Below, piece by piece: positions 1 through 64,000 of a DNA stretch of 64,000 bases (positions are counted from its first letter, which is position 1; every line of letters starts with the position of its first letter). The stretch comes from Vulcanimicrobiales bacterium (GTDB lineage: Bacteria > Vulcanimicrobiota > Vulcanimicrobiia > Vulcanimicrobiales > Vulcanimicrobiaceae): positions 140,928 through 204,927 of the forward strand of contig JBBRLI010000004.1 in the NCBI GenBank assembly GCA_038231455.1. The letters run 5' to 3'. The position numbers were made by a program, and so were the translations under genes. The notes under the pieces were generated by a model that worked only from the letters and a program-made list of their open reading frames with translations, was not told the DNA's origin and searched no databases.

Positions 1-317
1 ATCGTCGTGCTCGCGCCGTGTTCGCGCGCATGCTCGAGGAACGATGAAAACGTCGGATCGACGATTGCGGCGACCGCAAGATACGCAAGTGCGTCGGCTT
101 GCGATCCGGTAAGTGCGAGTGCCTGGCGGCGTAAGGCCTCGCGGAGGGTGATCTCGCCGCGCACGAGCGCACCGTCGAGTTCGTGCCAGAGCGCTTCACC
201 CGCCGCGTGACGCACGAGCACATCGAAGGTGTCAACATTCGTGATCGTGCCGTCGTAGTCGATGAAAATGGAAAGCGCGCCCGTTTGGGGCGCGCTTTCG
301 GCTTGATGGAGATCCAC
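1..317 (-). CDS. HAD-IB family phosphatase (MtnX-like); only the 5' part is in the window
   Basis: Manual translation from GTG 317: VDLHQAESAPQTGALSIFIDYDGTITNVDTFD..., containing HAD motif I (DxDGT); frame open to position 1; not in ORF track. Confidence 0.75.
   Translation of the reverse strand, partial: MDLHQAESAPQTGALSIFIDYDGTITNVDTFDVLVRHAAGEALWHELDGALVRGEITLREALRRQALALTGSQADALAYLAVAAIVDPTFSSFLEHAREHGASTT
271..299 (-). terminator. Terminator-like hairpin downstream of rne, inside the HAD gene 5' end
   Basis: Perfect 12-bp stem GAAAGCGCGCCC/GGGCGCGCTTTC with 5-nt loop, followed on the minus strand by CATTTTC. Confidence 0.5.
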
Positions 318-324
318 GCGTGTC

Positions 325-3300
325 CTAGGACTTTTTGCGCGCGGTTTTTTTCTTAGCGGTATCGCTTGCCGCGCGCTTGGAGGTGGACAACGCGCCGGCC
401 GCCTTCTTCGCGGGAGCTTTCGTGGCCGTTGCTTTTGGCGCGGGTGTTTTTACCGCCGTTGCTTTCGCAGCGGTCGCTTTGCGCGCCGGTGCTTTCTTCG
501 CGACCGCGGGTTCGGTTGCGGCTTTCTTCGCAGCGGCGACACGCTTGGGGGCGGCCGCAGCGGCTTTTCGAACGGAAGCAGCCCGCGCCGTCGGCGCATC
601 GGCGTCTGCGCTTGCCGCTTTGCGCGTACGCTTCGGTGCTTCGGCAGCGGGAGCGGGAAGCGCGGCGAGCGTTTTCGATGCTATCGCCGGAGCCGGACCG
701 CGCGTTGCAACTCCGGTAGCACGCCTACGAGCCGGAGTCGTCACTTTGAGGTCATCGGCGGGAGCCGGGATGATGCGTTTGGGCGCATCGAGTGCAACGG
801 CACCGCGACGGCTATCGATGCGAGCGATCGCACGCGAGGGTTCCTTTGGAGCAACGTCACCCGTGGGGTGCGCTGCGCCATCGGCGCCGACGCGGAAGAT
901 CTGACGATCCGGCGAGACCGGAGCGCCGTTTTGAGCCGCGACATCGGCGCCACCACGTCCGCGACGACGACGACGGCGACGTTTGCGACGCACGTCTCCA
1001 TCGGCGGCGACGCCGGTGAGACCCTGGACTTCGGCCTGATCGCCATCATCTTCGTCTTCGGTGTCCGCGTCATCATCGAGCACGGCCCCATTGTTCAGCG
1101 CCGGGTTCGCGCCAACCGCCGCATCGGCACCGACACCACCGCGTCCGCGGCGACGACGGCGACGGCGCTTCCGGCCGGGCGCGCCGTCCTCGCCTTCGGC
1201 AGCGGGAACAGCGTTCGCAGCCGCCGGTTGCGGGCGCGGGGCGGGCGCGGGACGTTCGGTTTGATAGCCGCGCTCGGCAGCAGCCGCTGCAAAGTCCACG
1301 ACTTTGGCGGAGACGAGATTGCCCGAAAGCGTCTCGCCGGGAAGTTTGGCGACTTTGTCGCCGGAGAGCGACTCGCCCGGGAACACCGTGCGCAGCCCGG
1401 AGCCCGCTGACGCAGCCGGAGCCGCGGGGCGAGGAGCAAACGGAACGGGCGCCGCGGGTGTCTCGGCACTGCGCTCGGCGCGGTCGCGACCCGGACGGTC
1501 CGTGCGATCGCGGCGTCCGCCACGCTCGCGCGGCGCCGGTGCGCCATCGTCCTCGCCTGCCGCGGCGCGCGCCGCCGCGGCAGCGGCCGCGGCAATCGCG
1601 ATTTGCGCTTCATCGGCGAGTTTGTTTGCATCTTCGGCATCGGCCTCGGCTTGCGTCGAGATGCCGATTGCCGTACGCACTTCGAGGCCGCGCGCCGCTT
1701 CTTCGGCCAGTTCGCGCAGCTCTTCGGCTTGCTCGGCAGCCGTGAGTTCTTTCTTGCGTCCGCGTCCGCCGCGACGACGACGTTTCTTCGCCGCCCCATC
1801 GGCACTTGCAGCAGCGGGAACGCCCACGCCGCCCGAACGCGGTTCGGCCAGAATATCGTCGCCATCGACGTCGATCACTTTGATTTTGATCGTGTGGCCC
1901 GCGATGTTTGCCGAATTTTCCACTTCGACGAGGCGGCCGTTGACAACCGCAACCGCTGAAGTTGCGTTGGGCATGCGCGTATTGAGGAGTTCGACTTCGA
2001 ACTCATCGCCCACGCGAACGGCGGCAGCTTCTGTTTTCTCGGCTCCGCGCACCAGCACCGGTTTCTCCGGATGGATCGCGGGGTCGACGCGCACGTCGAT
2101 CGTCGTGCCGATTTGCTCGGCGAGTTTTTGAAGTTCGGTCTCGTACCAGTATTCGACTTGCGCACCGACGATCGGGGCGGCGTGAATGTGCACGGGTTCG
2201 TTCTTGCCGTTCGATTCGAAGGCGATCTTCCGGAAGGTCGAGATCGTCACCGATTCCGGTGACATGACGGTTCCGATACCGCTGCACGTCGGGCACGCGC
2301 CGCGGAGCTGGCCCGCAAGATCCTTGCCGACGCGCTTACGCGTGAACTCGAGGAGTCCGAGCGGTGAGAACGACTGAATCGTCGTTCGTGTACGGTCTTT
2401 TTTGAGGCCCTGTTCGAGGGTCGCGATAACTTTCGTGCGCGCCGACTCCGAGTTCATGTCGATGAAATCGCAGACGATGATGCCGCCGATGTCGCGCAGG
2501 CGCACTTGGCGCGCGATCTCTGCAGCCGCTTCTACGTTGGTTTTTACGATCGTATCTTCGAGATTCTTGCCGCCGGTGAATTTACCGGAGTTCACGTCGA
2601 TGACGGTGAGGGCTTCGGTCGTTTCGATGACGATCGAACCACCCGATGGCAAATTCACTTTGGGGCGCAGCAGCTTTGCCATCTCGTCGTCGATTTTGTA
2701 ATCGCCGTAGAGTTTGCGGCCGCCGGGATAGGCCTGAATGCGATCGACGTACTGCGGTCCGAGCAGACGCATGAAGTCCTTCACGCGCTCGGCTTCTTCC
2801 GGATCGTCGATGAACACGTTCTCGACTTCGGGCGTGATGAAATCGCGCGCCGCTTTGAAAACGAGATTCATGTCTTTGTGGAGGAGCGCGGGCGAAGCCG
2901 AGCGCTTGTAATTCTCAAGGATGCCGTGCCACATGCGAATGAGCACGCCAAGGTCGGCGATGAGCTCGGCCTGGCTAACACCGGCCGCCGCCGTGCGCAC
3001 GACCGTTGCCATGCCTTCGGGGCGAATCACTTTGAGCAGCTGCTTGAGACGGTTACGTTCGTCGGCCGACTCGATCTTGCGCGAGACGCCCGAGTACTTG
3101 CCCGTCGGCATCAAGATGAGGTAGCGGCCCAGCAGCGAGATGTTCGTCGAGATGCGGGCGCCTTTAAGGCCGCGCGGCTCCTTGACGATCTGCACGAGGA
3201 CATCGTCCCCGCGGCTGACTTTTTCGTTGATCGCCCAGCCGGTGCGGCCTTGGGTGATCTCGACGTCGCCGATATTGAGCGGCGTCTTGTTGATGTCATC

Positions 3301-3504
3301 GACGTAGAGGAACGCGTTGCGTCCCAGTCCGATGTCGACAAAACTCGCTCCCATACCGGGGAGCACGTTTTGAACTTTGCCTTTGAAGATCGAGCCGATG
3401 ACTTTTTCTTCACGCTCGACGTAGAGTTCGGCGAGAGTCCCATCCTCGAGGATCGCGACGCGGTTCTCCCACGGATCGCTCGAAATGAGAATGTTGGTTG
3501 GCAC
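325..3504 (-). CDS. rne: Ribonuclease E/G with TRAM-like domain and long disordered C-terminus
   Basis: S1 region (GKVQNVLPGMGASFVDIG), TVIDVNSG, DIGGIIVCDFIDM, CPTCSGIG Zn-link; Arg-rich and acidic tail. Confidence 0.95.
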   Translation of the reverse strand: MPTNILISSDPWENRVAILEDGTLAELYVEREEKVIGSIFKGKVQNVLPGMGASFVDIGLGRNAFLYVDDINKTPLNIGDVEITQGRTGWAINEKVSRGDDVLVQIVKEPRGLKGARISTNISLLGRYLILMPTGKYSGVSRKIESADERNRLKQLLKVIRPEGMATVVRTAAAGVSQAELIADLGVLIRMWHGILENYKRSASPALLHKDMNLVFKAARDFITPEVENVFIDDPEEAERVKDFMRLLGPQYVDRIQAYPGGRKLYGDYKIDDEMAKLLRPKVNLPSGGSIVIETTEALTVIDVNSGKFTGGKNLEDTIVKTNVEAAAEIARQVRLRDIGGIIVCDFIDMNSESARTKVIATLEQGLKKDRTRTTIQSFSPLGLLEFTRKRVGKDLAGQLRGACPTCSGIGTVMSPESVTISTFRKIAFESNGKNEPVHIHAAPIVGAQVEYWYETELQKLAEQIGTTIDVRVDPAIHPEKPVLVRGAEKTEAAAVRVGDEFEVELLNTRMPNATSAVAVVNGRLVEVENSANIAGHTIKIKVIDVDGDDILAEPRSGGVGVPAAASADGAAKKRRRRGGRGRKKELTAAEQAEELRELAEEAARGLEVRTAIGISTQAEADAEDANKLADEAQIAIAAAAAAAARAAAGEDDGAPAPRERGGRRDRTDRPGRDRAERSAETPAAPVPFAPRPAAPAASAGSGLRTVFPGESLSGDKVAKLPGETLSGNLVSAKVVDFAAAAAERGYQTERPAPAPRPQPAAANAVPAAEGEDGAPGRKRRRRRRRGRGGVGADAAVGANPALNNGAVLDDDADTEDEDDGDQAEVQGLTGVAADGDVRRKRRRRRRRGRGGADVAAQNGAPVSPDRQIFRVGADGAAHPTGDVAPKEPSRAIARIDSRRGAVALDAPKRIIPAPADDLKVTTPARRRATGVATRGPAPAIASKTLAALPAPAAEAPKRTRKAASADADAPTARAASVRKAAAAAPKRVAAAKKAATEPAVAKKAPARKATAAKATAVKTPAPKATATKAPAKKAAGALSTSKRAASDTAKKKTARKKS

Positions 3505-3798
3505 GAGTGGTCGCCTTTCCTGACGGTCACCACGCTCGCACGTTCACCCCGCGATGCGCCCCCGTACGCGCCGCAATACGGCCGCGCTCTGGCGACGGAG
3601 ATCGAGCGGGTGCGCGATCTGCGCAGCCCCGTTTCCTATAATGCTTGAAAGCTTGCCCCTAAGCCGACGGTCCAAGCGCGACAATAGCCGGCGCGACCCG
3701 AAGACTTGGGATGGGGCGCTGTTCATGGGGCTGGCCAATTGGTCCTTTACGCGCGACCGACTGCCACCCACGCTCGGAAGATTTTGGCGAGCCAGAAG

Positions 3799-3849
3799 CG
3801 TAGCTGGATTGATTCGGTATCGTAGCTAAATTGGTGCAATACCGTAGCT
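3799..3849 (+). promoter_or_regulatory. Three CGTAGCT direct repeats at 22-bp spacing, putative operator
   Basis: CGTAGCT at 3799, 3821 and 3843, plus a CGGTAT/ATACCG inverted repeat, just upstream of the HTH gene. Confidence 0.45.
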
Positions 3850-3868
3850 TTTATGATACACTCGGACC

Positions 3869-4207
3869 ATGACAGCCGGTCAGCTCTTCGGCGGGCGCCT
3901 GCGAACTCAGACGCTTTACGCCATCTCTGCTCTCAAAGACACGTATGCCACCGAGATCGCCAAAGCGATTGGCGCGCATCGCCCCAACGTGCAACGGCTC
4001 CTCGATGCACTGGAAACCGACGGCATCATCGTGAGCCGCGGCGAGCGCGTTCGCCGCGTTTCTCTTAATCCACGATTTGTGGCGGCTCGCGAACTTGCGA
4101 TGCTCCTGGAACGCCTGGTCGATTCCGATCCGGAATTCATGGACCGACTCGGTGAGCTACGCCGGCGGCCACGCCGTCCCGGAAAAGCCGTCGTGCCCCC
4201 GGCATGA
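3869..4207 (+). CDS. Winged helix-turn-helix protein, putative antitoxin/regulator
   Basis: YATEIAKAIGAHRPNVQRLLDALETDGII HTH pattern; ATGA overlap with next gene. Confidence 0.75.
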   Translation: MTAGQLFGGRLRTQTLYAISALKDTYATEIAKAIGAHRPNVQRLLDALETDGIIVSRGERVRRVSLNPRFVAARELAMLLERLVDSDPEFMDRLGELRRRPRRPGKAVVPPA

Positions 4208-4749
4208 CGCTTCGAGACGTCTGCTTTCACATAGCAAAGATACTCGACGAGGCATCGATCAAGGCGACACTAACAGGCGGAGCGGCCGCGACGATCTACG
4301 CGCCGGACGCGATCAGTTCACAAGACGCCGATTTCATCTTGTCTTTTTCCGGTGATTCCAAAGCAGCTCATGATGCGCTGACGAATGCAGGCTATAGCCT
4401 TCGCAACGGAATGTATGAGAGCAATAAACATCCGTTCACCGTCGAATTTCCTCGCGGCCCACTAGCGATCGGATCGACGAACGAGCCCATCGAGACAATC
4501 GAAATTTCTGAAGGCGATTCACGGCTGAGCCTTCTCTCCGTAACCGACTGCATAAAAGATCGACTCGCCGGCTACTACGCATGGGACGATCCCAACTCTC
4601 TTCGACAAGCGATCGCCGTTGCGAAGGCTAACGCCGACCTCATCGAACTGCCGCGCTTACGCAAGTGGAGCGAAGCCGAAGATCGCATTGATTCGTCGAT
4701 GCGCGCGCTAACCAAATTCCAGCGGTTCGTAAACCGCCTCGATTCTTAG
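4204..4749 (+). CDS. Nucleotidyltransferase-fold protein (AbiEii/DUF6036-like), putative toxin
   Basis: LTGGAAATIY...SQDADF resembles the GG..A..S.D.D NTase motif. Confidence 0.65.
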   Translation: MTLRDVCFHIAKILDEASIKATLTGGAAATIYAPDAISSQDADFILSFSGDSKAAHDALTNAGYSLRNGMYESNKHPFTVEFPRGPLAIGSTNEPIETIEISEGDSRLSLLSVTDCIKDRLAGYYAWDDPNSLRQAIAVAKANADLIELPRLRKWSEAEDRIDSSMRALTKFQRFVNRLDS

Positions 4750-4807
4750 GTGTACGACCGCACTTCGCGACTCCAACGGCGCTTGGCGCTAGCCGCCGCA
4801 CTTGAGT

Positions 4808-5908
4808 TTAGAAAACGAGTTTATCTCGCTGCATTGCGATGTTGAGCAGCACGCCGACGGCAAGATAGTCGGTGAGAATCGCGCTTCCGCCGTAACTCAT
4901 GAACGGCAGCGGGATGCCGGTGATCGGCATGATGCCGATCGTCATGCCGATGTTGATGATCATGTGGAAGGCGAGCATTGCGACAAGACCGACGCCGAGC
5001 AGTACGCCGAAGCGGTCACGTGCCGCGAAGATTGCGCGGATGCCGCCGGCGATGATGATCGCGTAGAGTGCGACGAGGATCATTGCACCGAGGTAGCCGA
5101 CTTCTTCGCCGACAACCGTGAAGATGAAGTCGCGCGAATGTTCCGGTACAAAATTGAGTTGCGTCTGCGTGCCGTGGAAGAGCCCTTTGCCAAACCACTC
5201 GCCACTGCCGACGGCAATCTTTGACTGTCGCAGATTCCAGCCGACGCCTTGTGGATCGGTCGTTGGATTGAGGAACACGAGCAAGCGCGCTTTTTGAAAC
5301 GGTTTGAGCAGCTTGTCGCTTGTGAGTACGAACGACGCGACCGCCGCACCGCCGCCCATCACGATCAAGAAATCCATCAAGTTCGGCAAACCGAAAAACA
5401 ATTCGGCGAGCAAAATCGTCACGATGACGAGCGTCGTACCGAGATCCGGTTGCTTGAGAATGAGCAATGCGGGGATTGCAACTGCGGCAAGCGGGAGCAG
5501 CAACTCTTTAAAATTCTTGTACGTGCCGCGACATAGGAGCGCCGCGATTGCCGCGGCGAGCGCGAACTTCGCGGGCTCCGATGGCTGGAACGTGCCGAGC
5601 GGTCCGAGTGAAATCCAGCGCACGGCGCCGAGTGCGCCGTGGCCCTTCACAAGAATGAACCCGAGCAGGCCGACGCAGACGATATAAATTGGTAACGCAT
5701 AGCGTTGCCAAAAGTGATAGTCGACGAACGAAATGCCGAACATCAGCGCGATGCCGGCGATCGCGTACACCATCTGGCGTTTGTATTCCATCGCGGCACT
5801 CGGATCGTGCAACGTGGCGGAATGAATGAACACGATCCCCGCGAGCGTGACGAGCACGCACGCTATTGCTAGCGGCCAGGCAAACGAGGCATACCAGGGA
5901 CGATCCAC
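4808..5908 (-). CDS. rodA: Rod shape-determining protein RodA (SEDS)
   Basis: FQPSEPAK, KQPDLGT, QSKIAVGSG, GIPLPFMSYGGS; start set at GTG 5908. Confidence 0.93.
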   Translation of the reverse strand: MDRPWYASFAWPLAIACVLVTLAGIVFIHSATLHDPSAAMEYKRQMVYAIAGIALMFGISFVDYHFWQRYALPIYIVCVGLLGFILVKGHGALGAVRWISLGPLGTFQPSEPAKFALAAAIAALLCRGTYKNFKELLLPLAAVAIPALLILKQPDLGTTLVIVTILLAELFFGLPNLMDFLIVMGGGAAVASFVLTSDKLLKPFQKARLLVFLNPTTDPQGVGWNLRQSKIAVGSGEWFGKGLFHGTQTQLNFVPEHSRDFIFTVVGEEVGYLGAMILVALYAIIIAGGIRAIFAARDRFGVLLGVGLVAMLAFHMIINIGMTIGIMPITGIPLPFMSYGGSAILTDYLAVGVLLNIAMQRDKLVF

Positions 5909-5924
5909 GCCCCTGGCTTCGCGA

Positions 5925-6425
5925 TTAGGTCGCCGGTGCTTGCTGGCTGAGGTTGGGTCGGCGGCGGCGACGCTTACGCGCCGCCTTCGGCTTGGCCGGT
6001 TCGACCGTGCTTGTGACCGTGTCCGCGGGGACGGCGGTCTCGACGGTCGGCGTGACCAGCGCCGTATCGGCCGCCGCCTGCGGCTCGTGCGCGAGCGCGG
6101 CGTGAGCCGGCGTTGCGCTCGAAGGCGGTTCGTAGGGTGGTGCGGTCGGGGAAGCGGGCGGTGTCGATCGTCCGTTCCGCAGACCCAGGATCGGGATATT
6201 TGCGAGCATGGCAACGGCGCTGTCTTGCTGCTCGAAGCTCACGTCGGTGTTGGCGACGTCGACTTCGCAGTAGCGCGAGATCACCTCGATCAGATCGCGC
6301 TTGAGCGACTCGACCACATCGGGTGCAAGCGAGAGATGATCGGAGAGCAGCACGAGACGCAGGCGTTCTTTGGCAGTTGCGCCGGAGCGTTCGGGTTTGA
6401 AGAAGCGGGTGAGAAAGTCGAGCAA
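5925..6425 (-). CDS. minE: MinE with C-terminal extension
   Basis: LDFLTRFF...SGATAKERLRLVL...ANIPI; TTG start just after the minD stop. Confidence 0.9.
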   Translation of the reverse strand: MLDFLTRFFKPERSGATAKERLRLVLLSDHLSLAPDVVESLKRDLIEVISRYCEVDVANTDVSFEQQDSAVAMLANIPILGLRNGRSTPPASPTAPPYEPPSSATPAHAALAHEPQAAADTALVTPTVETAVPADTVTSTVEPAKPKAARKRRRRRPNLSQQAPAT

Positions 6426-6426
6426 T

Positions 6427-7263
6427 TTAGCGTCGTCCTCCGAAGAGCTTCTCGAAGAACGTGGGTTCTTGCGGAATCTCCGGCTTGGAAGTATCGGTAC
6501 CGGCGATGCGCCCGGCGATCGCGCGAAACGACGCGCCCGTGCGCGAGGTATCGTCGTTCGCAAGCGGCTCGCCGCGATTGGTGGAAACGATGACGTCGGG
6601 TTCATCGGCGATCACGCCAAGCAGCGGCAGTCGAAGAATGGCATTCACATCCTCGACCGAGAGCATCTTGCCTTTTTTCACGAGCGCCGGGCGGATGCGA
6701 TTGATGATGAGTTGCACCTTCATCGCATTCCCCAGCAGTCCGACGACGCGATCGGCATCGCGCACGGCGGAGACTTCCGGCGTACAGACGATGATCGCTT
6801 CTTCGGCACCGACGATCGCGTTTTGAAATCCGGCCTCGATACCCGCAGGACAGTCAATGATCACGTAGTCGAATTTGTCGCGCAAACGTTCGACGAGCGC
6901 CTTCATTTGCGCGGTATCGACTTCGTCTTTTTCGCGCGTCTGCGCTGCGGCAAGCAACTGCAGCGAGGGCACGCGCTTGTCGATGACGAGTGCTTCTTCG
7001 AGCGTCGCTTTTTCTTCAAGCACGTCGAGCACGTGACTGCGAACGCGATTCTCTAAGCCGAGAACGATATCCAAATTCCGGAGACCGACATCTGCGTCGA
7101 TCAAGACGACGCGCGCGCCGGTGCGCGCGAGTGCCGTGCCGAGATTCGCGGTCGTCGTCGTCTTGCCGACGCCGCCTTTCCCGGAGGTAACGACGATTGC
7201 GCGACCGCGCGGCTTTGGAACGGAAGCGGCGACGGCCGCATTCTGCGGAGTCATCTCTTGCAT
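6427..7263 (-). CDS. minD: Septum site-determining ATPase MinD, paralog 2
   Basis: SGKGGVGKTT, DADVGLRNLD, DCPAGIE, C-terminal FFEKLFG amphipathic helix. Confidence 0.93.
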   Translation of the reverse strand: MQEMTPQNAAVAASVPKPRGRAIVVTSGKGGVGKTTTTANLGTALARTGARVVLIDADVGLRNLDIVLGLENRVRSHVLDVLEEKATLEEALVIDKRVPSLQLLAAAQTREKDEVDTAQMKALVERLRDKFDYVIIDCPAGIEAGFQNAIVGAEEAIIVCTPEVSAVRDADRVVGLLGNAMKVQLIINRIRPALVKKGKMLSVEDVNAILRLPLLGVIADEPDVIVSTNRGEPLANDDTSRTGASFRAIAGRIAGTDTSKPEIPQEPTFFEKLFGGRR

Positions 7264-7266
7264 CGG

Positions 7267-8058
7267 TCAGCCTGCCTTAAACGCGCTCATGATCCGGCCG
7301 AAGAAGCCGGGGGCGCTTAGATTCGTGAACGGAATGAGTTCGCCGTCGAGTCGGCGCGCGATCTTATCGTAAATCGGTGCGAGATGATTGTTCGGATCGA
7401 GGACGATCGGCTCGCCCCGGTTGGTCGTGTCGATGACTTCTTCATCGTCGGGAACGATACCAAGCAACTCAGCGGAGAGAATGTCGCATACATCTTCGAC
7501 CGACATCATATCGCCATTACGCACCATCTCGGGGCGAATGCGATTGACGATCAGGCGAATCGGAACGCCGCGTTCGTGCAGCTTGCCGATCACGCGATCC
7601 GCATCGCGAATCGCACTGACTTCGGGCGTGGTGACGACGATTGCTTCAAGTGCGCCCGCGATCGCGCTGCGGAACCCGTGTTCGATGCCGGCCGGGCAAT
7701 CGATGAGCACGTAGTCGCAGAGTTCGGCGAGTTCTTCGACGACCTTGGCCATCTGCAGTTCGCTCACAGCGCCTTTGTCGCGCGTTTGCGCTGCGGGCAG
7801 AATCGAGAGCGATTCAAAGCGTTTGTCTTTGATGAGCGCTTGACGCAATTGGCAGCGCCCTTCAACGACTTCCACCAGATCGAAGACGATGCGCTTCTCA
7901 ACGCCCAGAACGAGGTCGAGATTCCGTAAACCGATATCCGCATCGACGAGCACGACCCGTTTGCCGCGCTGCGCGAGAGCCGCTCCAAGGTTCGCGGTGG
8001 TCGTGGTTTTACCGACGCCGCCTTTGCCGGAGGTGAGAACGATCCGCCGGCCGCTCAT
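7267..8058 (-). CDS. minD: Septum site-determining ATPase MinD, paralog 1
   Basis: SGKGGVGKTT, DADIGLRNLD, C-terminal GFFGRIMSAF helix. Confidence 0.93.
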   Translation of the reverse strand: MSGRRIVLTSGKGGVGKTTTTANLGAALAQRGKRVVLVDADIGLRNLDLVLGVEKRIVFDLVEVVEGRCQLRQALIKDKRFESLSILPAAQTRDKGAVSELQMAKVVEELAELCDYVLIDCPAGIEHGFRSAIAGALEAIVVTTPEVSAIRDADRVIGKLHERGVPIRLIVNRIRPEMVRNGDMMSVEDVCDILSAELLGIVPDDEEVIDTTNRGEPIVLDPNNHLAPIYDKIARRLDGELIPFTNLSAPGFFGRIMSAFKAG

Positions 8059-8906
8059 CGGGCCTGCTCCCGCTGCGGAAACGAGGCTTCGGCGTGCGGC
8101 ACGACGACGATCCGGCCGTTGTCGATATACGCTTGCTCGGGGACACTCGTCTTGCGCGGCTCGCCCGCATCGGCCGCGATCACCGTCGCGATGCGAAGCT
8201 GCGTCGGCGCGAGCTCGAGCGCGATCACGCGCGACTGCGCATCACCTTGCGCGCCGGCGTGCGCGACGCCGCGCATCGACCCGAAGACGAGGATATCACC
8301 GCTAGCGATCAATTCGGCGCCCGGGTTCACATCGCCGATCACCACGATATTGCCGAGGTTGTGAAGCGCCTGACCGCCCCGGAGCGTACCGCGGTGGTAG
8401 AGCGTCGATACGCCCGCGGGCGCGGCGATCGGGATTGGCGGGATCACGACGGAGCTGGGGGCGGCGACCGTGGCACGGACGGCTTCGCGCTGAATGCGGC
8501 GTTCGGCGAGATCCTGACGGGCGCCGGCAAAGTCGGCCACGAGCGAGCGCGCGGCATCGGAGAGCACGACCGTCTTTTCGCCGCGGTTCTTGCGCACCGG
8601 CAGCGGCGCGACATCGGCGATCGGCGGCGTTCCTAAATAGGAGAGTTCCAGACCTTCGACGATCTCGCCGAGCTGCGCGGGGCCGTAAACGCCGTCGAGC
8701 ACGATGCCGTAATTTCCGAGGAACGTGCGAAACGTTGCGAGCGCCGCAGCGTCGGATTCGAGCGTCCCCAGGTTCGCCGTGGCGCGGCTACCGCGGTAAA
8801 AGTCGGGGCGATCGGCAAACTGCGCGCGCAAATCCTCAGCCGCCTCGAGCAGCGGCCGGTCTACCGTGATCTCCAAAACTCGGCCTCGGCCGCGAACTGT
8901 CGTCAT
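8055..8906 (-). CDS. minC: Septum site-determining protein MinC
   Basis: LRGGQ...GDVNPGAELIASGDILVFGSMRGVAHAG beta-helix motif. Confidence 0.92.
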   Translation of the reverse strand: MTTVRGRGRVLEITVDRPLLEAAEDLRAQFADRPDFYRGSRATANLGTLESDAAALATFRTFLGNYGIVLDGVYGPAQLGEIVEGLELSYLGTPPIADVAPLPVRKNRGEKTVVLSDAARSLVADFAGARQDLAERRIQREAVRATVAAPSSVVIPPIPIAAPAGVSTLYHRGTLRGGQALHNLGNIVVIGDVNPGAELIASGDILVFGSMRGVAHAGAQGDAQSRVIALELAPTQLRIATVIAADAGEPRKTSVPEQAYIDNGRIVVVPHAEASFPQREQAR

Positions 8907-8930
8907 ACGTCCATCCTCCCGATCATCCGC

Positions 8931-9131
8931 GGCGCATTCCGATGGCTGCTAGGGCGGCCCTCCGCTCTCCACATGGCTCCCACAACTAACTTCACTTATG
9001 CACACGCCCCCCACGGATTCGTCCACAGGCGCTCGCCCGCCTCAGGCTCCGAGGGGGGCGGGCAAGAGACTCCGTGCCCCACCGTGTCGAATGAAAGAAC
9101 CCCGGAGAGCACTCGCAGCTCCTCGGACGCC
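8931..9131 (+). ncRNA. Putative 6S-like rod-shaped RNA (strand uncertain)
   Basis: Nested pairings GGCG/CGCC, TCCGA/TCGGA, GCTGC/GCAGC, GCTCTCC/GGAGAGC, ACACG/CGTGT, CACGGA/TCCGTG, GCCCGCC/GGCGGGC around an A-rich central bubble; ~200 nt. Confidence 0.45.
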
Positions 9132-9148
9132 TTGCGCCGCGAAAGAGA

Positions 9149-11173
9149 TTGCCTGTGATCGCTCGCCGCTTCGTCCCCATCGTCCTGATCATGTCACTGC
9201 TGAGTGCCACCATCCCGGCACCCGCGTTTGCACTTTCGACCCAAAGTGAAGTGCAGCTCGGCAAAGAGACCGACAAAGAGATCACGGACTCGACGACCGT
9301 CATTACCGACCCGTTGCTCAACGCCTGGGTCAACGAGATCTCGCAAAAGCTCTGGACGCAAGTCGCGCGCAAAGACGTCCCGTATAACATCAAAATTTTA
9401 GATGTGAACGACGTCAACGCGTTCACCACGCTTGGCGGTTACATCTACATCAACGAGGGGACGCTCGATTTCGCGCAGTCCGATGACGAACTCGCGGGAG
9501 TGATCGCTCACGAAACCGGCCATGACGAACGTCGTCACGCCATCACCGGCAGCACCAAGGCGAATATCGTCAACATTCTCTTCGGCATCGGCTCGCTGTT
9601 CTCGCCATTCTTATATCGTTTCGGCCAGATCATGCAAGCGGGCGTGCTTGCGAAAATTTCGCGCGGACAAGAAACCGAAGCCGATAAATACGGCCTGATG
9701 CTCATGACGCGCGCCGGATACGATCCCGATGCGATGGTCTCGTTCATGAAGCATTTAGGTGCGGCATACGCCGATCACGACGATCTGGTCAGCAAGTATT
9801 TCGCCGATCATCCGGGCGTCCCCGATCGCGTCGCGCACCTGGTCGGTTATCCCGAACTCGATCCCAAGAATCGGACGCTCGATCAGCGTGTCGTCGCCGC
9901 GCTTCACAACGAAGCAACGGCGCGTTACGCAATCGCCGCGCGCGAATTTGCATCGATCGTCAAAGCCGATCCGCATAACGCGGTCGCGCAGTTTCACCTC
10001 GGTCAGTCGCAACTCGCGCTCGGTCAAACATCCAAAGGCGAACAGAATCTCGCCGAAGCGGCTACCGCCGGAACACCCGAAACGAAGACCCTTGCGCTCT
10101 CGCGCATCCGTCAATTGCGCGATAGCGAAAAACGCCTCGACCTGCTCAAACCCAACTTGCAGCCGCTGCGCGATGAACTCGCGGAGGCACAGCTGAAAGA
10201 ATCGCAGGCCGTGACCGCGATTCAATCGCGTCACGACTCGGGTCGCGATCAACTCAAAGCCATCTCCGCGCGCCTGCAGAATCTCACGTACAGCGTGCCG
10301 GACTTCAGCCGCGTGCAAGTGCGCAAAGGCGGCCGGCTCGAAGCAGTAATCAAGAACCTTACCGGCATGAGCCGCTCGGTCGACACCGTGCAGGCCCATG
10401 CAACGGAGGCAATCCTTGGCGTCGGTTCGCTTGAAAAGAATAAAGAAGGCGGACTGCTCAAAGAAAACGCGGCGATTTACGCCGAGATGGCAGCACCGCT
10501 CAAGCTCACCCCCGTTCCGCCGCAGTCGCTCGCCACGCTCGCCGATTATCCGCGCACCTTCACGACGCTCCAAGCAGCCGATGCCGACATGCTGCGCGGT
10601 GTCGATGCCGGACGCGCCTCGCTTGCCATGATGGACGCGGGGCTCGGCGATCTCGACGTCTTCCTGCGCACGCTCGCACATCTGCAGTACGATATCCAAG
10701 GCGAGATCTCGATTGGCGACTATAACATGCTGCTGCCGCTCATGACGAAGGCGACCGACTCACTTAACAAAGCAGCCGTCGCCGCTTCGCAGTCATCGCA
10801 GCTCTTCAACATGGCGCGCTCGCGTCAGCTCGAAGCGCACATCACGCTTCTCGGCGTGCAAGGCAGCGGCGACCGCTACGCGACGCTGCAAAAGGCGCTC
10901 AACGTGCGTTTCCACAACGACGGCCTCGCCTTCGATGAAATGCTCAAGAGCGATCTTGCACCGGGCGACGTCGTCGCTGCAACGATCGTTGCGGCCGACA
11001 CGAACACAACGCCGGCCGCAATCGTGCAAGAAGCCCGCGCGACGAATAAGTCGATCGTGGACGTTGCCAACGCCCGTGGCATGCACGCCGAGGCCTTGGA
11101 GATTTTCCTCGGCTTGATCTACCTCAACTATACCGACGACCCCGAGAAAGAAGCCCGCGGCATCGGGGCGTAG
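9149..11173 (+). CDS. Exported M48 zinc metalloprotease (BepA-like) with TPR and long helical extension
   Basis: Signal peptide, VNAFTTLGG, HETGH, QETEADKYG, DHP motifs; start may be GTG 9155. Confidence 0.85.
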   Translation: MPVIARRFVPIVLIMSLLSATIPAPAFALSTQSEVQLGKETDKEITDSTTVITDPLLNAWVNEISQKLWTQVARKDVPYNIKILDVNDVNAFTTLGGYIYINEGTLDFAQSDDELAGVIAHETGHDERRHAITGSTKANIVNILFGIGSLFSPFLYRFGQIMQAGVLAKISRGQETEADKYGLMLMTRAGYDPDAMVSFMKHLGAAYADHDDLVSKYFADHPGVPDRVAHLVGYPELDPKNRTLDQRVVAALHNEATARYAIAAREFASIVKADPHNAVAQFHLGQSQLALGQTSKGEQNLAEAATAGTPETKTLALSRIRQLRDSEKRLDLLKPNLQPLRDELAEAQLKESQAVTAIQSRHDSGRDQLKAISARLQNLTYSVPDFSRVQVRKGGRLEAVIKNLTGMSRSVDTVQAHATEAILGVGSLEKNKEGGLLKENAAIYAEMAAPLKLTPVPPQSLATLADYPRTFTTLQAADADMLRGVDAGRASLAMMDAGLGDLDVFLRTLAHLQYDIQGEISIGDYNMLLPLMTKATDSLNKAAVAASQSSQLFNMARSRQLEAHITLLGVQGSGDRYATLQKALNVRFHNDGLAFDEMLKSDLAPGDVVAATIVAADTNTTPAAIVQEARATNKSIVDVANARGMHAEALEIFLGLIYLNYTDDPEKEARGIGA

Positions 11174-11185
11174 GCCCCAAACTCC

Positions 11186-11215
11186 AGGCCGCCCGCGCTA
11201 GGGCGGCCTTTTTTT
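11186..11215 (+). terminator. Rho-independent terminator
   Basis: AGGCCGCCC/GGGCGGCCT stem followed by a T-run after the M48 gene. Confidence 0.85.
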
Positions 11216-11269
11216 ATGCCGTGGGCTATAAGGTGGAACAACCAACCTCAGAATCGGGTACAGAAGAGT

Positions 11270-12277
11270 ATGAATTATCAAGCGGGCGTCATGGGCGCCG
11301 CCGACGTCTTCAACAAGCTCCGCTCCAGCATCAACGTCGGTGCCGTGCGCGCGCAGACACGCGCTCCGTTCCGCTTTTTGCTCTGCGGCGATCCGGGGCT
11401 CGTCTCCGAACTGCGAGCCCTCTTGCTTGCGGGCGGCGATGCGGATTTCATCCCGATGGACGCTGCCGCCACGCTCGAGACGATCGACCCGGGCCGGCTC
11501 GTCGAGACGAGCGACGCGAAGGCGATTCTGTTCCTCGGCCGCGTGGGCGACCGTGACGGCGCGCGCCTCGATCTCCTGCAGACATTCAAACTGCCGATTC
11601 TCTCATTGCTCGTCGATCCGGAGGTCGCCGCGCCATCCGGTCCGGCGTCCGCACCCGCCGCCGGAAATATCGAGGACTACATCGTCGCGAAAATCGATCG
11701 CGACACGCTCAAAGGCCGCTTTCTCCCACACCTGATCGATTGTTGCAAAGGCATCGAGATTGCCGTCGGACGCCGCCTCCCGGCGCTGCGCGAAACCGTC
11801 TGCGCGAAACTTACGCGCGATGCGGCAATGAACTCGCTCAAGATCGCGGGCGCAAGTGCCCTTGCCGATAAAATTCCGTTCGTCGGCATCGTGCTCGGCG
11901 CGTTCGCATCGGCTGGCGACATGGTCGCCATCACCGGCATCCAGATGATGCTCATGCTGCAGATCGGTGCCGTGTTCGGGAAAGAGCCCGACATGCAGCG
12001 GATGTGGGAATTGCTGCCGATCGTCGGCGGCGGCTTCGGCTGGCGCATGCTCTCGCGCGAACTCTCGGGCTTCATCCCCGTCGCTGGCATCTTCATCAAA
12101 GGCGCAATCGCGTACGCGGGCACGATCGTCGTCGGCGAGAGCGTGACGTTCTATTTTCTGCACGGCCGCCACATGAGTCCGAGCGATGCATCAACGGTCT
12201 ATGCGGATGCAAAGAGCGCCGCGATGCGTCTAGGGCGCGATATTTTCGACCGGTTACGTCCGCGTCGCGATCCCTAA
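11270..12277 (+). CDS. DUF697/YcjF-like membrane-associated protein
   Basis: C-terminal half IPFVG...DMVAITGIQMMLMLQIGAVFG...IPVAGIFIKGAIAYAGT; start uncertain. Confidence 0.6.
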   Translation: MNYQAGVMGAADVFNKLRSSINVGAVRAQTRAPFRFLLCGDPGLVSELRALLLAGGDADFIPMDAAATLETIDPGRLVETSDAKAILFLGRVGDRDGARLDLLQTFKLPILSLLVDPEVAAPSGPASAPAAGNIEDYIVAKIDRDTLKGRFLPHLIDCCKGIEIAVGRRLPALRETVCAKLTRDAAMNSLKIAGASALADKIPFVGIVLGAFASAGDMVAITGIQMMLMLQIGAVFGKEPDMQRMWELLPIVGGGFGWRMLSRELSGFIPVAGIFIKGAIAYAGTIVVGESVTFYFLHGRHMSPSDASTVYADAKSAAMRLGRDIFDRLRPRRDP

Positions 12278-12961
12278 GAGAAACGCATCGTCGTCGAGCT
12301 GCGCGAGAGCCGGCTCGGGGAACTTCGCCCGCAAGCGATTTGCGAGTTCGGTTGCAATTCGCTTGCGCGCCGTCGAGCTGAGCATCGCGCGGCGTTCGAT
12401 GTAGCGTTCGACGAGCGCGCGCTCGTCGCGATCGAGTCGCACGTCGCTTGACGACGGACGATATCCCTGCGCAGCACGTTTACCTTCGCGCACGACGATC
12501 GTTCCGGCCGCAAAATCGCCGAGCCGCTTATTTTCTTTGGAGACGAGCGTGCTGATTGCGGAAATGAGGTAGAATCCAAGACCAAATTCGATCGCACGAA
12601 TCACGTTGCGAATCGTGACGGTGAGAAAGTCGACCGGAAATCCGCCGTCGCGTACGACGCGAATCCCGATCGCCTTCTTGCCCGGTGTTTGGCCGCGCCA
12701 CAACCACTCGAAGATGATGAAGTAGCCGAAGAAATTCAAGAACGTCAGGAAAATATAGAACGCATAGATCCAGGGCTGCGGTACGATGCGCGGACCTTTG
12801 TGCGTGCTGCCGATCGCAGCGAATATTGCGGTTGCAACGATCAAGAGCACGATCTGAATCGCAAAATCGATGAACACCGCAAGGAAGCGGCTCCCGAGCC
12901 CCGCGAGTTCGTAGGAGATCGCGATCGACTCGGGGGTGCGGACATCGAGGGAACGCTCCAC
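12254..12961 (-). CDS. RDD family membrane protein
   Basis: TPE...YELAGLGSRFLAVFID, GQTPGK, KRLGDFAAGTIVV. Confidence 0.9.
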   Translation of the reverse strand: MERSLDVRTPESIAISYELAGLGSRFLAVFIDFAIQIVLLIVATAIFAAIGSTHKGPRIVPQPWIYAFYIFLTFLNFFGYFIIFEWLWRGQTPGKKAIGIRVVRDGGFPVDFLTVTIRNVIRAIEFGLGFYLISAISTLVSKENKRLGDFAAGTIVVREGKRAAQGYRPSSSDVRLDRDERALVERYIERRAMLSSTARKRIATELANRLRAKFPEPALAQLDDDAFLLGIATRT

Positions 12962-13005
12962 TAGCGCACCGAGGCCGCGCTGCGGCGGGACGGGAAGCCA
13001 CGCTT

Positions 13006-14040
13006 ATGCGCGAGGAGACATTCGTCGCTCGGGGGAGCGAACGCTGGGAGCGCCTCGATGTTCTGCTGGGGCGAGCCGATCGCGGCGGCATTCGCCGCCT
13101 TGCGCCGAGTGAGGTGGTAGAACTTGGGCTGCTGTATCGCCGCCTGACCTCGGACCTTGCCTATGCGCAGGGACGCCGCTTCGATCCGAATCTGATCGGC
13201 TACATCAATCGCCTGGTCGTACGCGGCCATTCGTACATCTATGGCGGGGCGCTCGAAAGTGGCCGCGCCCGTCTGGTCTCGTTTTTTACTACGGTATTCC
13301 CGGCGGAATTCCGTCGCTCGTGGATCCCGATCGCGCTCTGCGCGCTGCTGTTCACGCTGACGACGGTCGTGTCGTTTGCGATCGTGCGGCACGATCCGAG
13401 TACCGCATACGCGCTCGTCCCCGGCGAGATCCCCAAAGTCGAAAAGAGCCTGCACGATTCGAACTTCGCGGTCAATCGGTCCGATGCCCCGGAGATGTCG
13501 GCGCTGATCATCACCAACAACATCCGCGTCTCGGTCATGGCGTTTGCCGGCGGCATGACGCTGGGCGCACTCACGGTCTGGGCAATCTATTTCAACGGTC
13601 TGGATTTCGGATCGATTGGCGCACTCTTCGCAAACGCCGGTTTCGGCTACGATTTCTTTGCGACGGTTGCACCGCACGGCGTCATCGAACTCACCGCGAT
13701 TCAAGTCGCCGGCGGCGGCGGTTTATTGCTCGCAGCCGGTGTGCTCGTGCCCGGACGCTTGCGGCGCAGCGTCGCGCTCGTGCGTAACGCGCGGCGTGCG
13801 GGCGTGCTGATGCTCGGTGTCTGCGCGATGCTCGTCGTTGCGGGAACGATCGAGGGATTCTTCTCGCCGCTGCGCCTGAGTGCTGAAATTCGCCTCGCTT
13901 TTGGTGCGCTCACCGCCGTCGCCCTCATCGCGTACTTTGGATTTGCCGGACGGCCGCGACCTAAATCGCTCCGCGCGTCTTCATTTCGATATACCGGTTC
14001 ACCAGCGCTAATCCGAGATCCGGCGCGGGCACATCGATGA
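13006..14040 (+). CDS. SpoIIM-family membrane protein
   Basis: LYRRLTSDLAYAQ, NNIRV, PHGVIELTAI, AGTIEGF. Confidence 0.88.
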   Translation: MREETFVARGSERWERLDVLLGRADRGGIRRLAPSEVVELGLLYRRLTSDLAYAQGRRFDPNLIGYINRLVVRGHSYIYGGALESGRARLVSFFTTVFPAEFRRSWIPIALCALLFTLTTVVSFAIVRHDPSTAYALVPGEIPKVEKSLHDSNFAVNRSDAPEMSALIITNNIRVSVMAFAGGMTLGALTVWAIYFNGLDFGSIGALFANAGFGYDFFATVAPHGVIELTAIQVAGGGGLLLAAGVLVPGRLRRSVALVRNARRAGVLMLGVCAMLVVAGTIEGFFSPLRLSAEIRLAFGALTAVALIAYFGFAGRPRPKSLRASSFRYTGSPALIRDPARAHR

Positions 14041-15298
14041 CGCCGATGCCGCGCCGCGCGAGCAAGAGCGCGGCGCGGCGACGTTCCTCGCCCAGCGTCG
14101 CGGCAACCGAAGCGCGATACGCCTCATCGACGCTCGTCGGTCGGAGTGACACGGCATTTGCGATCGCCTCATCGTTCATCATTACGACGACGATGAGGTG
14201 CCGACGTGCGAGCGCGCCGAGTTCGCCAAGAAGTGCCGCCGAGGCAACCGGATCGAACATGTCGGTAAACACAACGACCAAGCTCCGTTTGGTTTGACGG
14301 CGGCGCAGATACGCAAACGCCCCTTCGTAATCGGACTCTTCAAAGCGCGGTTGAAGATCGGCGATGCGCCGCGCGATGAGCGCCGCATGTGCGGGACGCG
14401 CCGCGGGTGCGACGTAGTCGACGATACCACCGGCGAAGGCAAGGAAACCGACTTTGTCGTCGGCGGCGGCGGCGCGGCTTGTAAGCATGAGCGCCGCCGT
14501 CAACGCGTAGTCGAACTTGCGCTGACCCGCGACGGGCGCGGTCATCAAGCGGCCCGCATCGAGCGCGAGAATGACGCTCTGACTGCGTTCGACGGTCCGT
14601 TCGACGACGATCGTCTTGCCGCGCCGCGCCGTAGCTTGCCAGGCGATCGATCGGAACGCATCGCCCGGGACATAATCGCGCAAGCTTTCAAAATCACTAC
14701 CGGTTCCGGTCCGACGCAGACGTCGCAACCCGGCATCGATCGTGCGCCGACGCTGCGCGAGCGTTCCCGGTTGAACGAGCGCACGCAGATCCGGCCACAC
14801 ACGAAACGGCGACGGAGCATCGTGGGATGCGTAGGCACGCACGATTCCCAGCGGCGTTTCCCACCACGCGGCAAACCCGGTCAGCGTCCCCGACCCGCGT
14901 TCGTGCGGCACGAACGGCAGCACCACCTCGAGCCCCGCGTTGGCTTCGATCGATGCAATCGTTTCGCGCTCTTCAAACCGCAAGAGTGCAACGGGCGCTT
15001 CGAGCAAGCCGATACGAAGCCGCAGCGGACCACGATTCTCAAGCTGATAGCGGAGCGCACCCGCTTCGCCCAGCGTCAGGCGCCCGAGCGGCTCGCGCAC
15101 GATCTGCACGCGTGCGCGGCCCGGAACGAGCGCGCAATCAACCACCGCGACGATGACGAATGCGACTCCGAGCGCGATGCCAAGACCGATGCAGAACGGA
15201 AAGACCGATCCAACGCCAATGCACGCCGCGACAATCAGCGCGACGAACAACGCGCGACGCGTAAACCAGCGGCGCGGCAGCAGACGGCGAATCGTCAG
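13961..15298 (-). CDS. DUF58 / vWA-like protein of the MoxR cluster
   Basis: GSDFESLRDYVPGD...IAWQATAR, LALDAGRLM; start approximate. Confidence 0.88.
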   Translation of the reverse strand: MTIRRLLPRRWFTRRALFVALIVAACIGVGSVFPFCIGLGIALGVAFVIVAVVDCALVPGRARVQIVREPLGRLTLGEAGALRYQLENRGPLRLRIGLLEAPVALLRFEERETIASIEANAGLEVVLPFVPHERGSGTLTGFAAWWETPLGIVRAYASHDAPSPFRVWPDLRALVQPGTLAQRRRTIDAGLRRLRRTGTGSDFESLRDYVPGDAFRSIAWQATARRGKTIVVERTVERSQSVILALDAGRLMTAPVAGQRKFDYALTAALMLTSRAAAADDKVGFLAFAGGIVDYVAPAARPAHAALIARRIADLQPRFEESDYEGAFAYLRRRQTKRSLVVVFTDMFDPVASAALLGELGALARRHLIVVVMMNDEAIANAVSLRPTSVDEAYRASVAATLGEERRRAALLLARRGIGVIDVPAPDLGLALVNRYIEMKTRGAI

Positions 15299-16245
15299 CT
15301 CGCAGCGATGACGGGAACGGGGACGGCATCCAAGATGCGCGCGATCACGGCGAGCGTATCGATGCCCTCGATCTCCGCTTCCGGCTGCACGATCATACGA
15401 TGTCCGAGCACCATTGCGGCCGTCGCTTTGCAATCGTCGGGCGTTGCAAACGTGCGATCATCCAGAAAAGCCGCACACTTCATCGCGGTTAGGAGAGAAA
15501 TCGCTGCGCGCGGACTCGCGCCAAGGGCGAGTTCCGGTGTGTTGCGCGTCTTCGCGATCACTGCATACAGATAGTCGATGAGTTCCCCCGCGACGTGAAT
15601 CGTTCGGACGTGAGCCTGTGCCGCACTTATTTCTTCGAGCGTCGCGACCGGCTGAATCGCCTCGAGATCGAGTGCATTGAATCCGGCGTTCGCGCGCGCG
15701 AGCAGATCGCGCTCTTGCGCTGCCGAGGGATAATCGGTCGTCGTCTTCACCATGAACCGATCGAGCTGTGCCTCCGGTAGCGGATAGGTGCCTTCGAACT
15801 CGATTGGATTCTGGGTTGCCGCCACGATGAACGGCGTCGGCATCGCGATCCGGTTGCCGTCGATCGTGACCTGGCGTTCTTCCATCGCCTCGAGAAGGGC
15901 CGATTGCGTCTTAGGCGGCGTGCGGTTGATTTCATCGGCGAGCACCACGTTGGCGGAGATCGGCCCCACACGCAGTGAGAATTGTGCGCTGCGAGGATCG
16001 AACGTCGTGGTCCCGATGACGTCGGCGGGCATGAGATCGGGCGTGAATTGAATGCGTCGGAACGAGCCGCCGATTAGCCGCGCGAGCGTCCGCACGAGCA
16101 ATGTTTTGGCCGTACCCGGCACGCCTTCGACGAGCAGATGTCCGCCGCCGAAGAGTGCGACGAGCGCGGCGAAAATCGGGCCGTCCGTACCGACGAGCAC
16201 GCGTCGAAATCCCTCATCGAGCCGCTGCGCGACGCTGTGTTCCAT
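15295..16245 (-). CDS. moxR: MoxR family AAA+ ATPase
   Basis: GVPGTAKT, RIQFTPDLMPAD, LADEINRTPPKTQSALLEAMEE, EGTYPLPEAQLDRF. Confidence 0.95.
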   Translation of the reverse strand: MEHSVAQRLDEGFRRVLVGTDGPIFAALVALFGGGHLLVEGVPGTAKTLLVRTLARLIGGSFRRIQFTPDLMPADVIGTTTFDPRSAQFSLRVGPISANVVLADEINRTPPKTQSALLEAMEERQVTIDGNRIAMPTPFIVAATQNPIEFEGTYPLPEAQLDRFMVKTTTDYPSAAQERDLLARANAGFNALDLEAIQPVATLEEISAAQAHVRTIHVAGELIDYLYAVIAKTRNTPELALGASPRAAISLLTAMKCAAFLDDRTFATPDDCKATAAMVLGHRMIVQPEAEIEGIDTLAVIARILDAVPVPVIAAS

Positions 16246-17383
16246 CCGTGTCCAGTTCCTTTCGGAGTTCCGCGCAAAGCTGCGCGGCATGTAGGAGTTG
16301 TGAATCATCGACGCCCGAGCGCGCACGTAGCGCGGCAAGTTCGCGAATGCGTTCGGGAGCACCGGTTCGACCTTGCGCGAGGACGGCAAGCGTGTTCGGA
16401 TCGGTGTGCGTGGGGAGACCGAACGCACGCGCGACCGATGCAAACGTCGCATCGATCAAGTCGGCAAGCGCGCGCGTCGCCGCCCGCCCACGGCGCAGCA
16501 AAATCGCAAGCGATGCTAAATAGGCAGCGGAATTCGGGTCGGAGGCGATGGGAACGGCGGCGGCCGGGACAAATCGTATGGCGGACCCGACGAGCGCGAC
16601 GAGGCAAGCCCCTATCGCGATGAGGATCGCAACGCGCAGCGGCTCGGGCAGCACGAGCCAAGCCGATTCCGCGCGGCCGTATCCGTGTACGAATTCATCG
16701 AATGCAACCGTCGTATCCGGACCGGCGCCGAGAACGTTTACGGCAAAGCGCGCGTTGTCGGCGCGTTCGAGCAATCGGTTCGTAAAAATCGTGGGGTCGC
16801 TCAGGACAACAATACGGCCGCGACCGAGCGCGTAGCTCGCAAGCACCGCACCACTTGCATCGGCAACGATCGGCACGACGGCGGGAAACGCACGGTACAC
16901 GATGCGCGTGGTATCCTCGCCGACAATCTGATCGACGCCGCGCGTGTACGGCGATGCGATGATCGGCACGGCACCGTACGTGTTACGAACGGTGATCTCG
17001 CGCGTCACCGGAAGTTTCAGGGTCTTGCGCGCATACGCGCTACTACTGCCGATGACAACGAGCGTCTTGCCGCGTTTCGCGACAAAATCACGTAGCTCGT
17101 CGACGTCGACTTTGGCATACGTGCCGATTCCCGATAGAACCAATCGGTCGGCGACCAGAAATCGCGGATGGCGATTGCTTTCGACAACGCGGACGCCTTC
17201 GCGCTCGAGCAAACGGCGCACGGCAAGATAGCCTCCGCGATCGCTATCGTGGGTCGAATACGTATCGACGTAATCGGGCGGCGCGGCGCGCTGTGCACCC
17301 ACAATTCCAGCAACGATCAGGGCCAGCGTAACGAGTGCGAGCGCGATGACATCACCCGGCCGCAGCGCGCGCAGGAGCATCAT
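16214..17383 (-). CDS. DUF4350 domain membrane protein
   Basis: N-terminal TM, YSTHDSDRGG, LSDPTIFTNRLL...DNARFA, FDEFVHG; cluster context. Confidence 0.75.
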   Translation of the reverse strand: MMLLRALRPGDVIALALVTLALIVAGIVGAQRAAPPDYVDTYSTHDSDRGGYLAVRRLLEREGVRVVESNRHPRFLVADRLVLSGIGTYAKVDVDELRDFVAKRGKTLVVIGSSSAYARKTLKLPVTREITVRNTYGAVPIIASPYTRGVDQIVGEDTTRIVYRAFPAVVPIVADASGAVLASYALGRGRIVVLSDPTIFTNRLLERADNARFAVNVLGAGPDTTVAFDEFVHGYGRAESAWLVLPEPLRVAILIAIGACLVALVGSAIRFVPAAAVPIASDPNSAAYLASLAILLRRGRAATRALADLIDATFASVARAFGLPTHTDPNTLAVLAQGRTGAPERIRELAALRARSGVDDSQLLHAAQLCAELRKELDTDGTQRRAAAR

Positions 17384-18144
17384 GCGAAGACGCGCTCGTA
17401 CGCAGCAAGCGTGCTTGCCCACGCCAATTCATCGGGTTCGCGATTTCCGTACACCGCGACGACGTATTCGCGCGCGAGCGTATCGAACGGCTCGGCGAGC
17501 GGCGCCTGCGCGCGACGTACGGCCCGCCGATATTCCCCAGGCGTGCGCGCAGCGTCGTATCCGACGATTCCACGTTCGTCGAGCGACCGCAGTGCAGCCC
17601 CGAACGTCAGGCCGATCGCCTGGGCGAATTCACCGCGCGAAGCACGCGCGCGTGCTGCTGCAAGCAACTCTGCCGAGCCCGCATCATGCGATCCGGCAGC
17701 GGTGCGCATCGTAGCGCCGATCCGGCGCTCGACACGACGTCGAACCACCGTTACGAGCAGCGCCAGCGCCCCGAGCGACGCGAGCGCGGCAAGTAGTAAG
17801 ACGAGCGTCTGATTCTGTTGCGAGTTCAGATTTGTCGCGCGGCGTAAACCCTTGAAGAGTTTCTCGAGGATCGAACCGAGCCAATTGAAAAAACGGTCGA
17901 TCAACGACTCTTCTTTCTTCCGTGGCTTCGGATGGGGATGCGCGAATTCCGGGGCCGCAAGAATCGTGTGCGCGAGCCAGTGTGCGTCGCGCGGCGGCAC
18001 AAATGCGACCTCATTTGCCGCACGCTTCGCGCGCTGCAATCCGAGCGCGATGGCTTTAGGATCGGCTTTCTTCGCGCGTCGCGCGGCGTCCACAAAGTCC
18101 GCAAGCGATGGCACCGGTGGACGGCGATGCACGATCGCCGGCAC
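17380..18144 (-). CDS. DUF4129 domain membrane protein
   Basis: ILAAPEF, TM segment, ARTPGEY...YVVAVYG; cluster context. Confidence 0.75.
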   Translation of the reverse strand: MPAIVHRRPPVPSLADFVDAARRAKKADPKAIALGLQRAKRAANEVAFVPPRDAHWLAHTILAAPEFAHPHPKPRKKEESLIDRFFNWLGSILEKLFKGLRRATNLNSQQNQTLVLLLAALASLGALALLVTVVRRRVERRIGATMRTAAGSHDAGSAELLAAARARASRGEFAQAIGLTFGAALRSLDERGIVGYDAARTPGEYRRAVRRAQAPLAEPFDTLAREYVVAVYGNREPDELAWASTLAAYERVFA

Positions 18145-18172
18145 CGGCGGCGGTGTCGTTACGATCGGAATC

Positions 18173-19126
18173 TCACGCGATGGGCGCGAGTGGGACCGCT
18201 GCCGACGTCGCCATCAAGTCCGAACCTTCGCGACGCAGGCGTACATCCAGATAGTAAATGGTTGCCGTTGCCGTCGAAAAGATGACCCCGATCGAACTAA
18301 AGAGCTGCGCGATGACGACATAACTTGCGAACCACTTCGTGAGCGCGAAGACGAGGCCGCCCACGACCAAACCCAGGAGCGATGTCGCTAAGGTAACGGC
18401 GAAGAGCGCGAGCGAAACCACGATCGATCGCAAAAATTCGCGCCGGGCGAAAATTCGCGCAAAAGACCGGCCGATCGCAACGAATGGGTTGCCCGTTTCG
18501 AGAACGGCGCTAGCGAACGACACGATCGCGAGTGCATAGCCGAGCGCGCCGAGAGGAACGCTTATGACAAGCGCAACCAGACCAATCAGCAGGCTCGCAA
18601 CGATCCCACCTTGATCGGGGACGGCGACACCTTTGGTGCGCACAACGGTAAAAATAATCAGTCCGAAGACGATCGAGAAGACGAAAATCACAGCGACGAA
18701 GATGAGGAACCAGACGGCACCCGTCCCGAGCATGCTCGGCAAGCGACGAAGCGCGCTGCGATAGATTCCACCAATCGTTAACGACTCGCCGTCGAGCGCG
18801 CGTGCGATGGCAAGCGTTACGACGCCGATCATCAGCGGCGTGATCAAGAGTGCGATCAGCACGATCGCATAATCGAACGGTCCGGATTTTGGGATCGAAT
18901 TCAGGATGGCTGCGGTGTCGGTCTTGCCACCTTTGGCCGCAGCTTGGATCGCCGCAATGTACTGATTGAGCGGATTCACCGAAAAGCTCTGCAAGATTGC
19001 AAGTGGGACCGAAAGCACCGCAACCAACGCGATCAACATCGGAAAGCGCTGCACGCTCACCGTCACAGCACGGTCGAGAATCTCGCCCAAATGAAGTGGA
19101 CGATCGAGCCCACGAATCGACATCAA
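18173..19126 (-). CDS. Polytopic membrane protein (GDPD membrane-domain-like)
   Basis: RPLHLGEILD...YYLDVRLRREGSDL pattern typical of MoxR clusters. Confidence 0.7.
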   Translation of the reverse strand: MMSIRGLDRPLHLGEILDRAVTVSVQRFPMLIALVAVLSVPLAILQSFSVNPLNQYIAAIQAAAKGGKTDTAAILNSIPKSGPFDYAIVLIALLITPLMIGVVTLAIARALDGESLTIGGIYRSALRRLPSMLGTGAVWFLIFVAVIFVFSIVFGLIIFTVVRTKGVAVPDQGGIVASLLIGLVALVISVPLGALGYALAIVSFASAVLETGNPFVAIGRSFARIFARREFLRSIVVSLALFAVTLATSLLGLVVGGLVFALTKWFASYVVIAQLFSSIGVIFSTATATIYYLDVRLRREGSDLMATSAAVPLAPIA

Positions 19127-19134
19127 ACCCGCTT

Positions 19135-19992
19135 TCAGTCGCTGGTAACAGACGCCGCAAAATTCGCGTGAGCGCGAAGCCCCTCCTGGAGTAAATCCGT
19201 GCCATCACGCCGGACGATGAGGTCACGACGCAAGGAAACAAGCGCGGCGACGTTCACGACGTGCGACCCGCCGCCCAGCACGGCGATCAGAACAACGCGT
19301 GCGACGTGTTCGACAAGCGGTGATGCCGCTACGAGGCCTAAGAGATAGTCGCTCGTCACGGCCCCCACATAGATGCTGCCGAGGTGAACGGCAAACGCGG
19401 CGCCGGCGACGAGCATGGCGCTAACGCACGTGCGGCGGGTTGCAAGCCAGCCGAATGTTACCCGCAAGGCTCCAAACGGCGAGCGCGTGTCTAGGACGAT
19501 TGCCGTTAGTGCCAGTCCCGCAACCGCGGCACTATAGGCCATGACCGCGAGCGCGATCAGCGCGGGCACGAGCGCGACCAGGACGACAAGCGCTGGATTT
19601 GCTCGGCTCAGCGGTGCGATCATCAGCGTCACGACAATCCCGGCAACAAGAAGCGCAAAGCCGACCATGAGCGCGAGTGCAAACGCCGTGGCGATAGCGA
19701 ACGGGAATCGCCGCGCCGCCGAGATCACGATCTCCCCCGGGCGTGAGCGACGCCCATCGAGGTGCGCGTCGAGAAACGTGACAAGCACGGTCAAGGCCGC
19801 AAGGTCGACGAGGATGTCGATCAGGAAGGGCACCCACGAGAACGCGCCGCTACCGTCCTCGATTAGCGCGCCGGTCAGTTCGAACGCGCAGCCGATACCG
19901 ATCGAAACGACGGCGGTGCGCACCACAAGATCGATCGCCCGATCGAAAATTTCGCCGACGCCGCGTGGTCGCTCCCGTTCGCGAACCGACAT
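19135..19992 (-). CDS. Polytopic membrane protein, divergent paralog of the preceding gene
   Basis: RPRGVGEIFD...RDLIVRRDGTDL shares the terminal motifs. Confidence 0.65.
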   Translation of the reverse strand: MSVRERERPRGVGEIFDRAIDLVVRTAVVSIGIGCAFELTGALIEDGSGAFSWVPFLIDILVDLAALTVLVTFLDAHLDGRRSRPGEIVISAARRFPFAIATAFALALMVGFALLVAGIVVTLMIAPLSRANPALVVLVALVPALIALAVMAYSAAVAGLALTAIVLDTRSPFGALRVTFGWLATRRTCVSAMLVAGAAFAVHLGSIYVGAVTSDYLLGLVAASPLVEHVARVVLIAVLGGGSHVVNVAALVSLRRDLIVRRDGTDLLQEGLRAHANFAASVTSD

Positions 19993-20057
19993 AAAACCCG
20001 CTTTCGGTCGTACGCTTCGAGCGGGCATTTTTCGCGCGTGACCGGAATCAACCTCGC

Positions 20058-20699
20058 GTGACTCGCTCGATCGTCGGCAGCATCTCGGAACTCTGGACGT
20101 ATCCGATCAAAGCGCTCGCTCCGCATGCGCACGATCGCGTCGTCGTCGAAGCGGAAGGCCTTGGGGGAGACCGCGAGCGCGCGTTGTTCGTGGAAACGAG
20201 CGAGCACCGTCGATTTGGCAAGACGTTGCGCGGCAAAGAGAACGCGCTCATGCATACCGCACCCGATCTTGCGAGCGGGATTGCGATTGCCGAGCAGGGA
20301 GGCGCGACGGTACGTCTCTCCGATCCCGCGCGCTACTTCGATGCAGCTCCGGTCTCGATCATCATGGACACGTGGGTTCGTGACTGCGAGCGTCTCGCCG
20401 GCGTGCCGGTCGAGCCGCAGCGATTTCGACCGAACATTTATGTGCGGTCTGAGCCGGGATTTGCTCTGGTGGAAGCCGATTTTATCGGCGCGACGATTCG
20501 CATCGGTGATGTCGCGCTGCTTGTCGTCGACCGCATTATCCGCTGCGTAACACCAGCTTACGATCTGATCACGGGTGAGACGGACGCTGCGATCTTGCGT
20601 GCGATCGCAAACGATCGCAAGAACATTGTGGGCATCTATGCCGAAGTGGCGCAGACTGGATCGATCGCGCGCGGCGACGCATTGACCTTAACTCAGTGA
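20058..20699 (+). CDS. MOSC domain protein
   Basis: LWTYPIKA, GDRE, RFRPNI, RC, GIYAEV..TGSI. Confidence 0.88.
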   Translation: MTRSIVGSISELWTYPIKALAPHAHDRVVVEAEGLGGDRERALFVETSEHRRFGKTLRGKENALMHTAPDLASGIAIAEQGGATVRLSDPARYFDAAPVSIIMDTWVRDCERLAGVPVEPQRFRPNIYVRSEPGFALVEADFIGATIRIGDVALLVVDRIIRCVTPAYDLITGETDAAILRAIANDRKNIVGIYAEVAQTGSIARGDALTLTQ

Positions 20700-21293
20700 A
20701 CGGCGGCCTTCCAGGGCCTTTGCGAGCGTGACTTCATCGGCGTAGTCCAGATCGCCGCCGATTGGCAAACCATACGCAAGGCGCGTGACGCTCACGCCGC
20801 TTGGTGAGATGAGTCGCGAGAGATAGAGGGCCGTTGCTTCGCCTTCGGCATTCGGATTCGTCGCGACCACAACTTCGCGGAAGTCTTCGCTCCTGACCCG
20901 TTCGATGAGTTCTTTGATGTGCAGTTGCGCGGGGCCGATGCCGTCCATCGGCGAGATCAAGCCGCCGAGCACGTGGTATTTGCCGCGGAACGCCGACGTG
21001 CGTTCGATCGCGTAGATATCTTTTGCCTCGGCGACGACGCAAATTTGCGTTAGATCGCGGCGCGCATCCGTGCAGATGCCGCACGGGTCTTCTTCGGTGA
21101 TCGAAAAGCAGCGCGAACATTGGCGCACGCGATCTTTGAGCGCGATGATGGCCTCGGAGAGGGCTTCGGCTTCAGCGCGAGGCCGGTTGAGCAAATAAAA
21201 CACCAACCGCGCAGCCGTCTTCGGCCCTACGGTCGGCAGTTTACTGAACTCGTTGATCAGAGCCGCGACGGGCCCCGCGATCGCGCTTGAAAT
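20688..21293 (-). CDS. recR: Recombination mediator RecR; non-canonical start inferred
   Basis: INEFSKLPTVGPKTAARL lies upstream of the ORF-track start; C4 Zn finger; YHVLGGLISPMDGIGP; Toprim motif EGEATALY. Confidence 0.92.
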   Translation of the reverse strand: MSSAIAGPVAALINEFSKLPTVGPKTAARLVFYLLNRPRAEAEALSEAIIALKDRVRQCSRCFSITEEDPCGICTDARRDLTQICVVAEAKDIYAIERTSAFRGKYHVLGGLISPMDGIGPAQLHIKELIERVRSEDFREVVVATNPNAEGEATALYLSRLISPSGVSVTRLAYGLPIGGDLDYADEVTLAKALEGRRSLS

Positions 21294-21602
21294 CTACATC
21301 AACCCGGGAATTTTCATCCCGCCGGTGAGTTTGCCCATTTTCTGACCCGAGAGTTCTTGCACTTTGCCAAGCGCATCGTTGAGCGCGACGACGAGCAAAT
21401 CTTCAAGCGTCTCGATGTCATCGGGATCGACGGCTTCTTTGCTCACGGAGATTTTTTGCACGCGGAAATCTCCGTTGATCGACGCGGTCACGGCGTTTCC
21501 GCCGGCACTACCCGTCACGGTTGTCGCTTTGAGCTCGTCTTGAACGCGCTCCATCTCTTGTTGCATCTTGCGCATCTGCGCCATCAATTGGGCTTGGTTC
21601 AT
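21294..21602 (-). CDS. ybaB: YbaB/EbfC nucleoid-associated protein
   Basis: MNQAQLMAQMRKMQ...GSAGG...VDPDDIETLEDL; between dnaX and recR. Confidence 0.93.
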   Translation of the reverse strand: MNQAQLMAQMRKMQQEMERVQDELKATTVTGSAGGNAVTASINGDFRVQKISVSKEAVDPDDIETLEDLLVVALNDALGKVQELSGQKMGKLTGGMKIPGLM

Positions 21603-21621
21603 CGTGTCCTCATTTGCGTGA

Positions 21622-23397
21622 TTAGCTAAAGCGTTTGAGCGCGTAGAGTTTGAGGTCGTTCTGATCGACGGCGCTGCCGTCGTCTTCGGTCGGCGGCGGA
21701 GCGCCCGGACCCTGCACGATTGAGAGCGTGAGCGAACGCCCAAGCACATCGGCAAGCGCTTTTTGCACGAGCGCCTGCTGCGCGCGCAAGAGCTGAGCGT
21801 TGGGCGGCGAGCTCGCGCGTAGCGTAAGCGTATCGCCCTCCAACTTCTCGACCATCGTACTCGAAAGCGGCCCGGCCATCGCCGGCTTCTCGCCTTCGAC
21901 ACGCGTGCGAACGCTCTGCCAAAGCGACCGCACTTTTTGTAAGGAGACCTCGCCCGGCGCGCCGCCCGAGGGCGGTGTTTCCACGTGGATCGGCTCAACC
22001 GCCGAAACCGCGGGTACCGGCGGTTCCGGCGCGGCCGCAACCAGCGGTTCGGGCGCAGCGGCGGTGAGCGGAGAGTCGGAAGGCAAGTCCGCAAGCGTCG
22101 GCTCCGCACCCGATAATGTGTGCACCTCGGGTGAGACGGGTCGCGGAAACGGAACAGCAACGGGATTCGTCGGTCGGGTAGCCGGGGGACGCACGGAAGC
22201 GGCTGCGGGAGCGGGGGCCGACCGCTGAGGCGGGAGCGCCGCAGCAGCCGGAAGCGCCGAGATTCCCCCACCGGCTTCAATGGCGGCGACGCGCGACGCC
22301 AGAGCCTCAAGTGACGGATCTTCCGCCGCTAGCATGAAGCGCAGCAGAGCGGTCTCGAGTTCGAGTCGGGCATTCCCCGACGCGCGACTCGCCGTGAGCG
22401 CTTCGCCAAGCAGCCGCAGCGCGCGAACGATCCGCGCCTGCGACGTCGCGTCGGCACGAGCGAGCGCCTCAGCAGCATCATCGGCCGAAAGATCGCGCGC
22501 GAGCAATTCGGGATTCACGCGGCCAACGAGCAAATGCCGAAATTCCGCCGTCAGGCTCCGGATGAGCCCCGGCATATCGGTCCCTGCATCGCTCGCATCG
22601 TCGATCAGGCGCAACCCCGTAGCCGCATCGTTTGCAAGCGACGCATCGAGCAGCGAACGTGCATATTCACGCCCGGTCGTGCCAAACGCCGCATCAACCG
22701 TCGCAAGATCGACCGGACCATTCGCAAACGACGCAACCTGTTCGAGCATCGTGAGCGCATCGCGCAAGCCGCCATCGGCCCGATACGCAATCGCGCCAAG
22801 CGCCGCATCATCGATCACGATCGACTCGGCAAGCGAGATCTCACGCATCCGCTCGATCATCGTCGGAATCGCAATCCGTCGAAACGCATACCGCTGACAA
22901 CGCGAGAGAATCGTCGGCGGCAACGCCTCCGGCGCCGTCGTCGCAAGAATAAAGACAGCATAGTCCGGCGGCTCTTCAAGCGTTTTTAAGAACGCATTGG
23001 CGCCTTCTTTGGTAAGCATATGCGCTTCATCAATGATGTAGACTTTGTTGCGCATGCTCGAAGGAGAGAACTTCACCGCATCACGCAGCGCCCGAATCTC
23101 ATCGATGCCGCGATTCGACGCAGCATCGATCTCCAAAACATCAAGCGCAGAGCCATTCAAAATAGCAACGCAATTCTCACACGTATTATCAGGCGTCGCC
23201 GTCGGCCCATTCACACACTCAATACACCGAGCGAGAATCTTCGCAGCCGAAGTCTTCCCCGAGCCCCTCGGCCCAGAAAAAAGATACGCATGCGCAAGCC
23301 GCCCCGTCGAGAGCGCCGTACTAAGCGTACGAACAACAGCATCCTGACCAACCAAGTCCGCAAACGACCGCGGACGCCAAGTACGATAGAGCGACAC
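21622..23397 (-). CDS. dnaX: DNA polymerase III subunits gamma/tau
   Basis: LYRTWRPRSF, GPRGSGKT, EIDAASN, IIDEAHML, LLK-like FLKTLEEPP, SRCQ; Pro/Ala linker. Confidence 0.96.
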   Translation of the reverse strand: MSLYRTWRPRSFADLVGQDAVVRTLSTALSTGRLAHAYLFSGPRGSGKTSAAKILARCIECVNGPTATPDNTCENCVAILNGSALDVLEIDAASNRGIDEIRALRDAVKFSPSSMRNKVYIIDEAHMLTKEGANAFLKTLEEPPDYAVFILATTAPEALPPTILSRCQRYAFRRIAIPTMIERMREISLAESIVIDDAALGAIAYRADGGLRDALTMLEQVASFANGPVDLATVDAAFGTTGREYARSLLDASLANDAATGLRLIDDASDAGTDMPGLIRSLTAEFRHLLVGRVNPELLARDLSADDAAEALARADATSQARIVRALRLLGEALTASRASGNARLELETALLRFMLAAEDPSLEALASRVAAIEAGGGISALPAAAALPPQRSAPAPAAASVRPPATRPTNPVAVPFPRPVSPEVHTLSGAEPTLADLPSDSPLTAAAPEPLVAAAPEPPVPAVSAVEPIHVETPPSGGAPGEVSLQKVRSLWQSVRTRVEGEKPAMAGPLSSTMVEKLEGDTLTLRASSPPNAQLLRAQQALVQKALADVLGRSLTLSIVQGPGAPPPTEDDGSAVDQNDLKLYALKRFS

Positions 23398-23578
23398 CAC
23401 CCAAAGTTCGGGAACCGCCACACCCAACCCCACAAGGAACCCCGAACAACAAGCCCAGAGAAAACGCCGCACCGCAGGTGTCTGAACTCCCCCTCAGGGC
23501 TTGGGTTTTCTCGCTACCAACCCTCACCGGCGTTGCCGAACGGGCTTATGAGGAAGCCGCAGATCGAGATCGTGCCTA

Positions 23579-23750
23579 GCGGCTACGGGTGGGGTTTCTG
23601 GCGGGGTGTCTGAGCTTTTCGCGGAGCGTGTTGGCCCAGCGTAGGCTGGGACAACTCATCAGGATGGCGGGAGCGAAAAGTCAGCAAGTAGGCTTTTCCC
23701 AAGGATGGGAAAAGCCGGGCGCCCCCGCCAGAAACCCCACCCGTAGCCGC
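23579..23750 (+). repeat. Long-armed structured palindromic element, copy E1
   Basis: Perfect 28-bp inverted arms 23579-23606/23723-23750 enclosing multiple hairpins; homologous to 58855-58996. Confidence 0.85.
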
Positions 23751-23886
23751 AAGCCCCAACCCAATCAGCCGAAACCCAGCCACGTTTGGCAGAGTATACC
23801 AAGGGGTACCCTCCAACCAAGCCCACTCCTAACTTTGCGCTCATGTTATGACCGCGAAGCTCTTGTATCCTCAGAGTTATACAATT

Positions 23887-25563
23887 ATGAGCACAGCAAC
23901 GGCAATCGATCTCCTCGGAGCACTGCGCGAGAAATTCGGGTTCGAGCGCTTTCAACCGGGTCAAGAAGAAGTGATCACGCGCGTTATGAACGGCGAGAAT
24001 TCGCTCGCCATTTTAGCGACCGGCGCCGGGAAAAGTTTGTGTTATCAGCTCCCCGCGCTGCTGCTGGATGGAACGACGATCGTCGTTTCGCCGCTCATCG
24101 CGCTGATGAAAGATCAGCTCGATATGCTTGCGGAGCGCGGCGTAAAAGAAGTCGTCGCGCTCAACTCGACGCTCTCGGAAGATCAAGAGTCGCGCGCAAT
24201 GTCGCGCATCGCGGGCGGCAGCACGAAGATCGTCTTCGTGACGCCCGAGAAGCTCGAAGACGAAACGTTTATCGGCATTCTCAAGACGCTGCACGTCCCA
24301 CTCTTCGTGGTCGACGAGGCGCACTGTATCTCCGCCTGGGGCCACGATTTCCGTCCCGCGTATTTGGGCCTCGGACACGTGATAGCCGAGCTCAAACACC
24401 CAACCGTTCTTGCGCTTACGGCAACGGCGACGCCCGCCGTGCGCGAAGATATCCTCATCCAGCTGGGCATTCCGAATACGAAGCCGATCGTCAAAGGCTT
24501 CGATCGCCCCAATCTGCGCTACGAAGTCAAACGTGCGGAGAACGAAGCCGCGAAGTTGCGCGCGCTCAAAGATCTCTTCCAAACCGGCCTCGAAGGCACC
24601 GGGATCATCTACACCGCGACGATCAAGAACGCGCTCGAAGTGCAAAAATATTTGCACGACACGTTGAACTTGCCGGCGGCTGTGTACCATTCGAAGTTAC
24701 AGAAGTACGATCGCGTTTCGGTCCACGAACTGTTCATGGGCGAGGCGATCCGTGCGGTCGTCGCCACGAACGCGTTTGGTCTTGGGATCGACAAGCCGAA
24801 CATTCGCTTTGTCGTGCACTACGATCTCCCGGGATCGGTCGAAGCGTATACGCAGGAAGCCGGTCGCGCCGGACGCGACGGCGACCTCTCGCGCTGCATA
24901 TTGATCTACCGCATGAGCGACACGCGCGTGCAGAACTACTTCCTCACCGGCAAGTATCCCAACGTCGAGGAAGTGCAAAAAGTCTTCGGCACGCTCGAAT
25001 ACTTCGGGACGCAAGAAGGCGGCGTGTCGCTCACCGACATGCGCAAGATCTCGCAGCTGCCGCTCACCAAGCTCAAAGTCATCCTGGCCCTGCTCAAGAA
25101 GAGCGGCTTCATCGAGACGAGTTCGCGCGCGAAGTATACGCTTACCGATGCCGCCCGCAAAAACCGTGAGCTGGTTCTCAATCTTGCGAACTACGAGACG
25201 AAAAAGTCGTACGACCAATCGAAGCTCGCTATGATGCTGCAGTACTGCGAGACGGGATCGTGCCGCCGCAAATTCATTCTCAACTATTTTGGCGAGGATT
25301 TCGAGCGCGAGAACTGCGGGCAGTGCGATAACTGCCTTGCCAAGCTTGCGCGTTCTGCCAAAGCCCAATCGAGCAACACGCCGATCGCCTCGACGCCGAC
25401 CGTCAAAGGCGAATATCGTATCGCCGACGTTGTCTTTCATCCGAAATTCGGGCAAGGCACGGTCGAGCGTACCGAGAAAGACCTGGTAACGGTCTTATTC
25501 CCGAGCGTTGGGTATAAGACGCTGCTCGCGTCTGCCGTCAGTCGCGAAGCAAAAATCGCTTAA
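23887..25563 (+). CDS. recQ: RecQ family helicase with C-terminal Tudor-like domain
   Basis: TGAGKSLCYQLP, VDEAHC, QEAGRAGRDG, CRR...YFGE...CGQCDNC. Confidence 0.93.
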   Translation: MSTATAIDLLGALREKFGFERFQPGQEEVITRVMNGENSLAILATGAGKSLCYQLPALLLDGTTIVVSPLIALMKDQLDMLAERGVKEVVALNSTLSEDQESRAMSRIAGGSTKIVFVTPEKLEDETFIGILKTLHVPLFVVDEAHCISAWGHDFRPAYLGLGHVIAELKHPTVLALTATATPAVREDILIQLGIPNTKPIVKGFDRPNLRYEVKRAENEAAKLRALKDLFQTGLEGTGIIYTATIKNALEVQKYLHDTLNLPAAVYHSKLQKYDRVSVHELFMGEAIRAVVATNAFGLGIDKPNIRFVVHYDLPGSVEAYTQEAGRAGRDGDLSRCILIYRMSDTRVQNYFLTGKYPNVEEVQKVFGTLEYFGTQEGGVSLTDMRKISQLPLTKLKVILALLKKSGFIETSSRAKYTLTDAARKNRELVLNLANYETKKSYDQSKLAMMLQYCETGSCRRKFILNYFGEDFERENCGQCDNCLAKLARSAKAQSSNTPIASTPTVKGEYRIADVVFHPKFGQGTVERTEKDLVTVLFPSVGYKTLLASAVSREAKIA

Positions 25564-25618
25564 GACGCTCGCCGGCGTTTAGACACCGGCGCCGGGTCGG
25601 TTTGGTCGGGTAGAGGAT

Positions 25619-27424
25619 ATGCGACGCGCAACTTTCGCGCCGTTCGGTTTTATCGTGATTGCGATGCTCGCGCTTTGGGCGACGGGGGTCACCAGCCGCG
25701 CGCAATCGGTTAATCCGCCCGTTTCCCCGCCTCCCACCGGCTCAAGCGTGAATCCGCCGGGCGTTCCCACCCCTGGATCGCTTGCGACGCCTCCGAACAA
25801 CGCGCCAATTGCAACGCCGCAGTCGCAGCCAACGGGGCCGTCCGGGGCGCCTACGCCCGGGACGACACCGGCGGCAACGCCGATGCCCGGTGAGTCGCCG
25901 AACGGGGCGAGCCCCGGGCCGTACACACCGCAGCCGATCGTCACGGTACCACCGACACCCGTGCCGATAATCGTCGAACCGCCGTACCCGGGCGTCGTCG
26001 TCGGATCGACGCTCGTCGCGCGCGTCTCCGGGGTCTATGGGACGCTCATCGCCGTCTCGGCGAATCCCGCGATCGCCGAGGTTACCGTCGATCAAGTCGC
26101 GCGCACGCTCAGCATCTCGGGCAAGTCCTTAGGGATGACAACGCTCACCCTACACGACGATCGAGGGACCGTCACGCGCGACGTTCCGGTGATGGTCGCG
26201 TACAATGCCGGCGCGATTCCCGAGAGCGTTCCGCTGCGAATCACCGGCAATCCGGCGACCGGCGACTACGTGCGCGAAGCGGCCGCAGAAGCCGCGCGTG
26301 TCGCAACACTCGCCTATGCGCGCCCCGGAGCCGCCGTGCGCGTCTTCACCGATGCGATGTCGACGGTGCCGCAAATTGGGATCGACAACCGCGCGACGAT
26401 CGACGTCCCGGTACAAATCGACGGGGAAGGCTACTTCACGGTCTCCGGAACGACGCACGTCGTCGTCGACAATATCGCACTCCCGCGCATCCAACCATCG
26501 CTCTTGCTCGTGAGCGATTTTCCCGAAACGCTGCGCTCGAACGGGATTCTCTTTACCGCGCAATTGGCACGTCGCGAAGCCAAGCGCTTTCTGTACTATC
26601 ACTACAACCCCAAGACCGAGCCCGCGCGACGCATCTTACTCAAGCTGCACAACTCCTCAGCGCAGCCGGCGCGCGTGCAGTTCATCGAAGGTCAAGGCGG
26701 TCCCAACACCAACGAAATCCTCGTTGGGCATCAATCGACGCAGCGCTTTCTCGTTCGCGAATTGCAGAACGAAGGCGTCGTCGTAACGATTCCACCGAAC
26801 GCGACGATCAATCTTGTGAATCATGCATTGCCGCCGGGCGCCGTCGTCAGCGGTCTTCTGCAGTTACGCGAAGTCGACGGCGATCCGCTCGACCTCACAC
26901 TCCTCGCGCAGGACGCCGAGACGGCGACCGATGCGCCGTTCGATGCGACGCATTTGCTCGAGGGGACCGTGGCCCACGCACGCGGCGAATACAAAGTGCC
27001 GGAGTTTTATTTCGAGAACACCTACGACACGTCGGGGGCAAATCTCGAAATTCCGATCGGACAGTTGCCGTTGCCGAACCTCCGTCAAGGAGAAGCGCTC
27101 GCGGGCGACTACGGCGTCAAGGCGCAAGTGACGGTGACCATCGTAAATTCCGGGCGCACCGCAATGCCCACAGCGATCTACGCAAATCCACGCGGCGGGA
27201 AGGCAACCGGAACGTTCCTGATCGATCGCACGCTCGTACAATCGCATGCGCTGGCGCCGTTCTCGACATTCAAGATCTGGCAGGAGACCATTCCCGCTGG
27301 GACGTTCCGCAAAGTCGTGATCGTCACGATGCCCGAAGGCGGCTCGTCCTATCCACTGCGTCTTATTTTCGCGCCGGACGACGGCAGCATTCCGCCGGGT
27401 GCACCGGGCTCACCGATTTACTAG
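25619..27424 (+). CDS. Exported hypothetical protein with Pro/Thr-rich N-terminus and beta-rich domains
   Basis: Signal peptide, long Pro-rich linker, 601-aa ORF. Confidence 0.7.
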   Translation: MRRATFAPFGFIVIAMLALWATGVTSRAQSVNPPVSPPPTGSSVNPPGVPTPGSLATPPNNAPIATPQSQPTGPSGAPTPGTTPAATPMPGESPNGASPGPYTPQPIVTVPPTPVPIIVEPPYPGVVVGSTLVARVSGVYGTLIAVSANPAIAEVTVDQVARTLSISGKSLGMTTLTLHDDRGTVTRDVPVMVAYNAGAIPESVPLRITGNPATGDYVREAAAEAARVATLAYARPGAAVRVFTDAMSTVPQIGIDNRATIDVPVQIDGEGYFTVSGTTHVVVDNIALPRIQPSLLLVSDFPETLRSNGILFTAQLARREAKRFLYYHYNPKTEPARRILLKLHNSSAQPARVQFIEGQGGPNTNEILVGHQSTQRFLVRELQNEGVVVTIPPNATINLVNHALPPGAVVSGLLQLREVDGDPLDLTLLAQDAETATDAPFDATHLLEGTVAHARGEYKVPEFYFENTYDTSGANLEIPIGQLPLPNLRQGEALAGDYGVKAQVTVTIVNSGRTAMPTAIYANPRGGKATGTFLIDRTLVQSHALAPFSTFKIWQETIPAGTFRKVVIVTMPEGGSSYPLRLIFAPDDGSIPPGAPGSPIY

Positions 27425-28428
27425 ACCACGCGACGATAGATCGCACTGCAAGCAGCAGCGGCGGTCGACCACGCGAATCGTTCGGCCGCTGCGAGTCGCA
27501 TCGCCGTGGTGGGCACCGCTTCGAGGGCGGTGCGCGTAGCCTCGATCCACGCAGCACCATCGTCGGGATTGCAGAGCGCGCCGTCGATACCGGTCACTTC
27601 GATCAGCGATGAGCTTGCCGCGGCAACCAATGGAATCCCGGCGCACAGCGCCTGCGCTGCAGCGTACCCGAACCCTTCGTACCGCGATGGAACGAGTGCG
27701 ACGGCGGCCTGGGCGTGCAGGCGCAAGAGTTCGGAACGCTCGACGTAGCCGCGAAATTCAACTCGGTCCGCGATTCCAAGTTCCGCGGCCCGCGCACGAC
27801 ACACCTCAAGATACGGCGTCGGCGGTCCGACTGAAACAAGTCGCAGGTCCGGAATTGCGGCGACCGTTTCAATCGCGCGAAGCAGATTCTTTCGCGCCTC
27901 GACCGTGCCGAGGGCTAAGGCAAACGGTCGTTCGCCGCGCACGCGCTCGAGCGCGACAAACGCCGGATCGACGCCCGGATACACAACGTGGACGCGCGCC
28001 GGATCGCCGCCGACCAGTTCGAGATATTCGGTGCGCGTAAAGTTCGAGTCGACGACGATCGCGGCCGCCGTGCGATAACGCCGGCGCATGAACGTGCCGA
28101 AATACCAGCGCGCGTACGGGCGCGTGTGCCCTTGCACGCGCAGCCAAGCAAGATCGTGCACGGTCGTAACCACCGGTACGCCTGCGCGATATGGCATCGT
28201 GCCACTCGTTGCGTGAAGCAGAGCGGCGCCGCTGCGCCGCAGCTGAATCGGCAGCTCGATTTGATCCCAACGCACGCGACGATCGAAGCGCCACGGATCG
28301 AGTCGCGGATTCGCAAGTTCGCTCACGTCGATACCGGTCGCACGCAGGCCCGTCGCAAGGCCGCGCGCATATTCACCGATCCCCGTGGACGTCCCGACGG
28401 CAAGCTGCAAATCGAGTGCGACTTTCAC
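27421..28428 (-). CDS. GT4 family glycosyltransferase
   Basis: TVHDL, GTVEARKNL, PSRYEGFG motifs. Confidence 0.9.
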   Translation of the reverse strand: MKVALDLQLAVGTSTGIGEYARGLATGLRATGIDVSELANPRLDPWRFDRRVRWDQIELPIQLRRSGAALLHATSGTMPYRAGVPVVTTVHDLAWLRVQGHTRPYARWYFGTFMRRRYRTAAAIVVDSNFTRTEYLELVGGDPARVHVVYPGVDPAFVALERVRGERPFALALGTVEARKNLLRAIETVAAIPDLRLVSVGPPTPYLEVCRARAAELGIADRVEFRGYVERSELLRLHAQAAVALVPSRYEGFGYAAAQALCAGIPLVAAASSSLIEVTGIDGALCNPDDGAAWIEATRTALEAVPTTAMRLAAAERFAWSTAAAACSAIYRRVV

Positions 28429-29168
28429 GAAGGCGCGACCGGCCGCAGGTCGAGGCGCGGGTCACCCGGGTCGAGACGACGCGCTTGCGCGTACGCGTCA
28501 TCAGCCAGAGCGCGATCGCCCAGAACGAAATAGGTATCGCCGATCCCGAGAAGCAGCGTCACGTCGATCGGCTGCAGCGCGCGGGCACGTGCATACGCAT
28601 TGAGTGCCGACAGCAACTCTCGCCGACGCTGCGTGCGGTCGGCAAGCGCGCAAGCGTAGTGCAGCTTTCCGAGTTTGATGAGCGCATCCACCCGATTTGC
28701 GGGTCGCGCGGGATCGCGTTCGAGTCGCGCGACCAACTGCTCTTCGAGCGCGACCGCTCCCGCAAGATCGCCCGCCGCGACAAGGCGGTCGACAAACGGG
28801 AAAACCTCGTTCGCATCGCCGGCGGCAAGAAAGAACGGCAGCGCAGCGCGCGGATCGTGCCGCAAGAGCGCGACCCGCCCCGCGAGATCGTCGCGCGCGT
28901 CGCTCGGTGCGAGCCGCACGATCTGCGTACGTGCTGCCGCAACATCGCCGCGAACCACGGCCGCCTGCGCGAGCGCGAAGGTCGACCACGACGTCGGGAG
29001 CATGGCATCGATGCGCTCCAAAAGCGCGGGACCGATCGTGCGGCTAAGCCATCCCGGTAGCGATGCGGGTTCTGCGAGCGAACCGAACGCACCGTCGCAA
29101 GCAATTTGAATGAGGCAAGAGAGCGTGACCGCGACGATCGCCATCGCGGCGAAGAAACGGCGCATCAC
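28425..29168 (-). CDS. TPR-like helical protein with N-terminal anchor
   Basis: TPR-like C-terminus LGDTYFVLGDRALADDAYAQARRLDP; overlaps the GT start. Confidence 0.6.
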   Translation of the reverse strand: MMRRFFAAMAIVAVTLSCLIQIACDGAFGSLAEPASLPGWLSRTIGPALLERIDAMLPTSWSTFALAQAAVVRGDVAAARTQIVRLAPSDARDDLAGRVALLRHDPRAALPFFLAAGDANEVFPFVDRLVAAGDLAGAVALEEQLVARLERDPARPANRVDALIKLGKLHYACALADRTQRRRELLSALNAYARARALQPIDVTLLLGIGDTYFVLGDRALADDAYAQARRLDPGDPRLDLRPVAPS

Positions 29169-29182
29169 GGTGCCTTAGAAAT

Positions 29183-29219
29183 GCAAACGCCCGCTCCCTC
29201 GCGGGAACGGGCGTTTTGC
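29183..29219 (-). terminator. Intrinsic terminator after the OmpM-like gene
   Basis: AAACGCCCG...CGGGCGTTT stem-loop just downstream of the stop. Confidence 0.75.
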
Positions 29220-29234
29220 TTTCGATCGCTTTGT

Positions 29235-31958
29235 TTAGAAGCGGACGGCGAAGTTCACGTCTTCACGATTTTGCGTGAAGTTGAACGTCGGCAGGACGTT
29301 GTCCGTGTATTTCTGCTGACGGAAGAACGTCGTGATCGAGCTGTTGGTCTTCGGAATATTGTACGTCGCGCCGATCTGATACTGATCTTTGCGTTCGTCC
29401 ATATTCTGTCCGATGGTGGTGCCGTACGCACCGCGATAGCGCTGCGTATTGTAGTCGAAGTTCAGCGAGACGTCTTTGGTCACCGGCAGTGCTGCCGACG
29501 CCGCGTACGTTACGTGATACATATCGACGTAGTTGGGATAGAACGGGACCTTGCTGCCGCCGGTCGCTCCGAATTGCGAGCGCGGGTCGGGCGGGAGATT
29601 CGCTGCGGCCGCAGCGATCGCGGCGGGGTCGAACGACTGCGTGCCGGGATTGATCGGGTAGTACTGGTAGGCCGTCGTGTCTTTGCGCGAGAGATGCTCG
29701 ACGCCGGCCGTCAGGTTGACCGCGACCTTCTGTGAGAAGACCGGGAGGCTAAAGGACGCGCCGCCTTCGATTTTGTCGAAGTTTTCTTTAGTCGAGCTGT
29801 AGTAGCTCGGGCCATAGACGAGCGGACCGAAGCCGTTTGCGCGCAGCTCGTTGAGATGCTGTGCGTTGAGACGACCCTGAACCGTGAGATCGCCGATCTT
29901 GATCGGCGTGTTGACGGTCAGCGTTTCACCCTGCGTGTTGGGGGCGAAGTTCGAGAAATACTGCGGTCCGGATGCGACGAACGGGTTGAACAGCGGATAG
30001 ATGAACGTGAGGTTCGGGTTACCCGCCGTTTTGACGCCGTTGCCCGCCGTGAACTGCGAATCGAACTGCTGGTTGATACCCAGGTTGTTGCCGAATCCGA
30101 AGAACTGCGGGTAGTACGAGAGACGGTAGAACGTGAAGAGCTGCGGCGCGTTACCGAAGTAACGAATCGGCGCACCCGAGAAGAAGTTCGGTCCGACCGA
30201 CTGGTACTGCAGCGATGCAGTGACTTGGTAGACCTTGAAGCGCAGGCCGAGGACGCCCGCGGTGTCGGTCGTGGCAGCGACGTTGCGGTAATCCGCGCTG
30301 TACTTGCTGCCGGCGATTTCGCCGAAGAGGATCGGATGCGCGCTCTTGTCCGAGAACGTGAACGGCAACGGCGCTTGGAAATCAAGGCCGAAGACCGTGT
30401 CGCTGACGGCGGTGAAGCCGCAGTTACACGCCTGGAACGTGTTGGTCTGGTCGCCTGAGGTGTAGAGCTGGTCGTCATCCCAGAGACGGTTGAACGACAA
30501 GCCGACTTCGGCGCCCGCCAGACCCTTGATCTTGTGGTTGATACGCGCGTTCACGTCGTAGCGCTGGTAGTTCGTATTGTTGTTGTACGTGAGGCCGACA
30601 TACGTGATCGTGACTTGCGAGCCCGCCGGAAGCGGAGCGGCGAAGACGACGGCGTTGAGGTTCTCATTGAACGTGAAGCCCGGAAGTGCGACGGCGCCGC
30701 CGCCGACTTGCTGGCCTTGCGCGTTATACAGCGCACCGTTGTAAGCCGAAATATAGACCGTACCGGTGACGGCTTTGCGATCCAGGAAAACCTGGGTCAG
30801 CGCGCCCGTACCTGAAGTGAAGGTGTTCGAACGAAGCGCACCGGCCGATGACTGCGCCTGACCCGGCTGCAGGTAGCCCGTTTGCGGGCGAACCGTGAAG
30901 AACAGGTAGTTATTCGCGCCGTAAATGCCATTGGGATCCGAAACGCCGGTGTTCGTATTGAGCAACACTTGATCCAGCCGCATGAAGCTGACCTGGAACT
31001 GGGTGAGGCCGTTGATCGTACCGGTGAAGTTGAAGCCCTTGCCGTACGGGTTGACCGGGTTTTCGTAGCCGGGGCCGGTCGAGAGGCCGCCATCGCTTGC
31101 GCGGTAGGCGAGGCCTGTACGCGAGCTCAGGATATTGTCGAGCTGCCCGTCGCGGATCTGGAGGTTGCTGAGATTACCGGCTTTCGCCACGTTGACGACG
31201 ACGTCGGGATAGAAATTCGTGCCGGTCTGCGTGCTAAATTCACCGCCGTAGCCGTAGCCCAGGATGTGAATCGGAAGCGAAATCGTCAGGTTCTCGTTGA
31301 TTGCGTACGAGAACGTAAACTTGTCGTCCAGGCGGATGAGCGTTCCCGGGCCAGCCTGCTCCAGCGGACTGTTGCTGGAGGGTGAGGTGAGGAACGCGTT
31401 GACGAACGGATCGACGCCGCCGGTGCGACCGTTAGCTGCGGCACCGCCGTAATACAAGGTCTGCGTTGCGCCGGTCGTGTTCACGATCGACTTTGCCGGA
31501 GTAACGCGCTGACGCGATGTGTTGTTCGGCAGAATCGTGCCGTGGAACTGAACGGACTGCGCGAACTTCGTGCGCTTGTCCAGCGCGTCGAGGGCGTCCT
31601 CAACGTTGGTCACGCGAACGCCCAGCGAATCGAGCTCATCTTTGAAAGCATCGATCAGCTTCTGCAGCTTGTCGAGGTCCGCTTTCGAAGGGGTCTGCGA
31701 GACGTTGAGATTCACGCGTTGGATGATGCGGCTGATGATGACCGCGATCTCGTAACGCGTAAGCGGGCGATCGCCTTTGAAAGTGCCGTCGGGATAGCCT
31801 TCGATGAATCCGTCCGCCGCGAGCGACTGAATGGCCTGATAGGCCCAGTGCGTCGAGGGGACGTCTACGAACGGCGTAGCGGCGGCGCCCTGGCCCATGG
31901 CGATGACCGAGCCTAGGCTCAGGCCGGCCATGAGGACCAGGGTTGCGAGACGCTTCAT
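29235..31958 (-). CDS. SLH-domain outer-membrane protein (OmpM-like peptidoglycan tether/porin)
   Basis: Signal peptide, FVDVPSTHWAY...GYPDGTF...TRYE SLH, coiled stalk (FKDELDSLGVRV), beta-rich body, terminal Phe. Confidence 0.9.
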   Translation of the reverse strand: MKRLATLVLMAGLSLGSVIAMGQGAAATPFVDVPSTHWAYQAIQSLAADGFIEGYPDGTFKGDRPLTRYEIAVIISRIIQRVNLNVSQTPSKADLDKLQKLIDAFKDELDSLGVRVTNVEDALDALDKRTKFAQSVQFHGTILPNNTSRQRVTPAKSIVNTTGATQTLYYGGAAANGRTGGVDPFVNAFLTSPSSNSPLEQAGPGTLIRLDDKFTFSYAINENLTISLPIHILGYGYGGEFSTQTGTNFYPDVVVNVAKAGNLSNLQIRDGQLDNILSSRTGLAYRASDGGLSTGPGYENPVNPYGKGFNFTGTINGLTQFQVSFMRLDQVLLNTNTGVSDPNGIYGANNYLFFTVRPQTGYLQPGQAQSSAGALRSNTFTSGTGALTQVFLDRKAVTGTVYISAYNGALYNAQGQQVGGGAVALPGFTFNENLNAVVFAAPLPAGSQVTITYVGLTYNNNTNYQRYDVNARINHKIKGLAGAEVGLSFNRLWDDDQLYTSGDQTNTFQACNCGFTAVSDTVFGLDFQAPLPFTFSDKSAHPILFGEIAGSKYSADYRNVAATTDTAGVLGLRFKVYQVTASLQYQSVGPNFFSGAPIRYFGNAPQLFTFYRLSYYPQFFGFGNNLGINQQFDSQFTAGNGVKTAGNPNLTFIYPLFNPFVASGPQYFSNFAPNTQGETLTVNTPIKIGDLTVQGRLNAQHLNELRANGFGPLVYGPSYYSSTKENFDKIEGGASFSLPVFSQKVAVNLTAGVEHLSRKDTTAYQYYPINPGTQSFDPAAIAAAAANLPPDPRSQFGATGGSKVPFYPNYVDMYHVTYAASAALPVTKDVSLNFDYNTQRYRGAYGTTIGQNMDERKDQYQIGATYNIPKTNSSITTFFRQQKYTDNVLPTFNFTQNREDVNFAVRF

Positions 31959-32182
31959 ATGTCCTCCAGAAAAGTAGGGCTGCCTCGACCGAACACGTGG
32001 TTGCCGCCACCGGATTGCTTGCGGAGTTTCTTAATTTACCTTCGCAAAACACGAGCCGATTCGCTGTGGCTCGCAAGAGCCGCAGACACGGAAACGACGC
32101 CCTCGTTGGAGCGCATGCCGAGGCCACAAATACGCCTGCGAATGGGGGACTCCTCCCCAAGGTAAGCGGCTTTGACGATCCC

Positions 32183-32614
32183 TTACCGCGACTTGGAAAA
32201 GTCGCCCAGCGGGCCATCGTCTTTCTTTATATAGCGCTCGGCGATGAGGAGTGCGGCGTAGTCGTCGATCGGGCGGTCCGGGAGGAGCATTCCGCGGGGG
32301 ATCAGGCGCCGCCAGCCGCGCGGGGGGTGGTCAACGAAGAACCGGGCGCGGGCCCGCAAGGTCGTCTCGCGCTCGTCGACCAGCGTATACGGTAAGGCGA
32401 CCCGATCGAGCGCTGCCCCGACGAAGGCAGCGTTTGTGCCGCGGCCCAGCGCCACGGTTTCAATCGCATAACCACCGGCGAGGCGAGCAAGCTCGCGGTC
32501 GAGATCGTCGATGAGAATGATGCCGATCGCGATCGGCGGCTCGCCGCAGGCGCGAACGACCGCATAGCCGCACTTGCGCGTCCCGGGATCGATTCCCAGC
32601 GTCAACCCCGCCAC
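32183..32614 (-). CDS. YqgF/RuvX-like RNase H-fold nuclease
   Basis: LGIDPGTRKCG, LVDERETT, IDDYAA. Confidence 0.8.
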   Translation of the reverse strand: MAGLTLGIDPGTRKCGYAVVRACGEPPIAIGIILIDDLDRELARLAGGYAIETVALGRGTNAAFVGAALDRVALPYTLVDERETTLRARARFFVDHPPRGWRRLIPRGMLLPDRPIDDYAALLIAERYIKKDDGPLGDFSKSR

Positions 32615-33549
32615 TAGCGCGCTCCGCTTATTCCGAAGTCGAGCCGGAGCGAGGTCGTGTGCGGATAGACATCGTCGACGGCTTTGGCGACCACCCGGTA
32701 CTTGCCGCGCGCGTGGCTGAGCTGCTGGAGGAGGGCCGTGAGCTGGGTCTGGTTGATGAGCGGCAGTTCCAAAAAGACCGCCGGGACACCGCGCACGGCC
32801 ATGACTTGCCGGGCCGCGGCAACCAAGTCCGCGTAGTTGAACGGCGTCCCGCCCGCGACATCGGTCGATGCGAGCACCTCGCCAGCGCGCGCGAGCCGCT
32901 TGTCGGCGTAGGCTTCGAACGAGAAACTCAGCTGGTCGCCGCGGAAGATATTGCGGTCGGCCACCGGCAAGAGCAGAACGGGATCCACGCGGTCATTATC
33001 GGCGACGTCCGCGAGTTGCTGAACGAGCAGCTTACGCACTTCGGGGTCGGTCGATTTCTTTTTGTTTGGAATGAGCGCGTACGGCGGCTTTGCAAAGCGG
33101 GCATTCGCCGCGCGAACCGTTTCATCGAAGAAGTCGGAGAACGTCTTGAGCTGCACGTCGACGGGTTGGTCTTTATTGAAGACGACGAAATTGACATAGA
33201 TCGGCGAAAACTTCGAGAGGACGATGCCCCGGTTGCGCGTCGTGTCGAGCTCGCGCTCTTGTGCGGCGGCTTGCGCCTGCAGCGCATGGATGCGCGCGTT
33301 GATCTCGCCCAGGCGAAAGAACGCCGTTCGAACGGATTCGGAGGCGATGAGGGCGGCGACCGTGACGGAGAGCGCGATGAGCATCCCCGTTCCGACGGCG
33401 ACGATCGTCGATGTGTACTTCGGCCGAAGTCCGAAGAGCGTCAGTCGACGGCGGCCGACTTGATGGCCGACGCGATCGCCGACGTAGGCAACGACGCCCG
33501 CGACGATCACGATAAAGAGCGCGATGAGGATACCGGGCAAAAATGTCAT
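32614..33549 (-). CDS. DUF3084 domain protein
   Basis: AYVGDRVGHQVGRRRLTLFGLRPKYT signature. Confidence 0.85.
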   Translation of the reverse strand: MTFLPGILIALFIVIVAGVVAYVGDRVGHQVGRRRLTLFGLRPKYTSTIVAVGTGMLIALSVTVAALIASESVRTAFFRLGEINARIHALQAQAAAQERELDTTRNRGIVLSKFSPIYVNFVVFNKDQPVDVQLKTFSDFFDETVRAANARFAKPPYALIPNKKKSTDPEVRKLLVQQLADVADNDRVDPVLLLPVADRNIFRGDQLSFSFEAYADKRLARAGEVLASTDVAGGTPFNYADLVAAARQVMAVRGVPAVFLELPLINQTQLTALLQQLSHARGKYRVVAKAVDDVYPHTTSLRLDFGISGAR

Positions 33550-34664
33550 GCGCCCGATGCCCGTCGCAGCAGCCAGAGGCCGATGCCGGTAAAGAGAACG
33601 TTCGGCGTCCAAGCCGCGATAAATGCCGCCGGACCGCCAAGCTCGCCAATCGACGCAAAGATGGTGACGATCACGTAGTACACAAAGACGATTGCGACGG
33701 CAAGGCCAAATCCCAGCGACGCCCCGCCGCCGCGAGTGGGCCGCAGGCCGAAGGGAACGGCGATGAGCGCAAAGACGAATGCGGCGAAGGGCCGGGCGGC
33801 TTTTGCTTCATAGGTGGCCCGAAACTGATTCTCTTGAAGCGGCGTGAGCTGACTTTGGTCGAGCTGCTGCTTGATCTGCGCACGGGACATCTCTTCGGGA
33901 TTCGAGAGCGTCGCCCGCTTCGCAATCTCGCTCGGCGGCTCGCCAATATCAACGCGCAATTTGGGATCGGTGCTCGTGGCCGAGAGCGAACCGTCCGGCG
34001 CAATATGGTAGATCGTCGCATCGACGAACGACCACGTCGGCGCAACGTAATTCGCTTTGTCGCTGAAGATGATCTCTGAGGGGCGCTGGTCGCGATCGTA
34101 TTGGATGATCGTCACGTGCTGCAAGGTTTGCGTGGTCGGATCGAGCGCGGCGGCGTTGGTCAGTTGACGACCGCCGCCGGGGAGCGGGATTGCGATATTG
34201 AGGTTGCTCGTAATCGGTGAGAGCTTCTTGATCACCGCTTCGCGCACATAAGCCGCCCGGTCGGTCGCAAGCGGCACGACTTGCTCTTGTAATACAAGCA
34301 CGATCACCGAGGTGAAGAACCCAACGACGAGCAGCGGGGTCACGATACGAATGAGGCTAATGCCACCCGCTTTCATCGCCGTGATCTCGCTCTCGCCCGA
34401 GAGACGTCCGAGCGAGAGTAAGACGCCAAGGAGCATCGCCATCGGAATGACGTAGAGCAAATACTGCGGCATGAGCAGCAAGAAGTATTGCATCGCCGCC
34501 CACAGCGGCGCGTGTTCGTCCGAGACAAGTTTGCCGAGCGCTATTAGATTGGTCGCGGTGAAGATCAGCGTAAACGCCGAAAACCCAAACGCGAACGGAC
34601 CGCCGAGTTCGCTAACCATATAGCGGTCCATAATCGTGATGCGCCGCTGCGCGCTTACCGCCAA
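33546..34664 (-). CDS. LptF/LptG family LPS export permease
   Basis: MDRYM, LGRLSGESEITAMKAGGIS, AAWTPN; start approximate. Confidence 0.92.
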   Translation of the reverse strand: MAVSAQRRITIMDRYMVSELGGPFAFGFSAFTLIFTATNLIALGKLVSDEHAPLWAAMQYFLLLMPQYLLYVIPMAMLLGVLLSLGRLSGESEITAMKAGGISLIRIVTPLLVVGFFTSVIVLVLQEQVVPLATDRAAYVREAVIKKLSPITSNLNIAIPLPGGGRQLTNAAALDPTTQTLQHVTIIQYDRDQRPSEIIFSDKANYVAPTWSFVDATIYHIAPDGSLSATSTDPKLRVDIGEPPSEIAKRATLSNPEEMSRAQIKQQLDQSQLTPLQENQFRATYEAKAARPFAAFVFALIAVPFGLRPTRGGGASLGFGLAVAIVFVYYVIVTIFASIGELGGPAAFIAAWTPNVLFTGIGLWLLRRASGA

Positions 34665-34686
34665 GGTGAGGCCTTGCGCGGAGCGA

Positions 34687-35430
34687 TCATAACCGGAAAC
34701 CTTCGCCAAGATAGAACTTGCGCGCGAGTTCGGAATTGAGCACGTCATCGGCGCTGCCGGAGACTTCGATCCGGCCGTTGTTGAGAATGTAGGCCCGATC
34801 GACGATCGCGAGCGTCTCGCGCACTTGGTGGTCGGTGATCAAGACGCCGAGGCCCTTATCGCGCAACTGCCGGATCATCGCCTGAATGTCGGCAACGGCA
34901 ATCGGATCGATGCCGGTAAACGGTTCGTCGAGCAAGAGAAACGCGGGTTCCGTCGCGATCGCGCGTGCAATTTCGACGCGGCGGCGCTCGCCGCCCGAGA
35001 GCGAATCGCCTCGCGCATCGATAAAGCGCGCGAGTCCGAATTCATCGAGCAATGCGGGCAACCGTTCTTCTTGCTCTTCACGCGAGACGCCGTTCATCTC
35101 CCAGATCAACCGGATGTTGTCGCCGACAGAGAGTTTGCGGAAGATCGAATTCTCTTGCGCGAGATACCCGATACCGGCCCGCGCACGCATGTGCATCGGC
35201 GCGCCGGTCAAATCGAAATCGCCGCCCGCACGTTCGAGCACGACGCGTCCGTCATCCGGCTTCACCAAGCCAACGACCATGTAGAACGTCGTCGTTTTCC
35301 CCGCGCCGTTGGGACCGAGCAAGCCGACGACTTCGCCGCGACGCACGTCCGCACTCACGCCGTCCACGACCGCGCGTTTGCCGTAGCTCTTCTTGAGCGA
35401 CGTGATGACGATGCGTTGCTCGTCGATCAT
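34687..35430 (-). CDS. lptB: LPS export ABC ATPase LptB
   Basis: GPNGAGKTTTFYM, LSGGERRRVEIAR, DEPFTGIDP, YLGEGF. Confidence 0.96.
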   Translation of the reverse strand: MIDEQRIVITSLKKSYGKRAVVDGVSADVRRGEVVGLLGPNGAGKTTTFYMVVGLVKPDDGRVVLERAGGDFDLTGAPMHMRARAGIGYLAQENSIFRKLSVGDNIRLIWEMNGVSREEQEERLPALLDEFGLARFIDARGDSLSGGERRRVEIARAIATEPAFLLLDEPFTGIDPIAVADIQAMIRQLRDKGLGVLITDHQVRETLAIVDRAYILNNGRIEVSGSADDVLNSELARKFYLGEGFRL

Positions 35431-35969
35431 CGCGCAATCGTCCGGATGTGCGCGTCTTCCAAGCGAACGTTCCCGTCGATCACGTCGCCCGTGATGCGAT
35501 CGCCGCCCGGACTCGTCACGACGACATGGCCCTCGCCGTGGAGGTGTTCGTTGTCGCTCGTGTAGCGGAGTCGGTCGCAGGTCATGAGGGCGCCCGCCTG
35601 CGTGCGCGTTACTACTCCACCAGTCATCACGAGGGTTTTACTGCTTTCATCCACGGTCGCCTTTGGCGCATCGGAGGTCATCGTGCGCCCGCTCGCGTCG
35701 TAAAACTCCACGTGCGGCTGCGTAAAGACACCGGTACTATGGCCCGCGCCGTCGCGCGCGCCCGTGTACGAGGGCGCCGTGAGGTAGTAGGCCTTGCGTT
35801 TCCCATGCATACCGGTGATCGTGGGCTGCTTGCCCTCGCCTCCCGCGGCACTGACGCGAATCGGTTCGACGGTCGGCGACCCAAGGGGTCTGGGACTTGT
35901 GCTCGGGGCTGGGGCATGGGGCCGAGCGCAGCCCGCAAGCAGCACGAGCACGACGAGCCTACGCCACAC
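35427..35969 (-). CDS. lptC: LptC/LptA-like beta-jellyroll lipoprotein
   Basis: LAGC lipobox, LHGEGHVVV beta pattern, overlaps lptB. Confidence 0.7.
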   Translation of the reverse strand: MWRRLVVLVLLAGCARPHAPAPSTSPRPLGSPTVEPIRVSAAGGEGKQPTITGMHGKRKAYYLTAPSYTGARDGAGHSTGVFTQPHVEFYDASGRTMTSDAPKATVDESSKTLVMTGGVVTRTQAGALMTCDRLRYTSDNEHLHGEGHVVVTSPGGDRITGDVIDGNVRLEDAHIRTIAR

Positions 35970-37170
35970 GTTCGGCGAGTCCAACGCGCAGCGCCGCGAT
36001 CGCAAGCGCCGAAAACAGAAACCAGATCATAAACGTTATACTCACCGAATTGAGCAGCGTGTGCAGCGTCGCCGCGCCGATTCCGCAGGTGATCCCGTAC
36101 GCAAGGATCCGGTTTGGCCTGGGCGCGCCGGCGCCGATCGCGCGATAGAGCCGCACGAAGGCAACGCCCCCGTACACGAGGGCCGCCACACCCAGAATCC
36201 CCGTTTCATCGAGGATCGAAAGCAACATGTTGTGCGGGTCGTACCCAACGGGCGTGGTCACCGGCGGCCCATCCGGCGGCCGAAAAACATCGTATGTCCG
36301 GTGGTAGGCAAGCGGCCCCATCCCGCTCAGTGGAAACCGCAGGAACGTCGTCGCGCCGGTCGCCCAGGCGGCCGTCCGTGCAAACGTATCTTGCGGGTTG
36401 TGGTGCCCAGCGCCGACGCCAAGTTCCAACGCAGCGGCAACGGCAGCGACGACGGCACCGCCGATGACGACGCGGCGACTCGCGAACCGTGCGAGGAAAA
36501 ACGCCGCTCCGATTCCGCCGGCGATCAATCCGCTTCTCGAGAACGTGAACGCAAGTGTCACCGCGCAGAGCAGCAGTGCCGTTCCCGCGAGGATCCGCAT
36601 CCCGCGCTCGCGCGTCGCGCCCAAGACACCCGCCGCGGTCCCGGCGATAACGAGTGTGCCCGCGGCGAGTTCGTTGGGATTGAGAAACGTTCCGACCGCG
36701 CGGCCATTGTTGACGACGGCAAGGGCGACGGGCCATTTGAGTGCCGCAAGAACGAGCGCGAGTGCGAACGCGACGATCGAGGTGGCGAAGAGCCAGCGAT
36801 AGATCGTCTGCGGCGCGCCGGCTTCGCCGTAATAGCGTTCGAGACCGTAATGCGAGATCGCATACGAGAGCAGCGCAAGCGAAAAGACGACGCCCGTGAT
36901 TGGCTCGAAGCCGAGCGCCCCGCCAAGGAGCGTCACGATAAAATTCGCGGCGACGGGCCAGAAGAGCGGTCCGAGCGGCTGAAGTCGGCGCGTAACGCCG
37001 ATGCCGACAACGACCGTGAGTGCGAGAATACTGATAAGGATCGCAAGCGTTGGCGCGTACGGGACGAGCGGCGCAACGGGCGGACGTGATTGGTCGAGCA
37101 CCGCGAACATCCCGTACGCCGGCATCGTGCAATACAAGAGCGCGAGCGCCAAGACGACAATCCGGTTCAC
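35959..37170 (-). CDS. O-antigen ligase family protein
   Basis: RAVGTFLNPNEL, TFSRSG, PLSGMG, PHNMLL...ETG. Confidence 0.85.
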   Translation of the reverse strand: MNRIVVLALALLYCTMPAYGMFAVLDQSRPPVAPLVPYAPTLAILISILALTVVVGIGVTRRLQPLGPLFWPVAANFIVTLLGGALGFEPITGVVFSLALLSYAISHYGLERYYGEAGAPQTIYRWLFATSIVAFALALVLAALKWPVALAVVNNGRAVGTFLNPNELAAGTLVIAGTAAGVLGATRERGMRILAGTALLLCAVTLAFTFSRSGLIAGGIGAAFFLARFASRRVVIGGAVVAAVAAALELGVGAGHHNPQDTFARTAAWATGATTFLRFPLSGMGPLAYHRTYDVFRPPDGPPVTTPVGYDPHNMLLSILDETGILGVAALVYGGVAFVRLYRAIGAGAPRPNRILAYGITCGIGAATLHTLLNSVSITFMIWFLFSALAIAALRVGLAERVA

Positions 37171-38303
37171 GCGGCGTGCTCCGCGATTCGCACGATCTCT
37201 TCGGCGATCCGCGCCGCGCCGCCGCTCCCACCCATGCGCTTGCGACCGATCGCGCCCATGCGCTCGCGACGCCCGGCATCATCGAGCAGGGCGACGATCG
37301 CGCGCGCGGCGCCATCGACATCACCGGGAACGATCGTCAGCGCCTCGCCGAGTAATTTTGCTTGCCGCATGCGATACCAACCGGCTGCGCGCGAGGTGCT
37401 CGGGGTTTCGAGCGCTACGACCGGGAGCCCGCAGCCCGCCGCCGCTTCGTTTGCCGTTCCGGCCTGACCGATTGCAACCGTTGCAGTTGCGAGCAGCGTC
37501 CCCAGTCCGTCGCGCACGCCCCGCAGCATCAGCGGTTCGGTTGCGCGAAAGGGCGTGGAGCTCGACTCCTCGCGCAAGCTCCAACCGTCTGCGCGCAAGG
37601 CCTCGATGAATCGCCCGGCGTCGAGACCCGGCGCAAGCGACATCGCTGCCTCCACGTCGGCATGTAATTCTCCAACACGGCGGGCGACCGCGGCCAGAAG
37701 TACCGCATCGCCGTAGGCGGGCTCGCGCGAGCCCGGCAAAAGCGCAAGACGCAGTGATTTTGTCCAAACGAGCGAGGCTGCATCATCGTGTAGCAGGTCG
37801 ACGATGACGTTGCCCGGTGCTCGTGCTTCTACGCCGTGCGCGCATAAATCGACCGCCGTCGCTTCGTCACGCACGAAGACGGCGCGCGCCCGACGCAGCA
37901 CCCGCCGTTCGAGCGAACCGTACGGAACGACGTGCACGCTCTTCGCCGTCCCGACGTAGACGATCGGCAACCCGGCAAACGTCGCGAGCAACAGCGCGTA
38001 CACATCACCAACGGCAACGACGCAATCGTACGCCGAGTGGGCAGCCCGCAAGAACGCGATCTGGCCGCCGAGCAACGACAAAAATCCGGCGCGCAAGTCG
38101 CGCGAAAAAGCGGCGAGATTGCCCATCGCTACCAGGCCGCCGCTGGGCATTGCGCGCTGCGGACCGACGTCGACGAACGACGCATCGCCAAAGCCCGCAC
38201 CGACAAGCGCGAGGTGGTGCGTCTGGGCGCGCGGGAGTTCGCGCGCGATTCGCGCCGCGATCGCCGCTTCACCGTGGCCGTTCGTCACGAAGAGGATGCG
38301 CAC
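37167..38303 (-). CDS. LpxB-related GT-B glycosyltransferase (lipid-A-disaccharide synthase-related)
   Basis: TNGHGE, MPSGG, VGD, LLPGSR, AGTANE motifs. Confidence 0.75.
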   Translation of the reverse strand: MRILFVTNGHGEAAIAARIARELPRAQTHHLALVGAGFGDASFVDVGPQRAMPSGGLVAMGNLAAFSRDLRAGFLSLLGGQIAFLRAAHSAYDCVVAVGDVYALLLATFAGLPIVYVGTAKSVHVVPYGSLERRVLRRARAVFVRDEATAVDLCAHGVEARAPGNVIVDLLHDDAASLVWTKSLRLALLPGSREPAYGDAVLLAAVARRVGELHADVEAAMSLAPGLDAGRFIEALRADGWSLREESSSTPFRATEPLMLRGVRDGLGTLLATATVAIGQAGTANEAAAGCGLPVVALETPSTSRAAGWYRMRQAKLLGEALTIVPGDVDGAARAIVALLDDAGRRERMGAIGRKRMGGSGGAARIAEEIVRIAEHAA

Positions 38304-39043
38304 TATGCGTGAACCGCATCGAGTAGCGGCACAAGATCGAAGCGCGTGATACGCGCACGCTCCGGGGTCAGCGTAAGCTCGGTGCGCGAGACAAATCGGC
38401 CGTACGGTCCCGCGTGCACGATCGGGACCTCACCGACATACTCCGGTTGCGGCAGCGTGTCATGACTGTGTCCGCCGAGAAGTAAATCGATGCGCGGGAC
38501 GCGGCGCGCGAGCTCGCGGTCGGCACGAAGTCCAAGATGCGAGAGCGCGACGAGCGTGACGTCCGCGGGCGTCGATGCAGCGATGTGTTCGGCGACGACG
38601 AACGGATCGAGAAACCGCCAACCGAAGATCTTCTCCCAAAAACTGCCGACCGGATATTGCGGCACCAGCAAGCCGAAAAAGCGCACGTCCCGCGAGCGGA
38701 TACCATCATCGTACCGCAGCGTCTTTTCGGCCACGAACGGCAGCGTGCGGCCTTTGGTATCGACGAGATTCGCACACAAGAGCGGATGCTGCATCAAACG
38801 AACGCGCGCTTCAACGGCACCAAAGAGGTAGTGGAATTCGCGATTTCCCATCGCTTGCAGATCGTAGCCCGCCGCATCGATCTCCGTGACGATGGGTTCG
38901 CGGCGGTGAAAGACGGTTTGCGAACCGCGCAGTGAGTCGCCGCAATCGACGAGTAGGCCGGGCTCTGCTGCTCGCAGGGCGTGCAACTTCGCTGCGATCT
39001 GGCCGTTGTCGTGCAGGTCGGAGGTATGATAGATCCGGATCAT
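38303..39043 (-). CDS. Calcineurin-like metallophosphoesterase, cytoplasmic
   Basis: TSDLH, DCGD, GNRE, SHLG, GGHSH; no signal peptide. Confidence 0.85.
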   Translation of the reverse strand: MIRIYHTSDLHDNGQIAAKLHALRAAEPGLLVDCGDSLRGSQTVFHRREPIVTEIDAAGYDLQAMGNREFHYLFGAVEARVRLMQHPLLCANLVDTKGRTLPFVAEKTLRYDDGIRSRDVRFFGLLVPQYPVGSFWEKIFGWRFLDPFVVAEHIAASTPADVTLVALSHLGLRADRELARRVPRIDLLLGGHSHDTLPQPEYVGEVPIVHAGPYGRFVSRTELTLTPERARITRFDLVPLLDAVHA

Positions 39044-40146
39044 GTCGCGGCGAGGCCCAATGCGTACACGGCGCAGCGGTCGAGCGTCGCGGGATCGCCG
39101 AGTTCGGCGCGTAGCGCGGCGAACTGCGCATGTTGCATGCTCGCATCCGCAAGCAATCGCTCGAGCGCAGATGCAAGTGCGGCGGACGTTGCCGCAGCTT
39201 GAATGAATTCCGGCACGACCTCGTCGTTCAGGATCAAATTTGGGATCGTGATAAAGCGGCCCGAATAGACGCGTAAGGCGATCTTGTATTGCGCATCTGA
39301 GAGCACGTAAAGCGCGATTGTCGGCACGTCAAGAAGCGCCGCTTCGAGCACCGCCGTCCCCGAGGCGATGGCGGCGACGTCGGCCGCGAGGAGCGCTGGC
39401 CGCGCACCGCGCACGATCCTTACGTCGAGATCGGTATACGCACGAAGCGCCGCACGCAGGGACTGCTCCGCATCGTCGTCGGCTGCTCCTAAGACGATCT
39501 TGAGGTCGGGACGCGTCTGGCGAAGTGCGCGCGCGGCGGCAAAGAGGGGTGCGGTGTGTCGGTCGATTTCGCTGCGACGACTACCGGGGAGGATTGCAAT
39601 CGTACCGCCACCCGAGGGTGCCGGCGCGCGCGGTTCGCGCGGCTCGATCGTCGCAACGAGCGGGTGTCCGAAGTGCGCGATCGGCAGGTCGAGCGACCGA
39701 TAGAAATCGCGCTGATGCGTAAAGGGCGTGAGCGGTGCGCAAAGCCGTGCGACTTGGCGCGCGCGCTTCGCATTATCCAGCCACGCCGCAGGCGGAAAAT
39801 AATACAGAATCCGGCCGCGGTATCCGATGCGCCGCAGCGTACTTGCGAGCCGTACGTTAAACGCGCCAAAGTCGATGAGCACGAGCAGATCGGGCGGATC
39901 GCGCTTCAGTTCGAACGCGGTGAGGAACATGATCGAGAGCAACTTGGGAATTTTTCCAAGCGCGTCGATCGGACCCATCGAGGCCCAGCCGCGCGTCGAC
40001 CAGCGCAGCGTAAATCCGGCAGCACGCATGCGCTCGTTGCCGATCCCCTCACACTGCAAGTCCGCGACATGCGCGCGCATTGCGCGAGCAAGGTCGACTG
40101 CCGCAAGTTCTCCGGACGCCTCGCCCGTCGAGAAAAAGACGCGCAT
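39040..40146 (-). CDS. lpxB: Lipid-A-disaccharide synthase
   Basis: GEASGE, IDFGAFN, FGHPL, LPGSR, SGTAVLE, VVPEFIQ. Confidence 0.92.
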   Translation of the reverse strand: MRVFFSTGEASGELAAVDLARAMRAHVADLQCEGIGNERMRAAGFTLRWSTRGWASMGPIDALGKIPKLLSIMFLTAFELKRDPPDLLVLIDFGAFNVRLASTLRRIGYRGRILYYFPPAAWLDNAKRARQVARLCAPLTPFTHQRDFYRSLDLPIAHFGHPLVATIEPREPRAPAPSGGGTIAILPGSRRSEIDRHTAPLFAAARALRQTRPDLKIVLGAADDDAEQSLRAALRAYTDLDVRIVRGARPALLAADVAAIASGTAVLEAALLDVPTIALYVLSDAQYKIALRVYSGRFITIPNLILNDEVVPEFIQAAATSAALASALERLLADASMQHAQFAALRAELGDPATLDRCAVYALGLAAT

Positions 40147-40154
40147 CGCGCGCG

Positions 40155-40922
40155 CTACTTCATGATCCCGCGGGGCGATTCGGCTTCGACGAAGGCGAGC
40201 ACCGCGCGACCCGCGTCGGTTTTCACTGTCTCTTTGAGCGCGATGACCGCTTGCGAGATGTTGCGGTCCGAACGATAGATCGTCTTGTACGCATCTTTGA
40301 GATCCGAGAGCACCTCGGCGGAAAACGCATGGCGCCGGAGGCCCGGCGAATTGAGTCCGTAGACTTCCGCCGGATTGCCTTCGGCAAGAAAATACGGCGG
40401 CAGATCGCGCACCATCTTCGTATAGCCGCCGACGAAACTGTATGCACCGACGCGTACGAACTGGTGGATTCCGGCCATGCCGCCGATACCCGCGTAGTCT
40501 TCGACCGTCACATGGCCGGCGAGCTGCGCGAGATTCGACATCGTGACGCCGTTTCCAACGCGGCAGTTGTGCGCGATGTGCACGTAGGCGAGCAGCAGAC
40601 AGTCGTTACCGATCGAGGTGACTTCGCCCTCACCCGTCGCGCGGTGGACGCTTGCGTATTCGCGTATGACGGTCCGGTCGCCGATCGTCGTATAGGCGAT
40701 CTCATCGCTTGCTTTGCGGTCTTGCGAACTCGCGCCGAGCGACGCGAACGGATGCACGATCGTCTCTTCGCCGATCGTCGTGTGACCGTTGACGACGACT
40801 TGCGCGAGCAATTTCGAACCCGCGCCGATCGAGACGTGTTCGCCCACGATACAAAACGGGCCGATCTCGGCGGTCGCAGCGATGTTGGCGTTCGGGTGAA
40901 CGATTGCAGTCGGGTGAATCAT
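40155..40922 (-). CDS. lpxA: UDP-GlcNAc acyltransferase
   Basis: MIHPTAIVH, hexapeptide repeats, HIAHNC, LAGHV, HQFVR. Confidence 0.95.
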   Translation of the reverse strand: MIHPTAIVHPNANIAATAEIGPFCIVGEHVSIGAGSKLLAQVVVNGHTTIGEETIVHPFASLGASSQDRKASDEIAYTTIGDRTVIREYASVHRATGEGEVTSIGNDCLLLAYVHIAHNCRVGNGVTMSNLAQLAGHVTVEDYAGIGGMAGIHQFVRVGAYSFVGGYTKMVRDLPPYFLAEGNPAEVYGLNSPGLRRHAFSAEVLSDLKDAYKTIYRSDRNISQAVIALKETVKTDAGRAVLAFVEAESPRGIMK

Positions 40923-41392
40923 AGGTGGAGGATCGTCGCGTCCAGGCGGAACGCGCGCGGATCGATCGAGACGGAGAACATTAATTCGCCCGAGACGGCA
41001 AGCTCGCCATCGACGCGCGCTTCGGCCTGAACCCACCCGATGTTCTTGCGCGTTTTGGTCACGGTCGTGGTCATCATGAAACAGTCTCCCGGCACGACCG
41101 GTCGTCGGAAACGCACTTTGTCGACGCCCACAAGGTACGTTACTTTGCGATGCATGTCGCCCGGGTTGAGCACGGCGCACCCGCCCAGTTGCGCCATCGC
41201 CTCGATCATGTACACGCCGGGCATCAGGGGATTGCCCGGAAAATGCCCCTGCACCCACGGCTCGTTCGCGCTGACGTTGCGGTAGCCGACGGCCCGAACG
41301 CCCGGAACGAGTTCCGTGATGCGGTCGATGAGCAACATGGGATAGCGGTGCGGCAAGATCGACATGATCTCGCGCACGTCGTGAATGGACAT
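40919..41392 (-). CDS. fabZ: 3-hydroxyacyl-ACP dehydratase
   Basis: LPHRYPMLLID, GHFPGNPLMPGV..IEAMAQ. Confidence 0.95.
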   Translation of the reverse strand: MSIHDVREIMSILPHRYPMLLIDRITELVPGVRAVGYRNVSANEPWVQGHFPGNPLMPGVYMIEAMAQLGGCAVLNPGDMHRKVTYLVGVDKVRFRRPVVPGDCFMMTTTVTKTRKNIGWVQAEARVDGELAVSGELMFSVSIDPRAFRLDATILHL

Positions 41393-41393
41393 G

Positions 41394-42245
41394 CTAAGGA
41401 ACGACGGCGGTAATCGGGCTGGCAGCGCTCCACGGTGCGAGCTCGCGCACCGCCGTGCAATGCAATTTGTGACCGCTCTTGATCGCAATGACCTCGCACT
41501 GAGGATAGGCGCCCAAAAGCGCAAAGTCGCCGATCAGATCGAGGATCTTGTGGCGCGCGGGTTCGTCGCGCATCCGCAGCGGTGCGAGCGGACCCTCGGG
41601 TCCGAACACCACGGCATTGTCGAGCGTGCCACCTTGCGCGAGCCCGCGGCGGATGAGTGCTTCGACTTCGTGCAAGAATCCGAAGGTTCGCGCGGGCGCA
41701 ACTTCGGCAGCGTAGTTTGCCGGGTCGATCTCGACATCGACGAACTGCGAACCGATCGGCGCGGGATAGTCGACGGTCATCCGCACGCGAAACGTTGAAC
41801 TTGGCGTGACGATGAGCGTCTTGTCGCCGTCACGGAAGACCAGGGGCTCGGTGACGATGAAGCGCTGACGCGGTTCGGTGAGCGTTGCGGTGCCGACGGC
41901 GAGAATCGCATCGGCGAAAACTTTTGCGCTGCCGTCCATCACGGGAATCTCCGGTCCGTCAACCGCGATGAGAGCGTTGTCGACGCCCATTCCCACCATT
42001 GCGGAGAGCAGGTGTTCGACGGTCGAGACGGTGTGCTCGCCGCTTCCGAGCACCGTCGCGCGGCGCGTGTCGACGACGTATTCGCCACGGGCCGGAAACG
42101 TGACCGCGTTATTGAGACGAAAGCTCAGGCCCGCCCCCGCGCGCGCGGGAAAAATGCGCACGCGAGCCGGCTGGCCCGTATGCAATCCGATTCCCGCAAA
42201 CTCAATTGAGTCGCGTAAGGTCGCTTGAAGCTGCACTCGTCTCAT
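41394..42245 (-). CDS. lpxC: UDP-3-O-acyl-GlcNAc deacetylase
   Basis: GIGLHTG, TVEHLLSA, HKILDLIGD. Confidence 0.96.
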   Translation of the reverse strand: MRRVQLQATLRDSIEFAGIGLHTGQPARVRIFPARAGAGLSFRLNNAVTFPARGEYVVDTRRATVLGSGEHTVSTVEHLLSAMVGMGVDNALIAVDGPEIPVMDGSAKVFADAILAVGTATLTEPRQRFIVTEPLVFRDGDKTLIVTPSSTFRVRMTVDYPAPIGSQFVDVEIDPANYAAEVAPARTFGFLHEVEALIRRGLAQGGTLDNAVVFGPEGPLAPLRMRDEPARHKILDLIGDFALLGAYPQCEVIAIKSGHKLHCTAVRELAPWSAASPITAVVP

Positions 42246-42303
42246 CCTACCAACTGAACGAAACCGCGGACACCGAAGGTTTCGTCCGTCAACGCCGCTT
42301 CAA

Positions 42304-43332
42304 TCACGCTTTGCGAGCGCTCTCTAAGGCATCGACCCGAGCGAACAGCTTTGGAAGATTCTTAAGGAACACCTGCCCTCGTACTTCGTCGCGGTGGTTG
42401 CGCGCCGGGCGACCCGAAACGAACGCACCGTCCGCAAGATCGTTCCAAACCGCGGTGCCGCCGGCAACCGTTACGCGCGAGCCGATGGTAATGTGCCCGT
42501 TGAAGCCGCTCTGACCGCCGACGCGAACGTAGTCGCCAAGCGTCGTGGAACCGGAGATGCCGTTTTGCGCGGCAAGCGCCGAGTGTTTGCCGATCCGCAC
42601 GTTGTGGCCGATCTGGCAAAGATTATCGATCTTCGTGCCCTCGCCAATGCGGGTCACGCCGGTCTGCGCGCGGTCGACGGTGGTGTTCGCGCCGATCTCC
42701 ACATCATCGCCGAGTTCGACGATCCCGATCTGCGGAATCTTGCGCAGGCGTCCGTCCAAGAACGCCCATCCGAAGCCGTCCGATCCGATCACGGCGCCCG
42801 GCTGCAGTACGCAGCGCGCGCCGATCCGCGAACCATTCTCGATCACCACGCGCGCGTGCAAATAGGTCTGCTCGCCGATCGCAACGTCATCGCCGATCGC
42901 GCTGCCCGCGCCGAGGATGGCACCGGCACCAACGGTCGTACGCGCGCCAACGCTCACGTGCGGCCCGACGTAGACATCGGCACCCACACGCGCAGATGGA
43001 TCGACGGCGGCGGTGGGATGGACGAAGGGGCCTTGCGGACGCGGCGGCTCGAGTTCGGCCAAGAGGGCCGCAAGCGCGAGCCGCGTCGACTCGACGACGA
43101 CGAGGGGCTTCGTCGGCGCGTCGACTTCACGTGCAAGTGCGGCATCGGTTAGAACAGCCGACGCCTTGGAGGCAAGGGCCGCCTTGAGATATGTCGCGTC
43201 GGTTGCGAACGTCATCGATCCGGGACCGACGTCCTCAATCGCGCGCAGACCCTCGATGAGGATCGTTCCATCCCCGATCACGCGACCGCCGGTACGCTCG
43301 GCGATTGCGGCAAGCGTACCGAGTCCGCTCAC
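42304..43332 (-). CDS. lpxD: UDP-3-O-acylglucosamine N-acyltransferase
   Basis: IGSDGFG, KIPQIG, EIGANTTVDR, KIDNLCQIGHN. Confidence 0.96.
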   Translation of the reverse strand: MSGLGTLAAIAERTGGRVIGDGTILIEGLRAIEDVGPGSMTFATDATYLKAALASKASAVLTDAALAREVDAPTKPLVVVESTRLALAALLAELEPPRPQGPFVHPTAAVDPSARVGADVYVGPHVSVGARTTVGAGAILGAGSAIGDDVAIGEQTYLHARVVIENGSRIGARCVLQPGAVIGSDGFGWAFLDGRLRKIPQIGIVELGDDVEIGANTTVDRAQTGVTRIGEGTKIDNLCQIGHNVRIGKHSALAAQNGISGSTTLGDYVRVGGQSGFNGHITIGSRVTVAGGTAVWNDLADGAFVSGRPARNHRDEVRGQVFLKNLPKLFARVDALESARKA

Positions 43333-43733
43333 GGCGCGGGCGTCGCCTTTGCTTCATCGATCTTGAGGATTTTCTCGACATCCGCGGTGATGTCGACGCC
43401 GCCAAAGCCCGTCGCCTGACGTGTGAAAACCATCGTCAGATGCTTCTCGCTTGCGACCTGCTGCGAGGCGCTGGAAAGATCTTGAGCGATTTCGTTTTGA
43501 AACTGCACGTAGCGATCTTGCAGCTTCGCGCGCAGTTTCGCTTTGTCGGATGCCGATGCGTTCGACCGTTCGATCGTCGCGGCGTCAGCGTTGATTTGGT
43601 TCTGGTTGTTGATGTATTTCGGCCAATAGCCGGCAAGGCGCTGGACGTCGAGCGTTGCGATATCGCTTTTTGGCGCCGCGGTGCAAGCGGCAAGGGCGGT
43701 TGTGAGCAGTGCGGCGATGATGGTGCGTTTCAC
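43329..43733 (-). CDS. Short OmpH/Skp-like lipoprotein
   Basis: LAAC lipobox, IATLDVQRL, C-terminal GGVDITADV. Confidence 0.7.
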   Translation of the reverse strand: MKRTIIAALLTTALAACTAAPKSDIATLDVQRLAGYWPKYINNQNQINADAATIERSNASASDKAKLRAKLQDRYVQFQNEIAQDLSSASQQVASEKHLTMVFTRQATGFGGVDITADVEKILKIDEAKATPAP

Positions 43734-45058
43734 TCGTGAAGGCTTTCGATATCTTTCTGTGCATCGGCCGTGAGGTCCACACCGCTCGCCGAACCGGCGA
43801 TATTGTTGAGGACCACGGAGACCCCGCGGTTGTGCGCGACGACGCGCACTTCGCGATTGATCTGATCGATGATCTGGCCGTAAAGATCATCGCGTTTTTT
43901 CTGCAACGAGGCAATTTGTTTGCGCGCGCCATCTTGGGCTCGGGCGTCGATCCCGTGCAACGCTTCGAAACGCCGCGTAAGATCGGATTTGGTGCGGTTG
44001 AAATCATCGATCGTGGACTTTGCGTCGGCTTCGAATTTCTTCTGATAGTCGGCATGCAGCGCCGTGATCTTCGCCCGCAAATTCGGTGGAAGGTTGGGAT
44101 TTGGGCCGGCGAGGGTTTGCGTCTGCGCGATCACGGGACCGGCTGGCGCCGAGAACTGCGCGCGCAGCGTCGACTCTCGCGTTTTGAGCTTGCCGATCGA
44201 ACGCGTCTGGATGTCGAGTGCGGCCTTTCGCGCGTCTCGCGCGACGCTATCGCGCAGCTGCGTTTGCAGCGCTGCGAGCGTCGCCTGGTCTTTATTGCGC
44301 ATCGCCCCGACGGCGTCGGATTCGCGGCGTTCGATCGCTGCGAGTTGCGCTTTTGATTCTTCGCGGGCCGCATCGTCGAGCGCGAGGTTCGAGAGGCGCG
44401 TCTTCACCCCTAAGCGTTCGCCCGCGTCTTTATTCGCAAGATCGAGGGAGAGCTGCGCTTCTTTTCCCTGCAGTTCGTCGCGCTTTGCATTGTACGTGCG
44501 TTCCGCACGGGCTTGCAGCGCGCGCGTCGCCGCCTCGATCGCCGAGCGGTCTTGTCCTTCGAGAGCGGCACGGTACGTGTTGAAATCCGTTTGCGCGGCT
44601 TTCGCGGCGCCCGCATATTGTTTGCTTGCGGTTTCGTTGATCTGGCTTGCGATTTGCCCGGTCGAGGTGCCCGGTCGCGAGCCACCGGCCAGCGCTGCGG
44701 AGATTGCTACATTTTCGCGTTTCGCGTACTCGTCTTGTTTTTGATGCAGAATCTTCTCGGTACGCACGCGCGCAGCATCGAGTTCGACTTGCAGCTGCTT
44801 CTCGCCGCGTGCGAGTTCCGGTCCCGACGCCGCCGCAGCCGGTATCGTGGCCGTCAGATTGAGTGCGTCGATCGAGGCATCGTACTCGGCAAGCTGGCCG
44901 AAGAGCGGATGCCGTTTTACGAGCTCTTCCATCCGGACATAGCCAACCGGACCACCCGAAGTGGCCGGGCCTGCGGTGCTCGCGGGAGCCGACGTCGACG
45001 CCGGCTTCGCGCACGCAGCGAGTGCGCAGAACGCGATCGCCGCAAGAACGCGACGCAA
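43730..45058 (-). CDS. Long coiled-coil OmpH/Skp-like lipoprotein
   Basis: LAAC lipobox, VGYVRMEELVKRHP, C-terminal GVDLTAD. Confidence 0.65.
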   Translation of the reverse strand: MRRVLAAIAFCALAACAKPASTSAPASTAGPATSGGPVGYVRMEELVKRHPLFGQLAEYDASIDALNLTATIPAAAASGPELARGEKQLQVELDAARVRTEKILHQKQDEYAKRENVAISAALAGGSRPGTSTGQIASQINETASKQYAGAAKAAQTDFNTYRAALEGQDRSAIEAATRALQARAERTYNAKRDELQGKEAQLSLDLANKDAGERLGVKTRLSNLALDDAAREESKAQLAAIERRESDAVGAMRNKDQATLAALQTQLRDSVARDARKAALDIQTRSIGKLKTRESTLRAQFSAPAGPVIAQTQTLAGPNPNLPPNLRAKITALHADYQKKFEADAKSTIDDFNRTKSDLTRRFEALHGIDARAQDGARKQIASLQKKRDDLYGQIIDQINREVRVVAHNRGVSVVLNNIAGSASGVDLTADAQKDIESLHE

Positions 45059-45059
45059 G

Positions 45060-45872
45060 CTACTTCAGAGCGCTCGTGACGTCCGCGGTGATATCCGTAC
45101 CGCCGAAGACGATGTTGCGCTTATCGACGACGAGGATGAGATTCTTTTTCTTTGCAACACCGGCAATCGCATCGCGCGTCTTGTCAACGAGCGGCTTGAG
45201 CGTCGACTCTTGCTTATCGTTGATCGTTTTTTGGTACGCCTTAACGATCTCGTTGCGGTCCTTGTCAGTCTTCGCCGACTTGAGCTTCTCTTTCGTCGCG
45301 GCAAGCTGATCTTGACCGAATTTCAGCACGTCGGATTGCGCGGTTTTCACACTCGGTAACGCGTCAATCTGCGTTTGATCGACGAAGCCGACGTTCGATG
45401 GCGGCGGTGTGTTAACCGGCGGGACGGGGTCGCCGACACCGCCGAGCAGATCGGCGACGTTCTTCGTAATGTCTGTGCCGCCGTACACGACGATCTGGTG
45501 ATCGACGACAACCGAGAGATTCTTGCTCGAGGCGACCGAGGCGATCGCGACTTGCGCCTTGCCGAAAAGCGGGCCGAGGAGTTGCCGCTGTTTGTCGGCG
45601 ATTTTCTGCTGGAATTCGCCCTGCAGCTTTTGTTGATCGGCCTGCGAGCGCGCGGATTTCGCGCGGTTTTGGAACTGCTTCGCAAGCCGATTCTGATAGT
45701 CGTTGAGCTGGCGATTTGCCGCCTGGAAGGCGGGCAATTGCGCGAGCTGATCTTGCGAAACATACCCGATGTCGACGACATCCGCGGCGAGAACCGCAGG
45801 CGCGGCAAGGAACGCGACGAGCGCGAGGGCCACCGCCGCCGAGCGGCGGAGGCGGTGCGAGAACGAATTCAT
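45060..45872 (-). CDS. Tandem double-domain OmpH/Skp chaperone
   Basis: Two repeats IGYV...YGGTDITKNV and VGFVD...FGGTDITADV. Confidence 0.82.
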   Translation of the reverse strand: MNSFSHRLRRSAAVALALVAFLAAPAVLAADVVDIGYVSQDQLAQLPAFQAANRQLNDYQNRLAKQFQNRAKSARSQADQQKLQGEFQQKIADKQRQLLGPLFGKAQVAIASVASSKNLSVVVDHQIVVYGGTDITKNVADLLGGVGDPVPPVNTPPPSNVGFVDQTQIDALPSVKTAQSDVLKFGQDQLAATKEKLKSAKTDKDRNEIVKAYQKTINDKQESTLKPLVDKTRDAIAGVAKKKNLILVVDKRNIVFGGTDITADVTSALK

Positions 45873-45873
45873 T

Positions 45874-48129
45874 CTAGAAACTTTGACCGATCGCGAATGC
45901 GGTGTGCGCACCTTGAGAACCACGAGCGAAGTCGAGTCGGATCGTGTGGAGCCCAAGCTGCGGGACATCGAATCGGAGTCCGACGCCGATGTCCGAGTGG
46001 AACGTATAGGGGTTGAGCGAGATCAAGTTGCCGTTCAAGTCGGTTCCCGTGCCGCCGCGAATACGCGTGCCGCCGGTCTCGGCGAAGGTCGCAACCGAGA
46101 ACTTGGCATCGGGCGTCAGCGGGATGCGGAGTTCTGCCTGAAACAGCAGCGAGTCGGTTCCATAGAACGGATCGCGATACCCGCGCAGATCCTGATCGGA
46201 GAAGGTCGCCAGACGGTTGGGCGGGATGGCCCCGGTCGACTGGATGGCCTTGCCGTGGACGCCGAACGTCGCCGTCTTGAGAACCGGGAAGAAGCGCGCG
46301 GCGTCGAGCGTGAGGATCGAGTAGTTGAAGTCCGAGCCGACGCCTTTGCCGGAGACCTCTTCCGAGAGCGAGATGTTATTGCCGGTGCGCGGATTGAAGA
46401 TGTTATTGCGCGTATCGCTTCCCACGCCGAAGATCAAACTGCGCAAGTTGTACGGCTTGGTCGAATCGATATTCGCAATCGAAGGCGCTTGGACGCCGAG
46501 CGCCGTGCCGCCGCCAACTTGCGTGTTCGTGCCGAAGGGATTGCTCGTCGAGCCCGTGTTGAACGTGCCGAGCGCCGTCGCGGACGAGGCGAAGTAATAG
46601 CCTGTCGGCAGCGAGGCAGCCGATGCGACTTGCTGAACGTTCGCGCCGATCGAGGCGTGGAGATAGTCCGTGAACCGCCGACCGATGTTGACAGAAATGC
46701 CATTCGAACGCGACTGGTAGTTGGAGACGATGCCGCCAAGCTGGGTCGAATTGACGCTCCCGGGGACGAGCGCTACGCCTTGCGGCGCACCGATCGGGAT
46801 CGGTGTGGGCGCTACGGATCCGGGCGAGGGAGCCGCCGTCGGCACCGCATAGACCGGGTAAAAGTTGAGGACCTGATTGGTAAAGACGGTCGCGCCGAGT
46901 GAGTATTTCTGCGACTTCTCGGTGCGCCCGACGTACGGCACGGTCACGGAGAGCTGCGCATCCGAGGTGCGCGAGCCGCGTTCGACGCGGACCGACGCGC
47001 CGTTACCGGTGCCGTTCACATTATTCTGCGAGTACGAAAGCGTACCGGTGAGGCCTTGGCCCGTGATTCCGCCGGAATACCCGGCGCCAACCTGTGCGGT
47101 CCCGGTGCGCTGCTCTTTGACGTTCCAATCGAGCGTGACGAGTGCGGCTTTCTTCGGATCGGGGCCGGGCTTCGTGTTGAGCTCGACTTTTTCGAAGAAG
47201 CCAAGTGAATTGAGGCGATCGTAGTCGCGGCGCACGCCGCTCTCGGTGATGATCATGCCGGGCTTCAATCGCAGCTCGCGACGCACGACATCATCGTGCG
47301 TTGTGGTGTTGCCGGTAATCTGCACGGCGCCGACGCGCGCGACATTGATGTTATACCGCACGTCTGCCGCGCCCGTTTTCGTATCCGAGGTCGCGGGATC
47401 GATACCGGCATCGAAGTCGCCGATCGAGAGGTCATACTTTGCGTAGAGGGCTTTGAGCGCGGTGTAATCTTTATCGCGCGTCTCTTCGGAGAACGCCTGG
47501 CCGGGCTTGGTTACGAGCGCCCCGGTGATGATGTTCGGTGCAAGAATGTGGTCGCCGTCGATGATGATCTTGCGAACCGTGAGGCCCTCGAGGATCGAGA
47601 CGGAGATCACGCCGCTTGGGTCGACTTTGAGATCGTTGACGTGATTGGAAACCTGGCCGCCGTAGCCGATCTTGTCGTAATACGAATTGATTTTGAGGAC
47701 GTCCTGATGGAACGTATTCGTATTAAAAACTTGGCCCGTGGCCGAGTCCATAAGTGCCAGGAGCGTCTCGCTCGGCACGTGGATATTGCCGTTGAAGGTG
47801 ATGCGCGAGATGACCGGGTTCTCGATCACGCGGAAGGTGACCGCGATCCCGTCGGGCCGTTGCTTGATCAGCGGCGGCGCCTGATCGGCGAAGAATCCGA
47901 GGTCGACGATCGCGGCAAGATCTTGCTCGACGACTTTCGGATCGAATGGGTCGCCGACTTTCGTCTTGACCACCGCGAGGATGCGATCGCTCGGGACGTG
48001 CGCGTTCCCGGAGACCGCGACCGAAACGACCGGCGGGGCCGCTTGGGCCTGCTGCGCGTTCACGGGGATGGCAAGACCGAGGACGGTGGCGAGAACGAGC
48101 GACATCGCGCGGCGGACAAAAACGAACAT
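45874..48129 (-). CDS. bamA: Outer membrane assembly factor BamA (Omp85)
   Basis: Three POTRA-like repeats, LRGY, ELRIP, terminal IGQSF. Confidence 0.92.
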   Translation of the reverse strand: MFVFVRRAMSLVLATVLGLAIPVNAQQAQAAPPVVSVAVSGNAHVPSDRILAVVKTKVGDPFDPKVVEQDLAAIVDLGFFADQAPPLIKQRPDGIAVTFRVIENPVISRITFNGNIHVPSETLLALMDSATGQVFNTNTFHQDVLKINSYYDKIGYGGQVSNHVNDLKVDPSGVISVSILEGLTVRKIIIDGDHILAPNIITGALVTKPGQAFSEETRDKDYTALKALYAKYDLSIGDFDAGIDPATSDTKTGAADVRYNINVARVGAVQITGNTTTHDDVVRRELRLKPGMIITESGVRRDYDRLNSLGFFEKVELNTKPGPDPKKAALVTLDWNVKEQRTGTAQVGAGYSGGITGQGLTGTLSYSQNNVNGTGNGASVRVERGSRTSDAQLSVTVPYVGRTEKSQKYSLGATVFTNQVLNFYPVYAVPTAAPSPGSVAPTPIPIGAPQGVALVPGSVNSTQLGGIVSNYQSRSNGISVNIGRRFTDYLHASIGANVQQVASAASLPTGYYFASSATALGTFNTGSTSNPFGTNTQVGGGTALGVQAPSIANIDSTKPYNLRSLIFGVGSDTRNNIFNPRTGNNISLSEEVSGKGVGSDFNYSILTLDAARFFPVLKTATFGVHGKAIQSTGAIPPNRLATFSDQDLRGYRDPFYGTDSLLFQAELRIPLTPDAKFSVATFAETGGTRIRGGTGTDLNGNLISLNPYTFHSDIGVGLRFDVPQLGLHTIRLDFARGSQGAHTAFAIGQSF

Positions 48130-48320
48130 AGGCAACTTTCCTTTAGAGTACCAAGCCGACGACAGCGAGCGGCTACCGGGGGAACGTGCGAACACCGGCG
48201 GGTGTTCCGTGTCGGCCCCTGCGGGGGCACCCAAAGCGCGAACGCATCGGCGGGCGCGCTCATCCCAGCTTGCAAGTTTTTGGGTGGCGGAGGTCAGGCC
48301 CTCCCCGACGTCCGCTGACC

Positions 48321-51300
48321 TTACTTGAAAAACTTTTGAAAATTCAGGGAAAATCCGTCGCGGCCGCCGAGCGGCTGCCCGGCATTAATGCGGTTTGAGG
48401 CATTGATCGACGAGGTCGCGCCCGACCCAAACGCCGAGGTGTTTCCCGCTTGGGTGAACACGGTGAGCTGGATTGCCGTCCTCGCACTGGGACGCGCTTC
48501 AAAGCCGAACGTTTGCCGATACGGGTACGCCAGCGTCTCGCCGTAGACCGCGTAGACGTTCTTCCGCAGTGCTTTTCGGGCGTTGAAGCCGACGTTTCCG
48601 GAATTGTCGATCGTCACGCCCAGGTCGCTTACCCCAAGCGCCCCGCCGAAGACGTTCGCAATGGGTGCGATGAGGCGCTGGCTGATCTGGCCGTTGAGGA
48701 TGCTCAAGACCTCGGTGTTGAGCGATGTCTGGCCGGCGGCGAGGCCCCCGGAGAGGTTAGGCGGGAGGAGGACGTTGGATTCGCCGGGCGTCCCGCGCAG
48801 AATCGGCACGTTCGTCCCGCGGCGGTTGAAGTCGACCACGCCCGCCCCGAGCACTTGTGCATCGAAGAGTAGGCCCAGAATCTTTTCTTGCGAGTAGGCG
48901 GGGACCGATTCGTACGAGGTGCGCACGCTATCGGCCGGGCCGTCGATTTGAATCGTAATGTCCGCCGTGCCCGCGTCGTTCCGCAGGCGATTGGGATCGG
49001 GATTGGAGACGTGCGTGGAAGCGCGCAAGTCGACCGTTGGCACAATCCCGGCGCTGGGGTCGAACGCGACCGTCGCATCGGTCACCCGAAAGACCCGATT
49101 GTACGATGAGAACGTGCCGCCGCCGGTCGAGACGATCTCGCCCGCGAGCGTGGGACGCGCGAGCGTGCCGCCGAGCGTTACCGCGCCCCGCGCCCCGATA
49201 TCGATCAAGGGCGAGCGCACGCGAACGTTGTGCTCCGCCTGTACGCGCAAGCCGGCGAACGCAACATCGAACGGCGACTTTTCCGGCGCCGCGGCACCGT
49301 TCCCCGGATGATAGAGTGCCGCGAACGGTATCGTCGCATCGTTCAACGAGACGGAACCCGAAAGGCGCGGTAGCGCCGCCGTACTTGCAAGTTCGATCGC
49401 GCCATCGAACGAGCCGCGGCCGTATGCCGGAAAATTCAAACCCGCATGTGCCGCGCGCAGATCGACGACATACGAACTCTGCGTGCCGGCGGCCAAAGGT
49501 AACTGCAACGAACCGGTTGCATCGAGCGCGCCGTTACCGGCGTCGGCATGGAGCGCCGTAAGCGCAACGGACGAACCGGCAAAGGCAAGCGTGCCGCTGA
49601 TGTGATTGATCGCCTCACTCTGCAGCGGCGATTGAATCGACCCATCGGCAAGCCCGAGCGAACCGATCAAGCGCGGGGCATCGACCGTCCCGCTCACGCC
49701 GAAGCGGCCCTCAAGCGTCCCGCCGATACGCGCGCCGCGCGGCAAGAGCGTCGAGAATTGCGCCAGATCGACGGCCTTCGCTGTCACGTCGAAATCGAGT
49801 GGCGCGTTCTTTGGACCGAGTCGCATCGTCGCCGGCGACACGGGCAGGGCGCCGGCAAGAAACGCCGTTCCTTTGTCGAGCGTGAATTCGATATCACGCA
49901 CCGTCAGCGTGCGTTCGTCGAAGGCGAGCGCGCCGACGGTGCGCGGAACGACCAGCGAGCCGTAGCGGCCGCGTTCGATATCGAAGCCCGCCTCCACCAC
50001 GGGATGCGCGAGCGACCCGCGCACGCGCACTTCGGATTCGAGCGTGCCGCCGACATCGATGCCGCCGGCGCCGGGCGCGAAGCGGTGGACGATCTTTCCG
50101 ATATCCCGCGCGGCTACGTGGACGGCAAGTTCGAGCGGAGCGTTCGACGTAAGTGCAAACGAACCCGATGCGCCGAGCGAGACGAACGGCAAATCGAGAC
50201 TCGCTGCGGTGATCCGGGTGCGTGTGCCGACGGAGTCTGCGCGCACGGTAAGGCGATCGATCGGAACTTGCGCGTACGACCCTTGCGTGAGGCGCGCGTC
50301 ACTCGTGATTGCAAGCGCGGGAGCGACGCCGACGACGTGCGCCGTCGCATCGACTTGTCCCAAGATCGGCAACGCGATTCCCAGCGCCGGGAGCCACGTT
50401 TTCAAGTCCACACGCGCAAGTGTCGTCTCCGCATCGTATCGTGCTCGCGCAAAGGCCGTGAGCGGATCGCGCAACGCCGGCGCAATCGTTCCGCGCGCGG
50501 TGAACGCACCGGCGGGTCCGTCGACGTCGATCGCACCGCGAATTCGGCTGCCCTCCATATGCCAATCACCATTCGCGTTACCGAAGAGCAGCCGCCGATA
50601 CCGGAAATCGCGCAGCGCGAGCGTTCCGTTCGTGACGATCCGGTGACCGGCAGCGGTCGAAAAGGCAATCCCGAGCGGCCCATGCCCGGCGAGCGTGTCG
50701 CCTTCGTTGAAGAAATCGTTGAAGTCCGCAAGATCGACCGTCGGCGATGCGATCTGCACGCGCGCATCGCCTGCGCGGACCGAGCCCGCAAAATCCAGTT
50801 CGGTCGTCCCGACGTCGACGTGCCCGACTCGCGCGTTTGCGCCGCGCGCATCGACGGCGAGTATCGCGCGACCGTGCCGAAAATTCAATCCGTTATAACG
50901 ACCTTCGGGAACGACAACGCGCCCTGCAACTGCGGGATGATTGCCGCTTCCCGTAATGCGCACCGCCGCATCAAAGCTGCCTTCGAGCGGGACGCCGGTA
51001 AATCCGAGCGCCCGGCGCAGCGTGCCAACGTCGCCTTCGGGTACGCGCGCATCGATCGCGTAGCGCGGGACCGTACCCAACTCCGATACGTTTCCGCCGA
51101 AGAAGCCGTACGTACCGCCGAATGCTCCGATTCCGGAATGGATTGCGATGCGCCGCGCGGCGAAGTCGACACTCGCATCGCCATCAAGGCGATAGGTCCC
51201 AACGCGACCGCGCAAGACAAGAACGTCGCCGGCGAAGCGCGGACCTTCACGCGCGAATGCGCCCAGACCGAAAAACGAAACAGCACCGCCGGTGAGCGGC

Positions 51301-53528
51301 CCGCCTGCTGCGTGCAAGAGATCGGCGGAAACCCCCGCCGCCGAAAGCGCAAAATCCGACCCGTGTTGGACGGCAACCGCATCGTGTGTGCCGATCGTCG
51401 CGCGCGCCGCATAGAGCGTCGTGTGACCGGCGTCGTCGATTGCGATCGTCCCCGCCGCAGAATCGACGGGCACGCCTTGCACGCTTACGCCGCGTAACTG
51501 CGCACCGTCGGTTTGCACGACGGTGGTCTTTGCGATCTGGACGCGCACGGGGCCGTCGACCGCGCCGTGCGCACCGAGTTGACCCGTAAACGGCGTGAGC
51601 TGCGCGAGATCTCCCGTGTAACGCCCGCGCAAACCGACCGCGTGCGCGCCGATCGAGACATCACCGCGAAACCGACCGAAACTCCCGTCGAGATCGACGT
51701 CGGTGAGTGCGAGTGCCTCGAGCGTTCCGCTGACATTCGCCGTCCCCGATCCGATCGGCTTGCCGGTGACGTGCAGGTCACGCGCGGCGAGCATTCCCGC
51801 AACGCCGAAGAGGTCCGGTGTTCCCGCGCCGATCGCGCGTCCGTCGATGATTCCGGCGATCGGCGGGAATTCCGGAAGTCTCACGCCCGGCAAAACGGTC
51901 CCGCGCTTCGCGATCACCGGATAGGCATCGGCAATCGCCCACACGCCGCTCGAACTGGAATCGCGCTCGATCCGGTAACCCGCATGCAGCGTTCCCGCGC
52001 CGCGCGCAAGATCGAGTGGGCCGATTTCACCGCGGCCTTGCGGATCGAGTGCGAAGAAGCCGCTTGCGTCGTTGCCGCCACCCGTTGCGCTCAGCACGCC
52101 CCGCGTACCGATCGCATCGTCGATCCCGGTGAGCAATCCGAACACGTCGACGCGCGCACCCGGCAGCAAATTTTCCGCATACGGCAGCGTATCGGCGGAT
52201 GCGCTTGCGTGCACGGCGAGCAGTGTGCCCGTCTTCTTCTCGAGCACAAAGCGGCCGTTGACCGTCGTGTCGATCCCGCCGTACGAGCCGTGTACGTTGC
52301 CGAGCAGCGCGTAGTCATCGTAGATTGCGACGACGCCGTGCAGACGGCGGATCGGAAAATCGCCATACGCAACGGCTGGCGCGTCGAGGTCGATCACGAT
52401 CAACGGATCGTCGAGCGCATTCTCGATCAGCGCTTGGATCTGCGCGCGTCCGCGAACCGGTTCGTTCCGCGCAAAGTTCAAGACTCGGCGCACGTCATGC
52501 AAATCGCCAGCGCCGCGAACGGCGAGTCGAAAGACGGGTTTCTCAAAATCGGAGATGCCGCCGCGTGCCTCGATCGGCGATCCGCCAAGATCCGCACGCA
52601 GATCGCGCGTCGCAAGACCTCCGTCGGTCAGCACGAGCGTGCCGTTCAAGCGCCGGATGGGTTCGGCGAGGGCGTGGATCGCAAGTTCGCCATCACGCAC
52701 GCGTGTCGACCCGCCGAGATGATAGTCGATATCGCGGTCGAGTGCGATCCCAAGTGCATAGAGGCGTACGTCGAGCCCCGTTGCGATGCCGCCGGCAAAG
52801 CGCACGGCATCCGTGTGTATTGCAAACGAGAGCAGGCCGCGCAGGGGAACGGCTTGGGCGCGAATCCGGTGCGTCGCATAGCCTTTGGTATAGTCGATCG
52901 TCGTGCGCAGTGTGAGCGGATAGTGCCCGAGTGGCGCACCGGCACGGTCGCGTGCGAGGTACACCGCATCGACGCGTGCTCGCGTGCGCGAATTGCTCTG
53001 CACCGTCGCATCGGCCGATACGTCGTCGAAACGTTGATCGACCAAGTCGCGGGCGAGCGCCGCGTCATCGTGCAGCACGATCGTGCCGTTACGAACGCGC
53101 GCGTTAAAGAGGAGCGGCGCTGAGGCGTCGCGCGTCGAGCGCGGGATGCTTGCCGACGAGCCAAAATAGCGCGAGAGATTATAGCTTCCGTCGCGATGGC
53201 GCACGAGGTAGATCGTGGGCCGATCGAGCGTCAGCGACACGAATCCGAACCGGTGCGCTCCCCCCGGGAAAATATCACGCAAGGCGTACGTGAAATCGAC
53301 GCGCGACGCTTCGAGCACCGGATCGCCGGCACGACCGATCCGCACGTTGAAGAGCGCGCCGTGCGTCGTCCCCAGGCGCATCTCCGTAAAGCGCACGTCG
53401 TAGCCGGTTACAGAGGCAAGCGTGCGACTCACAACGATTGCCGCGAGCCTGTGGCGCGCGATGATAACCGCGATAACGAGCAGGCTCAGGCCGAACGCAA
53501 TGAGCGATCGGCGTGCCGCTTTACTCAC
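48321..53528 (-). CDS. tamB: TamB/AsmA-like bridge protein
   Basis: 1735-aa beta-taco-like ORF with N-terminal TM and DUF490-like C-terminus, upstream of bamA. Confidence 0.85.
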   Translation of the reverse strand: MSKAARRSLIAFGLSLLVIAVIIARHRLAAIVVSRTLASVTGYDVRFTEMRLGTTHGALFNVRIGRAGDPVLEASRVDFTYALRDIFPGGAHRFGFVSLTLDRPTIYLVRHRDGSYNLSRYFGSSASIPRSTRDASAPLLFNARVRNGTIVLHDDAALARDLVDQRFDDVSADATVQSNSRTRARVDAVYLARDRAGAPLGHYPLTLRTTIDYTKGYATHRIRAQAVPLRGLLSFAIHTDAVRFAGGIATGLDVRLYALGIALDRDIDYHLGGSTRVRDGELAIHALAEPIRRLNGTLVLTDGGLATRDLRADLGGSPIEARGGISDFEKPVFRLAVRGAGDLHDVRRVLNFARNEPVRGRAQIQALIENALDDPLIVIDLDAPAVAYGDFPIRRLHGVVAIYDDYALLGNVHGSYGGIDTTVNGRFVLEKKTGTLLAVHASASADTLPYAENLLPGARVDVFGLLTGIDDAIGTRGVLSATGGGNDASGFFALDPQGRGEIGPLDLARGAGTLHAGYRIERDSSSSGVWAIADAYPVIAKRGTVLPGVRLPEFPPIAGIIDGRAIGAGTPDLFGVAGMLAARDLHVTGKPIGSGTANVSGTLEALALTDVDLDGSFGRFRGDVSIGAHAVGLRGRYTGDLAQLTPFTGQLGAHGAVDGPVRVQIAKTTVVQTDGAQLRGVSVQGVPVDSAAGTIAIDDAGHTTLYAARATIGTHDAVAVQHGSDFALSAAGVSADLLHAAGGPLTGGAVSFFGLGAFAREGPRFAGDVLVLRGRVGTYRLDGDASVDFAARRIAIHSGIGAFGGTYGFFGGNVSELGTVPRYAIDARVPEGDVGTLRRALGFTGVPLEGSFDAAVRITGSGNHPAVAGRVVVPEGRYNGLNFRHGRAILAVDARGANARVGHVDVGTTELDFAGSVRAGDARVQIASPTVDLADFNDFFNEGDTLAGHGPLGIAFSTAAGHRIVTNGTLALRDFRYRRLLFGNANGDWHMEGSRIRGAIDVDGPAGAFTARGTIAPALRDPLTAFARARYDAETTLARVDLKTWLPALGIALPILGQVDATAHVVGVAPALAITSDARLTQGSYAQVPIDRLTVRADSVGTRTRITAASLDLPFVSLGASGSFALTSNAPLELAVHVAARDIGKIVHRFAPGAGGIDVGGTLESEVRVRGSLAHPVVEAGFDIERGRYGSLVVPRTVGALAFDERTLTVRDIEFTLDKGTAFLAGALPVSPATMRLGPKNAPLDFDVTAKAVDLAQFSTLLPRGARIGGTLEGRFGVSGTVDAPRLIGSLGLADGSIQSPLQSEAINHISGTLAFAGSSVALTALHADAGNGALDATGSLQLPLAAGTQSSYVVDLRAAHAGLNFPAYGRGSFDGAIELASTAALPRLSGSVSLNDATIPFAALYHPGNGAAAPEKSPFDVAFAGLRVQAEHNVRVRSPLIDIGARGAVTLGGTLARPTLAGEIVSTGGGTFSSYNRVFRVTDATVAFDPSAGIVPTVDLRASTHVSNPDPNRLRNDAGTADITIQIDGPADSVRTSYESVPAYSQEKILGLLFDAQVLGAGVVDFNRRGTNVPILRGTPGESNVLLPPNLSGGLAAGQTSLNTEVLSILNGQISQRLIAPIANVFGGALGVSDLGVTIDNSGNVGFNARKALRKNVYAVYGETLAYPYRQTFGFEARPSARTAIQLTVFTQAGNTSAFGSGATSSINASNRINAGQPLGGRDGFSLNFQKFFK

Positions 53529-53537
53529 GGCCGCCGC

Positions 53538-55454
<1,917 letters not shown>

Positions 55455-55511
55455 CTAGCTGCGGAGACGCGCCTGCGCGCTTCCTCCAACACGCTCTCTT
55501 CAACGTCAAGC

Positions 55512-56348
55512 TCAAGAGGTCTGTTTTTCGCCGAACACCAGCGCGAAAATTTCATCGCCGAGCAGATTGCGGGCGACGGCCGGCGTGATGCGGTCTGGCT
55601 CCCAGCCGGTCTGCAAGAGCAAATAGGAGCTGGCGATCGAGGCCTCGCGGCGATCGAGCGAGACGACTTTACGGGCCCGGGCCCGCACGAGCACATCCCA
55701 CCAGCGCGAGAGCATGCGCTTGCGTATGATCTCGTACTCATCGACCGCAAGCCCGCCGACGAGGTCAGCGGTCGCATTGAACCCGAGCCACGGGGCATCG
55801 AACATCAGGCGTTCTGTCGCCGCTCCGCGTGCTTGAGCATCTTTCCCGGCGCAGGGTGCGCAGCGCTTGGCCTCGCTTGTCGCCGCCCCGCACACTTCAC
55901 AGGCGGTCCAGCCAGCCTCGAGCAACACCCGCCGCTGACTCTCGACCCGCGCCCGGAATCGCGCCAGCGCCTCCTCGGGACTTGCGGGCGGCCCGGCCGC
56001 ACTTCCGCGCGGGGGACGATCGGGCGTGGTTCGGCTCTTGGTCGCCTTCGGACCAACTTTGCGCGCACCGACGCGAAAGCGGATGCGCGCGAGGCCGCGA
56101 CCGGCGGGCAGACTCCGCAGCGAGCGGATAATTTCAAGCGAGAGAAATGAAAGCTGATGGCTCCAGGCACTCGAGTTGGTCAAAACGACGAGCGTATCGC
56201 CTTCGATTGCAACCGGTTGGGCGGCCCGTGCTGTATCCGCGCCGACGATCTCGCCCCAAGCCGAGCGGATCGTCGCGAGCGGATCCCCCGCCGGCAGCCC
56301 ACGCGGAACCCACCCCGTAAGCGAATCCCCCATCTTCTCAAGCGACAT
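55512..56348 (-). CDS. dciA: DciA/DUF721 protein with Zn-ribbon and C-terminal extension
   Basis: AWGEIVG...LVVLTNSSAWSHQL; CEVC..CAPC; between recF and gyrB. Confidence 0.8.
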   Translation of the reverse strand: MSLEKMGDSLTGWVPRGLPAGDPLATIRSAWGEIVGADTARAAQPVAIEGDTLVVLTNSSAWSHQLSFLSLEIIRSLRSLPAGRGLARIRFRVGARKVGPKATKSRTTPDRPPRGSAAGPPASPEEALARFRARVESQRRVLLEAGWTACEVCGAATSEAKRCAPCAGKDAQARGAATERLMFDAPWLGFNATADLVGGLAVDEYEIIRKRMLSRWWDVLVRARARKVVSLDRREASIASSYLLLQTGWEPDRITPAVARNLLGDEIFALVFGEKQTS

Positions 56349-57457
56349 TAGAGCGGCCGAACCGTCGCGGCGCGCACGGCAAAAGCGTGGACCGAGGCAT
56401 CGAGCGCCGGGGCATCGGTCGTCGTGAGAAAGGCCTGTTCGAATCCCTCGAGCGCACCGAGAAATCCAGCCGCACGCTCGGGGTCGAGTTCGGAGAGGAC
56501 ATCATCGAGAAGCAGGATCGGCGCATCGCCGCTACGCGCGTGCATGACATCGTATTCGCCGACCTTGAGCGCGAGTACCGCCGTCCGCTGCTGCCCCTGC
56601 GATCCGTACGCCGCAAGCGGCACCCCGTCGATCGCAAGCGAGAGATCGTCACGATGCGGACCAACGAGCGTCGTGCGCCGCACGATCTCACTCGGTCGAC
56701 GCAGTTCCAAACGCGCTAGGAGCGCCGCCCGAATTTCGCTGATTCGCGTATCGTCGATCTCATCGAGCGGGACATTCGGGGCGTAGCGAATCGCAAGTCG
56801 TTCACCTGCGCCTTCCCAGCGCGCGTAGATGCGCTCCGCGGCTTCGGCGAGTTCATGCACGAACGCGGCGCGCGCATGCACGATCACCGCACCGCTCTCG
56901 GCCAGCGCTTCGTCGTACGCGGCAAGCAACTCCGGATCCGGATCGACAAGACCACGCAGCAGTGCGGACTTTTGCGCGCTGACTTTCTGATACCGCGCAA
57001 GTGCCCGGTAATAGAGCGGACTCTCTTGCGCGAGCGCCGCGTTGAGAAAGCTCCGCCGAAGCGTGGGCGCCCCCGACACAAGACCTAAGTCGGCCGGCAC
57101 GAATGTAACGACGCGCGCTTGCCCAAGAAATTTCGCAAACCCAACGCTCGCCCCGTTCACGTCGTATTTCTTACGCGCCCCGGTCGATGCCGCATCGATA
57201 GAACAACGCAACCGAATCGTTCCGGCAGCAATTCGCGCGATGCCGGCAATCTCGGCGTGTGTCGTTCCGGCACGAACCGTCTCCGACTCACGCGTAGCCC
57301 GAAACGATTTTCCGGTTGCTAGCATCGCGATCGCTTCGAGCAAGTTGCTTTTGCCCTGTGCATTCGGACCGACAAAGACATTCAATCCGGGCGCCGGTGC
57401 AAATTCCAACGCTGCATAATTACGAAAGTCGGTCAGGGCGAGCTGCTCGAGCAGCAC
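56348..57457 (-). CDS. recF: DNA replication/repair protein RecF
   Basis: FRNY, GPNAQGKSN, GPHRDD, GSQGQQR, LLDDVLSELD. Confidence 0.96.
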   Translation of the reverse strand: MLLEQLALTDFRNYAALEFAPAPGLNVFVGPNAQGKSNLLEAIAMLATGKSFRATRESETVRAGTTHAEIAGIARIAAGTIRLRCSIDAASTGARKKYDVNGASVGFAKFLGQARVVTFVPADLGLVSGAPTLRRSFLNAALAQESPLYYRALARYQKVSAQKSALLRGLVDPDPELLAAYDEALAESGAVIVHARAAFVHELAEAAERIYARWEGAGERLAIRYAPNVPLDEIDDTRISEIRAALLARLELRRPSEIVRRTTLVGPHRDDLSLAIDGVPLAAYGSQGQQRTAVLALKVGEYDVMHARSGDAPILLLDDVLSELDPERAAGFLGALEGFEQAFLTTTDAPALDASVHAFAVRAATVRPL

Positions 57458-57461
57458 GCGA

Positions 57462-58577
57462 CTACTGGCGCAGCGGCATCAACACGTAGAGTTGATTCGC
57501 ACCGCTCGCGCTCTCAAGCGGACGAATCGCCGCGGGCGAAAGCGGCCCCAAAAATTCCAACACGACCTGCGGTGAATCGATGTGGTTGAGAATCTCAACC
57601 AGATACCGCGCATTAAAAGCAATCGTCAGATCGTCACCGGTCTGCTCGACCTCAAGCTCTTCATACGCATTACCGGCAAGCTCCGAATTCGCGGTAATAA
57701 TCAACTGCTGATTCGAAACAGCAATCTTGACCATCGAAGCCCGATCCCCGGCAACGAGTTCAGCACGCCGAAGCCCGCCAATAAAAGCACTGGTATTCAC
57801 GGTAACCGAACGATCGAACTTCGCCGGAATCACTTGCCCGTAATTCGGGTACTGCCCATCGACAAGCCGAACAACAATCGACGTCGCATCCGCAGCCAGC
57901 GAAAGCTGATTGCTCTGCGCACCAAGCGCCGTCATCTCAAGAATTTCCGTATTACCAAGATTACGCGCAGCCTCAGCAAGCGCACGCGACGGAATAATAT
58001 ACTTCGCGGGCGCATCGATCGGACGATCGAGTTCCGCCTGCCACTTCGCAAGCCGATACCCATCAGTCGCGACCATCGTAATCGAGTTGCCTTCAACTTC
58101 GACAAGCGTGCCCATCAGCACCGCGCCACGCGCTTCTTCGTTCGAGGCAGCAAAGATCGTCGCGTTCACACCTTCGCGAAACCGTTTTGCAGCAAGCCCA
58201 AAGCTCGCGCCTTTTTGCGCGGCTGGCAGCGGCGGGTATTCATCCGGCGGAAGCGCATGAAAATCGTAGTTCGACTTTTCGCACTTTACACTCGCACGCG
58301 ACGGCGAACCCGTAAGCTCGAGAAGTCCAGCGGGCAAGTTCCCAAGATACCCGGAGAACAATTTAGCGGGAACGGTGACCGACCCCGATTCCGTGATCTC
58401 AGCTAGAAATGCGTGTTCGAGCGTCAGCTCAAGATCCGTTGCACGTACTTTGATCGCACCGTCTTCGGCCGTGAGCAGCACGTTGGAAAGAATTGGAACG
58501 GTGGTATGCGCGTTAACAACTTTGCTCGCGGCACTAACGGCCGACGCAATGTCTTTCGTACTACAGGTAAACTTCAC
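57462..58577 (-). CDS. dnaN: DNA polymerase III beta clamp
   Basis: ATDLE, VATDGYRL, GQYPNY, FNARYL, LMPLR. Confidence 0.97.
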   Translation of the reverse strand: MKFTCSTKDIASAVSAASKVVNAHTTVPILSNVLLTAEDGAIKVRATDLELTLEHAFLAEITESGSVTVPAKLFSGYLGNLPAGLLELTGSPSRASVKCEKSNYDFHALPPDEYPPLPAAQKGASFGLAAKRFREGVNATIFAASNEEARGAVLMGTLVEVEGNSITMVATDGYRLAKWQAELDRPIDAPAKYIIPSRALAEAARNLGNTEILEMTALGAQSNQLSLAADATSIVVRLVDGQYPNYGQVIPAKFDRSVTVNTSAFIGGLRRAELVAGDRASMVKIAVSNQQLIITANSELAGNAYEELEVEQTGDDLTIAFNARYLVEILNHIDSPQVVLEFLGPLSPAAIRPLESASGANQLYVLMPLRQ

Positions 58578-58612
58578 TATCCACCGTCCACGGCCGCTCG
58601 GCCGTCGTCTCG

Positions 58613-58774
58613 TATATATAAAAGGTTAGTCGTACTAGCAGTAACGCGGTGAGCAACGGGGACAAGTCGGGATCCCCAATTACGACAGCACGATGCGCCT
58701 TTTTTCGGTTGTGGATGAATCACACGATCCATCCTCGTCCTAAACAGAGGCCGCGCGAAACCCCATTATCCACG
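58613..58774. other. oriC right half: DnaA boxes, DnaA-trios and AT-rich unwinding element
   Basis: Minus strand TTGTCCCCG TTGCTCACC GCG TTA CTG CTA GTA CGA CTA ACC TTTTATATATA; further boxes at 58710 and 58766. Confidence 0.85.
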
Positions 58775-58854
58775 TTTGAAGCCCCACCCTGTGAGGCGTT
58801 CGGTACAACTCTGTGGGTTTGGTTTTCGATGGGCTCTTTTGGTGATTGTAGCTG

Positions 58855-58996
58855 GCGGGTGGGGGGACGTGTTGCCGGTGGGGACGCCCGCATTTTTACG
58901 TCGTGTAAAAATGCTACTTGCCGACTTTTCGCTCTCGCCAATCCTGGCTTCGCGAAAAGCTCGGACACCCCACCGGCAACACATCCCCCCACCCGC
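58855..58996 (-). repeat. Long-armed structured palindromic element, copy E2
   Basis: 29-bp inverted arms (one mismatch, a G-U pair on the minus strand) 58855-58883/58968-58996; core homologous to E1. Confidence 0.85.
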
Positions 58997-59082
58997 GAGG
59001 CACGATGCATATAAAACGAAACCGCCCAGCATTGTGCTGGGCGTAACGATCGTGGCGTGCATTCAAGGTTAATGGTGCGCGT

Positions 59083-60453
59083 CTATTCGCTTTGGCAGAG
59101 TGCTAAGAGCGAACGAACCTTATTCCGATAGGCTTCGTCGCGTTCCATCAAGTCTTTGACTTTGTCGCGAGCGTACATCACGGTCGTGTGATCTTTCTTG
59201 CCGAAGTCGCGCGCGATTTGCGGCAGCGAGCAATCGGTGAGTTCGCAGGCAAGATACATCGCGATTTGGCGCGGGGCAGCAAGACGCTGATCGCGGCGGC
59301 CGTTGTCCATCTCCTTGACCGTGAGAGCATGGGCTTTGGCAACGCGCTCTTTAATGAGCGGGATCGTAACGCGGTGCATGGGGGCTTGCGCGACGGCGTT
59401 CTTGAGCACTTCGGCGGCAAGGTCGACCGTGATCGGCGACTTCGTCAAAGAGGCGAACGCGACCACGCGGATCAGCGAACCTTCGAGCTCGCGGATGTTC
59501 GACGGGATCACTTTTGCGATGAACGACGTCACTTCATCAGGGACCGGGATTTTCTCGGTCTCTGCTTTCTTACGCAAGATCGCTTCGCGCGTTTCTAAAT
59601 CCGGAGGCTGGATGTCGGTGAGGAGTCCCCACTCGAATCGCGAGCGGAGGCGATTCTCCAGCGTTTGGATTTCTTTGGGCGGCCGGTCGCTTGAGATGAC
59701 GAGCTGTTTGCTTGCTTCGTGAAGGGAGTTGAAGGTGTGGAAGAACTCTTCTTGGGTTTGTTCCTTGCCTTCTAAGAACTGAATGTCGTCGATCAGCAGC
59801 ACGTCGACGTGGCGGTACCGGTTGCGGAACTCGACGGTCTGATTATTTTTGATCGCGATGATGAATTCGTTGGTGAACTTCTCACTTGAGAGGTAGACCA
59901 CGTTCGCGCTTGGGTTTTGGGCGAGGACCCGGTGGCCGATCGCATGCATGAGATGCGTCTTGCCCAGGCCCACTCCGCCGTAGAGGAAGAGCGGATTGTA
60001 GGCTTTGGCCGGTGTCTCGGCCACAGCCTGAGAGGCGGCGTGGGCGAACCGGTTGCTGTTTCCAACGACGAATTCATCGAAGGTGTAACGCGGGTTGAGA
60101 TTCCCTTGGCGCAGCTCCTCGGGTGGGACGATCGTGCGGGTCGGCGCGGAGACCGTCGTCGTTTGCGAAGGGGCTTCGCCCGTATCGGTCGCCACGACAA
60201 AGCGAATGTCGATGCTGGTGCCAAGCAGGGTTGCGAGCACGTCGGCGATCTCGGATTTCAGGCGGTTTTCGACCCAATCGCGGGCGAAATTCGAATGGAC
60301 CGCGAGGACGATCTCGGAGTGGTTGACCTCAACGAGCCGCATTGGCTTGAGCCACATCTCGAAGATCGGTTTCGAGTATTTTCGTTCCAGCGATTCAAGT
60401 GCCGCAGCCCATAGATCGCCCGCGACATCCGTCGCATTCGTAACACTCGGCAT
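59083..60453 (-). CDS. dnaA: Chromosomal replication initiator DnaA
   Basis: [37 protein letters not shown]; start ATG 60453. Confidence 0.97.
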
Positions 60454-60586
60454 AGACGTTCCCTGCTGACTAGAAGAGAAAAGTATCGACCGTCCGCACC
60501 TTATGACCGGGGGTGCGAAACGGGATGAATGAGCCACCTCGGATTGGCGCCCATAGACCCTAGTCCTGCGCTTGCGGGGCGAAAAC

Positions 60587-60763
60587 TTATGCACTTATCC
60601 ACAGGGCTATAAACAGGCAAAAGTCCTTGATTTTACGAGGTTTTCCGCGGGTTATCCGCAAGGCAAAAGTAGCCCTAAATGGGGCAGGAGTCCTCGTCGT
60701 GCGGTCGATTGCGGCGCACCCGTGCGACCGGTTCTCCACAGGCTTGTCCACCGATGTGGAAAA
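60587..60763. promoter_or_regulatory. DnaA-box cluster upstream of dnaA (oriC left half / autoregulation)
   Basis: TTATCCACA 60595, TTATCCGCA 60652, TTCTCCACA 60732, TTGTCCACC 60744, TGTGGAAAA 60755. Confidence 0.85.
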
Positions 60764-60886
60764 GGCGCGAACCGTTCGCATCTCGCCCGCTGCGGCTTGA
60801 CGGGCCGGGCCCCGGCTACGTATACTTAATGGCTGCCCCGCGCATCCGCGTGCGGGGCCATTTCTTGTCGATTCGGAGACTCTACT

Positions 60887-61021
60887 GTGAAGCGCACTTT
60901 TCAGCCGCATAACCGTCGCCGCAAACGCGTGCATGGGTTCATGTCGCGCATGGCAACGAAGAACGGCCGCCGGGTCCTTGCCGCGCGCCGGAAAAAAGGC
61001 CGTAAACGCCTGACCGTCTAG
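60887..61021 (+). CDS. rpmH: 50S ribosomal protein L34
   Basis: Manual translation [44 protein letters not shown]. Confidence 0.97.
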
Positions 61022-61026
61022 GACGC

Positions 61027-61353
61027 ATGCGGACGTTCGCCAGCCTCCGTCGGCGAGGCGACTTTGCACGTGTGCGAAGTCGGGGTCGGCGCCAGGCGGG
61101 AACGTACTTTGTGGCCTTCCTTGATGGAGGACGCGACCCGCGCAGCTCGCGGATCGGTCTGAGTATCGCAAAGGACGTCGGCGGGGCCGTCGTCCGGAAT
61201 CGGGTCCGGCGACGCGTCAAGGCGATCCTCGACGCAACCGCATTCGGCTCGGCGCCGTTCGTTGATTGCGTGCTCATTGCTCGCCCAGCGGCCGCGACCG
61301 GTTCGTTTGTGGAGATCGCCGGAGAAGTCACCCGGCTCTTGGGTTTGGGGTGA
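61027..61353 (+). CDS. rnpA: RNase P protein component
   Basis: RIGLSIAKDVGGAVVRNRVRRR (RNR motif). Confidence 0.93.
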   Translation: MRTFASLRRRGDFARVRSRGRRQAGTYFVAFLDGGRDPRSSRIGLSIAKDVGGAVVRNRVRRRVKAILDATAFGSAPFVDCVLIARPAAATGSFVEIAGEVTRLLGLG

Positions 61354-61562
61354 TCCGGCTTCTCTTGCTCGGCCTCTTGCGGGCCTACAAGCTCGTCATC
61401 TCGCCGGCGCTCCCAGCATCCTGTCGATTTTATCCCTCATGCTCGGACTACGCCCACGGGGCGATCGTGAAACATGGGGTCATTCGCGGAATAGGTTTAG
61501 CCGTGCGCCGCGTGTTGCGCTGTAATCCATGGAATCCGGGCGGGGTCGACCCGGTCCCGTAA
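61350..61562 (+). CDS. yidD: Membrane protein insertion efficiency factor
   Basis: CRFYPSCSDY...RCNPWNPGGVDPVP. Confidence 0.95.
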   Translation: MIRLLLLGLLRAYKLVISPALPASCRFYPSCSDYAHGAIVKHGVIRGIGLAVRRVLRCNPWNPGGVDPVP

Positions 61563-61577
61563 CCCGAAAGGCCGTTC

Positions 61578-62465
61578 GTGCTCTTCCTCGCGTTTAACCC
61601 GCTCCAACCGATCATCACGGGCCTGACGTGGGTCCTGGATTATATTCACCACTTCATCCCGAGCCTCGGGTGGAGCTTGATCGTGTTCGCGGGTCTGGTG
61701 CGTCTGGCGTTCTGGCCGCTCGCCTCGATGCAGTTCAAATCGATGGCCGAGATGCAGAAAGTGCAGCCGCTGCTCAAGGCCCTGCAAGCCAAGCACAAAG
61801 GCAATCCGCAGATGCTCCAGCAGGAGCAGATGGCGCTCTATAAAGAGCACGGCGTCAATCCGTTTGCGAGCTGCCTCCCGCTGCTCTTGCAGATGCCGAT
61901 TCTCTTCAGCTTGTACTGGGCGATCATCGCGCGCTCGGATCAGTTCAAGTCCGAGCACTTCCTGTGGATTGGCAGCGCCTTTGGCGAGCATCTTCCGAAA
62001 GTCGCCGGAGCCTCGGTCATCGCGGCCAACCTCTTTGCGCCGGACTACATCTTCCTCGCGCTCTACGTCGTTTCGATGTACTTCAGCGTGCGCTTCGGTT
62101 CGCCGCCGTCGACCGATCCGCAGGCCGCGCAGACCCAGAAGATCATGTCGTTTATGTCGCCGGTCTTCATCGCGTGGTTCGGTCACAATTGGTCGAGCGC
62201 GCTCATCGTGTACTGGTTTGCCGCCAACTTGTTCACCATGGCGCAGCAAGTCTATTTCTTCCGGAAATTCGGTCTCTACGGTGGGAAAAACGCGGCCGTG
62301 GTCGCGATCCCGCCCGATAGCGGCTCGATGAAGACCGTGCGTGCGAAAACGCCCGCCTCCAAGAGCAACCTTGCCGAGGGCGACGGAACTTCGCTCCCGG
62401 GCGGCAAAACCGCCTCAAAGAACGCCTCGAACGGTTCGCGTTCGAAGCGCCGTGCCAAACGATAG
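61578..62465 (+). CDS. yidC: Membrane protein insertase YidC (short form)
   Basis: MALYKEHGVNPFASCLPLLLQMP, VYW...QQ. Confidence 0.93.
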   Translation: MLFLAFNPLQPIITGLTWVLDYIHHFIPSLGWSLIVFAGLVRLAFWPLASMQFKSMAEMQKVQPLLKALQAKHKGNPQMLQQEQMALYKEHGVNPFASCLPLLLQMPILFSLYWAIIARSDQFKSEHFLWIGSAFGEHLPKVAGASVIAANLFAPDYIFLALYVVSMYFSVRFGSPPSTDPQAAQTQKIMSFMSPVFIAWFGHNWSSALIVYWFAANLFTMAQQVYFFRKFGLYGGKNAAVVAIPPDSGSMKTVRAKTPASKSNLAEGDGTSLPGGKTASKNASNGSRSKRRAKR

Positions 62466-62472
62466 GATATCC

Positions 62473-63114
62473 GTGAGCGACGAGCAGACCCCAGCCAACG
62501 ACGACCCCGCAGGCGATCCGACCGCCCGCCGCGCCGGCACCCGCCGCCGAGGCGGGCGTGGCCGCACGCGCGCCGCCGGACCCGCGGCCGTTGCCGAGCC
62601 TGGTGAGGCTGCGACCCCCGCGCCGCGCCGCCCGCGCTCGAATGCCCCCACCGTCTCCGACCCGGGTCAAATCGAACCGGCAAAAGAGCTGCTCGTTGAG
62701 ATCCTCACGCGCATGGGCATCACGGGCGTCGACGTCGTGTACATTAGCCGTCCCGAGGGCGAGTATCTCGAAGTCCGCGGTTCGGACCTCGCGAACCTCA
62801 TCGGCCGTCACGGCAACACGCTCGAAGCGCTGAACCTTGTCTTCAACAACATCATCAACGTCGGTGTGCGGAACAACCGGAAGTACTACTCGATCGACGC
62901 CGAGGGCTACCGCGCCCGTCGCGCCGAGCAGCTCAAAATGCTCGCGCTTCAAACGCTCGAACGCGTGGTGCGCGAACGTAAACCCATCGCGCTCCAACCG
63001 ATGCTCCCATCCGAGCGCAAAATCGTCCATCTCGCGCTTGCCGACAGCCCGTTCGTTTCGACTGAGTCGCAAGGCGTCGAACCCGAGCGGCGACTGATCG
63101 TCTCGCCTAAGTAG
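62473..63114 (+). CDS. jag: Jag/KhpB (KH-R3H) RNA-binding protein
   Basis: [21 protein letters not shown]3[12 protein letters not shown]. Confidence 0.9.
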
Positions 63115-63122
63115 CCAGGGCT

Positions 63123-64000
63123 TTGGGGGAGACGATCGCGGCCATCGCGACGCCCCCCGGACGCGGAGCGATCGCGATCGTTCGCGCCAGCGGCCCGGAG
63201 GTGCGTCGGCTCGTAAAACGCGTTTTTGCCGGGCCCGCGCTACTGCCGCGCGTTGCGACGTACGGGACGATGCTCGATCCGAGCGGAGCGGCGATCGACC
63301 GCGGACTTGCGCTCTACTTTGCCGGGCCAGCAAGCTATACGGGCGAGGATATGCTCGAACTGCACGTGCACGGCTCGCCCGTCGTCGCACGGGAAGTCTT
63401 ACGCACACTCGTCGCGCACGGCGCGCGTCTAGCCGGCCCAGGCGAATTTACGCAGCGTGCCTTTCTTGCCGGGAAGCTCGATCTCTCCGAGGCGGAAGCC
63501 GTCGCCGATGTGATTGAGGCCGAGAGCCGCGGGGCGGCGGTCGCGGCCACGGCGCGCCTTGCGGGCGGCGTTCGCGCGGTCGTCGAGTCGATTCGCGGCC
63601 AGCTCACCTTTACGCTCGAGCAGCTGGCGGGCGCGATCGATTTTCCGGATGAGGTGCCCGAACCCGAACGTCGCGCACTTGCGGACGACCTTGCCGCAAT
63701 CGACGCGCGCCTCGGAGACCTCGTCGCGAGTTGGGAAACGGGGCGGCTGGTACGTGAGGGTCTTGGCGTTGCGATCGTGGGGCCGCCGAACGCCGGGAAA
63801 TCCTCGCTGCTCAATGCCCTGCTCGGCGCAGAGCGCGCCCTCGTCTCGGAGATCGCCGGGACGACCCGCGACACGATCGAGGAGACGATCGGGATCGACG
63901 GCGTGCTCGTGCGCCTCACCGACACCGCGGGCTTGCGCCGCACCGGCGACCCGATCGAGCGCGCGGGGATCGAACGCACCCACGCCAGCCTTGCGGGAAA
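63123..64000 (+). CDS. mnmE: tRNA modification GTPase MnmE, truncated by the window end
   Basis: Manual translation [51 protein letters not shown]. Confidence 0.95.

What the first reader, a model, noticed from the sequence alone, without database searches (positions are those of the whole stretch)
22400..23840. Extreme local G/T skew in dnaX synonymous codons next to element E1
Seen: by manual count, the first ~60 dnaX codons include about 5 C-ending and no A-ending codons (TAT CGT ACT...GTT GGT CAG GAT GCT GTT GTT...TGT ATT GAG TGT), whereas gyrB, bamA and rne are strongly C-ending. The protein remains a conserved DnaX, and the bias fades toward the 3' end of the gene. Non-coding flanks 23400-23470 and 23751-23840 are A/C-rich on +, the same skew. 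Inference: a localized strand-specific mutation footprint (C>T, A>G on the minus strand, as expected for deamination of persistently single-stranded DNA) near the hairpin element, e.g. from nicking, helicase loading or R-loops.
Basis: partly seen in the sequence, partly recalled or inferred. Interest (0 to 1): 0.75.

Follow-up and report, generated by a model that had tools for sequence, protein, structure and literature searches.

The report
Hairpin repeats flanked by strand skew
The odd G/T-ending codons at the start of dnaX are real and belong to a roughly 2 kb one-sided zone of strand-specific base bias found beside most copies of an undescribed hairpin repeat in this soil-type bacterium, a pattern that seems to be written and kept up by the repeat itself.

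Summary
Observation confirmed. The first 60 dnaX codons end in G29/T26/C5/A0. The 400-nt window over the dnaX 5' end has the lowest G+T fraction of 73,421 windows in the genome.

It is not codon selection, horizontal replacement or an assembly artefact. Of 29 other dnaX orthologs, only the same-genus one shares the bias, and only that one also has element E1 beside dnaX.

E1 is a 160-215 nt three-way-junction hairpin with strong covariation and no Rfam family. It has 10 copies here and up to 52 in relatives.

Third-position G+T on the element strand falls from 0.50 (-3 kb) to 0.25 (-0.5 kb). It recovers within about 0.25-0.5 kb 3' of the element, whatever the strand of the flanking genes. Seven of 9 evaluable copies lie below the 1st percentile of random sites. 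The six most extreme skew clusters in the genome all adjoin E1.

Where one of the two sister genomes lost E1, the proximal skew is weaker.

The bias equals C>T and A>G on the strand opposite the folded strand. Both shift alike, in every dinucleotide context, with no rise in synonymous divergence. This fits a strand-biased repair or fixation process better than plain single-strand deamination.

The mechanism is unresolved.

The parts
21622..23397 (-). dnaX (clamp-loader tau/gamma subunit). Its 5' two thirds carry the synonymous G/T (keto) bias.
   Evidence: Pfam domains. Keto3 falls 0.92 > 0.78 > 0.75 > 0.69 > 0.64 > 0.57 along the gene.
21600..23472 (.). Skewed zone on the 5' side of E1 copy 1. 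It is A/C-rich on the + strand and strongest at 23074-23473.
23569..23752 (+). E1 copy 1. It has the ATCGTGCC 5' motif, a long P1 stem (23576-23620 pairing with 23709-23753), P2 with a 32-nt optional insert hairpin, and the P3 hairpin 23691-23716. The covariance-model core is 23593-23737.
23751..23840 (+). Short A/C-rich tail on the 3' side of E1.
   Evidence: 68% A+C. Pooled keto3 is 0.32 in the first 250 nt 3' of the cores.
23848..25563 (+). RecQ-type helicase gene downstream of E1 copy 1. It is not skewed (keto3 0.47).
58846..59006 (-). E1 copy 2, between the dnaA terminator and DnaA-box-like words plus an AT-rich tract (probable oriC). Core is 58869-58981.
59083..60594 (-). dnaA, on the 5' side of E1 copy 2. 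It shows moderate skew of the E1 type (element-strand keto3 0.31-0.49).
57462..58577 (-). dnaN, on the 3' side of E1 copy 2. Its coding strand has a strong G/T third-position bias that peaks at 57450-58200 and stops at the stop codon. The geometry differs from the other copies.

Best explanation
**Tier 1 (what it is; about 0.85 likely).**
- Long-resident copies of a structured repeat, E1, carry a DNA-level, strand-specific substitution bias in their surroundings. It covers about 2 kb on the 5' side and about 0.25 kb on the 3' side.
- On the strand opposite E1's folded strand, C>T and A>G are favoured. The element strand therefore becomes A/C-rich.
- Where the zone overlaps a conserved gene, only synonymous sites can respond. 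This gives G/T-ending codons in genes on the opposite strand (dnaX) and A/C-ending codons in genes on the same strand.
- The bias depends on the element's presence, is actively maintained, and is strong only in this genus.

**Tier 2 (committed mechanism; about 0.35 likely, inferred and not shown).**
- The hairpin repeatedly creates a strand discontinuity (a nick or gap) on its own strand.
- Excision and resynthesis tracts of up to 1-2 kb start there and run 5'-ward.
- These tracts resolve G-T type mismatches using the opposite strand as template.
- Transitions that arise on the opposite strand are therefore kept, and those that arise on the element strand are erased.
- This redistributes substitutions between strands without raising the total rate.
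For: **Association**
- The pooled third-position G+T on the element strand, over 10 copies, runs 0.48 (-3000), 0.39 (-2000), 0.32 (-1000), 0.25 (-500), 0.26 (-250), 0.32 (0 to +250), 0.45 (+250), then 0.50-0.55.
- The profile is the same for same-strand and opposite-strand genes, for example 0.26 and 0.25 at -500.
- Seven of 9 evaluable copies fall below the 1st percentile of 20,000 random sites. The mean is 0.276, against a minimum of 0.406 among 100,000 random 9-site means.
- The six most extreme of 39 skew clusters, and 10 of the 39 overall, lie within 2 kb of an E1 copy.

**Derived state**
- dnaX keto3 for codons 1-115 is 0.89 here and 0.80 in the same-genus G001, which has E1 at the same place. 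It is 0.42-0.54 in 28 of 28 other orthologs.
- None of those 28 has E1 within the locus.

**Dependence on the element**
- At C5, this genome has lost E1 and G001 keeps it. Keto3 is 0.43 against 0.22 at 0-500 nt, and 0.36 against 0.25 at 500-1000 nt. This runs against the general trend.
- Where G001 lost E1 (the C9 locus, by deletion that leaves stem remnants; and C10a), its flank is still skewed but weaker.

**Bias rather than hypermutation**
- Four-fold divergence is 0.353 (n=1011) near and 0.383 (n=4435) far. Transition differences are 0.148 and 0.149.
- My own two-state arithmetic on those counts expects about 120 A/G differences if only G>A were raised, and about 85 under a symmetric bias. 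The observed number is 83.
- Both transitions are shifted alike in all contexts.

**Not an artefact**
- The same pattern appears at orthologous sites in two independent assemblies.
Against: - No nick, gap or repair tract is observed. Tier 2 rests only on the shape, length scale, spectrum and rate.
- For C/T differences, the additive-mutation model (about 71 expected) fits 67 observed slightly better than the symmetric model (about 55). This is my arithmetic.
- One copy (C10:101978) shows no third-position skew (0.486) and one is marginal (0.395).
- Twenty copies in the complete genome G005 show no skew and 4 in G003 show none. E1 alone is therefore not sufficient.
- The dnaN skew beside the oriC copy has a different geometry.
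- Twenty-four of the 39 skew clusters adjoin neither E1, its lost site, nor E2.
- Gene calls come from my own crude ORF scorer.
- G000 is in general more skewed than G001 (101 against 51 at four-fold sites). This confounds two of the three loss comparisons.
Confidence: 0.4

Rival explanations
1. Recurrent single-strandedness. The strand opposite E1 is repeatedly exposed, starting at the element. The cause could be helicase loading or replication restart, an R-loop, or a fixed priming site that leaves the 5'-side template uncopied longest. Spontaneous deamination (C>U, A>hypoxanthine) then writes the gradient.
For: - The sawtooth shape has its maximum just 5' of the element and drops sharply 3' of it. 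This matches the single-strand-time gradients just 5' of the HIV polypurine tracts (PMC1635257, abstract read) and those of mitochondrial DNA (PMC4182315 and PMC3269012, abstracts seen).
- The polarity is that of a replication origin's leftward arm.
- One E1 copy sits beside the probable oriC, and both flanks there carry origin-type polarity over about 1.5 kb in a genome with no global skew.
- There is no dinucleotide specificity, as expected for spontaneous chemistry.
Against: - Synonymous divergence and transition differences near E1 are not raised.
- A>G is shifted about as much as C>T. Adenine deamination is far slower than cytosine deamination (recalled).
- UDG and RNase H are present in all 25 of 25 genomes searched, so no repair loss explains the genus specificity.
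- Element orientation shows no consistent relation to background skew or to gene-strand bias.
Confidence: 0.25
2. Selection on flank composition. The flanks are kept poor in G and T on the element strand, so that neither strand, as RNA or as single-stranded DNA, can pair with itself or with the G/U-rich 5' arm of the long stem. Alternatively the selection provides C-rich, G-poor RNA for a factor such as Rho.
For: - A fixation-type bias fits the unchanged A/G difference rate (and my arithmetic).
- Proximal skew decays fast after element loss (0.22 to 0.43).
- The non-coding DNA next to the element is the most extreme (bins at -300 to -100 show 24-34% G+T).
- E2, a second unrelated hairpin repeat, has a short A/C-rich 5' flank.
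Against: - It would need weak selection on hundreds of synonymous sites out to 2 kb, inside genes on either strand, declining smoothly with distance.
- Twenty copies in G005 do without it.
- No transcript is known, and no RNA run holds the locus (a blank, not evidence).
Confidence: 0.2
3. Transcription-associated asymmetry. A promoter at or just 3' of E1 fires away from it, antisense to E1. The non-template strand, which is the strand opposite E1, accumulates C>T and A>G over the first 1-2 kb.
For: - The polarity and length scale fit.
- At dnaX the gene really is transcribed in that direction.
- By eye, a TTGGTT-N16-TATACT word lies on the minus strand at about 23790-23822 (read). A TATACT word at the corresponding place in G001 was read.
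Against: - In half of the copies the 5'-flank gene lies on the element strand. Such transcription would run antisense through whole genes.
- The consensus scan found no such promoter.
- No motif shared by all copies was found on that side.
- The folded strand is the element strand: 54 G-U pairs against 13 A-C.
Confidence: 0.1
4. Coincidence or insertion preference. E1 merely inserts into, or survives in, DNA that was already skewed. Alternatively the dnaX 5' end was replaced horizontally.
For: The flanks of lost copies stay skewed, so skew can exist without the element.
Against: - All 28 of 28 dnaX orthologs and 28 of 28 dnaN orthologs outside the genus are unskewed at the same codons.
- Amino-acid identity of the dnaX N-terminal segment follows taxonomy: 0.98 genus, 0.77-0.90 family, 0.62 class.
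- The skew weakens next to lost copies.
- The G001 empty site is a deletion with stem remnants, not a virgin target.
Confidence: 0.03

Closest known systems
Replication-linked compositional skew (leading strand G/T-rich, sign switch at oriC)
   Same: - Keto/amino strand asymmetry seen at synonymous sites.
- The polarity beside E1 is that of one arm of an origin.
- One E1 copy lies at the probable oriC.
   Different: - The extent is about 2 kb, not a replichore.
- About ten dispersed sites show it.
- It is one-sided.
- The genome has almost no global skew: mean |GC skew| at four-fold sites is 0.028 in 40-kb windows.
Single-strand-time gradients: HIV minus-strand editing maxima just 5' of the polypurine tracts (PMC1635257), and the vertebrate mtDNA heavy strand around OL
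   Same: - Sawtooth profile, with the maximum just 5' of a fixed structured or priming site and a sharp drop after it.
- G>A on the reference strand.
   Different: - No TC/CC context preference.
- A>G is as strong as C>T.
- No rate increase.
- No known single-stranded replication intermediate in a bacterial chromosome.
Transcription-associated strand asymmetry near 5' ends of genes (known from mammals and E. coli; recalled, not read here)
   Same: G+T excess on one strand that decays over 1-2 kb.
   Different: Independent of the strand of the annotated genes.
CsrB/RsmZ-type CsrA-sequestering RNAs
   Same: - E1 shows CAGGAUG in the P2 apex and CA(A/U)GGAUG in the P3 loop. These match the CsrB repeat CAGGA(U/A/C)G and the SELEX consensus RUACARGGAUGU (PMC7652899, passages).
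- CsrA is encoded here.
   Different: - Only two sites per unit.
- They are closed by a 30-45 bp stem that differs in every copy.
- There are 10-52 dispersed copies.
- No binding or expression data exist.
Dispersed hairpin repeats (REP/REPIN, MITE-like elements; recalled)
   Same: - Multicopy and intergenic.
- Found in all gene orientations.
- They break assemblies.
- They are lost by deletion.
   Different: - The outer stem sequence is unique to each copy, with compensated changes.
- No terminal repeats shared between copies.
- No target duplication seen.
- Seven of 10 copies have an orthologous E1 site in the sister species, six by alignment and C10:77167 by inspection.

Membership tests
Replication (ori/ter) compositional skew | Skew sign is constant over a replichore and switches only at the origin and terminus. 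| tested here: not met
   Background four-fold GC skew around the 10 copies is -0.12 to +0.06 with no consistent sign. The mean |skew| genome-wide is 0.028. The E1-linked skew spans about 2 kb.
Transcription-associated or codon-usage bias | The bias follows the coding strand of the gene. | tested here: not met
   Element-strand keto3 is equally low in same-strand and opposite-strand genes: 0.23-0.31 against 0.25-0.33 at -1000 to -500.
Horizontal replacement of the dnaX 5' end | The segment shows discordant similarity to relatives. | tested here: not met
   Segment identities follow taxonomy in 29 of 29 orthologs.
Enzymatic cytosine-deaminase hypermutation (APOBEC, DddA or SsdA type) | C>T only, with a dinucleotide context preference. 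| tested here: not met
   Odds ratios are 2.4-4.6 in all four 5' contexts and 2.4-4.5 in all four 3' contexts. A>G is also shifted, by 2.0-4.1.
Reverse-transcriptase systems (DGR, retron) | A reverse transcriptase gene is present, with adenine-specific changes. | tested here: not met
   No RVT_1 match in this 93.7%-complete genome. The changes are transitions at G and T of the element strand.
Any Rfam family (for E1 and E2) | A match at the gathering score. | tested here: not met
   There are 0 matches in the window. The best E-value is 2.2 over 23300-23900. There are 0 matches at E<=0.1 on the E2 loci.
Structured RNA or single-strand element (E1) | Base pairs are kept through compensatory change. 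| tested here: met
   - 38 of 43 pairs change on both sides across 33 copies.
- 91.4% of cells are paired, against 63.2% when shuffled (0 of 500 shuffles reach it) and 35-47% when slid.
- 35 of 58 pairs show compensatory change among 8 copies of this genome.
CsrA-binding RNA (CsrB/Rsm type) | GGA motifs of the CAGGAUG type presented in hairpin loops. | tested here: met
   There are two such motifs per copy, nearly invariant. The consensus comes from PMC7652899.
CsrA-binding RNA (CsrB/Rsm type) | The host encodes CsrA. | tested here: met
   CsrA is present here at 84 bits. Twenty-one of 22 genomes with E1 have it, against 10 of 19 without E1. Kin are not independent.
CsrA-binding RNA (CsrB/Rsm type) | The RNA is expressed and binds or titrates CsrA. 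| not testable with these tools
   No RNA run holds the locus.

The most novel reading that the evidence does not exclude
E1 is a dispersed chromosomal element at which a strand-specific DNA transaction recurs. The transaction could be a hairpin-directed nick or gap with long-patch correction, or helicase loading of the kind used at oriC, where one copy sits. Each copy would then act as a small, polar writer of base composition on its neighbours. That would be a new source of local mutation or repair asymmetry in bacteria, possibly coupled to a CsrA-binding RNA encoded by the same element.
Probability: 0.3. Interest if true: 0.9.

Novelty: new variant of a known kind. Interest (0 to 1): 0.8.

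Why it matters
- Strand-composition skews in bacteria are read as marks of replication or transcription on the scale of replichores or genes. Here a small repeated hairpin marks the sites of the strongest skews in a genome that otherwise has almost none.
- Sister-genome losses suggest the skew needs the element to persist.
- If the cause is mutation or repair, this gives a natural, repeated, polar reporter of a DNA transaction at structured DNA. Candidates are nicking, gap repair, restart or unwinding. It can be tested by moving one element into a model organism.
- If the cause is selection, it shows that a non-coding element can constrain hundreds of synonymous sites in essential neighbours.
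- It also shows that local codon-usage outliers can be misread as horizontal transfer.
- It adds a widespread structured element family not found in Rfam, with CsrA-type loops, in Eremiobacterota and several other phyla.

Tried and rejected
- **Rfam:** no family for E1 or E2.
- **First covariance model:** A trimmed core alignment was used instead.
- **RNA evidence:** no RNA holder listed for window 22800-24100, only DNA runs kept as contigs.
- **Repair-loss idea:** UDG is present in 25 of 25 genomes and RNase H in 25 of 25 relatives. There is no phyletic contrast.
- **Reverse-transcription idea:** no RVT_1 in the genome.
- **Replication-direction idea:** element orientation is unrelated to background four-fold skew or to gene-strand bias. 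The G005 copy orientations listed look mixed within short stretches (read by eye).
- **Guide or target idea:** the P1 arms match only their own partner arm in the genome.
- **Promoters and terminators:** the consensus scan gave nothing useful around E1. A sigma-54-like GG-N10-GC word at the 5' motif holds in only 2 of the 6 copies I checked by eye.
- **Protein families:** Pfam and NCBIfam give no family for the 408-aa ORF that replaces E1 at C5, or for the 250-aa ORF beside C10:101978.
- **Motif scan of genome contigs:** About 70 chance hits are expected by my estimate. Only 18 of the 40 loci I re-scored with the model matched at E<=0.01, and none of the 7 Desulfosporosinus loci did.
- **Literature:** searches with the terms (listings and abstract starts only) showed no report of skew anchored on a bacterial repeat. 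This is not proof that none is in print, and supplements were not seen.
Full report
**1.

dnaX is window 21622-23397 on the minus strand (Pfam clamp-loader domains). From its GTG start, the first 60 codons end in G29, T26, C5, A0. The third-position G+T fraction (keto3) then falls 0.92, 0.78, 0.75, 0.69, 0.64, 0.57 along the gene.

The non-coding stretches 23400-23470 and 23751-23840 are 79% and 68% A+C on the + strand. The other 44 called genes in the window have coding-strand keto3 of 0.37-0.58, except dnaN at 0.71.

The 400-nt window at 23074-23473 has G+T of 0.3225. That is the lowest of all 73,421 windows in the 3.71-Mb assembly (mean 0.499, sd 0.034).

**2. Ordinary explanations fail.**

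- *Position in the codon.* The bias sits at codon position 3: 0.57/0.47/0.89 for positions 1/2/3 in codons 1-115. Outside the genus, orthologs give about 0.50-0.57/0.44-0.49/0.42-0.54.
- *Orthologs.* I examined 29 other dnaX orthologs. Only the same-genus genome G001 shares the bias (0.80). The other 28 give 0.42-0.54, with C3 dominant. Two of the 28 (from G020 and G022) are genomes flagged unpublished.
- *Horizontal replacement.* Amino-acid identity of the N-terminal segment follows taxonomy: 0.98 genus, 0.77-0.90 family, 0.62 class. The 5' end was therefore not replaced horizontally.
- *Assembly artefact.* The pattern recurs at orthologous sites in two independent assemblies.

**3. The element.**

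E1 beside dnaX is window 23569-23752 on the + strand. Its anatomy is:
- a conserved ATCGTGCC word at the 5' end;
- a 30-45 bp closing stem P1, whose sequence differs in every copy but stays paired;
- a three-way junction;
- P2, which carries an optional 32-nt hairpin in 3 of the 8 copies aligned;
- a P3 hairpin;
- an AGCCAC-type word after the stem.

Covariation is strong. Among 8 copies of this genome, 35 of 58 predicted pairs show compensatory change. Over 33 copies from 20 genomes, 38 of 43 pairs change on both sides. In that set 91.4% of cells are paired, against 63.2% in shuffles (0 of 500 reach it) and 35-47% when the partner is slid.

G-U pairs outnumber A-C 54 to 13, so the + sense is the folded strand.

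Rfam has no family for it.

A covariance model of the core finds 10 copies in this genome. It finds matches in 22 of 41 genomes of the class: 52 in the complete genome G005, 19 in G003, 13 in G017 and 9 in G001.

Record titles place the family in Eremiobacterota/Vulcanimicrobiota. Model-level matches also occur in Binatia, Krumholzibacteriia, Fibrobacteraceae, Limnocylindria and Chromatiales records.

**4. Co-location.**

I made my own gene calls: 2,940 ORFs covering 85% of the genome, from a crude codon-score caller. I then pooled third positions around the 10 copies on the element strand.

| Position relative to E1 core | Keto3 |
|---|---|
| -3000 | 0.48 |
| -2000 | 0.39 |
| -1250 | 0.35 |
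| -1000 | 0.32 |
| -750 | 0.27 |
| -500 | 0.25 |
| -250 | 0.26 |
| 0 to +250 | 0.32 |
| +250 | 0.45 |
| +500 to +1000 | 0.54-0.55 |
| beyond | 0.50-0.52 |

Genes on the element strand and genes on the other strand give the same curve. The cause therefore acts on DNA strands and not on codons.

Base composition at third positions changes from A .14, C .38, G .37, T .11 (-3000) to A .33, C .42, G .17, T .08 (-500). This is G>A and T>C on the element strand, which equals C>T and A>G on the opposite strand.

For the 1000 nt on the 5' side, the 9 evaluable copies give 0.145, 0.191, 0.208, 0.234, 0.235, 0.266, 0.321, 0.395 and 0.486.
- The null from 20,000 random sites has mean 0.500 and sd 0.056. 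Its 1st percentile is 0.373.
- Seven of the 9 copies lie below that percentile.
- The mean is 0.276. No mean of 100,000 random sets of nine fell below 0.406.

Among the 39 most extreme 600-nt third-position clusters in the genome, the top six all adjoin E1. Ten of the 39 lie within 2 kb of a copy.

**5. Natural experiments with the sister genome G001** (82-91% nucleotide identity).

Six G000 copies have an E1 at the orthologous G001 site (C11, C31, C1, both C4 copies, C3).

A further skew cluster of G000, C5:136501-138400 (keto3 down to 0.23), has no E1. G001 has one at exactly that junction. In G000 it is replaced by 1.3 kb carrying a 408-aa ORF of no known family.

At that locus, third-position G+T on the element strand compares as follows.

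| Distance on the 5' side | G000 (element lost) | G001 (element kept) |
|---|---|---|
| 0-500 nt | 0.43 | 0.22 |
| 500-1000 nt | 0.36 | 0.25 |

Within 1 kb, transition differences run 40 (G000 G or T, G001 A or C) against 15 in reverse. This is the opposite of the general trend. At shared loci G000 is the more skewed genome: 101 against 51 for A/G at four-fold sites in the 5' flank, and 182 against 154 far away.

The reverse case also exists.
- At the C9 locus, G001 has lost E1 by deletion between short repeats, leaving remnants of the outer stem. Its flank is still skewed (0.24-0.29) but less so than G000's (0.16-0.30).
- At C10:77167, G001 lacks E1 and gives 0.27/0.35/0.43 against 0.11/0.22/0.37.

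The element is therefore old, is being lost rather than spreading in this genus, and its presence goes with maintenance of the skew. The general excess in G000 confounds the last two comparisons but not the C5 one.

**6. What kind of bias.**

Near E1 (0-1200 nt on the 5' side, six orthologous loci), four-fold divergence between the sister genomes is 0.353 (n=1011). Far away it is 0.383 (n=4435). A/G plus C/T differences are 0.148 and 0.149. There is no local rise in substitution rate.

A two-state calculation of my own from those counts gives these expectations:
- About 120 A/G differences if only G>A were raised.
- About 85 if G>A were raised and A>G lowered symmetrically.
- The observed number is 83.

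For C/T, the additive model (about 71) fits 67 slightly better than the symmetric one (about 55). This argument is therefore suggestive only.

Relative to the genome, the odds of T over C on the opposite strand are raised 2.4-4.6-fold in all four 5' contexts and 2.4-4.5-fold in all four 3' contexts. The odds of G over A are raised 2.0-4.1-fold. There is no dinucleotide signature, and both transitions shift alike.

**7. E1 is necessary-looking but not sufficient.**

Raw G+T in 250-nt bins around copies in other genomes:
- G005, 20 copies: flat at 47-52%.
- G003, 4 copies: flat.
- G017, 8 copies: dips to 41-44% within 500 nt on the 5' side.
- G019, 8 copies: 44-45% at -1250 to -500 and 53-55% on the 3' side.

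The effect is thus graded among lineages and strongest in this genus.

UDG and RNase H are present in all 25 genomes searched (the tally includes the unpublished G009). No reverse transcriptase was found here.

**8. The second copy in the window.**

E1 at 58846-59006 (minus strand) lies between the dnaA terminator and DnaA-box-like words plus an AT-rich tract just upstream of dnaN. This is the usual place for oriC.

dnaA, on its 5' side, has moderate skew of the E1 type.

dnaN, on its 3' side, has a strong coding-strand G/T bias: + strand keto3 of 0.17-0.24 at 57450-58200. The bias peaks 0.6-1 kb from the intergenic region and stops at the stop codon.

This too is genus-specific. Coding-strand keto3 over the 3' two thirds of dnaN is:
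- G000: 0.78 and 0.77.
- G001: 0.64 and 0.66.
- 28 other orthologs: 0.36-0.58 (two of these are from the unpublished G009 and G036).

E1 adjoins dnaN only in G000, G001 and G009. In G009 it has the other orientation and there is no skew.

On the window's + strand, the two sides of this spacer carry the polarity of a replication origin, but only over about 1.5 kb. The genome's large-scale skew is negligible. I cannot explain the dnaN geometry.

**9. What E1 may be.**

Its two best-conserved loops read CAGGAUG (P2 apex) and CA(A/U)GGAUG (P3 loop). These match the CsrB repeat CAGGA(U/A/C)G and the SELEX consensus RUACARGGAUGU for CsrA (PMC7652899, passages read).

CsrA is encoded here. Twenty-one of 22 genomes with E1 have it; the exception is the 75%-complete, unpublished G009. 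Among genomes without E1, 10 of 19 have it. Relatives are not independent, so this is a lead only.

A second unrelated hairpin repeat, E2 (for example C7:109301-109550), also lacks an Rfam family. It sits beside 4 more of the 39 skew clusters and has a short A/C-rich 5' flank (pooled keto3 0.44 at -500 and 0.36 at -250).

**10. Mechanism.**

*Shown:* the association, the polarity, the gradient, independence from gene strand, the derived state, weakening after loss, no rate increase, and no context preference.

*Inferred:* the cause.

I commit to a strand-biased correction or resynthesis process anchored at a hairpin-made discontinuity on the element strand (about 0.35). It accounts for a redistribution of transitions between strands without extra substitutions, for both G-T-type transitions shifting alike, and for a 1-2 kb one-sided tract.

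The rivals are:
- *Recurrent exposure of the opposite strand with spontaneous deamination*, through helicase loading or restart, an R-loop, or a fixed priming site (about 0.25). It explains the sawtooth best. The same shape is seen just 5' of the HIV polypurine tracts (PMC1635257, abstract). It fits the rate and the A>G share poorly.
- *Selection on flank composition* (about 0.2).
- *Antisense transcription from the element* (about 0.1).
- *Insertion preference or horizontal replacement.* This is essentially excluded.

**11. Comparison and novelty.**

The phenomenon works like known strand-asymmetry gradients at origins, mtDNA OL, HIV PPTs and transcription start regions. It fails the defining tests of each (see the membership table).

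My searches (listings and abstract starts only) turned up no report of a bacterial repeat that anchors a local skew.

**12. Caveats.**

- The genome is a 106-contig assembly of an uncultured bacterium.
- The gene calls are my own.
- Counts across relatives are not independent.
- There are no expression data.
- Fork direction at each copy is unknown.
- Twenty-four of the 39 skew clusters remain unexplained.

Noticed in passing
window 58590-59082: The dnaA-dnaN spacer holds, in minus-strand order, a dnaA terminator hairpin, an E1 copy, three DnaA-box-like words (TGTGGATAA type) and an AT-rich tract. This is probably oriC, with E1 inside it.
   Followed up: partly
window 57450-58200 (dnaN 3' half): Very strong third-position skew (+ strand G+T 0.17-0.24). 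It peaks away from the spacer and ends exactly at the dnaN stop. It is genus-specific, with 28 of 28 other orthologs unskewed. The geometry does not fit the E1 5'-side rule.
   Followed up: partly
G000 C7:109301-109550, C3:83391-83581, C11:4013-4163 (loci L198-L200) and weaker copies: A second repeat family, E2, with inverted repeats, no Rfam match and downstream GCCCTCAGGC...GCCAC modules. It adjoins 4 of the 39 skew clusters and has a short A/C-rich 5' flank.
   Followed up: partly
G000 C5:138968-140311 (L197:4469-5812): A 1.3-kb segment with a 408-aa ORF of no Pfam or NCBIfam family sits exactly where the sister genome has an E1 copy.
   Followed up: partly
L005:1860-2100 against L243:3360-3450: G001 lost the C9 copy of E1 by deletion between short direct repeats, leaving the outermost stem bases. 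Just upstream, both genomes carry ATCGTGCC joined directly to ACCACCC, which looks like the scar of another deleted copy.
   Followed up: no
E1 loops, e.g. window 23660-23667 and 23700-23708: There are two CsrA-type CAGGAUG / CAAGGAUG loops per element. E1 occurs almost only in genomes that encode CsrA: 21 of 22 with E1, against 10 of 19 without.
   Followed up: partly
table (G003, G009, G017, G026, G001 contig ends): Many E1 copies lie at the first or last 100-300 nt of contigs, so the repeat breaks short-read assemblies. Copy numbers in fragmented genomes are therefore underestimates.
   Followed up: no
window 23790-23822, minus strand: A TTGGTT-N16-TATACT promoter-like word lies between E1 and recQ and points toward dnaX. 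The TATACT part is conserved in G001. If real, the dnaX leader would contain the antisense of E1.
   Followed up: no
L075, L093, L108, L109, L114, L135, L143 (Desulfosporosinus records) and deltaproteobacterial records: The 19-nt conserved E1 loop word recurs in several assemblies of these unrelated groups without a model-level E1 match. It could be a diverged relative or another RNA that shares the loop.
   Followed up: no
G000, 24 of the 39 skew clusters (e.g. C53:3701-4600, C2:401-2500, C2:141501-142400, C35:19201-20600): Strong local third-position skews with no E1 or E2 nearby. Several lie at contig ends or beside convergent intergenic hairpins. Third-position skew is over-dispersed genome-wide: sd 0.061 for windows of 150 or more sites, against about 0.035-0.04 expected from sampling (my estimate).
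   Followed up: no

Follow-up and report, generated by a model that had tools for sequence, protein, structure and literature searches.

Hairpin repeats with a conserved core form a lineage-specific intergenic family in the Vulcanimicrobiota

The window is a stretch of 64,000 nt (64 kb) from a 3.7-Mb Vulcanimicrobiales genome, G000. The organism belongs to a soil phylum, Eremiobacterota/Vulcanimicrobiota (formerly WPS-2), that is known mostly from metagenomes. Two structured noncoding elements lie in the window. E1 is found between dnaX and recQ, and E2 lies between the stop codon of dnaA (59083) and the start codon of dnaN (58577). A first-pass annotation had described them as a covarying structure, present twice beside replication genes, and had seen no transposase or reverse transcriptase gene in the window. 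The latter observation was borne out when 46 called genes were scanned (39 NCBIfam, 7 Pfam), as none was of either type.

The features of both elements are listed in Table 1. In the family to which they belong, an outer stem of 28-45 bp that is free in sequence encloses a three-way core that is conserved and contains the hairpins P2 and P3. Their loops read A(N)GGAU(G), P2 also has a GA-rich internal loop, and the core junctions are AGUAG and CGGGCGU. The junction between P2 and P3 is kept as (G/A)AGTAG across genera, and the P3 loop reads C-A(N)GGAU-G in most copies. A unit is ~160 nt long, or ~190 nt with an optional extra hairpin, has a G+C content of 59-75%, and contains no gene. As first described, E1 has the extra 32-nt hairpin and E2 does not. 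This hairpin occurs in 3 of 10 G000 copies and at no other place in that genome, and the ortholog of E1 in the sister species, G001, does not have it. The sequence CGGGTGGGG is common to the arms of both E1 and E2. Since conservation within the genus continues for ~10 nt beyond the hairpin ends (ATCGTGCC ... AGCCACAA), the units were extended to the limits given in the table. The ATCGTGCC flank is invariant or nearly so among eight aligned G000 copies, and other genera carry different flanks.

Table 1. Coordinates in the window of E1, E2, and their parts
Feature	Position	Strand	Remarks
E1 whole repeat unit	23569..23759	+	191 nt, long form with extra hairpin
E1 5' flank motif ATCGTGCC	23569..23576	+	Kept in the G000/G001 genus only
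E1 outer stem, 5' arm	23579..23606	+	28 nt, G-rich; MFE fold
E1 hairpin P2, 5' strand TGTCTGAGCTTTTCGC, and 5' side of internal loop, GGAGC (GA-rich)	23607..23627	+	
E1 optional extra hairpin in P2 apical loop	23628..23659	+	32 nt
E1 P2 apical loop, 3' side of internal loop (GGGAG), and P2 3' strand	23660..23686	+	
E1 P2-loop AGGAU	23661-23665	+	
E1 junction AGTAG	23687..23691	+	Joins P2 and P3
E1 hairpin P3	23692..23715	+	9-bp stem; hexaloop AAGGAU at 23701-23706
E1 junction CGGGCGC and outer stem, 3' arm (C-rich)	23716..23750	+	
E1 3' flank motif AAGCCCCAA	23751..23759	+	Genus consensus AGCCACAA
E2 whole repeat unit	58846..59006	-	161 nt, short form
E2 outer stem, 5' arm	58968..58996	-	29 nt
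E2 hairpin P2	58919..58967	-	Apical loop CAGGAUUGGC
E2 hairpin P3	58891..58913	-	Loop ACGAC, without GGA
E2 outer stem, 3' arm	58855..58883	-	29 nt

The sequences of E1 and E2 read as first noted, and both fold strongly. E1 (23579-23750, +) reaches -119.6 kcal/mol (z = -10.1) and E2 (58855-58996, -) reaches -106.4 kcal/mol (z = -13.8); in each case, none of 200 shuffles equaled the native fold. With RNAalifold, 62 pairs were predicted from eight G000 copies, and 37 of these show compensatory changes. In an alignment of 51 copies from many genera, 95.3% of paired cells can pair, compared to 59.2% in shuffles and 36.5-48.3% with slid partners. The covariation score was 0.865 compared to 0.178, and it was matched by none of 500 shuffles. 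Double changes were seen in 57 of 58 pairs, including all 14 of helix 4 (P2) and all 11 of helix 7 (P3), and all the columns of the outer stem (helices 1-3) covary. The changes reported earlier between E1 and E2 are also present: CTGA/TCAG is exchanged for CCGA/TCGG, the last hairpin changes in sequence and retains its pairing, and the linkers CAAGTAG and CGGGCG are conserved. Paired differences likewise distinguish E1 and E2 from their G001 orthologs, in the outer stem and in P3. The fold is held by strong compensatory selection, including between orthologs of sister species. Over an order-level clade, the loops, the junctions, and the internal loop are conserved while the stems turn over.

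One strand is preferred. Of 54 copies, 47 fold better on the modeled strand than on the complement, and the mean advantage is 7.3 kcal/mol. The copies contain 159 G-U pairs on the modeled strand compared to 43 on the complement. Wobble pairs are tolerated almost solely on one strand, so the original G-U argument for the plus strand of E1 and the minus strand of E2 holds on a larger set. The same bias would arise from G-T wobble in folded DNA or from strand-biased C-to-T mutation, and it does not discriminate between RNA and DNA.

The element is not limited to two copies, as had been supposed. A covariance model search found 10 full copies in G000, and the genome additionally contains the first bases of one copy at a contig end and one 22-nt remnant. 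E1 was matched by model R1 at G000:C4:164496-164686 (162 bits, E 3.7e-36) and E2 at G000:C4:199773-199933 (170.5 bits, E 3.1e-38). Matches were also found in 25 of 41 relatives. In a sample of the phylum, 54 of 151 genomes carry the family, all within three related taxonomic families. With the window genome left out, these genomes make up 51 of 71 in the first family (f1), 1 of 1 in the second (f2), and 1 of 9 in the third (f3), compared to 0 of 69 in 18 other families. Public records carrying the core motif are mostly Vulcanimicrobiota/Eremiobacterota MAGs. E1 had no match in plasmid and phage collections. Among viral contigs, a single exact match to the 19-nt core motif was taken as chance because the covariance model had no match there.

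Known RNA families did not account for the element. At gathering thresholds, the 64-kb window had no hit to any Rfam 15 family. When the two element regions were searched at E values up to 10, only sub-threshold hits to models of long-hairpin miRNA precursors appeared, on both strands, and the best of them scored 44.3 bits compared to a gathering score of 72. Our literature searches brought up no noncoding RNA or repeat family described for the phylum. The earlier proposal of a selected RNA or single-stranded DNA structure is supported by the compensatory changes, the preferred strand, and the lack of an Rfam family. E1 and E2 are members of a previously undescribed, lineage-specific family of intergenic hairpin repeats.

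The location of E1 between dnaX and recQ and of E2 between dnaA and dnaN, with two DnaA-box-like 9-mers at a distance of 80-140 nt, could point to a DNA structural signal for replication, such as a single-strand initiation site, a primosome site, or part of an origin. The eight other G000 copies do not keep such company. Their neighbors are gcvP/NUDIX, beta-lactamase/CofH-like, pdxT/HNH, ogt/pcp, gatA/tRNA methyltransferase, glnA, thiC, and a gene for an FtsX-like permease. Several relatives also differ from G000 at the two replication loci. The dnaA-dnaN gap of G005 is ~156 nt shorter than that of G000, and this spacer contains no element among the matches listed for G005, G017, G019, or G003. 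The dnaX-recQ spacer is ~150-180 nt in G005 and G017 compared to ~530 nt in G000. In addition, the orientation of the G005 copies does not track the direction of replication. A replication signal is close to refuted by these comparisons, and the proximity of E1 and E2 to dnaX/recQ and dnaA/dnaN is a coincidence.

The family amplifies and decays as DNA, by way of subfamilies, partial tandem arrays, in-place inversions, and remnants. Genomes differ widely in the number of copies, from none up to at least 40 places in G005, a complete genome of 3.0 Mb. Subfamilies of near-identical copies are found in G005, and their stems are duplicated along with the core. For this reason, the idea that the outer stem is a pre-existing terminator or an inverted copy of the target was rejected. 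G005 also contains a tandem array of left halves with breakpoints at the P2 loop, the same loop in which the 32-nt insert is located, and an insertion between lpxA and lpxB, which are adjacent in the window genome. In the lpxA-lpxB spacer, the element has opposite orientations in two species of one genus. Truncated remnants occur at two sites in G001, and many copies are at contig ends. Adjacent copies are mostly arranged as head-to-head doublets (14 of the 17 pairs read). GTAG, with which REP sequences begin, stands before the outer stem and again before P3 in the G005 copies. The range of copy number and the copies at contig ends are more typical of selfish DNA than of a gene family.

The main alternative to the explanation we prefer, given below, is that the repeats are non-autonomous mobile elements that act as folded single-stranded DNA and are served by an enzyme encoded elsewhere, with no role for RNA. 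REP/REPIN sequences with their RAYT, the ends of IS200/IS605, and integron attC sites, in which structure and not sequence is conserved, would be the models. The copy-number range, the G005 subfamilies, array, and lpxA-lpxB insertion, the inversion, the remnants, the contig-end copies, and the GTAG motifs all speak for mobility of this kind. The strand bias is equally expected from G-T wobble, and neither a promoter nor a terminator was found for the element. We judge this alternative possible but rather unlikely. No candidate enzyme was found in genome-wide searches for PF01797 (Y1 transposase, RAYT) and PF00078 (RVT_1) or in a scan of 40 genes flanking G005 copies. PF01797 was present in 6 of 41 genomes, only three of which (G015, G031, and G035) are among the 25 that bear the element, and was not found in G000, G001, G003, G005, G017, or G019; G005 gave no candidates at first look, and two candidates scored in G000 did not match. 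RVT_1 was present in G003 (partial) and G015, the only two of the 41 genomes, and was not found in G000, G001, G005, G017, or G019. The reverse transcriptase that a retroelement-derived repeat (a retron or a group II intron derivative) requires was not found in these copy-bearing genomes. None of the 40 flanking genes encodes a mobility domain, no mobility gene adjoins 23 G005 copies, and there is no integrase among the neighboring genes scanned, those of the G000 copies included.

The ends of the repeats also differ from those expected of known mobile elements. They are kept within a genus only (ATCGTGCC...AGCCACAA in G000/G001 and GGTAGCG...CGCGGGCC in G005), and there is no terminal inverted repeat conserved across genera. 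Target duplication was not detected in 54 copies, as the longest direct repeat in the 12-nt flanks had a mean of 3.09 nt compared to 3.03 nt for mismatched pairs; the stem ends served as boundaries in this test, so a duplication beyond them could escape it. The G005 copies show no replication-orientation bias (15 plus and 12 minus on one replichore, 9 plus and 4 minus on the other). Five or more copies have kept their sites since the split between G000 and G001 (83-84% DNA identity over two regions), and the aligned orthologs of E1 and E2 keep their fold by compensation. Stationary copies with compensating changes suggest selection beyond competence for transposition.

Comparison with established repeat classes gives partial likenesses. 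The first-pass suggestion of a REP- or MITE-like element agrees with a dispersed, multi-copy, noncoding family without an adjoining mobility gene, while its REP/RAYT form is contradicted by a Y1 domain in only 3 of 25 element-bearing genomes. Like REPs and REPINs, the repeats are hairpin-forming and extragenic, form head-to-head doublets, and have GTAG before a hairpin. A REPIN, however, consists of a variable spacer flanked by two REP arms of conserved sequence, and the family shows the reverse, with variable arms and a conserved center; the defining RAYT gene was not found in the copy-rich genomes. REPINs are described as persisting by vertical descent (PMC3337134; bioRxiv 10.1101/2021.07.10.451892). 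ERIC/IRU and Correia/NEMIS elements are also similar. These are noncoding, intergenic, multi-copy sequences of ~100-200 bp whose transcripts form long stem-loops (PMC2229807). Correia elements occur as variants of 107 or 155 bp due to an internal insert (160 or 192 nt here), and the way in which ERIC and Correia elements move is likewise unproven (PMC2229807). They are A+T-rich and have TA ends, target duplications, and terminal inverted repeats of conserved sequence (PMC2229807, Table 1). In contrast, the family described here has 59-75% G+C, arms that are free in sequence, a conserved center, and no target duplication detected. The last class considered was the attC site of integrons. attC sites are strand-specific, folded, single-stranded sites in which structure is kept and sequence varies. 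Their conserved boxes are at the ends and their center is variable, the reverse of the family, and they form cassette arrays beside an integrase gene, whereas the copies here are solitary among housekeeping genes.

Another possible explanation is that the repeats act in cis as co-transcribed hairpins of the host, namely as a 3'-end protector, a terminator, or a site for RNase III or RNase E, as has been proposed for ERIC and Correia elements. Conservation of the core would then merely reflect the youth of the copies or homogenization by gene conversion. Gene context fits this explanation in part. All copies are intergenic. Using a home-made gene caller based on codon log-likelihood and trained on G000, we found that the gene past the 3' end of the element is convergent in 38 of 53 cases, often with its stop codon 5-15 nt away, and that the upstream gene reads into the element in 30 of 53. 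Perfect stems of 28-45 bp would suit RNase III, and a gene for RNase E/G is present in the window. Gene conversion is suggested by the identical 32-nt insert in three otherwise diverged copies and by a 14-mer common to the G001 E2 stem and copy C11 of G000. Nevertheless, the core has been conserved throughout an order-level clade in which the stems have not, and a plain terminator or protector needs no conserved core. The strand that bears the wobble pairs is often not the one transcribed by the abutting gene. No U-tract follows the E1 or E2 hairpin, and dnaA has its own canonical terminator ahead of E2. We consider a purely cis-acting hairpin improbable.

The explanation we tentatively favor, and to which we give a little less than an even chance, is a lineage-specific, dispersed, noncoding hairpin repeat whose selected form is single-stranded and docks a protein, its proximity to replication genes being incidental. 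The selected form would be a single strand of fixed polarity (plus for E1, minus for E2), and the conserved loops and the internal loop would be the docking sites. RNA is rated the most likely nature of this strand, a judgment that is about evenly balanced. Several observations speak against transcription. A simple sigma-70 scan gave no promoter ahead of E1 or E2, the dnaA terminator stands before E2, and no U-tract follows either hairpin. Because the element occurs in opposite orientations at lpxA-lpxB, it has no fixed direction with respect to external promoters. The convergent 3' neighbor in 38 of 53 cases means that read-through from that gene would carry the complement strand. Two other roles for the core were set aside. 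A small peptide starting from the loop AUG was rejected by reading, as the codons run into the stem, whose sequence is free, and an AUG is missing from some loops, and the consensus of a K-turn could not be fitted by eye to the P2 internal loop.

The loops point to CsrA as a candidate for the docking protein. GGA is present in the P3 loop of 44 of 54 copies. The P2 loop could be read by script in 50 of these copies and has GGA in 39. The CsrA SELEX consensus is RUACARGGAUGU with GGA in a hexaloop, and one CsrA dimer can bridge sites 10-63 nt apart (PMC7652899). The P3 loop of E1, C-AAGGAU-G, is identical to the SELEX core CARGGAUG, and the GGA triplets of E1 start at 23662 and 23703, 41 nt apart, with more GGA in the internal loop. 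Not all features agree. E2 has a single GGA, loops without GGA exist (ACGAU or ACGAC, as in P3 of E2), and the P3 stem of the family has 9-11 bp compared to four or fewer pairs in most of the CsrA SELEX hairpins (PMC7652899).

The distribution of csrA was compared with that of the element. In the phylum sample, csrA was found in 53 of 54 element-bearing genomes and in 33 of 97 element-free genomes. The gene of G000 itself is at G000:C58:3206-3508. This association is confounded by ancestry. Within family f3, the element was found in 2 of 4 csrA-positive and 0 of 7 csrA-negative genomes, and within f1, 17 of 68 csrA-positive genomes do not carry it. Neither csrA nor fliW was found in G141 (96% complete), G024 (85%), or G009 (75%, unpublished), all of which have copies, and the copies read from G141 and G024 retain GGA loops. 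Some copies are close to flagellar genes. In G010, G012, G025, and G026, a copy precedes flgF, the head of a flgF...flgL-fliW-csrA string, by 115-190 nt, and in G035 a copy is 2.7 kb from csrA. The proposal that the element serves as leader of the flgF-csrA operon was weakened, since the region ahead of flgF in G000 carries no copy. In G010, flgF is separated from the element by a sigma-28-like promoter, which indicates that the element is not the leader of that operon. The leader of the G010 flagellin gene includes a hairpin loop with GGA, and its ribosome-binding site reads GGAGGA. The Bacillus subtilis hag leader has a similar pair of sites, to which CsrA binds.

From these sequence likenesses, CsrA of the FliW-CsrA-flagellin module would be the best candidate partner of the repeats, though we regard the match as unlikely. 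The repeats resemble Csr/Rsm sRNAs (CsrB, RsmY/Z) in having GGA in hairpin loops, a P3 match to the SELEX core, spacing within bridging range, and near confinement to csrA-positive genomes. Known Csr sRNAs belong to Gammaproteobacteria that have BarA-UvrY, a system with which fliW is anti-correlated (PMC7652899). They are single genes with many GGA sites, whereas the family has about 2-5 GGA per unit and up to dozens of units per genome, with long, stable stems and in a lineage of the FliW type. It is more doubtful still, but conceivable, that the repeats are self-multiplying, invertible sRNA genes that titrate CsrA in a lineage in which this protein is otherwise controlled by FliW. If true, copy number and orientation relative to transcription would set the CsrA-sequestering capacity of the cell. 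As an RNA antagonist of CsrA, the family would then have no precedent outside systems of the BarA-UvrY type, and the RNA would be carried on a mobile repeat that moves without a known transposase.

With near-complete covariation over dozens of copies from many genera, the family is among the best-supported unannotated structures that could be expected from inspection by eye. Since copies occur at contig ends, the family breaks MAG assemblies, and a covariance model of it would improve the annotation of Eremiobacterota MAGs. The usual logic of bacterial repeats is reversed here, as the ends are free and the center is conserved. The family also spreads without any enzyme known to move such repeats, as far as the searches for Y1 and reverse transcriptase domains and the scan of flanking genes extend. 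Together, these two properties suggest one of two things, a structured RNA of a new kind that has a partner protein or a new form of DNA-hairpin mobility.

E1 and E2, the two copies of a hairpin repeat in the window, read as the first-pass annotation had described them. Each folds into a single long hairpin that is much more stable than shuffled sequence (E1, -119.6 kcal/mol, z = -10.1; E2, -106.4 kcal/mol, z = -13.8). An outer stem of 28-29 bp closes each copy. The core consists of a first inner hairpin, P2, with the apical loop CAGGAU(G)G and a GA-rich internal loop, the junction AGTAG, a second inner hairpin, P3, and the junction CGGGCG(T/C). E1 has an extra 32-nt hairpin in its P2 apical loop. 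In the genus of the window genome (G000), the unit also takes in a 5' flank, ATCGTGCC, and a 3' flank, AGCCACAA. The comparison with Rfam that had been proposed gave no match to any Rfam 15 family. At permissive thresholds, solely miRNA-precursor models scored, on both strands and under their cut-offs, as expected of any long hairpin. A listing of the 8-mer ATCGTGCC also brought up a conserved stretch of about 60 nt that occurs twice on contig C50, starts with ATCGTGCCCCC and contains GAGGAG...GAAAA.GGTTAGCGC.

Positions of the hairpin-repeat copies and of other features in the window, its genome (G000) and related genomes
Sequence	Position	Strand	Feature
Window	23569..23759	+	E1
Window	58846..59006	-	E2
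Window	59023-59043	-	Terminator hairpin with T-run
Window	58710-58774, 60595-60763		Six DnaA-box-like 9-mers
Window	6427-8906	-	Two minD paralogues, minC
G000:C1	214460		22-nt remnant of the element
G000:C50	2698, 6848		Conserved stretches of ~60 nt
G000:C16	6500-9400		Kinase-like and glycosyltransferase-like genes
G005:L110	2235-2662		Tandem 78-nt units ahead of a full copy
G005:L116	2501-2656		Copy between lpxA and lpxB
G151:L261	2345-2505		Copy between lpxA and lpxB
G010:L122	12291-13412		Tandem fliW genes, csrA, flagellin gene

The element had been reported as present twice, beside replication genes. It is instead a repeat family. BLAST of E1 against its own genome found seven places, and a covariance model built from eight copies of G000 found 10 full copies, on contigs C1, C3, C4 (two, E1 and E2), C9, C10 (two), C11, C12 and C31. 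The first 27 bases of a further copy stand at the end of contig C86, and a short remnant lies on C1. Within G000, the 32-nt insert is confined to three copies. E1 is flanked by dnaX/recQ and E2 by dnaA/dnaN; the other copies are flanked by gcvP/NUDIX, beta-lactamase/CofH-like, pdxT/HNH, ogt/pcp, gatA/tRNA methyltransferase, glnA/Vgb-lyase-like, thiC/phosphoesterase and FtsX/anti-sigma kinase genes. Since the ten copies adjoin unrelated housekeeping genes, it is incidental that E1 and E2 lie beside replication genes. The remainder of the window holds ordinary origin-region genes and, as previously stated, neither a transposase nor an RT gene was found among the window's genes. Six of the window's seven DnaA-box-like 9-mers (TTATCCACA, at most one mismatch) cluster around dnaA, four upstream of the gene and two between E2 and dnaN, which marks the origin region, with E2 inside the dnaA-dnaN spacer. 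The whole-window count is not unusual (7 of 100 shuffles reach seven matches). Elsewhere in the window, minC comes after a pair of adjacent minD paralogues.

Model matches were found in 25 of 41 close relatives, a tally that, like the csrA and fliW tallies for these relatives, includes the unpublished genomes G009, G020 and G022, for which only counts and one csrA/fliW statement (G009) are used. By family (f1, f2 and f3 are three related Eremiobacterota families), these were 17/24, 5/5 and 2/11, respectively. A phylum-wide sample had matches in 54 of 151 genomes; minus the window genome, these were 51/71 in f1, 1/1 in f2, 1/9 in f3 and 0/69 in 18 other families. Matches per genome ranged from 0 to 54, and the complete 3.0-Mb genome G005 has copies in at least 40 distinct places. 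A 19-nt core motif was present in at least 121 stretches among 185,579 species genomes. Nearly all of the 80 motif matches listed were labelled Vulcanimicrobiota or Candidatus Eremiobacterota, and the labels among them included Cybelea, Aquilonibacter, Elarobacter, Lustribacter, Velthaea and Vulcanimicrobiaceae. The covariance model was applied to 33 of the motif loci. It confirmed copies also in records labelled (as recorded) Binatia, Krumholzibacteriia, Acidiferrales, Babeliales, Limnocylindria and Pirellulales; five motif matches from records that bear other taxon labels gave no model-confirmed copy among the loci run. Plasmid and phage collections had no match, and viral contigs had a single 19-mer match without a model match.

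The structure of the hairpin repeat is selected. RNAalifold on eight copies from G000 gave 62 pairs, and compensatory changes were present in 37 of these. In 51 copies from many genera, standard pairs filled 95.3% of cells compared with 59.2% in column shuffles, and pairing fell to 36.5-48.3% when partners were slid by 1-3 columns; this alignment was fitted to the model, favouring the structure, and the margin is very large even so. The covariation score was 0.865 versus 0.178 and was reached by 0 of 500 shuffles. Both sides changed in 57 of 58 pairs, which bears out the structural covariation claimed from the two copies. The sister species, G001, has E1 and E2 at the corresponding sites, in two aligned regions with 83-84% DNA identity. 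Both the outer stem (e.g. CTACGGG/CCCGTAG vs CCGGGGG/CCCCCGA) and P3 show paired changes between the orthologues. Across genera, the stems turn over fully, and the P2 apex (GGAGCCAGGATGGCGRGAG), the AGTAG junction, the P3 loop and GGGCGTCCCC are kept.

The folded strand proposed by the first-pass annotation, E1(+)/E2(-), also held up. This strand, assigned from the asymmetric core independently of wobble pairs, gives a more stable fold than the complement in 47 of 54 copies (mean difference, 7.3 kcal/mol) and has 159 G-U pairs compared with 43. Such a preference fits RNA, a folded DNA strand of fixed polarity or strand-biased C-to-T mutation. A plain double-stranded signal does not fit it.

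Copies in G005 form subfamilies with nearly the whole outer stem in common, so the stem belongs to the copied unit and derivation from the target is ruled out. Upstream of hrcA in G005, three extra tandem 78-nt units precede a full copy. Each consists of 16 nt of 5' flank and the element's left half to GGAGCCA, breaking at the P2 loop, where E1 has its insert. Five sites are common to G000 and G001 (E1, E2 and those on C31, C11 and C1), and at two further sites G001 has just 5'-truncated remnants. lpxA and lpxB are adjacent in the window genome and have a copy between them in G005. In this spacer, G005 and the congeneric G151 carry the element in opposite orientations with matching arm ends, which is an in-place inversion. 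Orientation in the gcvP-scpA spacer is likewise opposite in G000 and G005. Adjacent pairs less than 1 kb apart, as read from model-match listings, were head-to-head in 14 cases, tandem in three and tail-to-tail in none. A home-made codon-likelihood gene caller placed a convergent gene past the 3' end of the element in 38 of 53 cases, often at 5-15 nt, and spacers on the 5' side are longer. Just past the element, G005 often has a second short repeat, approximately GCTCACCCTTCGACGGGCTCAGG (L099, L102, L103, L104, L110, L112), which also occurs ahead of some copies and may represent a separate repeat family or a preferred target.

Among 41 genomes, six had Y1/RAYT transposases, which were not found in any of the copy-rich G000, G001, G003, G005, G017 and G019, and two had RVT_1. 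In G005, no mobility domain was found in 40 genes that flank 23 of the copies. The flanks show no target duplication (longest direct repeat, 3.09 nt vs 3.03 nt in controls), and the ends are conserved only within genera. Therefore, on these tests, the family lacks the defining features of REPIN/RAYT systems, of retroelements and of classical MITEs as characterized in excerpts of PMC2229807.

The conserved P2 and P3 loops both read A(N)GGAU(G), making CsrA a candidate, if improbable, binding partner. Of 54 copies, 44 have GGA in the P3 loop, and 39 of the 50 whose P2 loop was script-readable have it there. Excerpts of the review PMC7652899 give the CsrA SELEX consensus as RUACARGGAUGU, with GGA within a hexaloop, and describe sites 10-63 nt apart as bridgeable by one dimer. 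The E1 P3 loop, C-AAGGAU-G, is the core of that consensus, and 41 nt separate the starts of E1's two GGA triplets. The FliW-CsrA-flagellin module is present in element-lineage genomes, and the flagellin leader of G010 has a GGA hairpin and a GGAGGA ribosome-binding site. csrA was present in 53 of 54 element-bearing genomes compared with 33 of 97 element-free genomes in the phylum sample. Within f3, the element was found in 2/4 csrA-positive and 0/7 csrA-negative genomes. In four genomes, which belong to two families, the flgF...fliW-csrA gene string has a copy at its head. However, the csrA association follows ancestry, and 17 of 68 csrA-positive f1 genomes have no element. Copies are present in G141 (96% complete), G024 and G009, where csrA and fliW were not found, and those read from G141 and G024 retain GGA loops. 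Some loops, including the E2 P3 loop, are ACGAU or ACGAC, and the stems are far longer than those of the SELEX ligands in the same excerpts. In addition, G010 has a sigma-28-like promoter between the element and flgF, and G000 has no copy ahead of its own flgF.

In G010, a tandem pair of fliW genes is followed by csrA and a flagellin gene. Sigma-28-like promoters of the TAAA-N15-GCCGATAA type precede this flagellin gene and flgF. Judged by reading frames only, Ser/Thr-kinase-like and glycosyltransferase-like genes apparently lie between fliE and flgF in G000; the G010 spacer has an element copy in their place.

A scan ahead of E1 and E2 gave no sigma-70-type promoter, and no U-tract follows their hairpins. 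A canonical terminator lies directly after dnaA, just ahead of E2, in G000 and is missing from the aligned stretch of G001. One pair position is U-G in 26 of 51 copies. This position, the conserved loops and the GA-rich internal loop look RNA-like, and the copy dynamics look DNA-like. We give RNA about an even chance of being the selected form and single-stranded DNA a smaller but substantial one, with little left for other forms. Both the original observation and its reading as a selected RNA or single-stranded DNA structure stand. In the literature searched on Eremiobacterota, we found no description of the element and none pairing the phylum with CsrA. The element is a previously undescribed intergenic hairpin repeat. 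Intergenic hairpin repeats are themselves a known class, and this one is unusual in combining sequence-free arms and a conserved core with RNA-grade covariation and no known mover.

What the first reader, a model, noticed from the sequence alone, without database searches (positions are those of the whole stretch)
38303..39043. Candidate non-canonical UDP-diacylglucosamine hydrolase (LpxH/LpxI/LpxG substitute)
Seen: lpxD-lpxC-fabZ-lpxA-lpxB are contiguous with no lpxI or lpxH. The gene overlapping the lpxB stop encodes a signal-less metallophosphoesterase resembling only the N-terminal domain of 5'-nucleotidase/UDP-sugar hydrolase, with GNRE instead of the usual GNHE. Established: LpxB needs lipid X, and LpxH is a calcineurin-like phosphoesterase with a GNRD motif whose Arg contacts the substrate phosphate. 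Inference: this may be a distinct enzyme for the missing step.
Basis: partly seen in the sequence, partly recalled or inferred. Interest (0 to 1): 0.72.

Follow-up and report, generated by a model that had tools for sequence, protein, structure and literature searches.

The report
Candidate missing lipid A pyrophosphatase
A small cytoplasmic metal-dependent phosphoesterase wedged into the lipid A operon of an uncultured soil bacterium is the best candidate for the enzyme that makes lipid X in a whole phylum where none of the three known enzymes for that step can be found.

Summary
Window 38303-39043 (-) encodes a 246-aa metallophosphoesterase (MPE) whose ATG overlaps the lpxB stop (ATGA) and whose stop overlaps the start of an LpxB paralogue, TIGR03492. 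It has no signal peptide and no TM segment. It is homologous only to the N-terminal catalytic domain of 5'-nucleotidase/UshA, and reads GNRE where those enzymes read GNHE.

The genome is an Eremiobacterota MAG, 93.7% complete. It has lpxA, C, D and B, but I found no LpxH, LpxI, LpxG, Cdh, LpxK or WaaA. In 121 genomes sampled across its phylum:
- LpxH was found in 0, LpxI in 0, and LpxG above cut-off in 0.
- LpxB was found in 120.
- A profile of this family matched all 121, strongly except in G065.

The MPE lies in the lpx cluster wherever both genes share a contig. Arg replaces the MPE catalytic His in 72 of 76 stand-alone representatives. A published LpxH structure calls that substitution unique to LpxH, where the Arg holds the lipid X phosphate.

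Best reading (about 0.58): a further, independently recruited UDP-2,3-diacylglucosamine pyrophosphatase. Nothing is shown biochemically. The tightest linkage is with TIGR03492, a sister clade labelled Armatimonadota is not lpxB-linked, and cyanobacteria could not be tested.

The parts
38303..39043 (-). Candidate UDP-2,3-diacylglucosamine pyrophosphatase: a stand-alone, cytoplasmic, UshA-N-domain-like metallophosphoesterase of 246 aa
   Evidence: ORF. Pfam and NCBIfam matches. A family profile hits 5'-nucleotidase/CD73/UshA N-domains in the PDB at E about 2e-36. AF2 model has pLDDT 96.3. Top Foldseek hit is UshA 1oie, E 8e-18.
38837..38848 (-). GNRE motif (G66 N67 R68 E69). Arg stands in place of the catalytic His of GNHE.
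   Evidence: Translation. R68 is invariant in A5 (27 of 27) and at least 90% conserved in A1. It aligns with GNHEF of CD73.
39011..39019 (-). DxH metal-binding motif (D9, H11), at the very N-terminus
   Evidence: both residues are invariant.
38933..38944 (-). GD motif (G35 D36), bridging metal ligand
   Evidence: invariant.
38462..38476 (-). GGHSH motif (H192, H194), metal ligands
   Evidence: invariant.
39040..40146 (-). lpxB, lipid A disaccharide synthase. Its stop overlaps the MPE start.
   Evidence: PF02684 at 224.5 bits; TIGR00215 at 200.7 bits, above its cut-off of 190.25. Junction read.
37167..38303 (-). TIGR03492 'lipid-A-disaccharide synthase-related protein', an LpxB paralogue that keeps LpxB's catalytic and UDP-binding residues. 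Its start overlaps the MPE stop.
   Evidence: TIGR03492 at 228.2 bits, above its cut-off of 219.2. Invariant E12, D100, P190-G-S-R193, T283 and E286, compared with the LpxB residues listed in PMC5785501 Table 3.
40155..41258 (-). lpxA. The ORF as listed is over-extended at its 5' end; the domains start near residue 105.
   Evidence: Hexapep and Acetyltransf_11.
40919..41524 (-). fabZ. The ORF as listed; the FabA domain spans residues 57-178.
   Evidence: PF07977 at 103.8 bits.
41394..42245 (-). lpxC
   Evidence: PF03331 at 301.7 bits.
42304..43332 (-). lpxD
   Evidence: LpxD and Hexapep domains.
35959..37170 (-). Wzy_C (O-antigen ligase-like) membrane protein, next in the operon
   Evidence: PF04932 at 57.6 bits.
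33546..36005 (-). lptC (35427-36005), lptB (34687-35430) and lptF/G (33546-34748): LPS export genes that continue the operon
   Evidence: PF06835, PF00005 and PF03739.

Best explanation
The gene most likely encodes the enzyme that cleaves UDP-2,3-diacylglucosamine into UMP and lipid X. That is the acceptor LpxB needs, and this lineage has none of the three known enzymes for the step (LpxH, LpxI, LpxG).

Proposed mechanism (inferred):
- The protein is the bare dimetal catalytic domain of a UshA-type UDP-sugar pyrophosphatase, kept in the cytoplasm.
- D9, H11, D36, N67, H169, H192 and H194 hold two metal ions, which activate water to attack the pyrophosphate.
- R68 takes the place of the usual catalytic His and clamps the sugar-1-phosphate (beta-phosphate) of the substrate, as Arg80 does in LpxH. 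This would be a convergent solution on a different branch of the metallophosphoesterase superfamily.

The gene is translated in one unit with lpxB upstream and the LpxB paralogue TIGR03492 downstream.

Shown here: the gene, its motifs, its fold family, the lack of any match to LpxH/I/G in the genomes searched, and the conserved linkage. Inferred: the substrate, the reaction and the role of R68.
For: 1. Need. The window's genome has lpxA, C, D and B. It gave no match to TIGR01854 (LpxH), PF06230 or PF17930 (LpxI) at E <= 10 or 1. It gave none to PF02611 (Cdh), and none to NF033458 (LpxG) at E <= 0.001.

   Its 8 other Metallophos ORFs are YfcE-like, CpdA/SpdA-like, SbcD, PdeM and TIGR00282 types, plus one unassigned. 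The best LpxG score among them is 16.6 bits against a cut-off of 350. Their motif III reads GNH/GNT/GNN, not GNR.

2. Phylum-wide pattern in 121 genomes of 21 families.
   - LpxH matched 0 of 121 and LpxI_C 0 of 121. LpxG was above cut-off in 0 of 121.
   - LpxB matched 120 of 121.
   - The family profile A2 matched 121 of 121 at E <= 1e-10.
   - In genus g51 the member is split into two matches by an insertion, about 212 bits in sum.
   - G065, the one genome without LpxB, has only a 100-bit relative, and its TIGR03492 is cut by a contig end.

3. Linkage.
   - lpxB lies immediately upstream in 89 of 89 loci of the window's class. Some of those loci are the same place fetched twice.
   - In the other classes both places were listed for 60 genomes. 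They lie on one contig at most 4.2 kb apart in 48, on different contigs in 12, and never far apart on one contig (my tally).
   - Five clusters read in full all contain lpxC...lpxA-lpxB...MPE-TIGR03492.
   - In G003 the MPE stays beside lpxB while TIGR03492 is on another contig.

4. Chemistry. The family profile hits UshA, CD73 and 5'-nucleotidase N-domains at E about 1e-34 to 2e-36, and the top Foldseek hit is UshA. NCBIfam names UshA a 'bifunctional UDP-sugar hydrolase/5'-nucleotidase'. From recalled knowledge, it cleaves UDP-sugars to UMP and sugar-1-phosphate, the same bond.

5. The Arg.
   - GNRE is found in 72 of 76 stand-alone representatives.
   - GNH[ED] is found in 41 of 45 long forms.
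   - In a metagenome scan, 12 of 24 GNRE loci and 0 of 56 non-GNRE loci had lpxA-D or TIGR03492 hits in their flanks.
   - PMC5016852 states that His-to-Arg at this position occurs 'only in LpxH' among MPEs and that the Arg binds the lipid X phosphate.

6. Location. There is no signal peptide or TM segment, which fits the cytoplasmic face where lipid A is built.

7. Lipid A is probably made. A cultured member of the phylum has a Gram-negative envelope and 3-hydroxy fatty acids (PMC9758169, passages).
Against: - No activity has been measured; all evidence is comparative.
- The most constant neighbour is TIGR03492, not lpxB. In other classes one to three genes separate lpxB from the MPE, while MPE-TIGR03492 stays contiguous. 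The one clean fusion is MPE-TIGR03492 (P0146). The LpxB-MPE 'fusions' are singletons with partial domains and are probably frameshift artefacts.
- A sister stand-alone GNRE clade also carries the Arg but is not next to lpx genes in the contigs examined (L142, L143, L145, L147, L149). It makes up 49 of the 107 tree rows, and NCBI labels its members Armatimonadota. So the Arg is a family trait, not proof of the lipid substrate.
- Synechococcus elongatus, a control genome, shows the same gap: LpxB and TIGR03492 ring; LpxH, LpxI, LpxG, LpxK and WaaA do not. I could not test whether it has this family. If it does not, another unknown enzyme fills the gap there and might do so here too.
- In the other classes, 59 of 69 genomes also have about 300-aa MPEs that hit the LpxG model at 40-84 bits per match, far below the cut-off of 350. 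Controls without LPS ring at the same threshold. In the window's own class only 3 of 51 genomes (G000 left out) have any such hit.
- The genome is 93.67% complete, so a missing gene cannot be excluded from it alone.
Confidence: 0.58

Rival explanations
1. The MPE works with the LpxB paralogue TIGR03492 rather than for LpxB. It would hydrolyse some other nucleotide-linked or phosphorylated intermediate of a TIGR03492-catalysed glycosylation, for example the step that replaces Kdo transfer in a lineage without WaaA.
For: - MPE-TIGR03492 is contiguous in every cluster read. In the window the stop and start overlap.
- P0146 is a full MPE fused to a full TIGR03492, which scores 305 bits.
- TIGR03492 keeps LpxB's catalytic residues, so it is probably an active UDP-sugar transferase.
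- TIGR03492 is above cut-off in Deinococcus radiodurans, a control in which LpxB does not ring.
Against: - It leaves the lipid X step without any enzyme.
- Glycosyltransferases do not normally need a phosphoesterase partner.
- In G003 the MPE stays with lpxB while TIGR03492 is elsewhere.
- The Armatimonadota-type clade shows no TIGR03492 within 9 kb in the contigs read.
- This rival is not exclusive of the main reading. TIGR03492 could be the substrate-binding partner for the same reaction.
Confidence: 0.15
2. The MPE is a lipid A phosphatase, for example removing the 1-phosphate from the disaccharide-1-phosphate on the cytoplasmic side. This would give the phosphate-poor lipid A reported for organisms with the four-enzyme pathway.
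For: - 5'-nucleotidase relatives are phosphomonoesterases as well as pyrophosphatases (family names).
- LpxK was found in only 1 of 121 genomes, and marginally, so the 4'-phosphate is probably absent.
- Opiyo et al. 2010 describe cyanobacterial LPS as lacking phosphate (PMC3087551, passages).
Against: - It does not supply lipid X.
- lpx clusters of other classes carry an ICMT-family gene whose best NCBIfam match is LmtA, the lipid A 1-phosphate methyltransferase (45-56 bits, far below its cut-off of 325). This hints that the 1-phosphate is kept there.
- Replacing the catalytic His by Arg is known from a pyrophosphatase (LpxH), not from phosphomonoesterases of this fold.
Confidence: 0.1
3. The MPE is a housekeeping cytoplasmic nucleotidase or UDP-sugar hydrolase that merely rides in the operon.
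For: Source annotations call relatives 5'-nucleotidase, 2',3'-cyclic-nucleotide phosphodiesterase or UDP-sugar diphosphatase.
Against: - It lacks the C-terminal nucleotide-binding domain: no PF02872 match in a protein of 246 aa.
- It lacks the catalytic His.
- Its place in the lpx cluster is kept across 21 families of a phylum, and its reading frame overlaps both neighbours.
Confidence: 0.05

Closest known systems
LpxH (UDP-2,3-diacylglucosamine diphosphatase; TIGR01854)
   Same: Both belong to the calcineurin-like metallophosphoesterase superfamily, are about 240 aa and are cytoplasmic. Both have Arg in place of the motif III catalytic His (for LpxH; here). The proposed reaction is the same.
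   Different: No sequence match was found: TIGR01854 gave no match anywhere in the genome at E <= 10, and the family profile hit no LpxH structure in the PDB at E <= 0.01. The nearest relatives are UshA-type enzymes instead. An LpxH-like lipid-binding cap was not shown.
LpxG of Chlamydia (NF033458)
   Same: Both are calcineurin-like phosphoesterases recruited for this step in a lineage without LpxH or LpxI (PMC4807358, abstract and passages).
   Different: LpxG keeps GNHD and has an N-terminal TM helix. This protein has GNRE and no TM segment. It gave no NF033458 match at E <= 0.01.
UshA / 5'-nucleotidase / CD73 family
   Same: The N-terminal dimetal catalytic domain is clearly homologous (E about 2e-36; Foldseek E 8e-18 and TM 0.76-0.80 over the query). 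UshA cleaves the same UDP-sugar pyrophosphate bond (recalled).
   Different: - The substrate-binding C-terminal domain (PF02872) is missing.
- There is no signal peptide.
- His117 is replaced by Arg, and the position three residues on reads H71 here (the UshA residue there, Asp120, is recalled).
- The gene sits in a lipid A operon.
LpxI (PF06230, PF17930)
   Same: The gene lies beside lpxB in the lpx cluster, as lpxI typically does between lpxA and lpxB (recalled). The proposed step is the same.
   Different: The fold is unrelated. Neither LpxI model gave a match in the genome.

Membership tests
LpxH (TIGR01854) | Match to the family HMM at or above its cut-off (190.35 bits) | tested here: not met
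   No match in the whole genome at E <= 10. The candidate gave no LpxH hit in NCBIfam at E <= 0.01. No LpxH chain is among the PDB hits of the family profile.
LpxH (TIGR01854) | Arg in place of the catalytic His of MPE motif III | tested here: met
   GNRE at residues 66-69. R68 is invariant in 27 of 27 lpx-linked sequences. The LpxH feature is described in PMC5016852.
LpxH (TIGR01854) | Inserted cap/lid that buries the acyl chains | not testable with these tools
   Only summary data of the AF2 model were returned; no coordinates were available to inspect.
LpxG (NF033458) | Match to the family HMM (cut-off 350 bits), GNHD motif, N-terminal TM helix | tested here: not met
   No hit at E <= 0.01. 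The motif is GNRE, not GNHD. The highest 19-residue hydropathy mean is 1.26. LpxG features are from PMC4807358.
LpxI (PF06230, PF17930) | LpxI_N and LpxI_C domains | tested here: not met
   No match in the genome. The candidate hits only Metallophos models in Pfam.
Calcineurin-like metallophosphoesterase superfamily (PF00149) | DxH ... GD ... GNx[ED] ... H ... GHxH metal-binding motifs and the fold | tested here: met
   PF00149 at 26.2 bits, above its cut-off of 21.5. D9, H11, D36, N67, H169, H192 and H194 are invariant in 51 sequences. The AF2 model has pLDDT 96.3.
5'-nucleotidase / UshA family | N-terminal catalytic domain homologous to UshA/CD73 | tested here: met
   E 2.1e-36 to CD73 and 1e-34 to UshA. 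Foldseek top hits are UshA, YunD and CD73.
5'-nucleotidase / UshA family | C-terminal substrate-binding domain (PF02872) | tested here: not met
   The protein is 246 aa with no PF02872 match. Relatives of 236-275 aa dominate the family.
5'-nucleotidase / UshA family | Catalytic His in GNHE | tested here: not met
   Arg at that position. GNH[ED] is found in 41 of 45 long representatives against GNRE in 72 of 76 short ones.
UDP-2,3-diacylglucosamine hydrolase (functional class) | Converts UDP-2,3-diacyl-GlcN to lipid X, or complements an lpxH mutant | not testable with these tools
   This needs a bench assay.

The most novel reading that the evidence does not exclude
The stand-alone GNRE phosphoesterase and the LpxB paralogue TIGR03492 together form a two-part UDP-2,3-diacylglucosamine hydrolase. 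The LpxB-like protein still has a UDP-lipid binding site, and would replace the substrate-binding C-terminal domain that 5'-nucleotidases use to deliver substrate to the dimetal site.

This pair, rather than LpxH/I/G, would be the ancestral way of making lipid X in the LpxK- and Kdo-free 'four-enzyme' lipid A pathway of Terrabacteria, cyanobacteria included.
Probability: 0.12. Interest if true: 0.85.

Novelty: new variant of a known kind. Interest (0 to 1): 0.62.

Why it matters
**The gap.** Lipid X formation is an essential step of lipid A synthesis and a current antibiotic target through LpxH. Three enzymes are known for it. Organisms with the short 'four-enzyme' pathway (lpxA, C, D, B only) were described in 2010 for cyanobacteria and Dictyoglomi, and have no known enzyme for this step.

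**What this adds.** The finding gives a specific, cloneable candidate for a whole phylum with that pathway. It also gives a mechanistic clue that is easy to test: the same His-to-Arg change as in LpxH, arising on a different branch of the metallophosphoesterase fold.

**If confirmed.**
- It would be another independent invention of this step.
- It would improve pathway prediction for diderm Terrabacteria. These proteins are annotated as 5'-nucleotidases or cyclic-nucleotide phosphodiesterases in the databases searched.
- It would draw attention to the uncharacterised LpxB paralogue TIGR03492, which also occurs in cyanobacteria and Deinococcus.

Tried and rejected
**Complex prediction.** Complex prediction on TIGR03492 plus the MPE, each with its own 27-row alignment, scored 0.00 in both runs. 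The verdict was 'no answer' and the controls were not run. It is not used as evidence either way. MPE with LpxB was not tried, because the cap is one job.

**Fusions as Rosetta-stone evidence.**
- A search for longer forms found 10 proteins at E <= 1e-20, all singletons.
- The LpxB-MPE forms (P0271, P0274, P0226, P0166) carry only partial domains. Given the ATGA overlap, they are most simply frameshift or read-through artefacts, so I rejected them as evidence.
- Only P0146 (MPE plus TIGR03492), which came, looks clean.

**Reaching other phyla.**
- The search for related loci on genome contigs returned only Eremiobacterota-like loci among its best 80 of 332, and the cap is one scan.
- The genome search 'relatives' with n = 150 stayed inside the phylum.
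- Metagenome loci are not accepted as handles.
- So the key cross-phylum census could not be made. It would cover cyanobacteria, Dictyoglomota and Armatimonadota, and ask whether the family is present and whether LpxH/I/G are absent.

**Closed or failed tools.**
- The first 51-sequence alignment had no stretch conserved enough for the search for related loci; a smaller alignment worked.

**Other MPEs in the genome.** L091 and L092 are 242 aa, about LpxH size. I considered them as hidden LpxH and rejected them: they are YfcE/ApaH-like, motif III reads GNHD or GNTD, and TIGR01854 gives no hit.

**G065 as a natural 'no LpxB, no MPE' case.** Rejected, because its TIGR03492 is cut by a contig end, so its lpx region is probably unassembled.

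**Literature.** Searches for a described fourth class or for TIGR03492 found nothing relevant. The library does not hold most subscription-journal papers.

**Tree.** The careful tree did not finish in time. Only the quick tree with SH-aLRT support is reported.
Full report
**What is there**

On the minus strand the window carries one long envelope operon:

| Gene | Window coordinates |
|---|---|
| bamA | 45874-48234 |
| three OmpH/Skp-like ORFs | 43329-45968 |
| lpxD | 42304-43332 |
| lpxC | 41394-42245 |
| fabZ | 40919-41524 (ORF as listed) |
| lpxA | 40155-41258 (ORF as listed) |
| lpxB | 39040-40146 |
| the finding, a 246-aa metallophosphoesterase (MPE) | 38303-39043 |
| TIGR03492 'lipid-A-disaccharide synthase-related protein' | 37167-38303 |
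| Wzy_C-type protein | 35959-37170 |
| lptC, lptB, lptF/G | 33546-36005 |

The MPE start overlaps the lpxB stop (ATGA). Its stop, TAG, shares a base with the GTG start of TIGR03492. The three genes therefore look translationally coupled.

The MPE begins directly with the DxH motif (residues 9-11) and has no hydrophobic segment: the highest 19-residue hydropathy mean is 1.26. No signal-peptide program was run.

**What family it is**

- Pfam sees only a weak Metallophos match (26.2 bits).
- NCBIfam gives partial matches to the N-terminal parts of SoxB, UshA-like and CpdB-type models, and nothing for LpxH, LpxG or LpxI.
- A profile of 51 relatives hits the N-terminal domains of CD73, 5'-nucleotidases and E. 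coli UshA in the PDB at E 2e-36 to 1e-34. It hits no LpxH entry.
- An AlphaFold2 model is confident (pLDDT 96.3). Its best Foldseek matches are UshA, B. subtilis YunD, CD73 and SoxB.

So the protein is the catalytic half of a UshA-type enzyme without the C-terminal substrate-binding domain.

All metal ligands are invariant (D9, H11, D36, N67, H169, H192, H194). The catalytic His of GNHE is Arg (GNRE, 38837-38848).

**Is the hydrolase step really vacant?**

The window lies in a MAG of 3.71 Mb in 106 contigs, 93.67% complete. The titles of the closest related records name Eremiobacterota/Vulcanimicrobiota.

In this genome I found no match to:
- LpxH, LpxI_C or LpxI_N;
- LpxG or Cdh;
- WaaA.

LpxK gave only noise, 14.9 bits. 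The eight other Metallophos ORFs are of unrelated types.

Across 121 genomes drawn from 21 families of the phylum:

| Family searched | Genomes with a match |
|---|---|
| LpxH (TIGR01854) | 0 of 121 |
| LpxI_C (PF06230) | 0 of 121 |
| LpxG (NF033458), above cut-off | 0 of 121 |
| LpxK (PF02606) | 1 of 121, marginal |
| LpxB (PF02684) | 120 of 121 |

Weak, generic hits to the LpxG model occur in 62 of 121 genomes, almost all outside the window's class. Control genomes without LPS ring at the same threshold.

The controls behaved as expected. LpxH rang in E. coli and Bacteroides, and LpxI in Caulobacter. Synechococcus elongatus shows the same pattern as this phylum: LpxB and TIGR03492 ring, while LpxH, LpxI, LpxG, LpxK and WaaA do not.

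Opiyo et al. 2010 described this 'four-enzyme' gene set, in the same lpxD-lpxC-fabZ-lpxA-lpxB order, for cyanobacteria and Dictyoglomi (PMC3087551, passages read).

**Distribution and linkage of the MPE**

- The 90%-identity database holds 1741 relatives at E <= 0.001 in the length range searched. The 120 listed are 236-261 aa and 69-100% identical.
- The 50%-identity library gives 5839 hits at E <= 0.001, of which 42 are at E <= 1e-30.
- The family is present in 40 of 41 close relatives. That count includes three genomes flagged unpublished (G020, G022, G036), and nothing rests on them alone.
- A profile of the family matches 121 of 121 genomes of the phylum sample at E <= 1e-10.
- In genus g51 the match is split by an insertion.
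- G065, the only genome without LpxB, has just a 100-bit relative. Its lpx region seems unassembled.

In the window's class, lpxB is immediately upstream in 89 of 89 loci, and TIGR03492 is downstream in 87 of 89. The two exceptions are one genome fetched twice, and some other loci may also be duplicates.

In the other classes both places were listed for 60 genomes. They lie on one contig at most 4.2 kb apart in 48 and on different contigs in 12. For seven g51 genomes the MPE place was not listed (my tally).

Five clusters read gene by gene show this order:
- lpxC, fabZ, a GnnA-like dehydrogenase (in some with a DegT aminotransferase), lpxA and lpxB;
- then a variable stretch with an extra LpxB-like gene, an LmtA-like methyltransferase and a small ORF;
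- then MPE-TIGR03492.

In G003 the MPE stays beside lpxB while TIGR03492 lies on another contig.

**The Arg**

- Among the 150 best representatives, 76 are stand-alone (225-290 aa), and 72 of these read GNRE.
- Of 45 long forms (430 aa or more), 41 read GNH[ED] and 3 read GNRE. I did not check which three; the list includes fused forms.
- In a metagenome scan of 80 loci, 24 carry GNRE, and 12 of those have lpxA-D or TIGR03492 in their flanks. Of the 56 others, 0 do.
- The P. aeruginosa LpxH structure paper states that the catalytic His of metallophosphoesterases is replaced by Arg 'only in LpxH'. It also states that Arg80 makes a bidentate salt bridge to the lipid X phosphate, which is the beta-phosphate of the substrate (PMC5016852, passages).

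The same replacement on a UshA-type scaffold, in a lipid A operon, is the strongest mechanistic hint.

**What complicates the picture**

1. *TIGR03492 is the most constant neighbour.* The only clean fusion is MPE-TIGR03492 (P0146). The LpxB-MPE fusions are singletons with partial domains. TIGR03492 keeps the residues listed for the LpxB active site (E15, D98, P198-R201, T277, E281 in PMC5785501 Table 3). Its invariant counterparts are E12, D100, P190-R193, T283 and E286. It is therefore probably an active UDP-sugar transferase. It also occurs in Deinococcus radiodurans, where LpxB does not ring.

2. *There are two stand-alone GNRE groups.* This comes from a quick tree of 107 rows with SH-aLRT support only, because the careful search did not finish.
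   - One side of a branch (support 85) holds all 12 lpx-linked sequences.
   - A clade of 49 rows (support 100) holds all five sequences whose contigs show no lpx gene nearby.
   - Where NCBI names an organism for that second clade, it says Armatimonadota in 9 of 11 cases and 'bacterium' in 2.
   - The second clade was not found in 121 plus 151 genomes of the window's phylum.
   - Its contexts are partly LPS-related. L142 has KdsD-like, KdsC-like, MPE, an ArnT-like PMT_2 gene and a GT2 gene. L143 has MPE and PMT_2, with lptB and lptF/G 5 kb away.

3. *Other phyla could not be tested.* I could not test whether cyanobacteria or Armatimonadota genomes have the family or lack LpxH/I/G, because no tool gave me genomes outside the phylum.

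**Reading**

LpxB needs lipid X. No known enzyme to make it was found in 120 LpxB-positive genomes. The only hydrolase in the conserved cluster is a cytoplasmic UshA-type pyrophosphatase core with LpxH's signature Arg.

I put about 0.58 on a UDP-2,3-diacylglucosamine pyrophosphatase, possibly acting with TIGR03492. The rivals:

| Rival | Confidence |
|---|---|
| Accessory enzyme of a TIGR03492 step | 0.15 |
| Lipid A phosphatase | 0.10 |
| Unrelated nucleotidase | 0.05 |

The weakly LmtA-like genes in sister clusters hint that the 1-phosphate is kept, which goes against the phosphatase rival.

I found no paper describing such an enzyme or TIGR03492. Papers from 2026 still list only LpxH, LpxI and LpxG (PMC13018214, passages). 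Supplements were not consulted.

**Novelty**

LpxH and LpxG are already metallophosphoesterases. This would therefore be a new variant of a known kind: a further independent recruitment of the fold, from the UshA branch. It would not be a new kind of enzyme.

Noticed in passing
window 37167-38303 (-): TIGR03492, an uncharacterised LpxB paralogue, keeps the equivalents of LpxB's catalytic base and UDP-binding residues. It follows the MPE in every cluster read and is fused to it in P0146. It is above cut-off in the Synechococcus elongatus and Deinococcus radiodurans controls. It could be the first core glycosyltransferase in lineages without WaaA. No paper on it was found.
   Followed up: partly
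L136:4306-6834 (-) and L139:3122-5545 (+); also G073, G100 and other genomes of family f6: In one family of the phylum, LpxB lies in an 807-857 aa frame. The LpxB domain fills the first ~355-395 residues, and a C-terminal extension of about 450 aa has no Pfam match.
   Followed up: no
L221, L222, L223, L224 (clusters of other classes of the phylum): These lpx clusters carry a GnnA-like UDP-GlcNAc 3-dehydrogenase and an ICMT-family methyltransferase that weakly resembles LmtA (lipid A 1-phosphate methyltransferase). L222 also has a DegT-type aminotransferase. This suggests a GlcN3N-based lipid A with a modified 1-phosphate and no 4'-phosphate.
   Followed up: no
L142:6681-12385 and L143:9001-15935: A second clade of stand-alone GNRE phosphoesterases, labelled Armatimonadota by NCBI, sits with other envelope genes instead of lpxB. 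In L142 these are KdsD-like (SIS+CBS), KdsC-like (HAD), PMT_2 (ArnT-like) and GT2 genes. In L143 they are PMT_2, lptB and lptF/G.
   Followed up: partly
L147:8217-9750: An ORF holding only the 5'-nucleotidase C-terminal domain lies directly upstream of a stand-alone GNRE phosphoesterase. The two halves of a 5'-nucleotidase are present as separate genes, in reversed order.
   Followed up: no
window 29235-31958 (-): A 907-aa protein has one N-terminal SLH domain and a long C-terminal part without Pfam hits. From recall, it resembles the OmpM-type outer-membrane tethers of diderm Terrabacteria.
   Followed up: no
window 43329-45968 (-): Three consecutive OmpH/Skp-like ORFs (302, 442 and 134 aa) lie between bamA and lpxD. 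The 302-aa one has two OmpH matches.
   Followed up: no
G053:C34:16709-17491 and similar places in 59 of 69 genomes of the other classes: MPEs of about 300 aa match both halves of the LpxG model at 40-84 bits per match, far below the cut-off of 350. They are not in the lpx cluster. They were not examined as possible distant LpxG-like enzymes.
   Followed up: no
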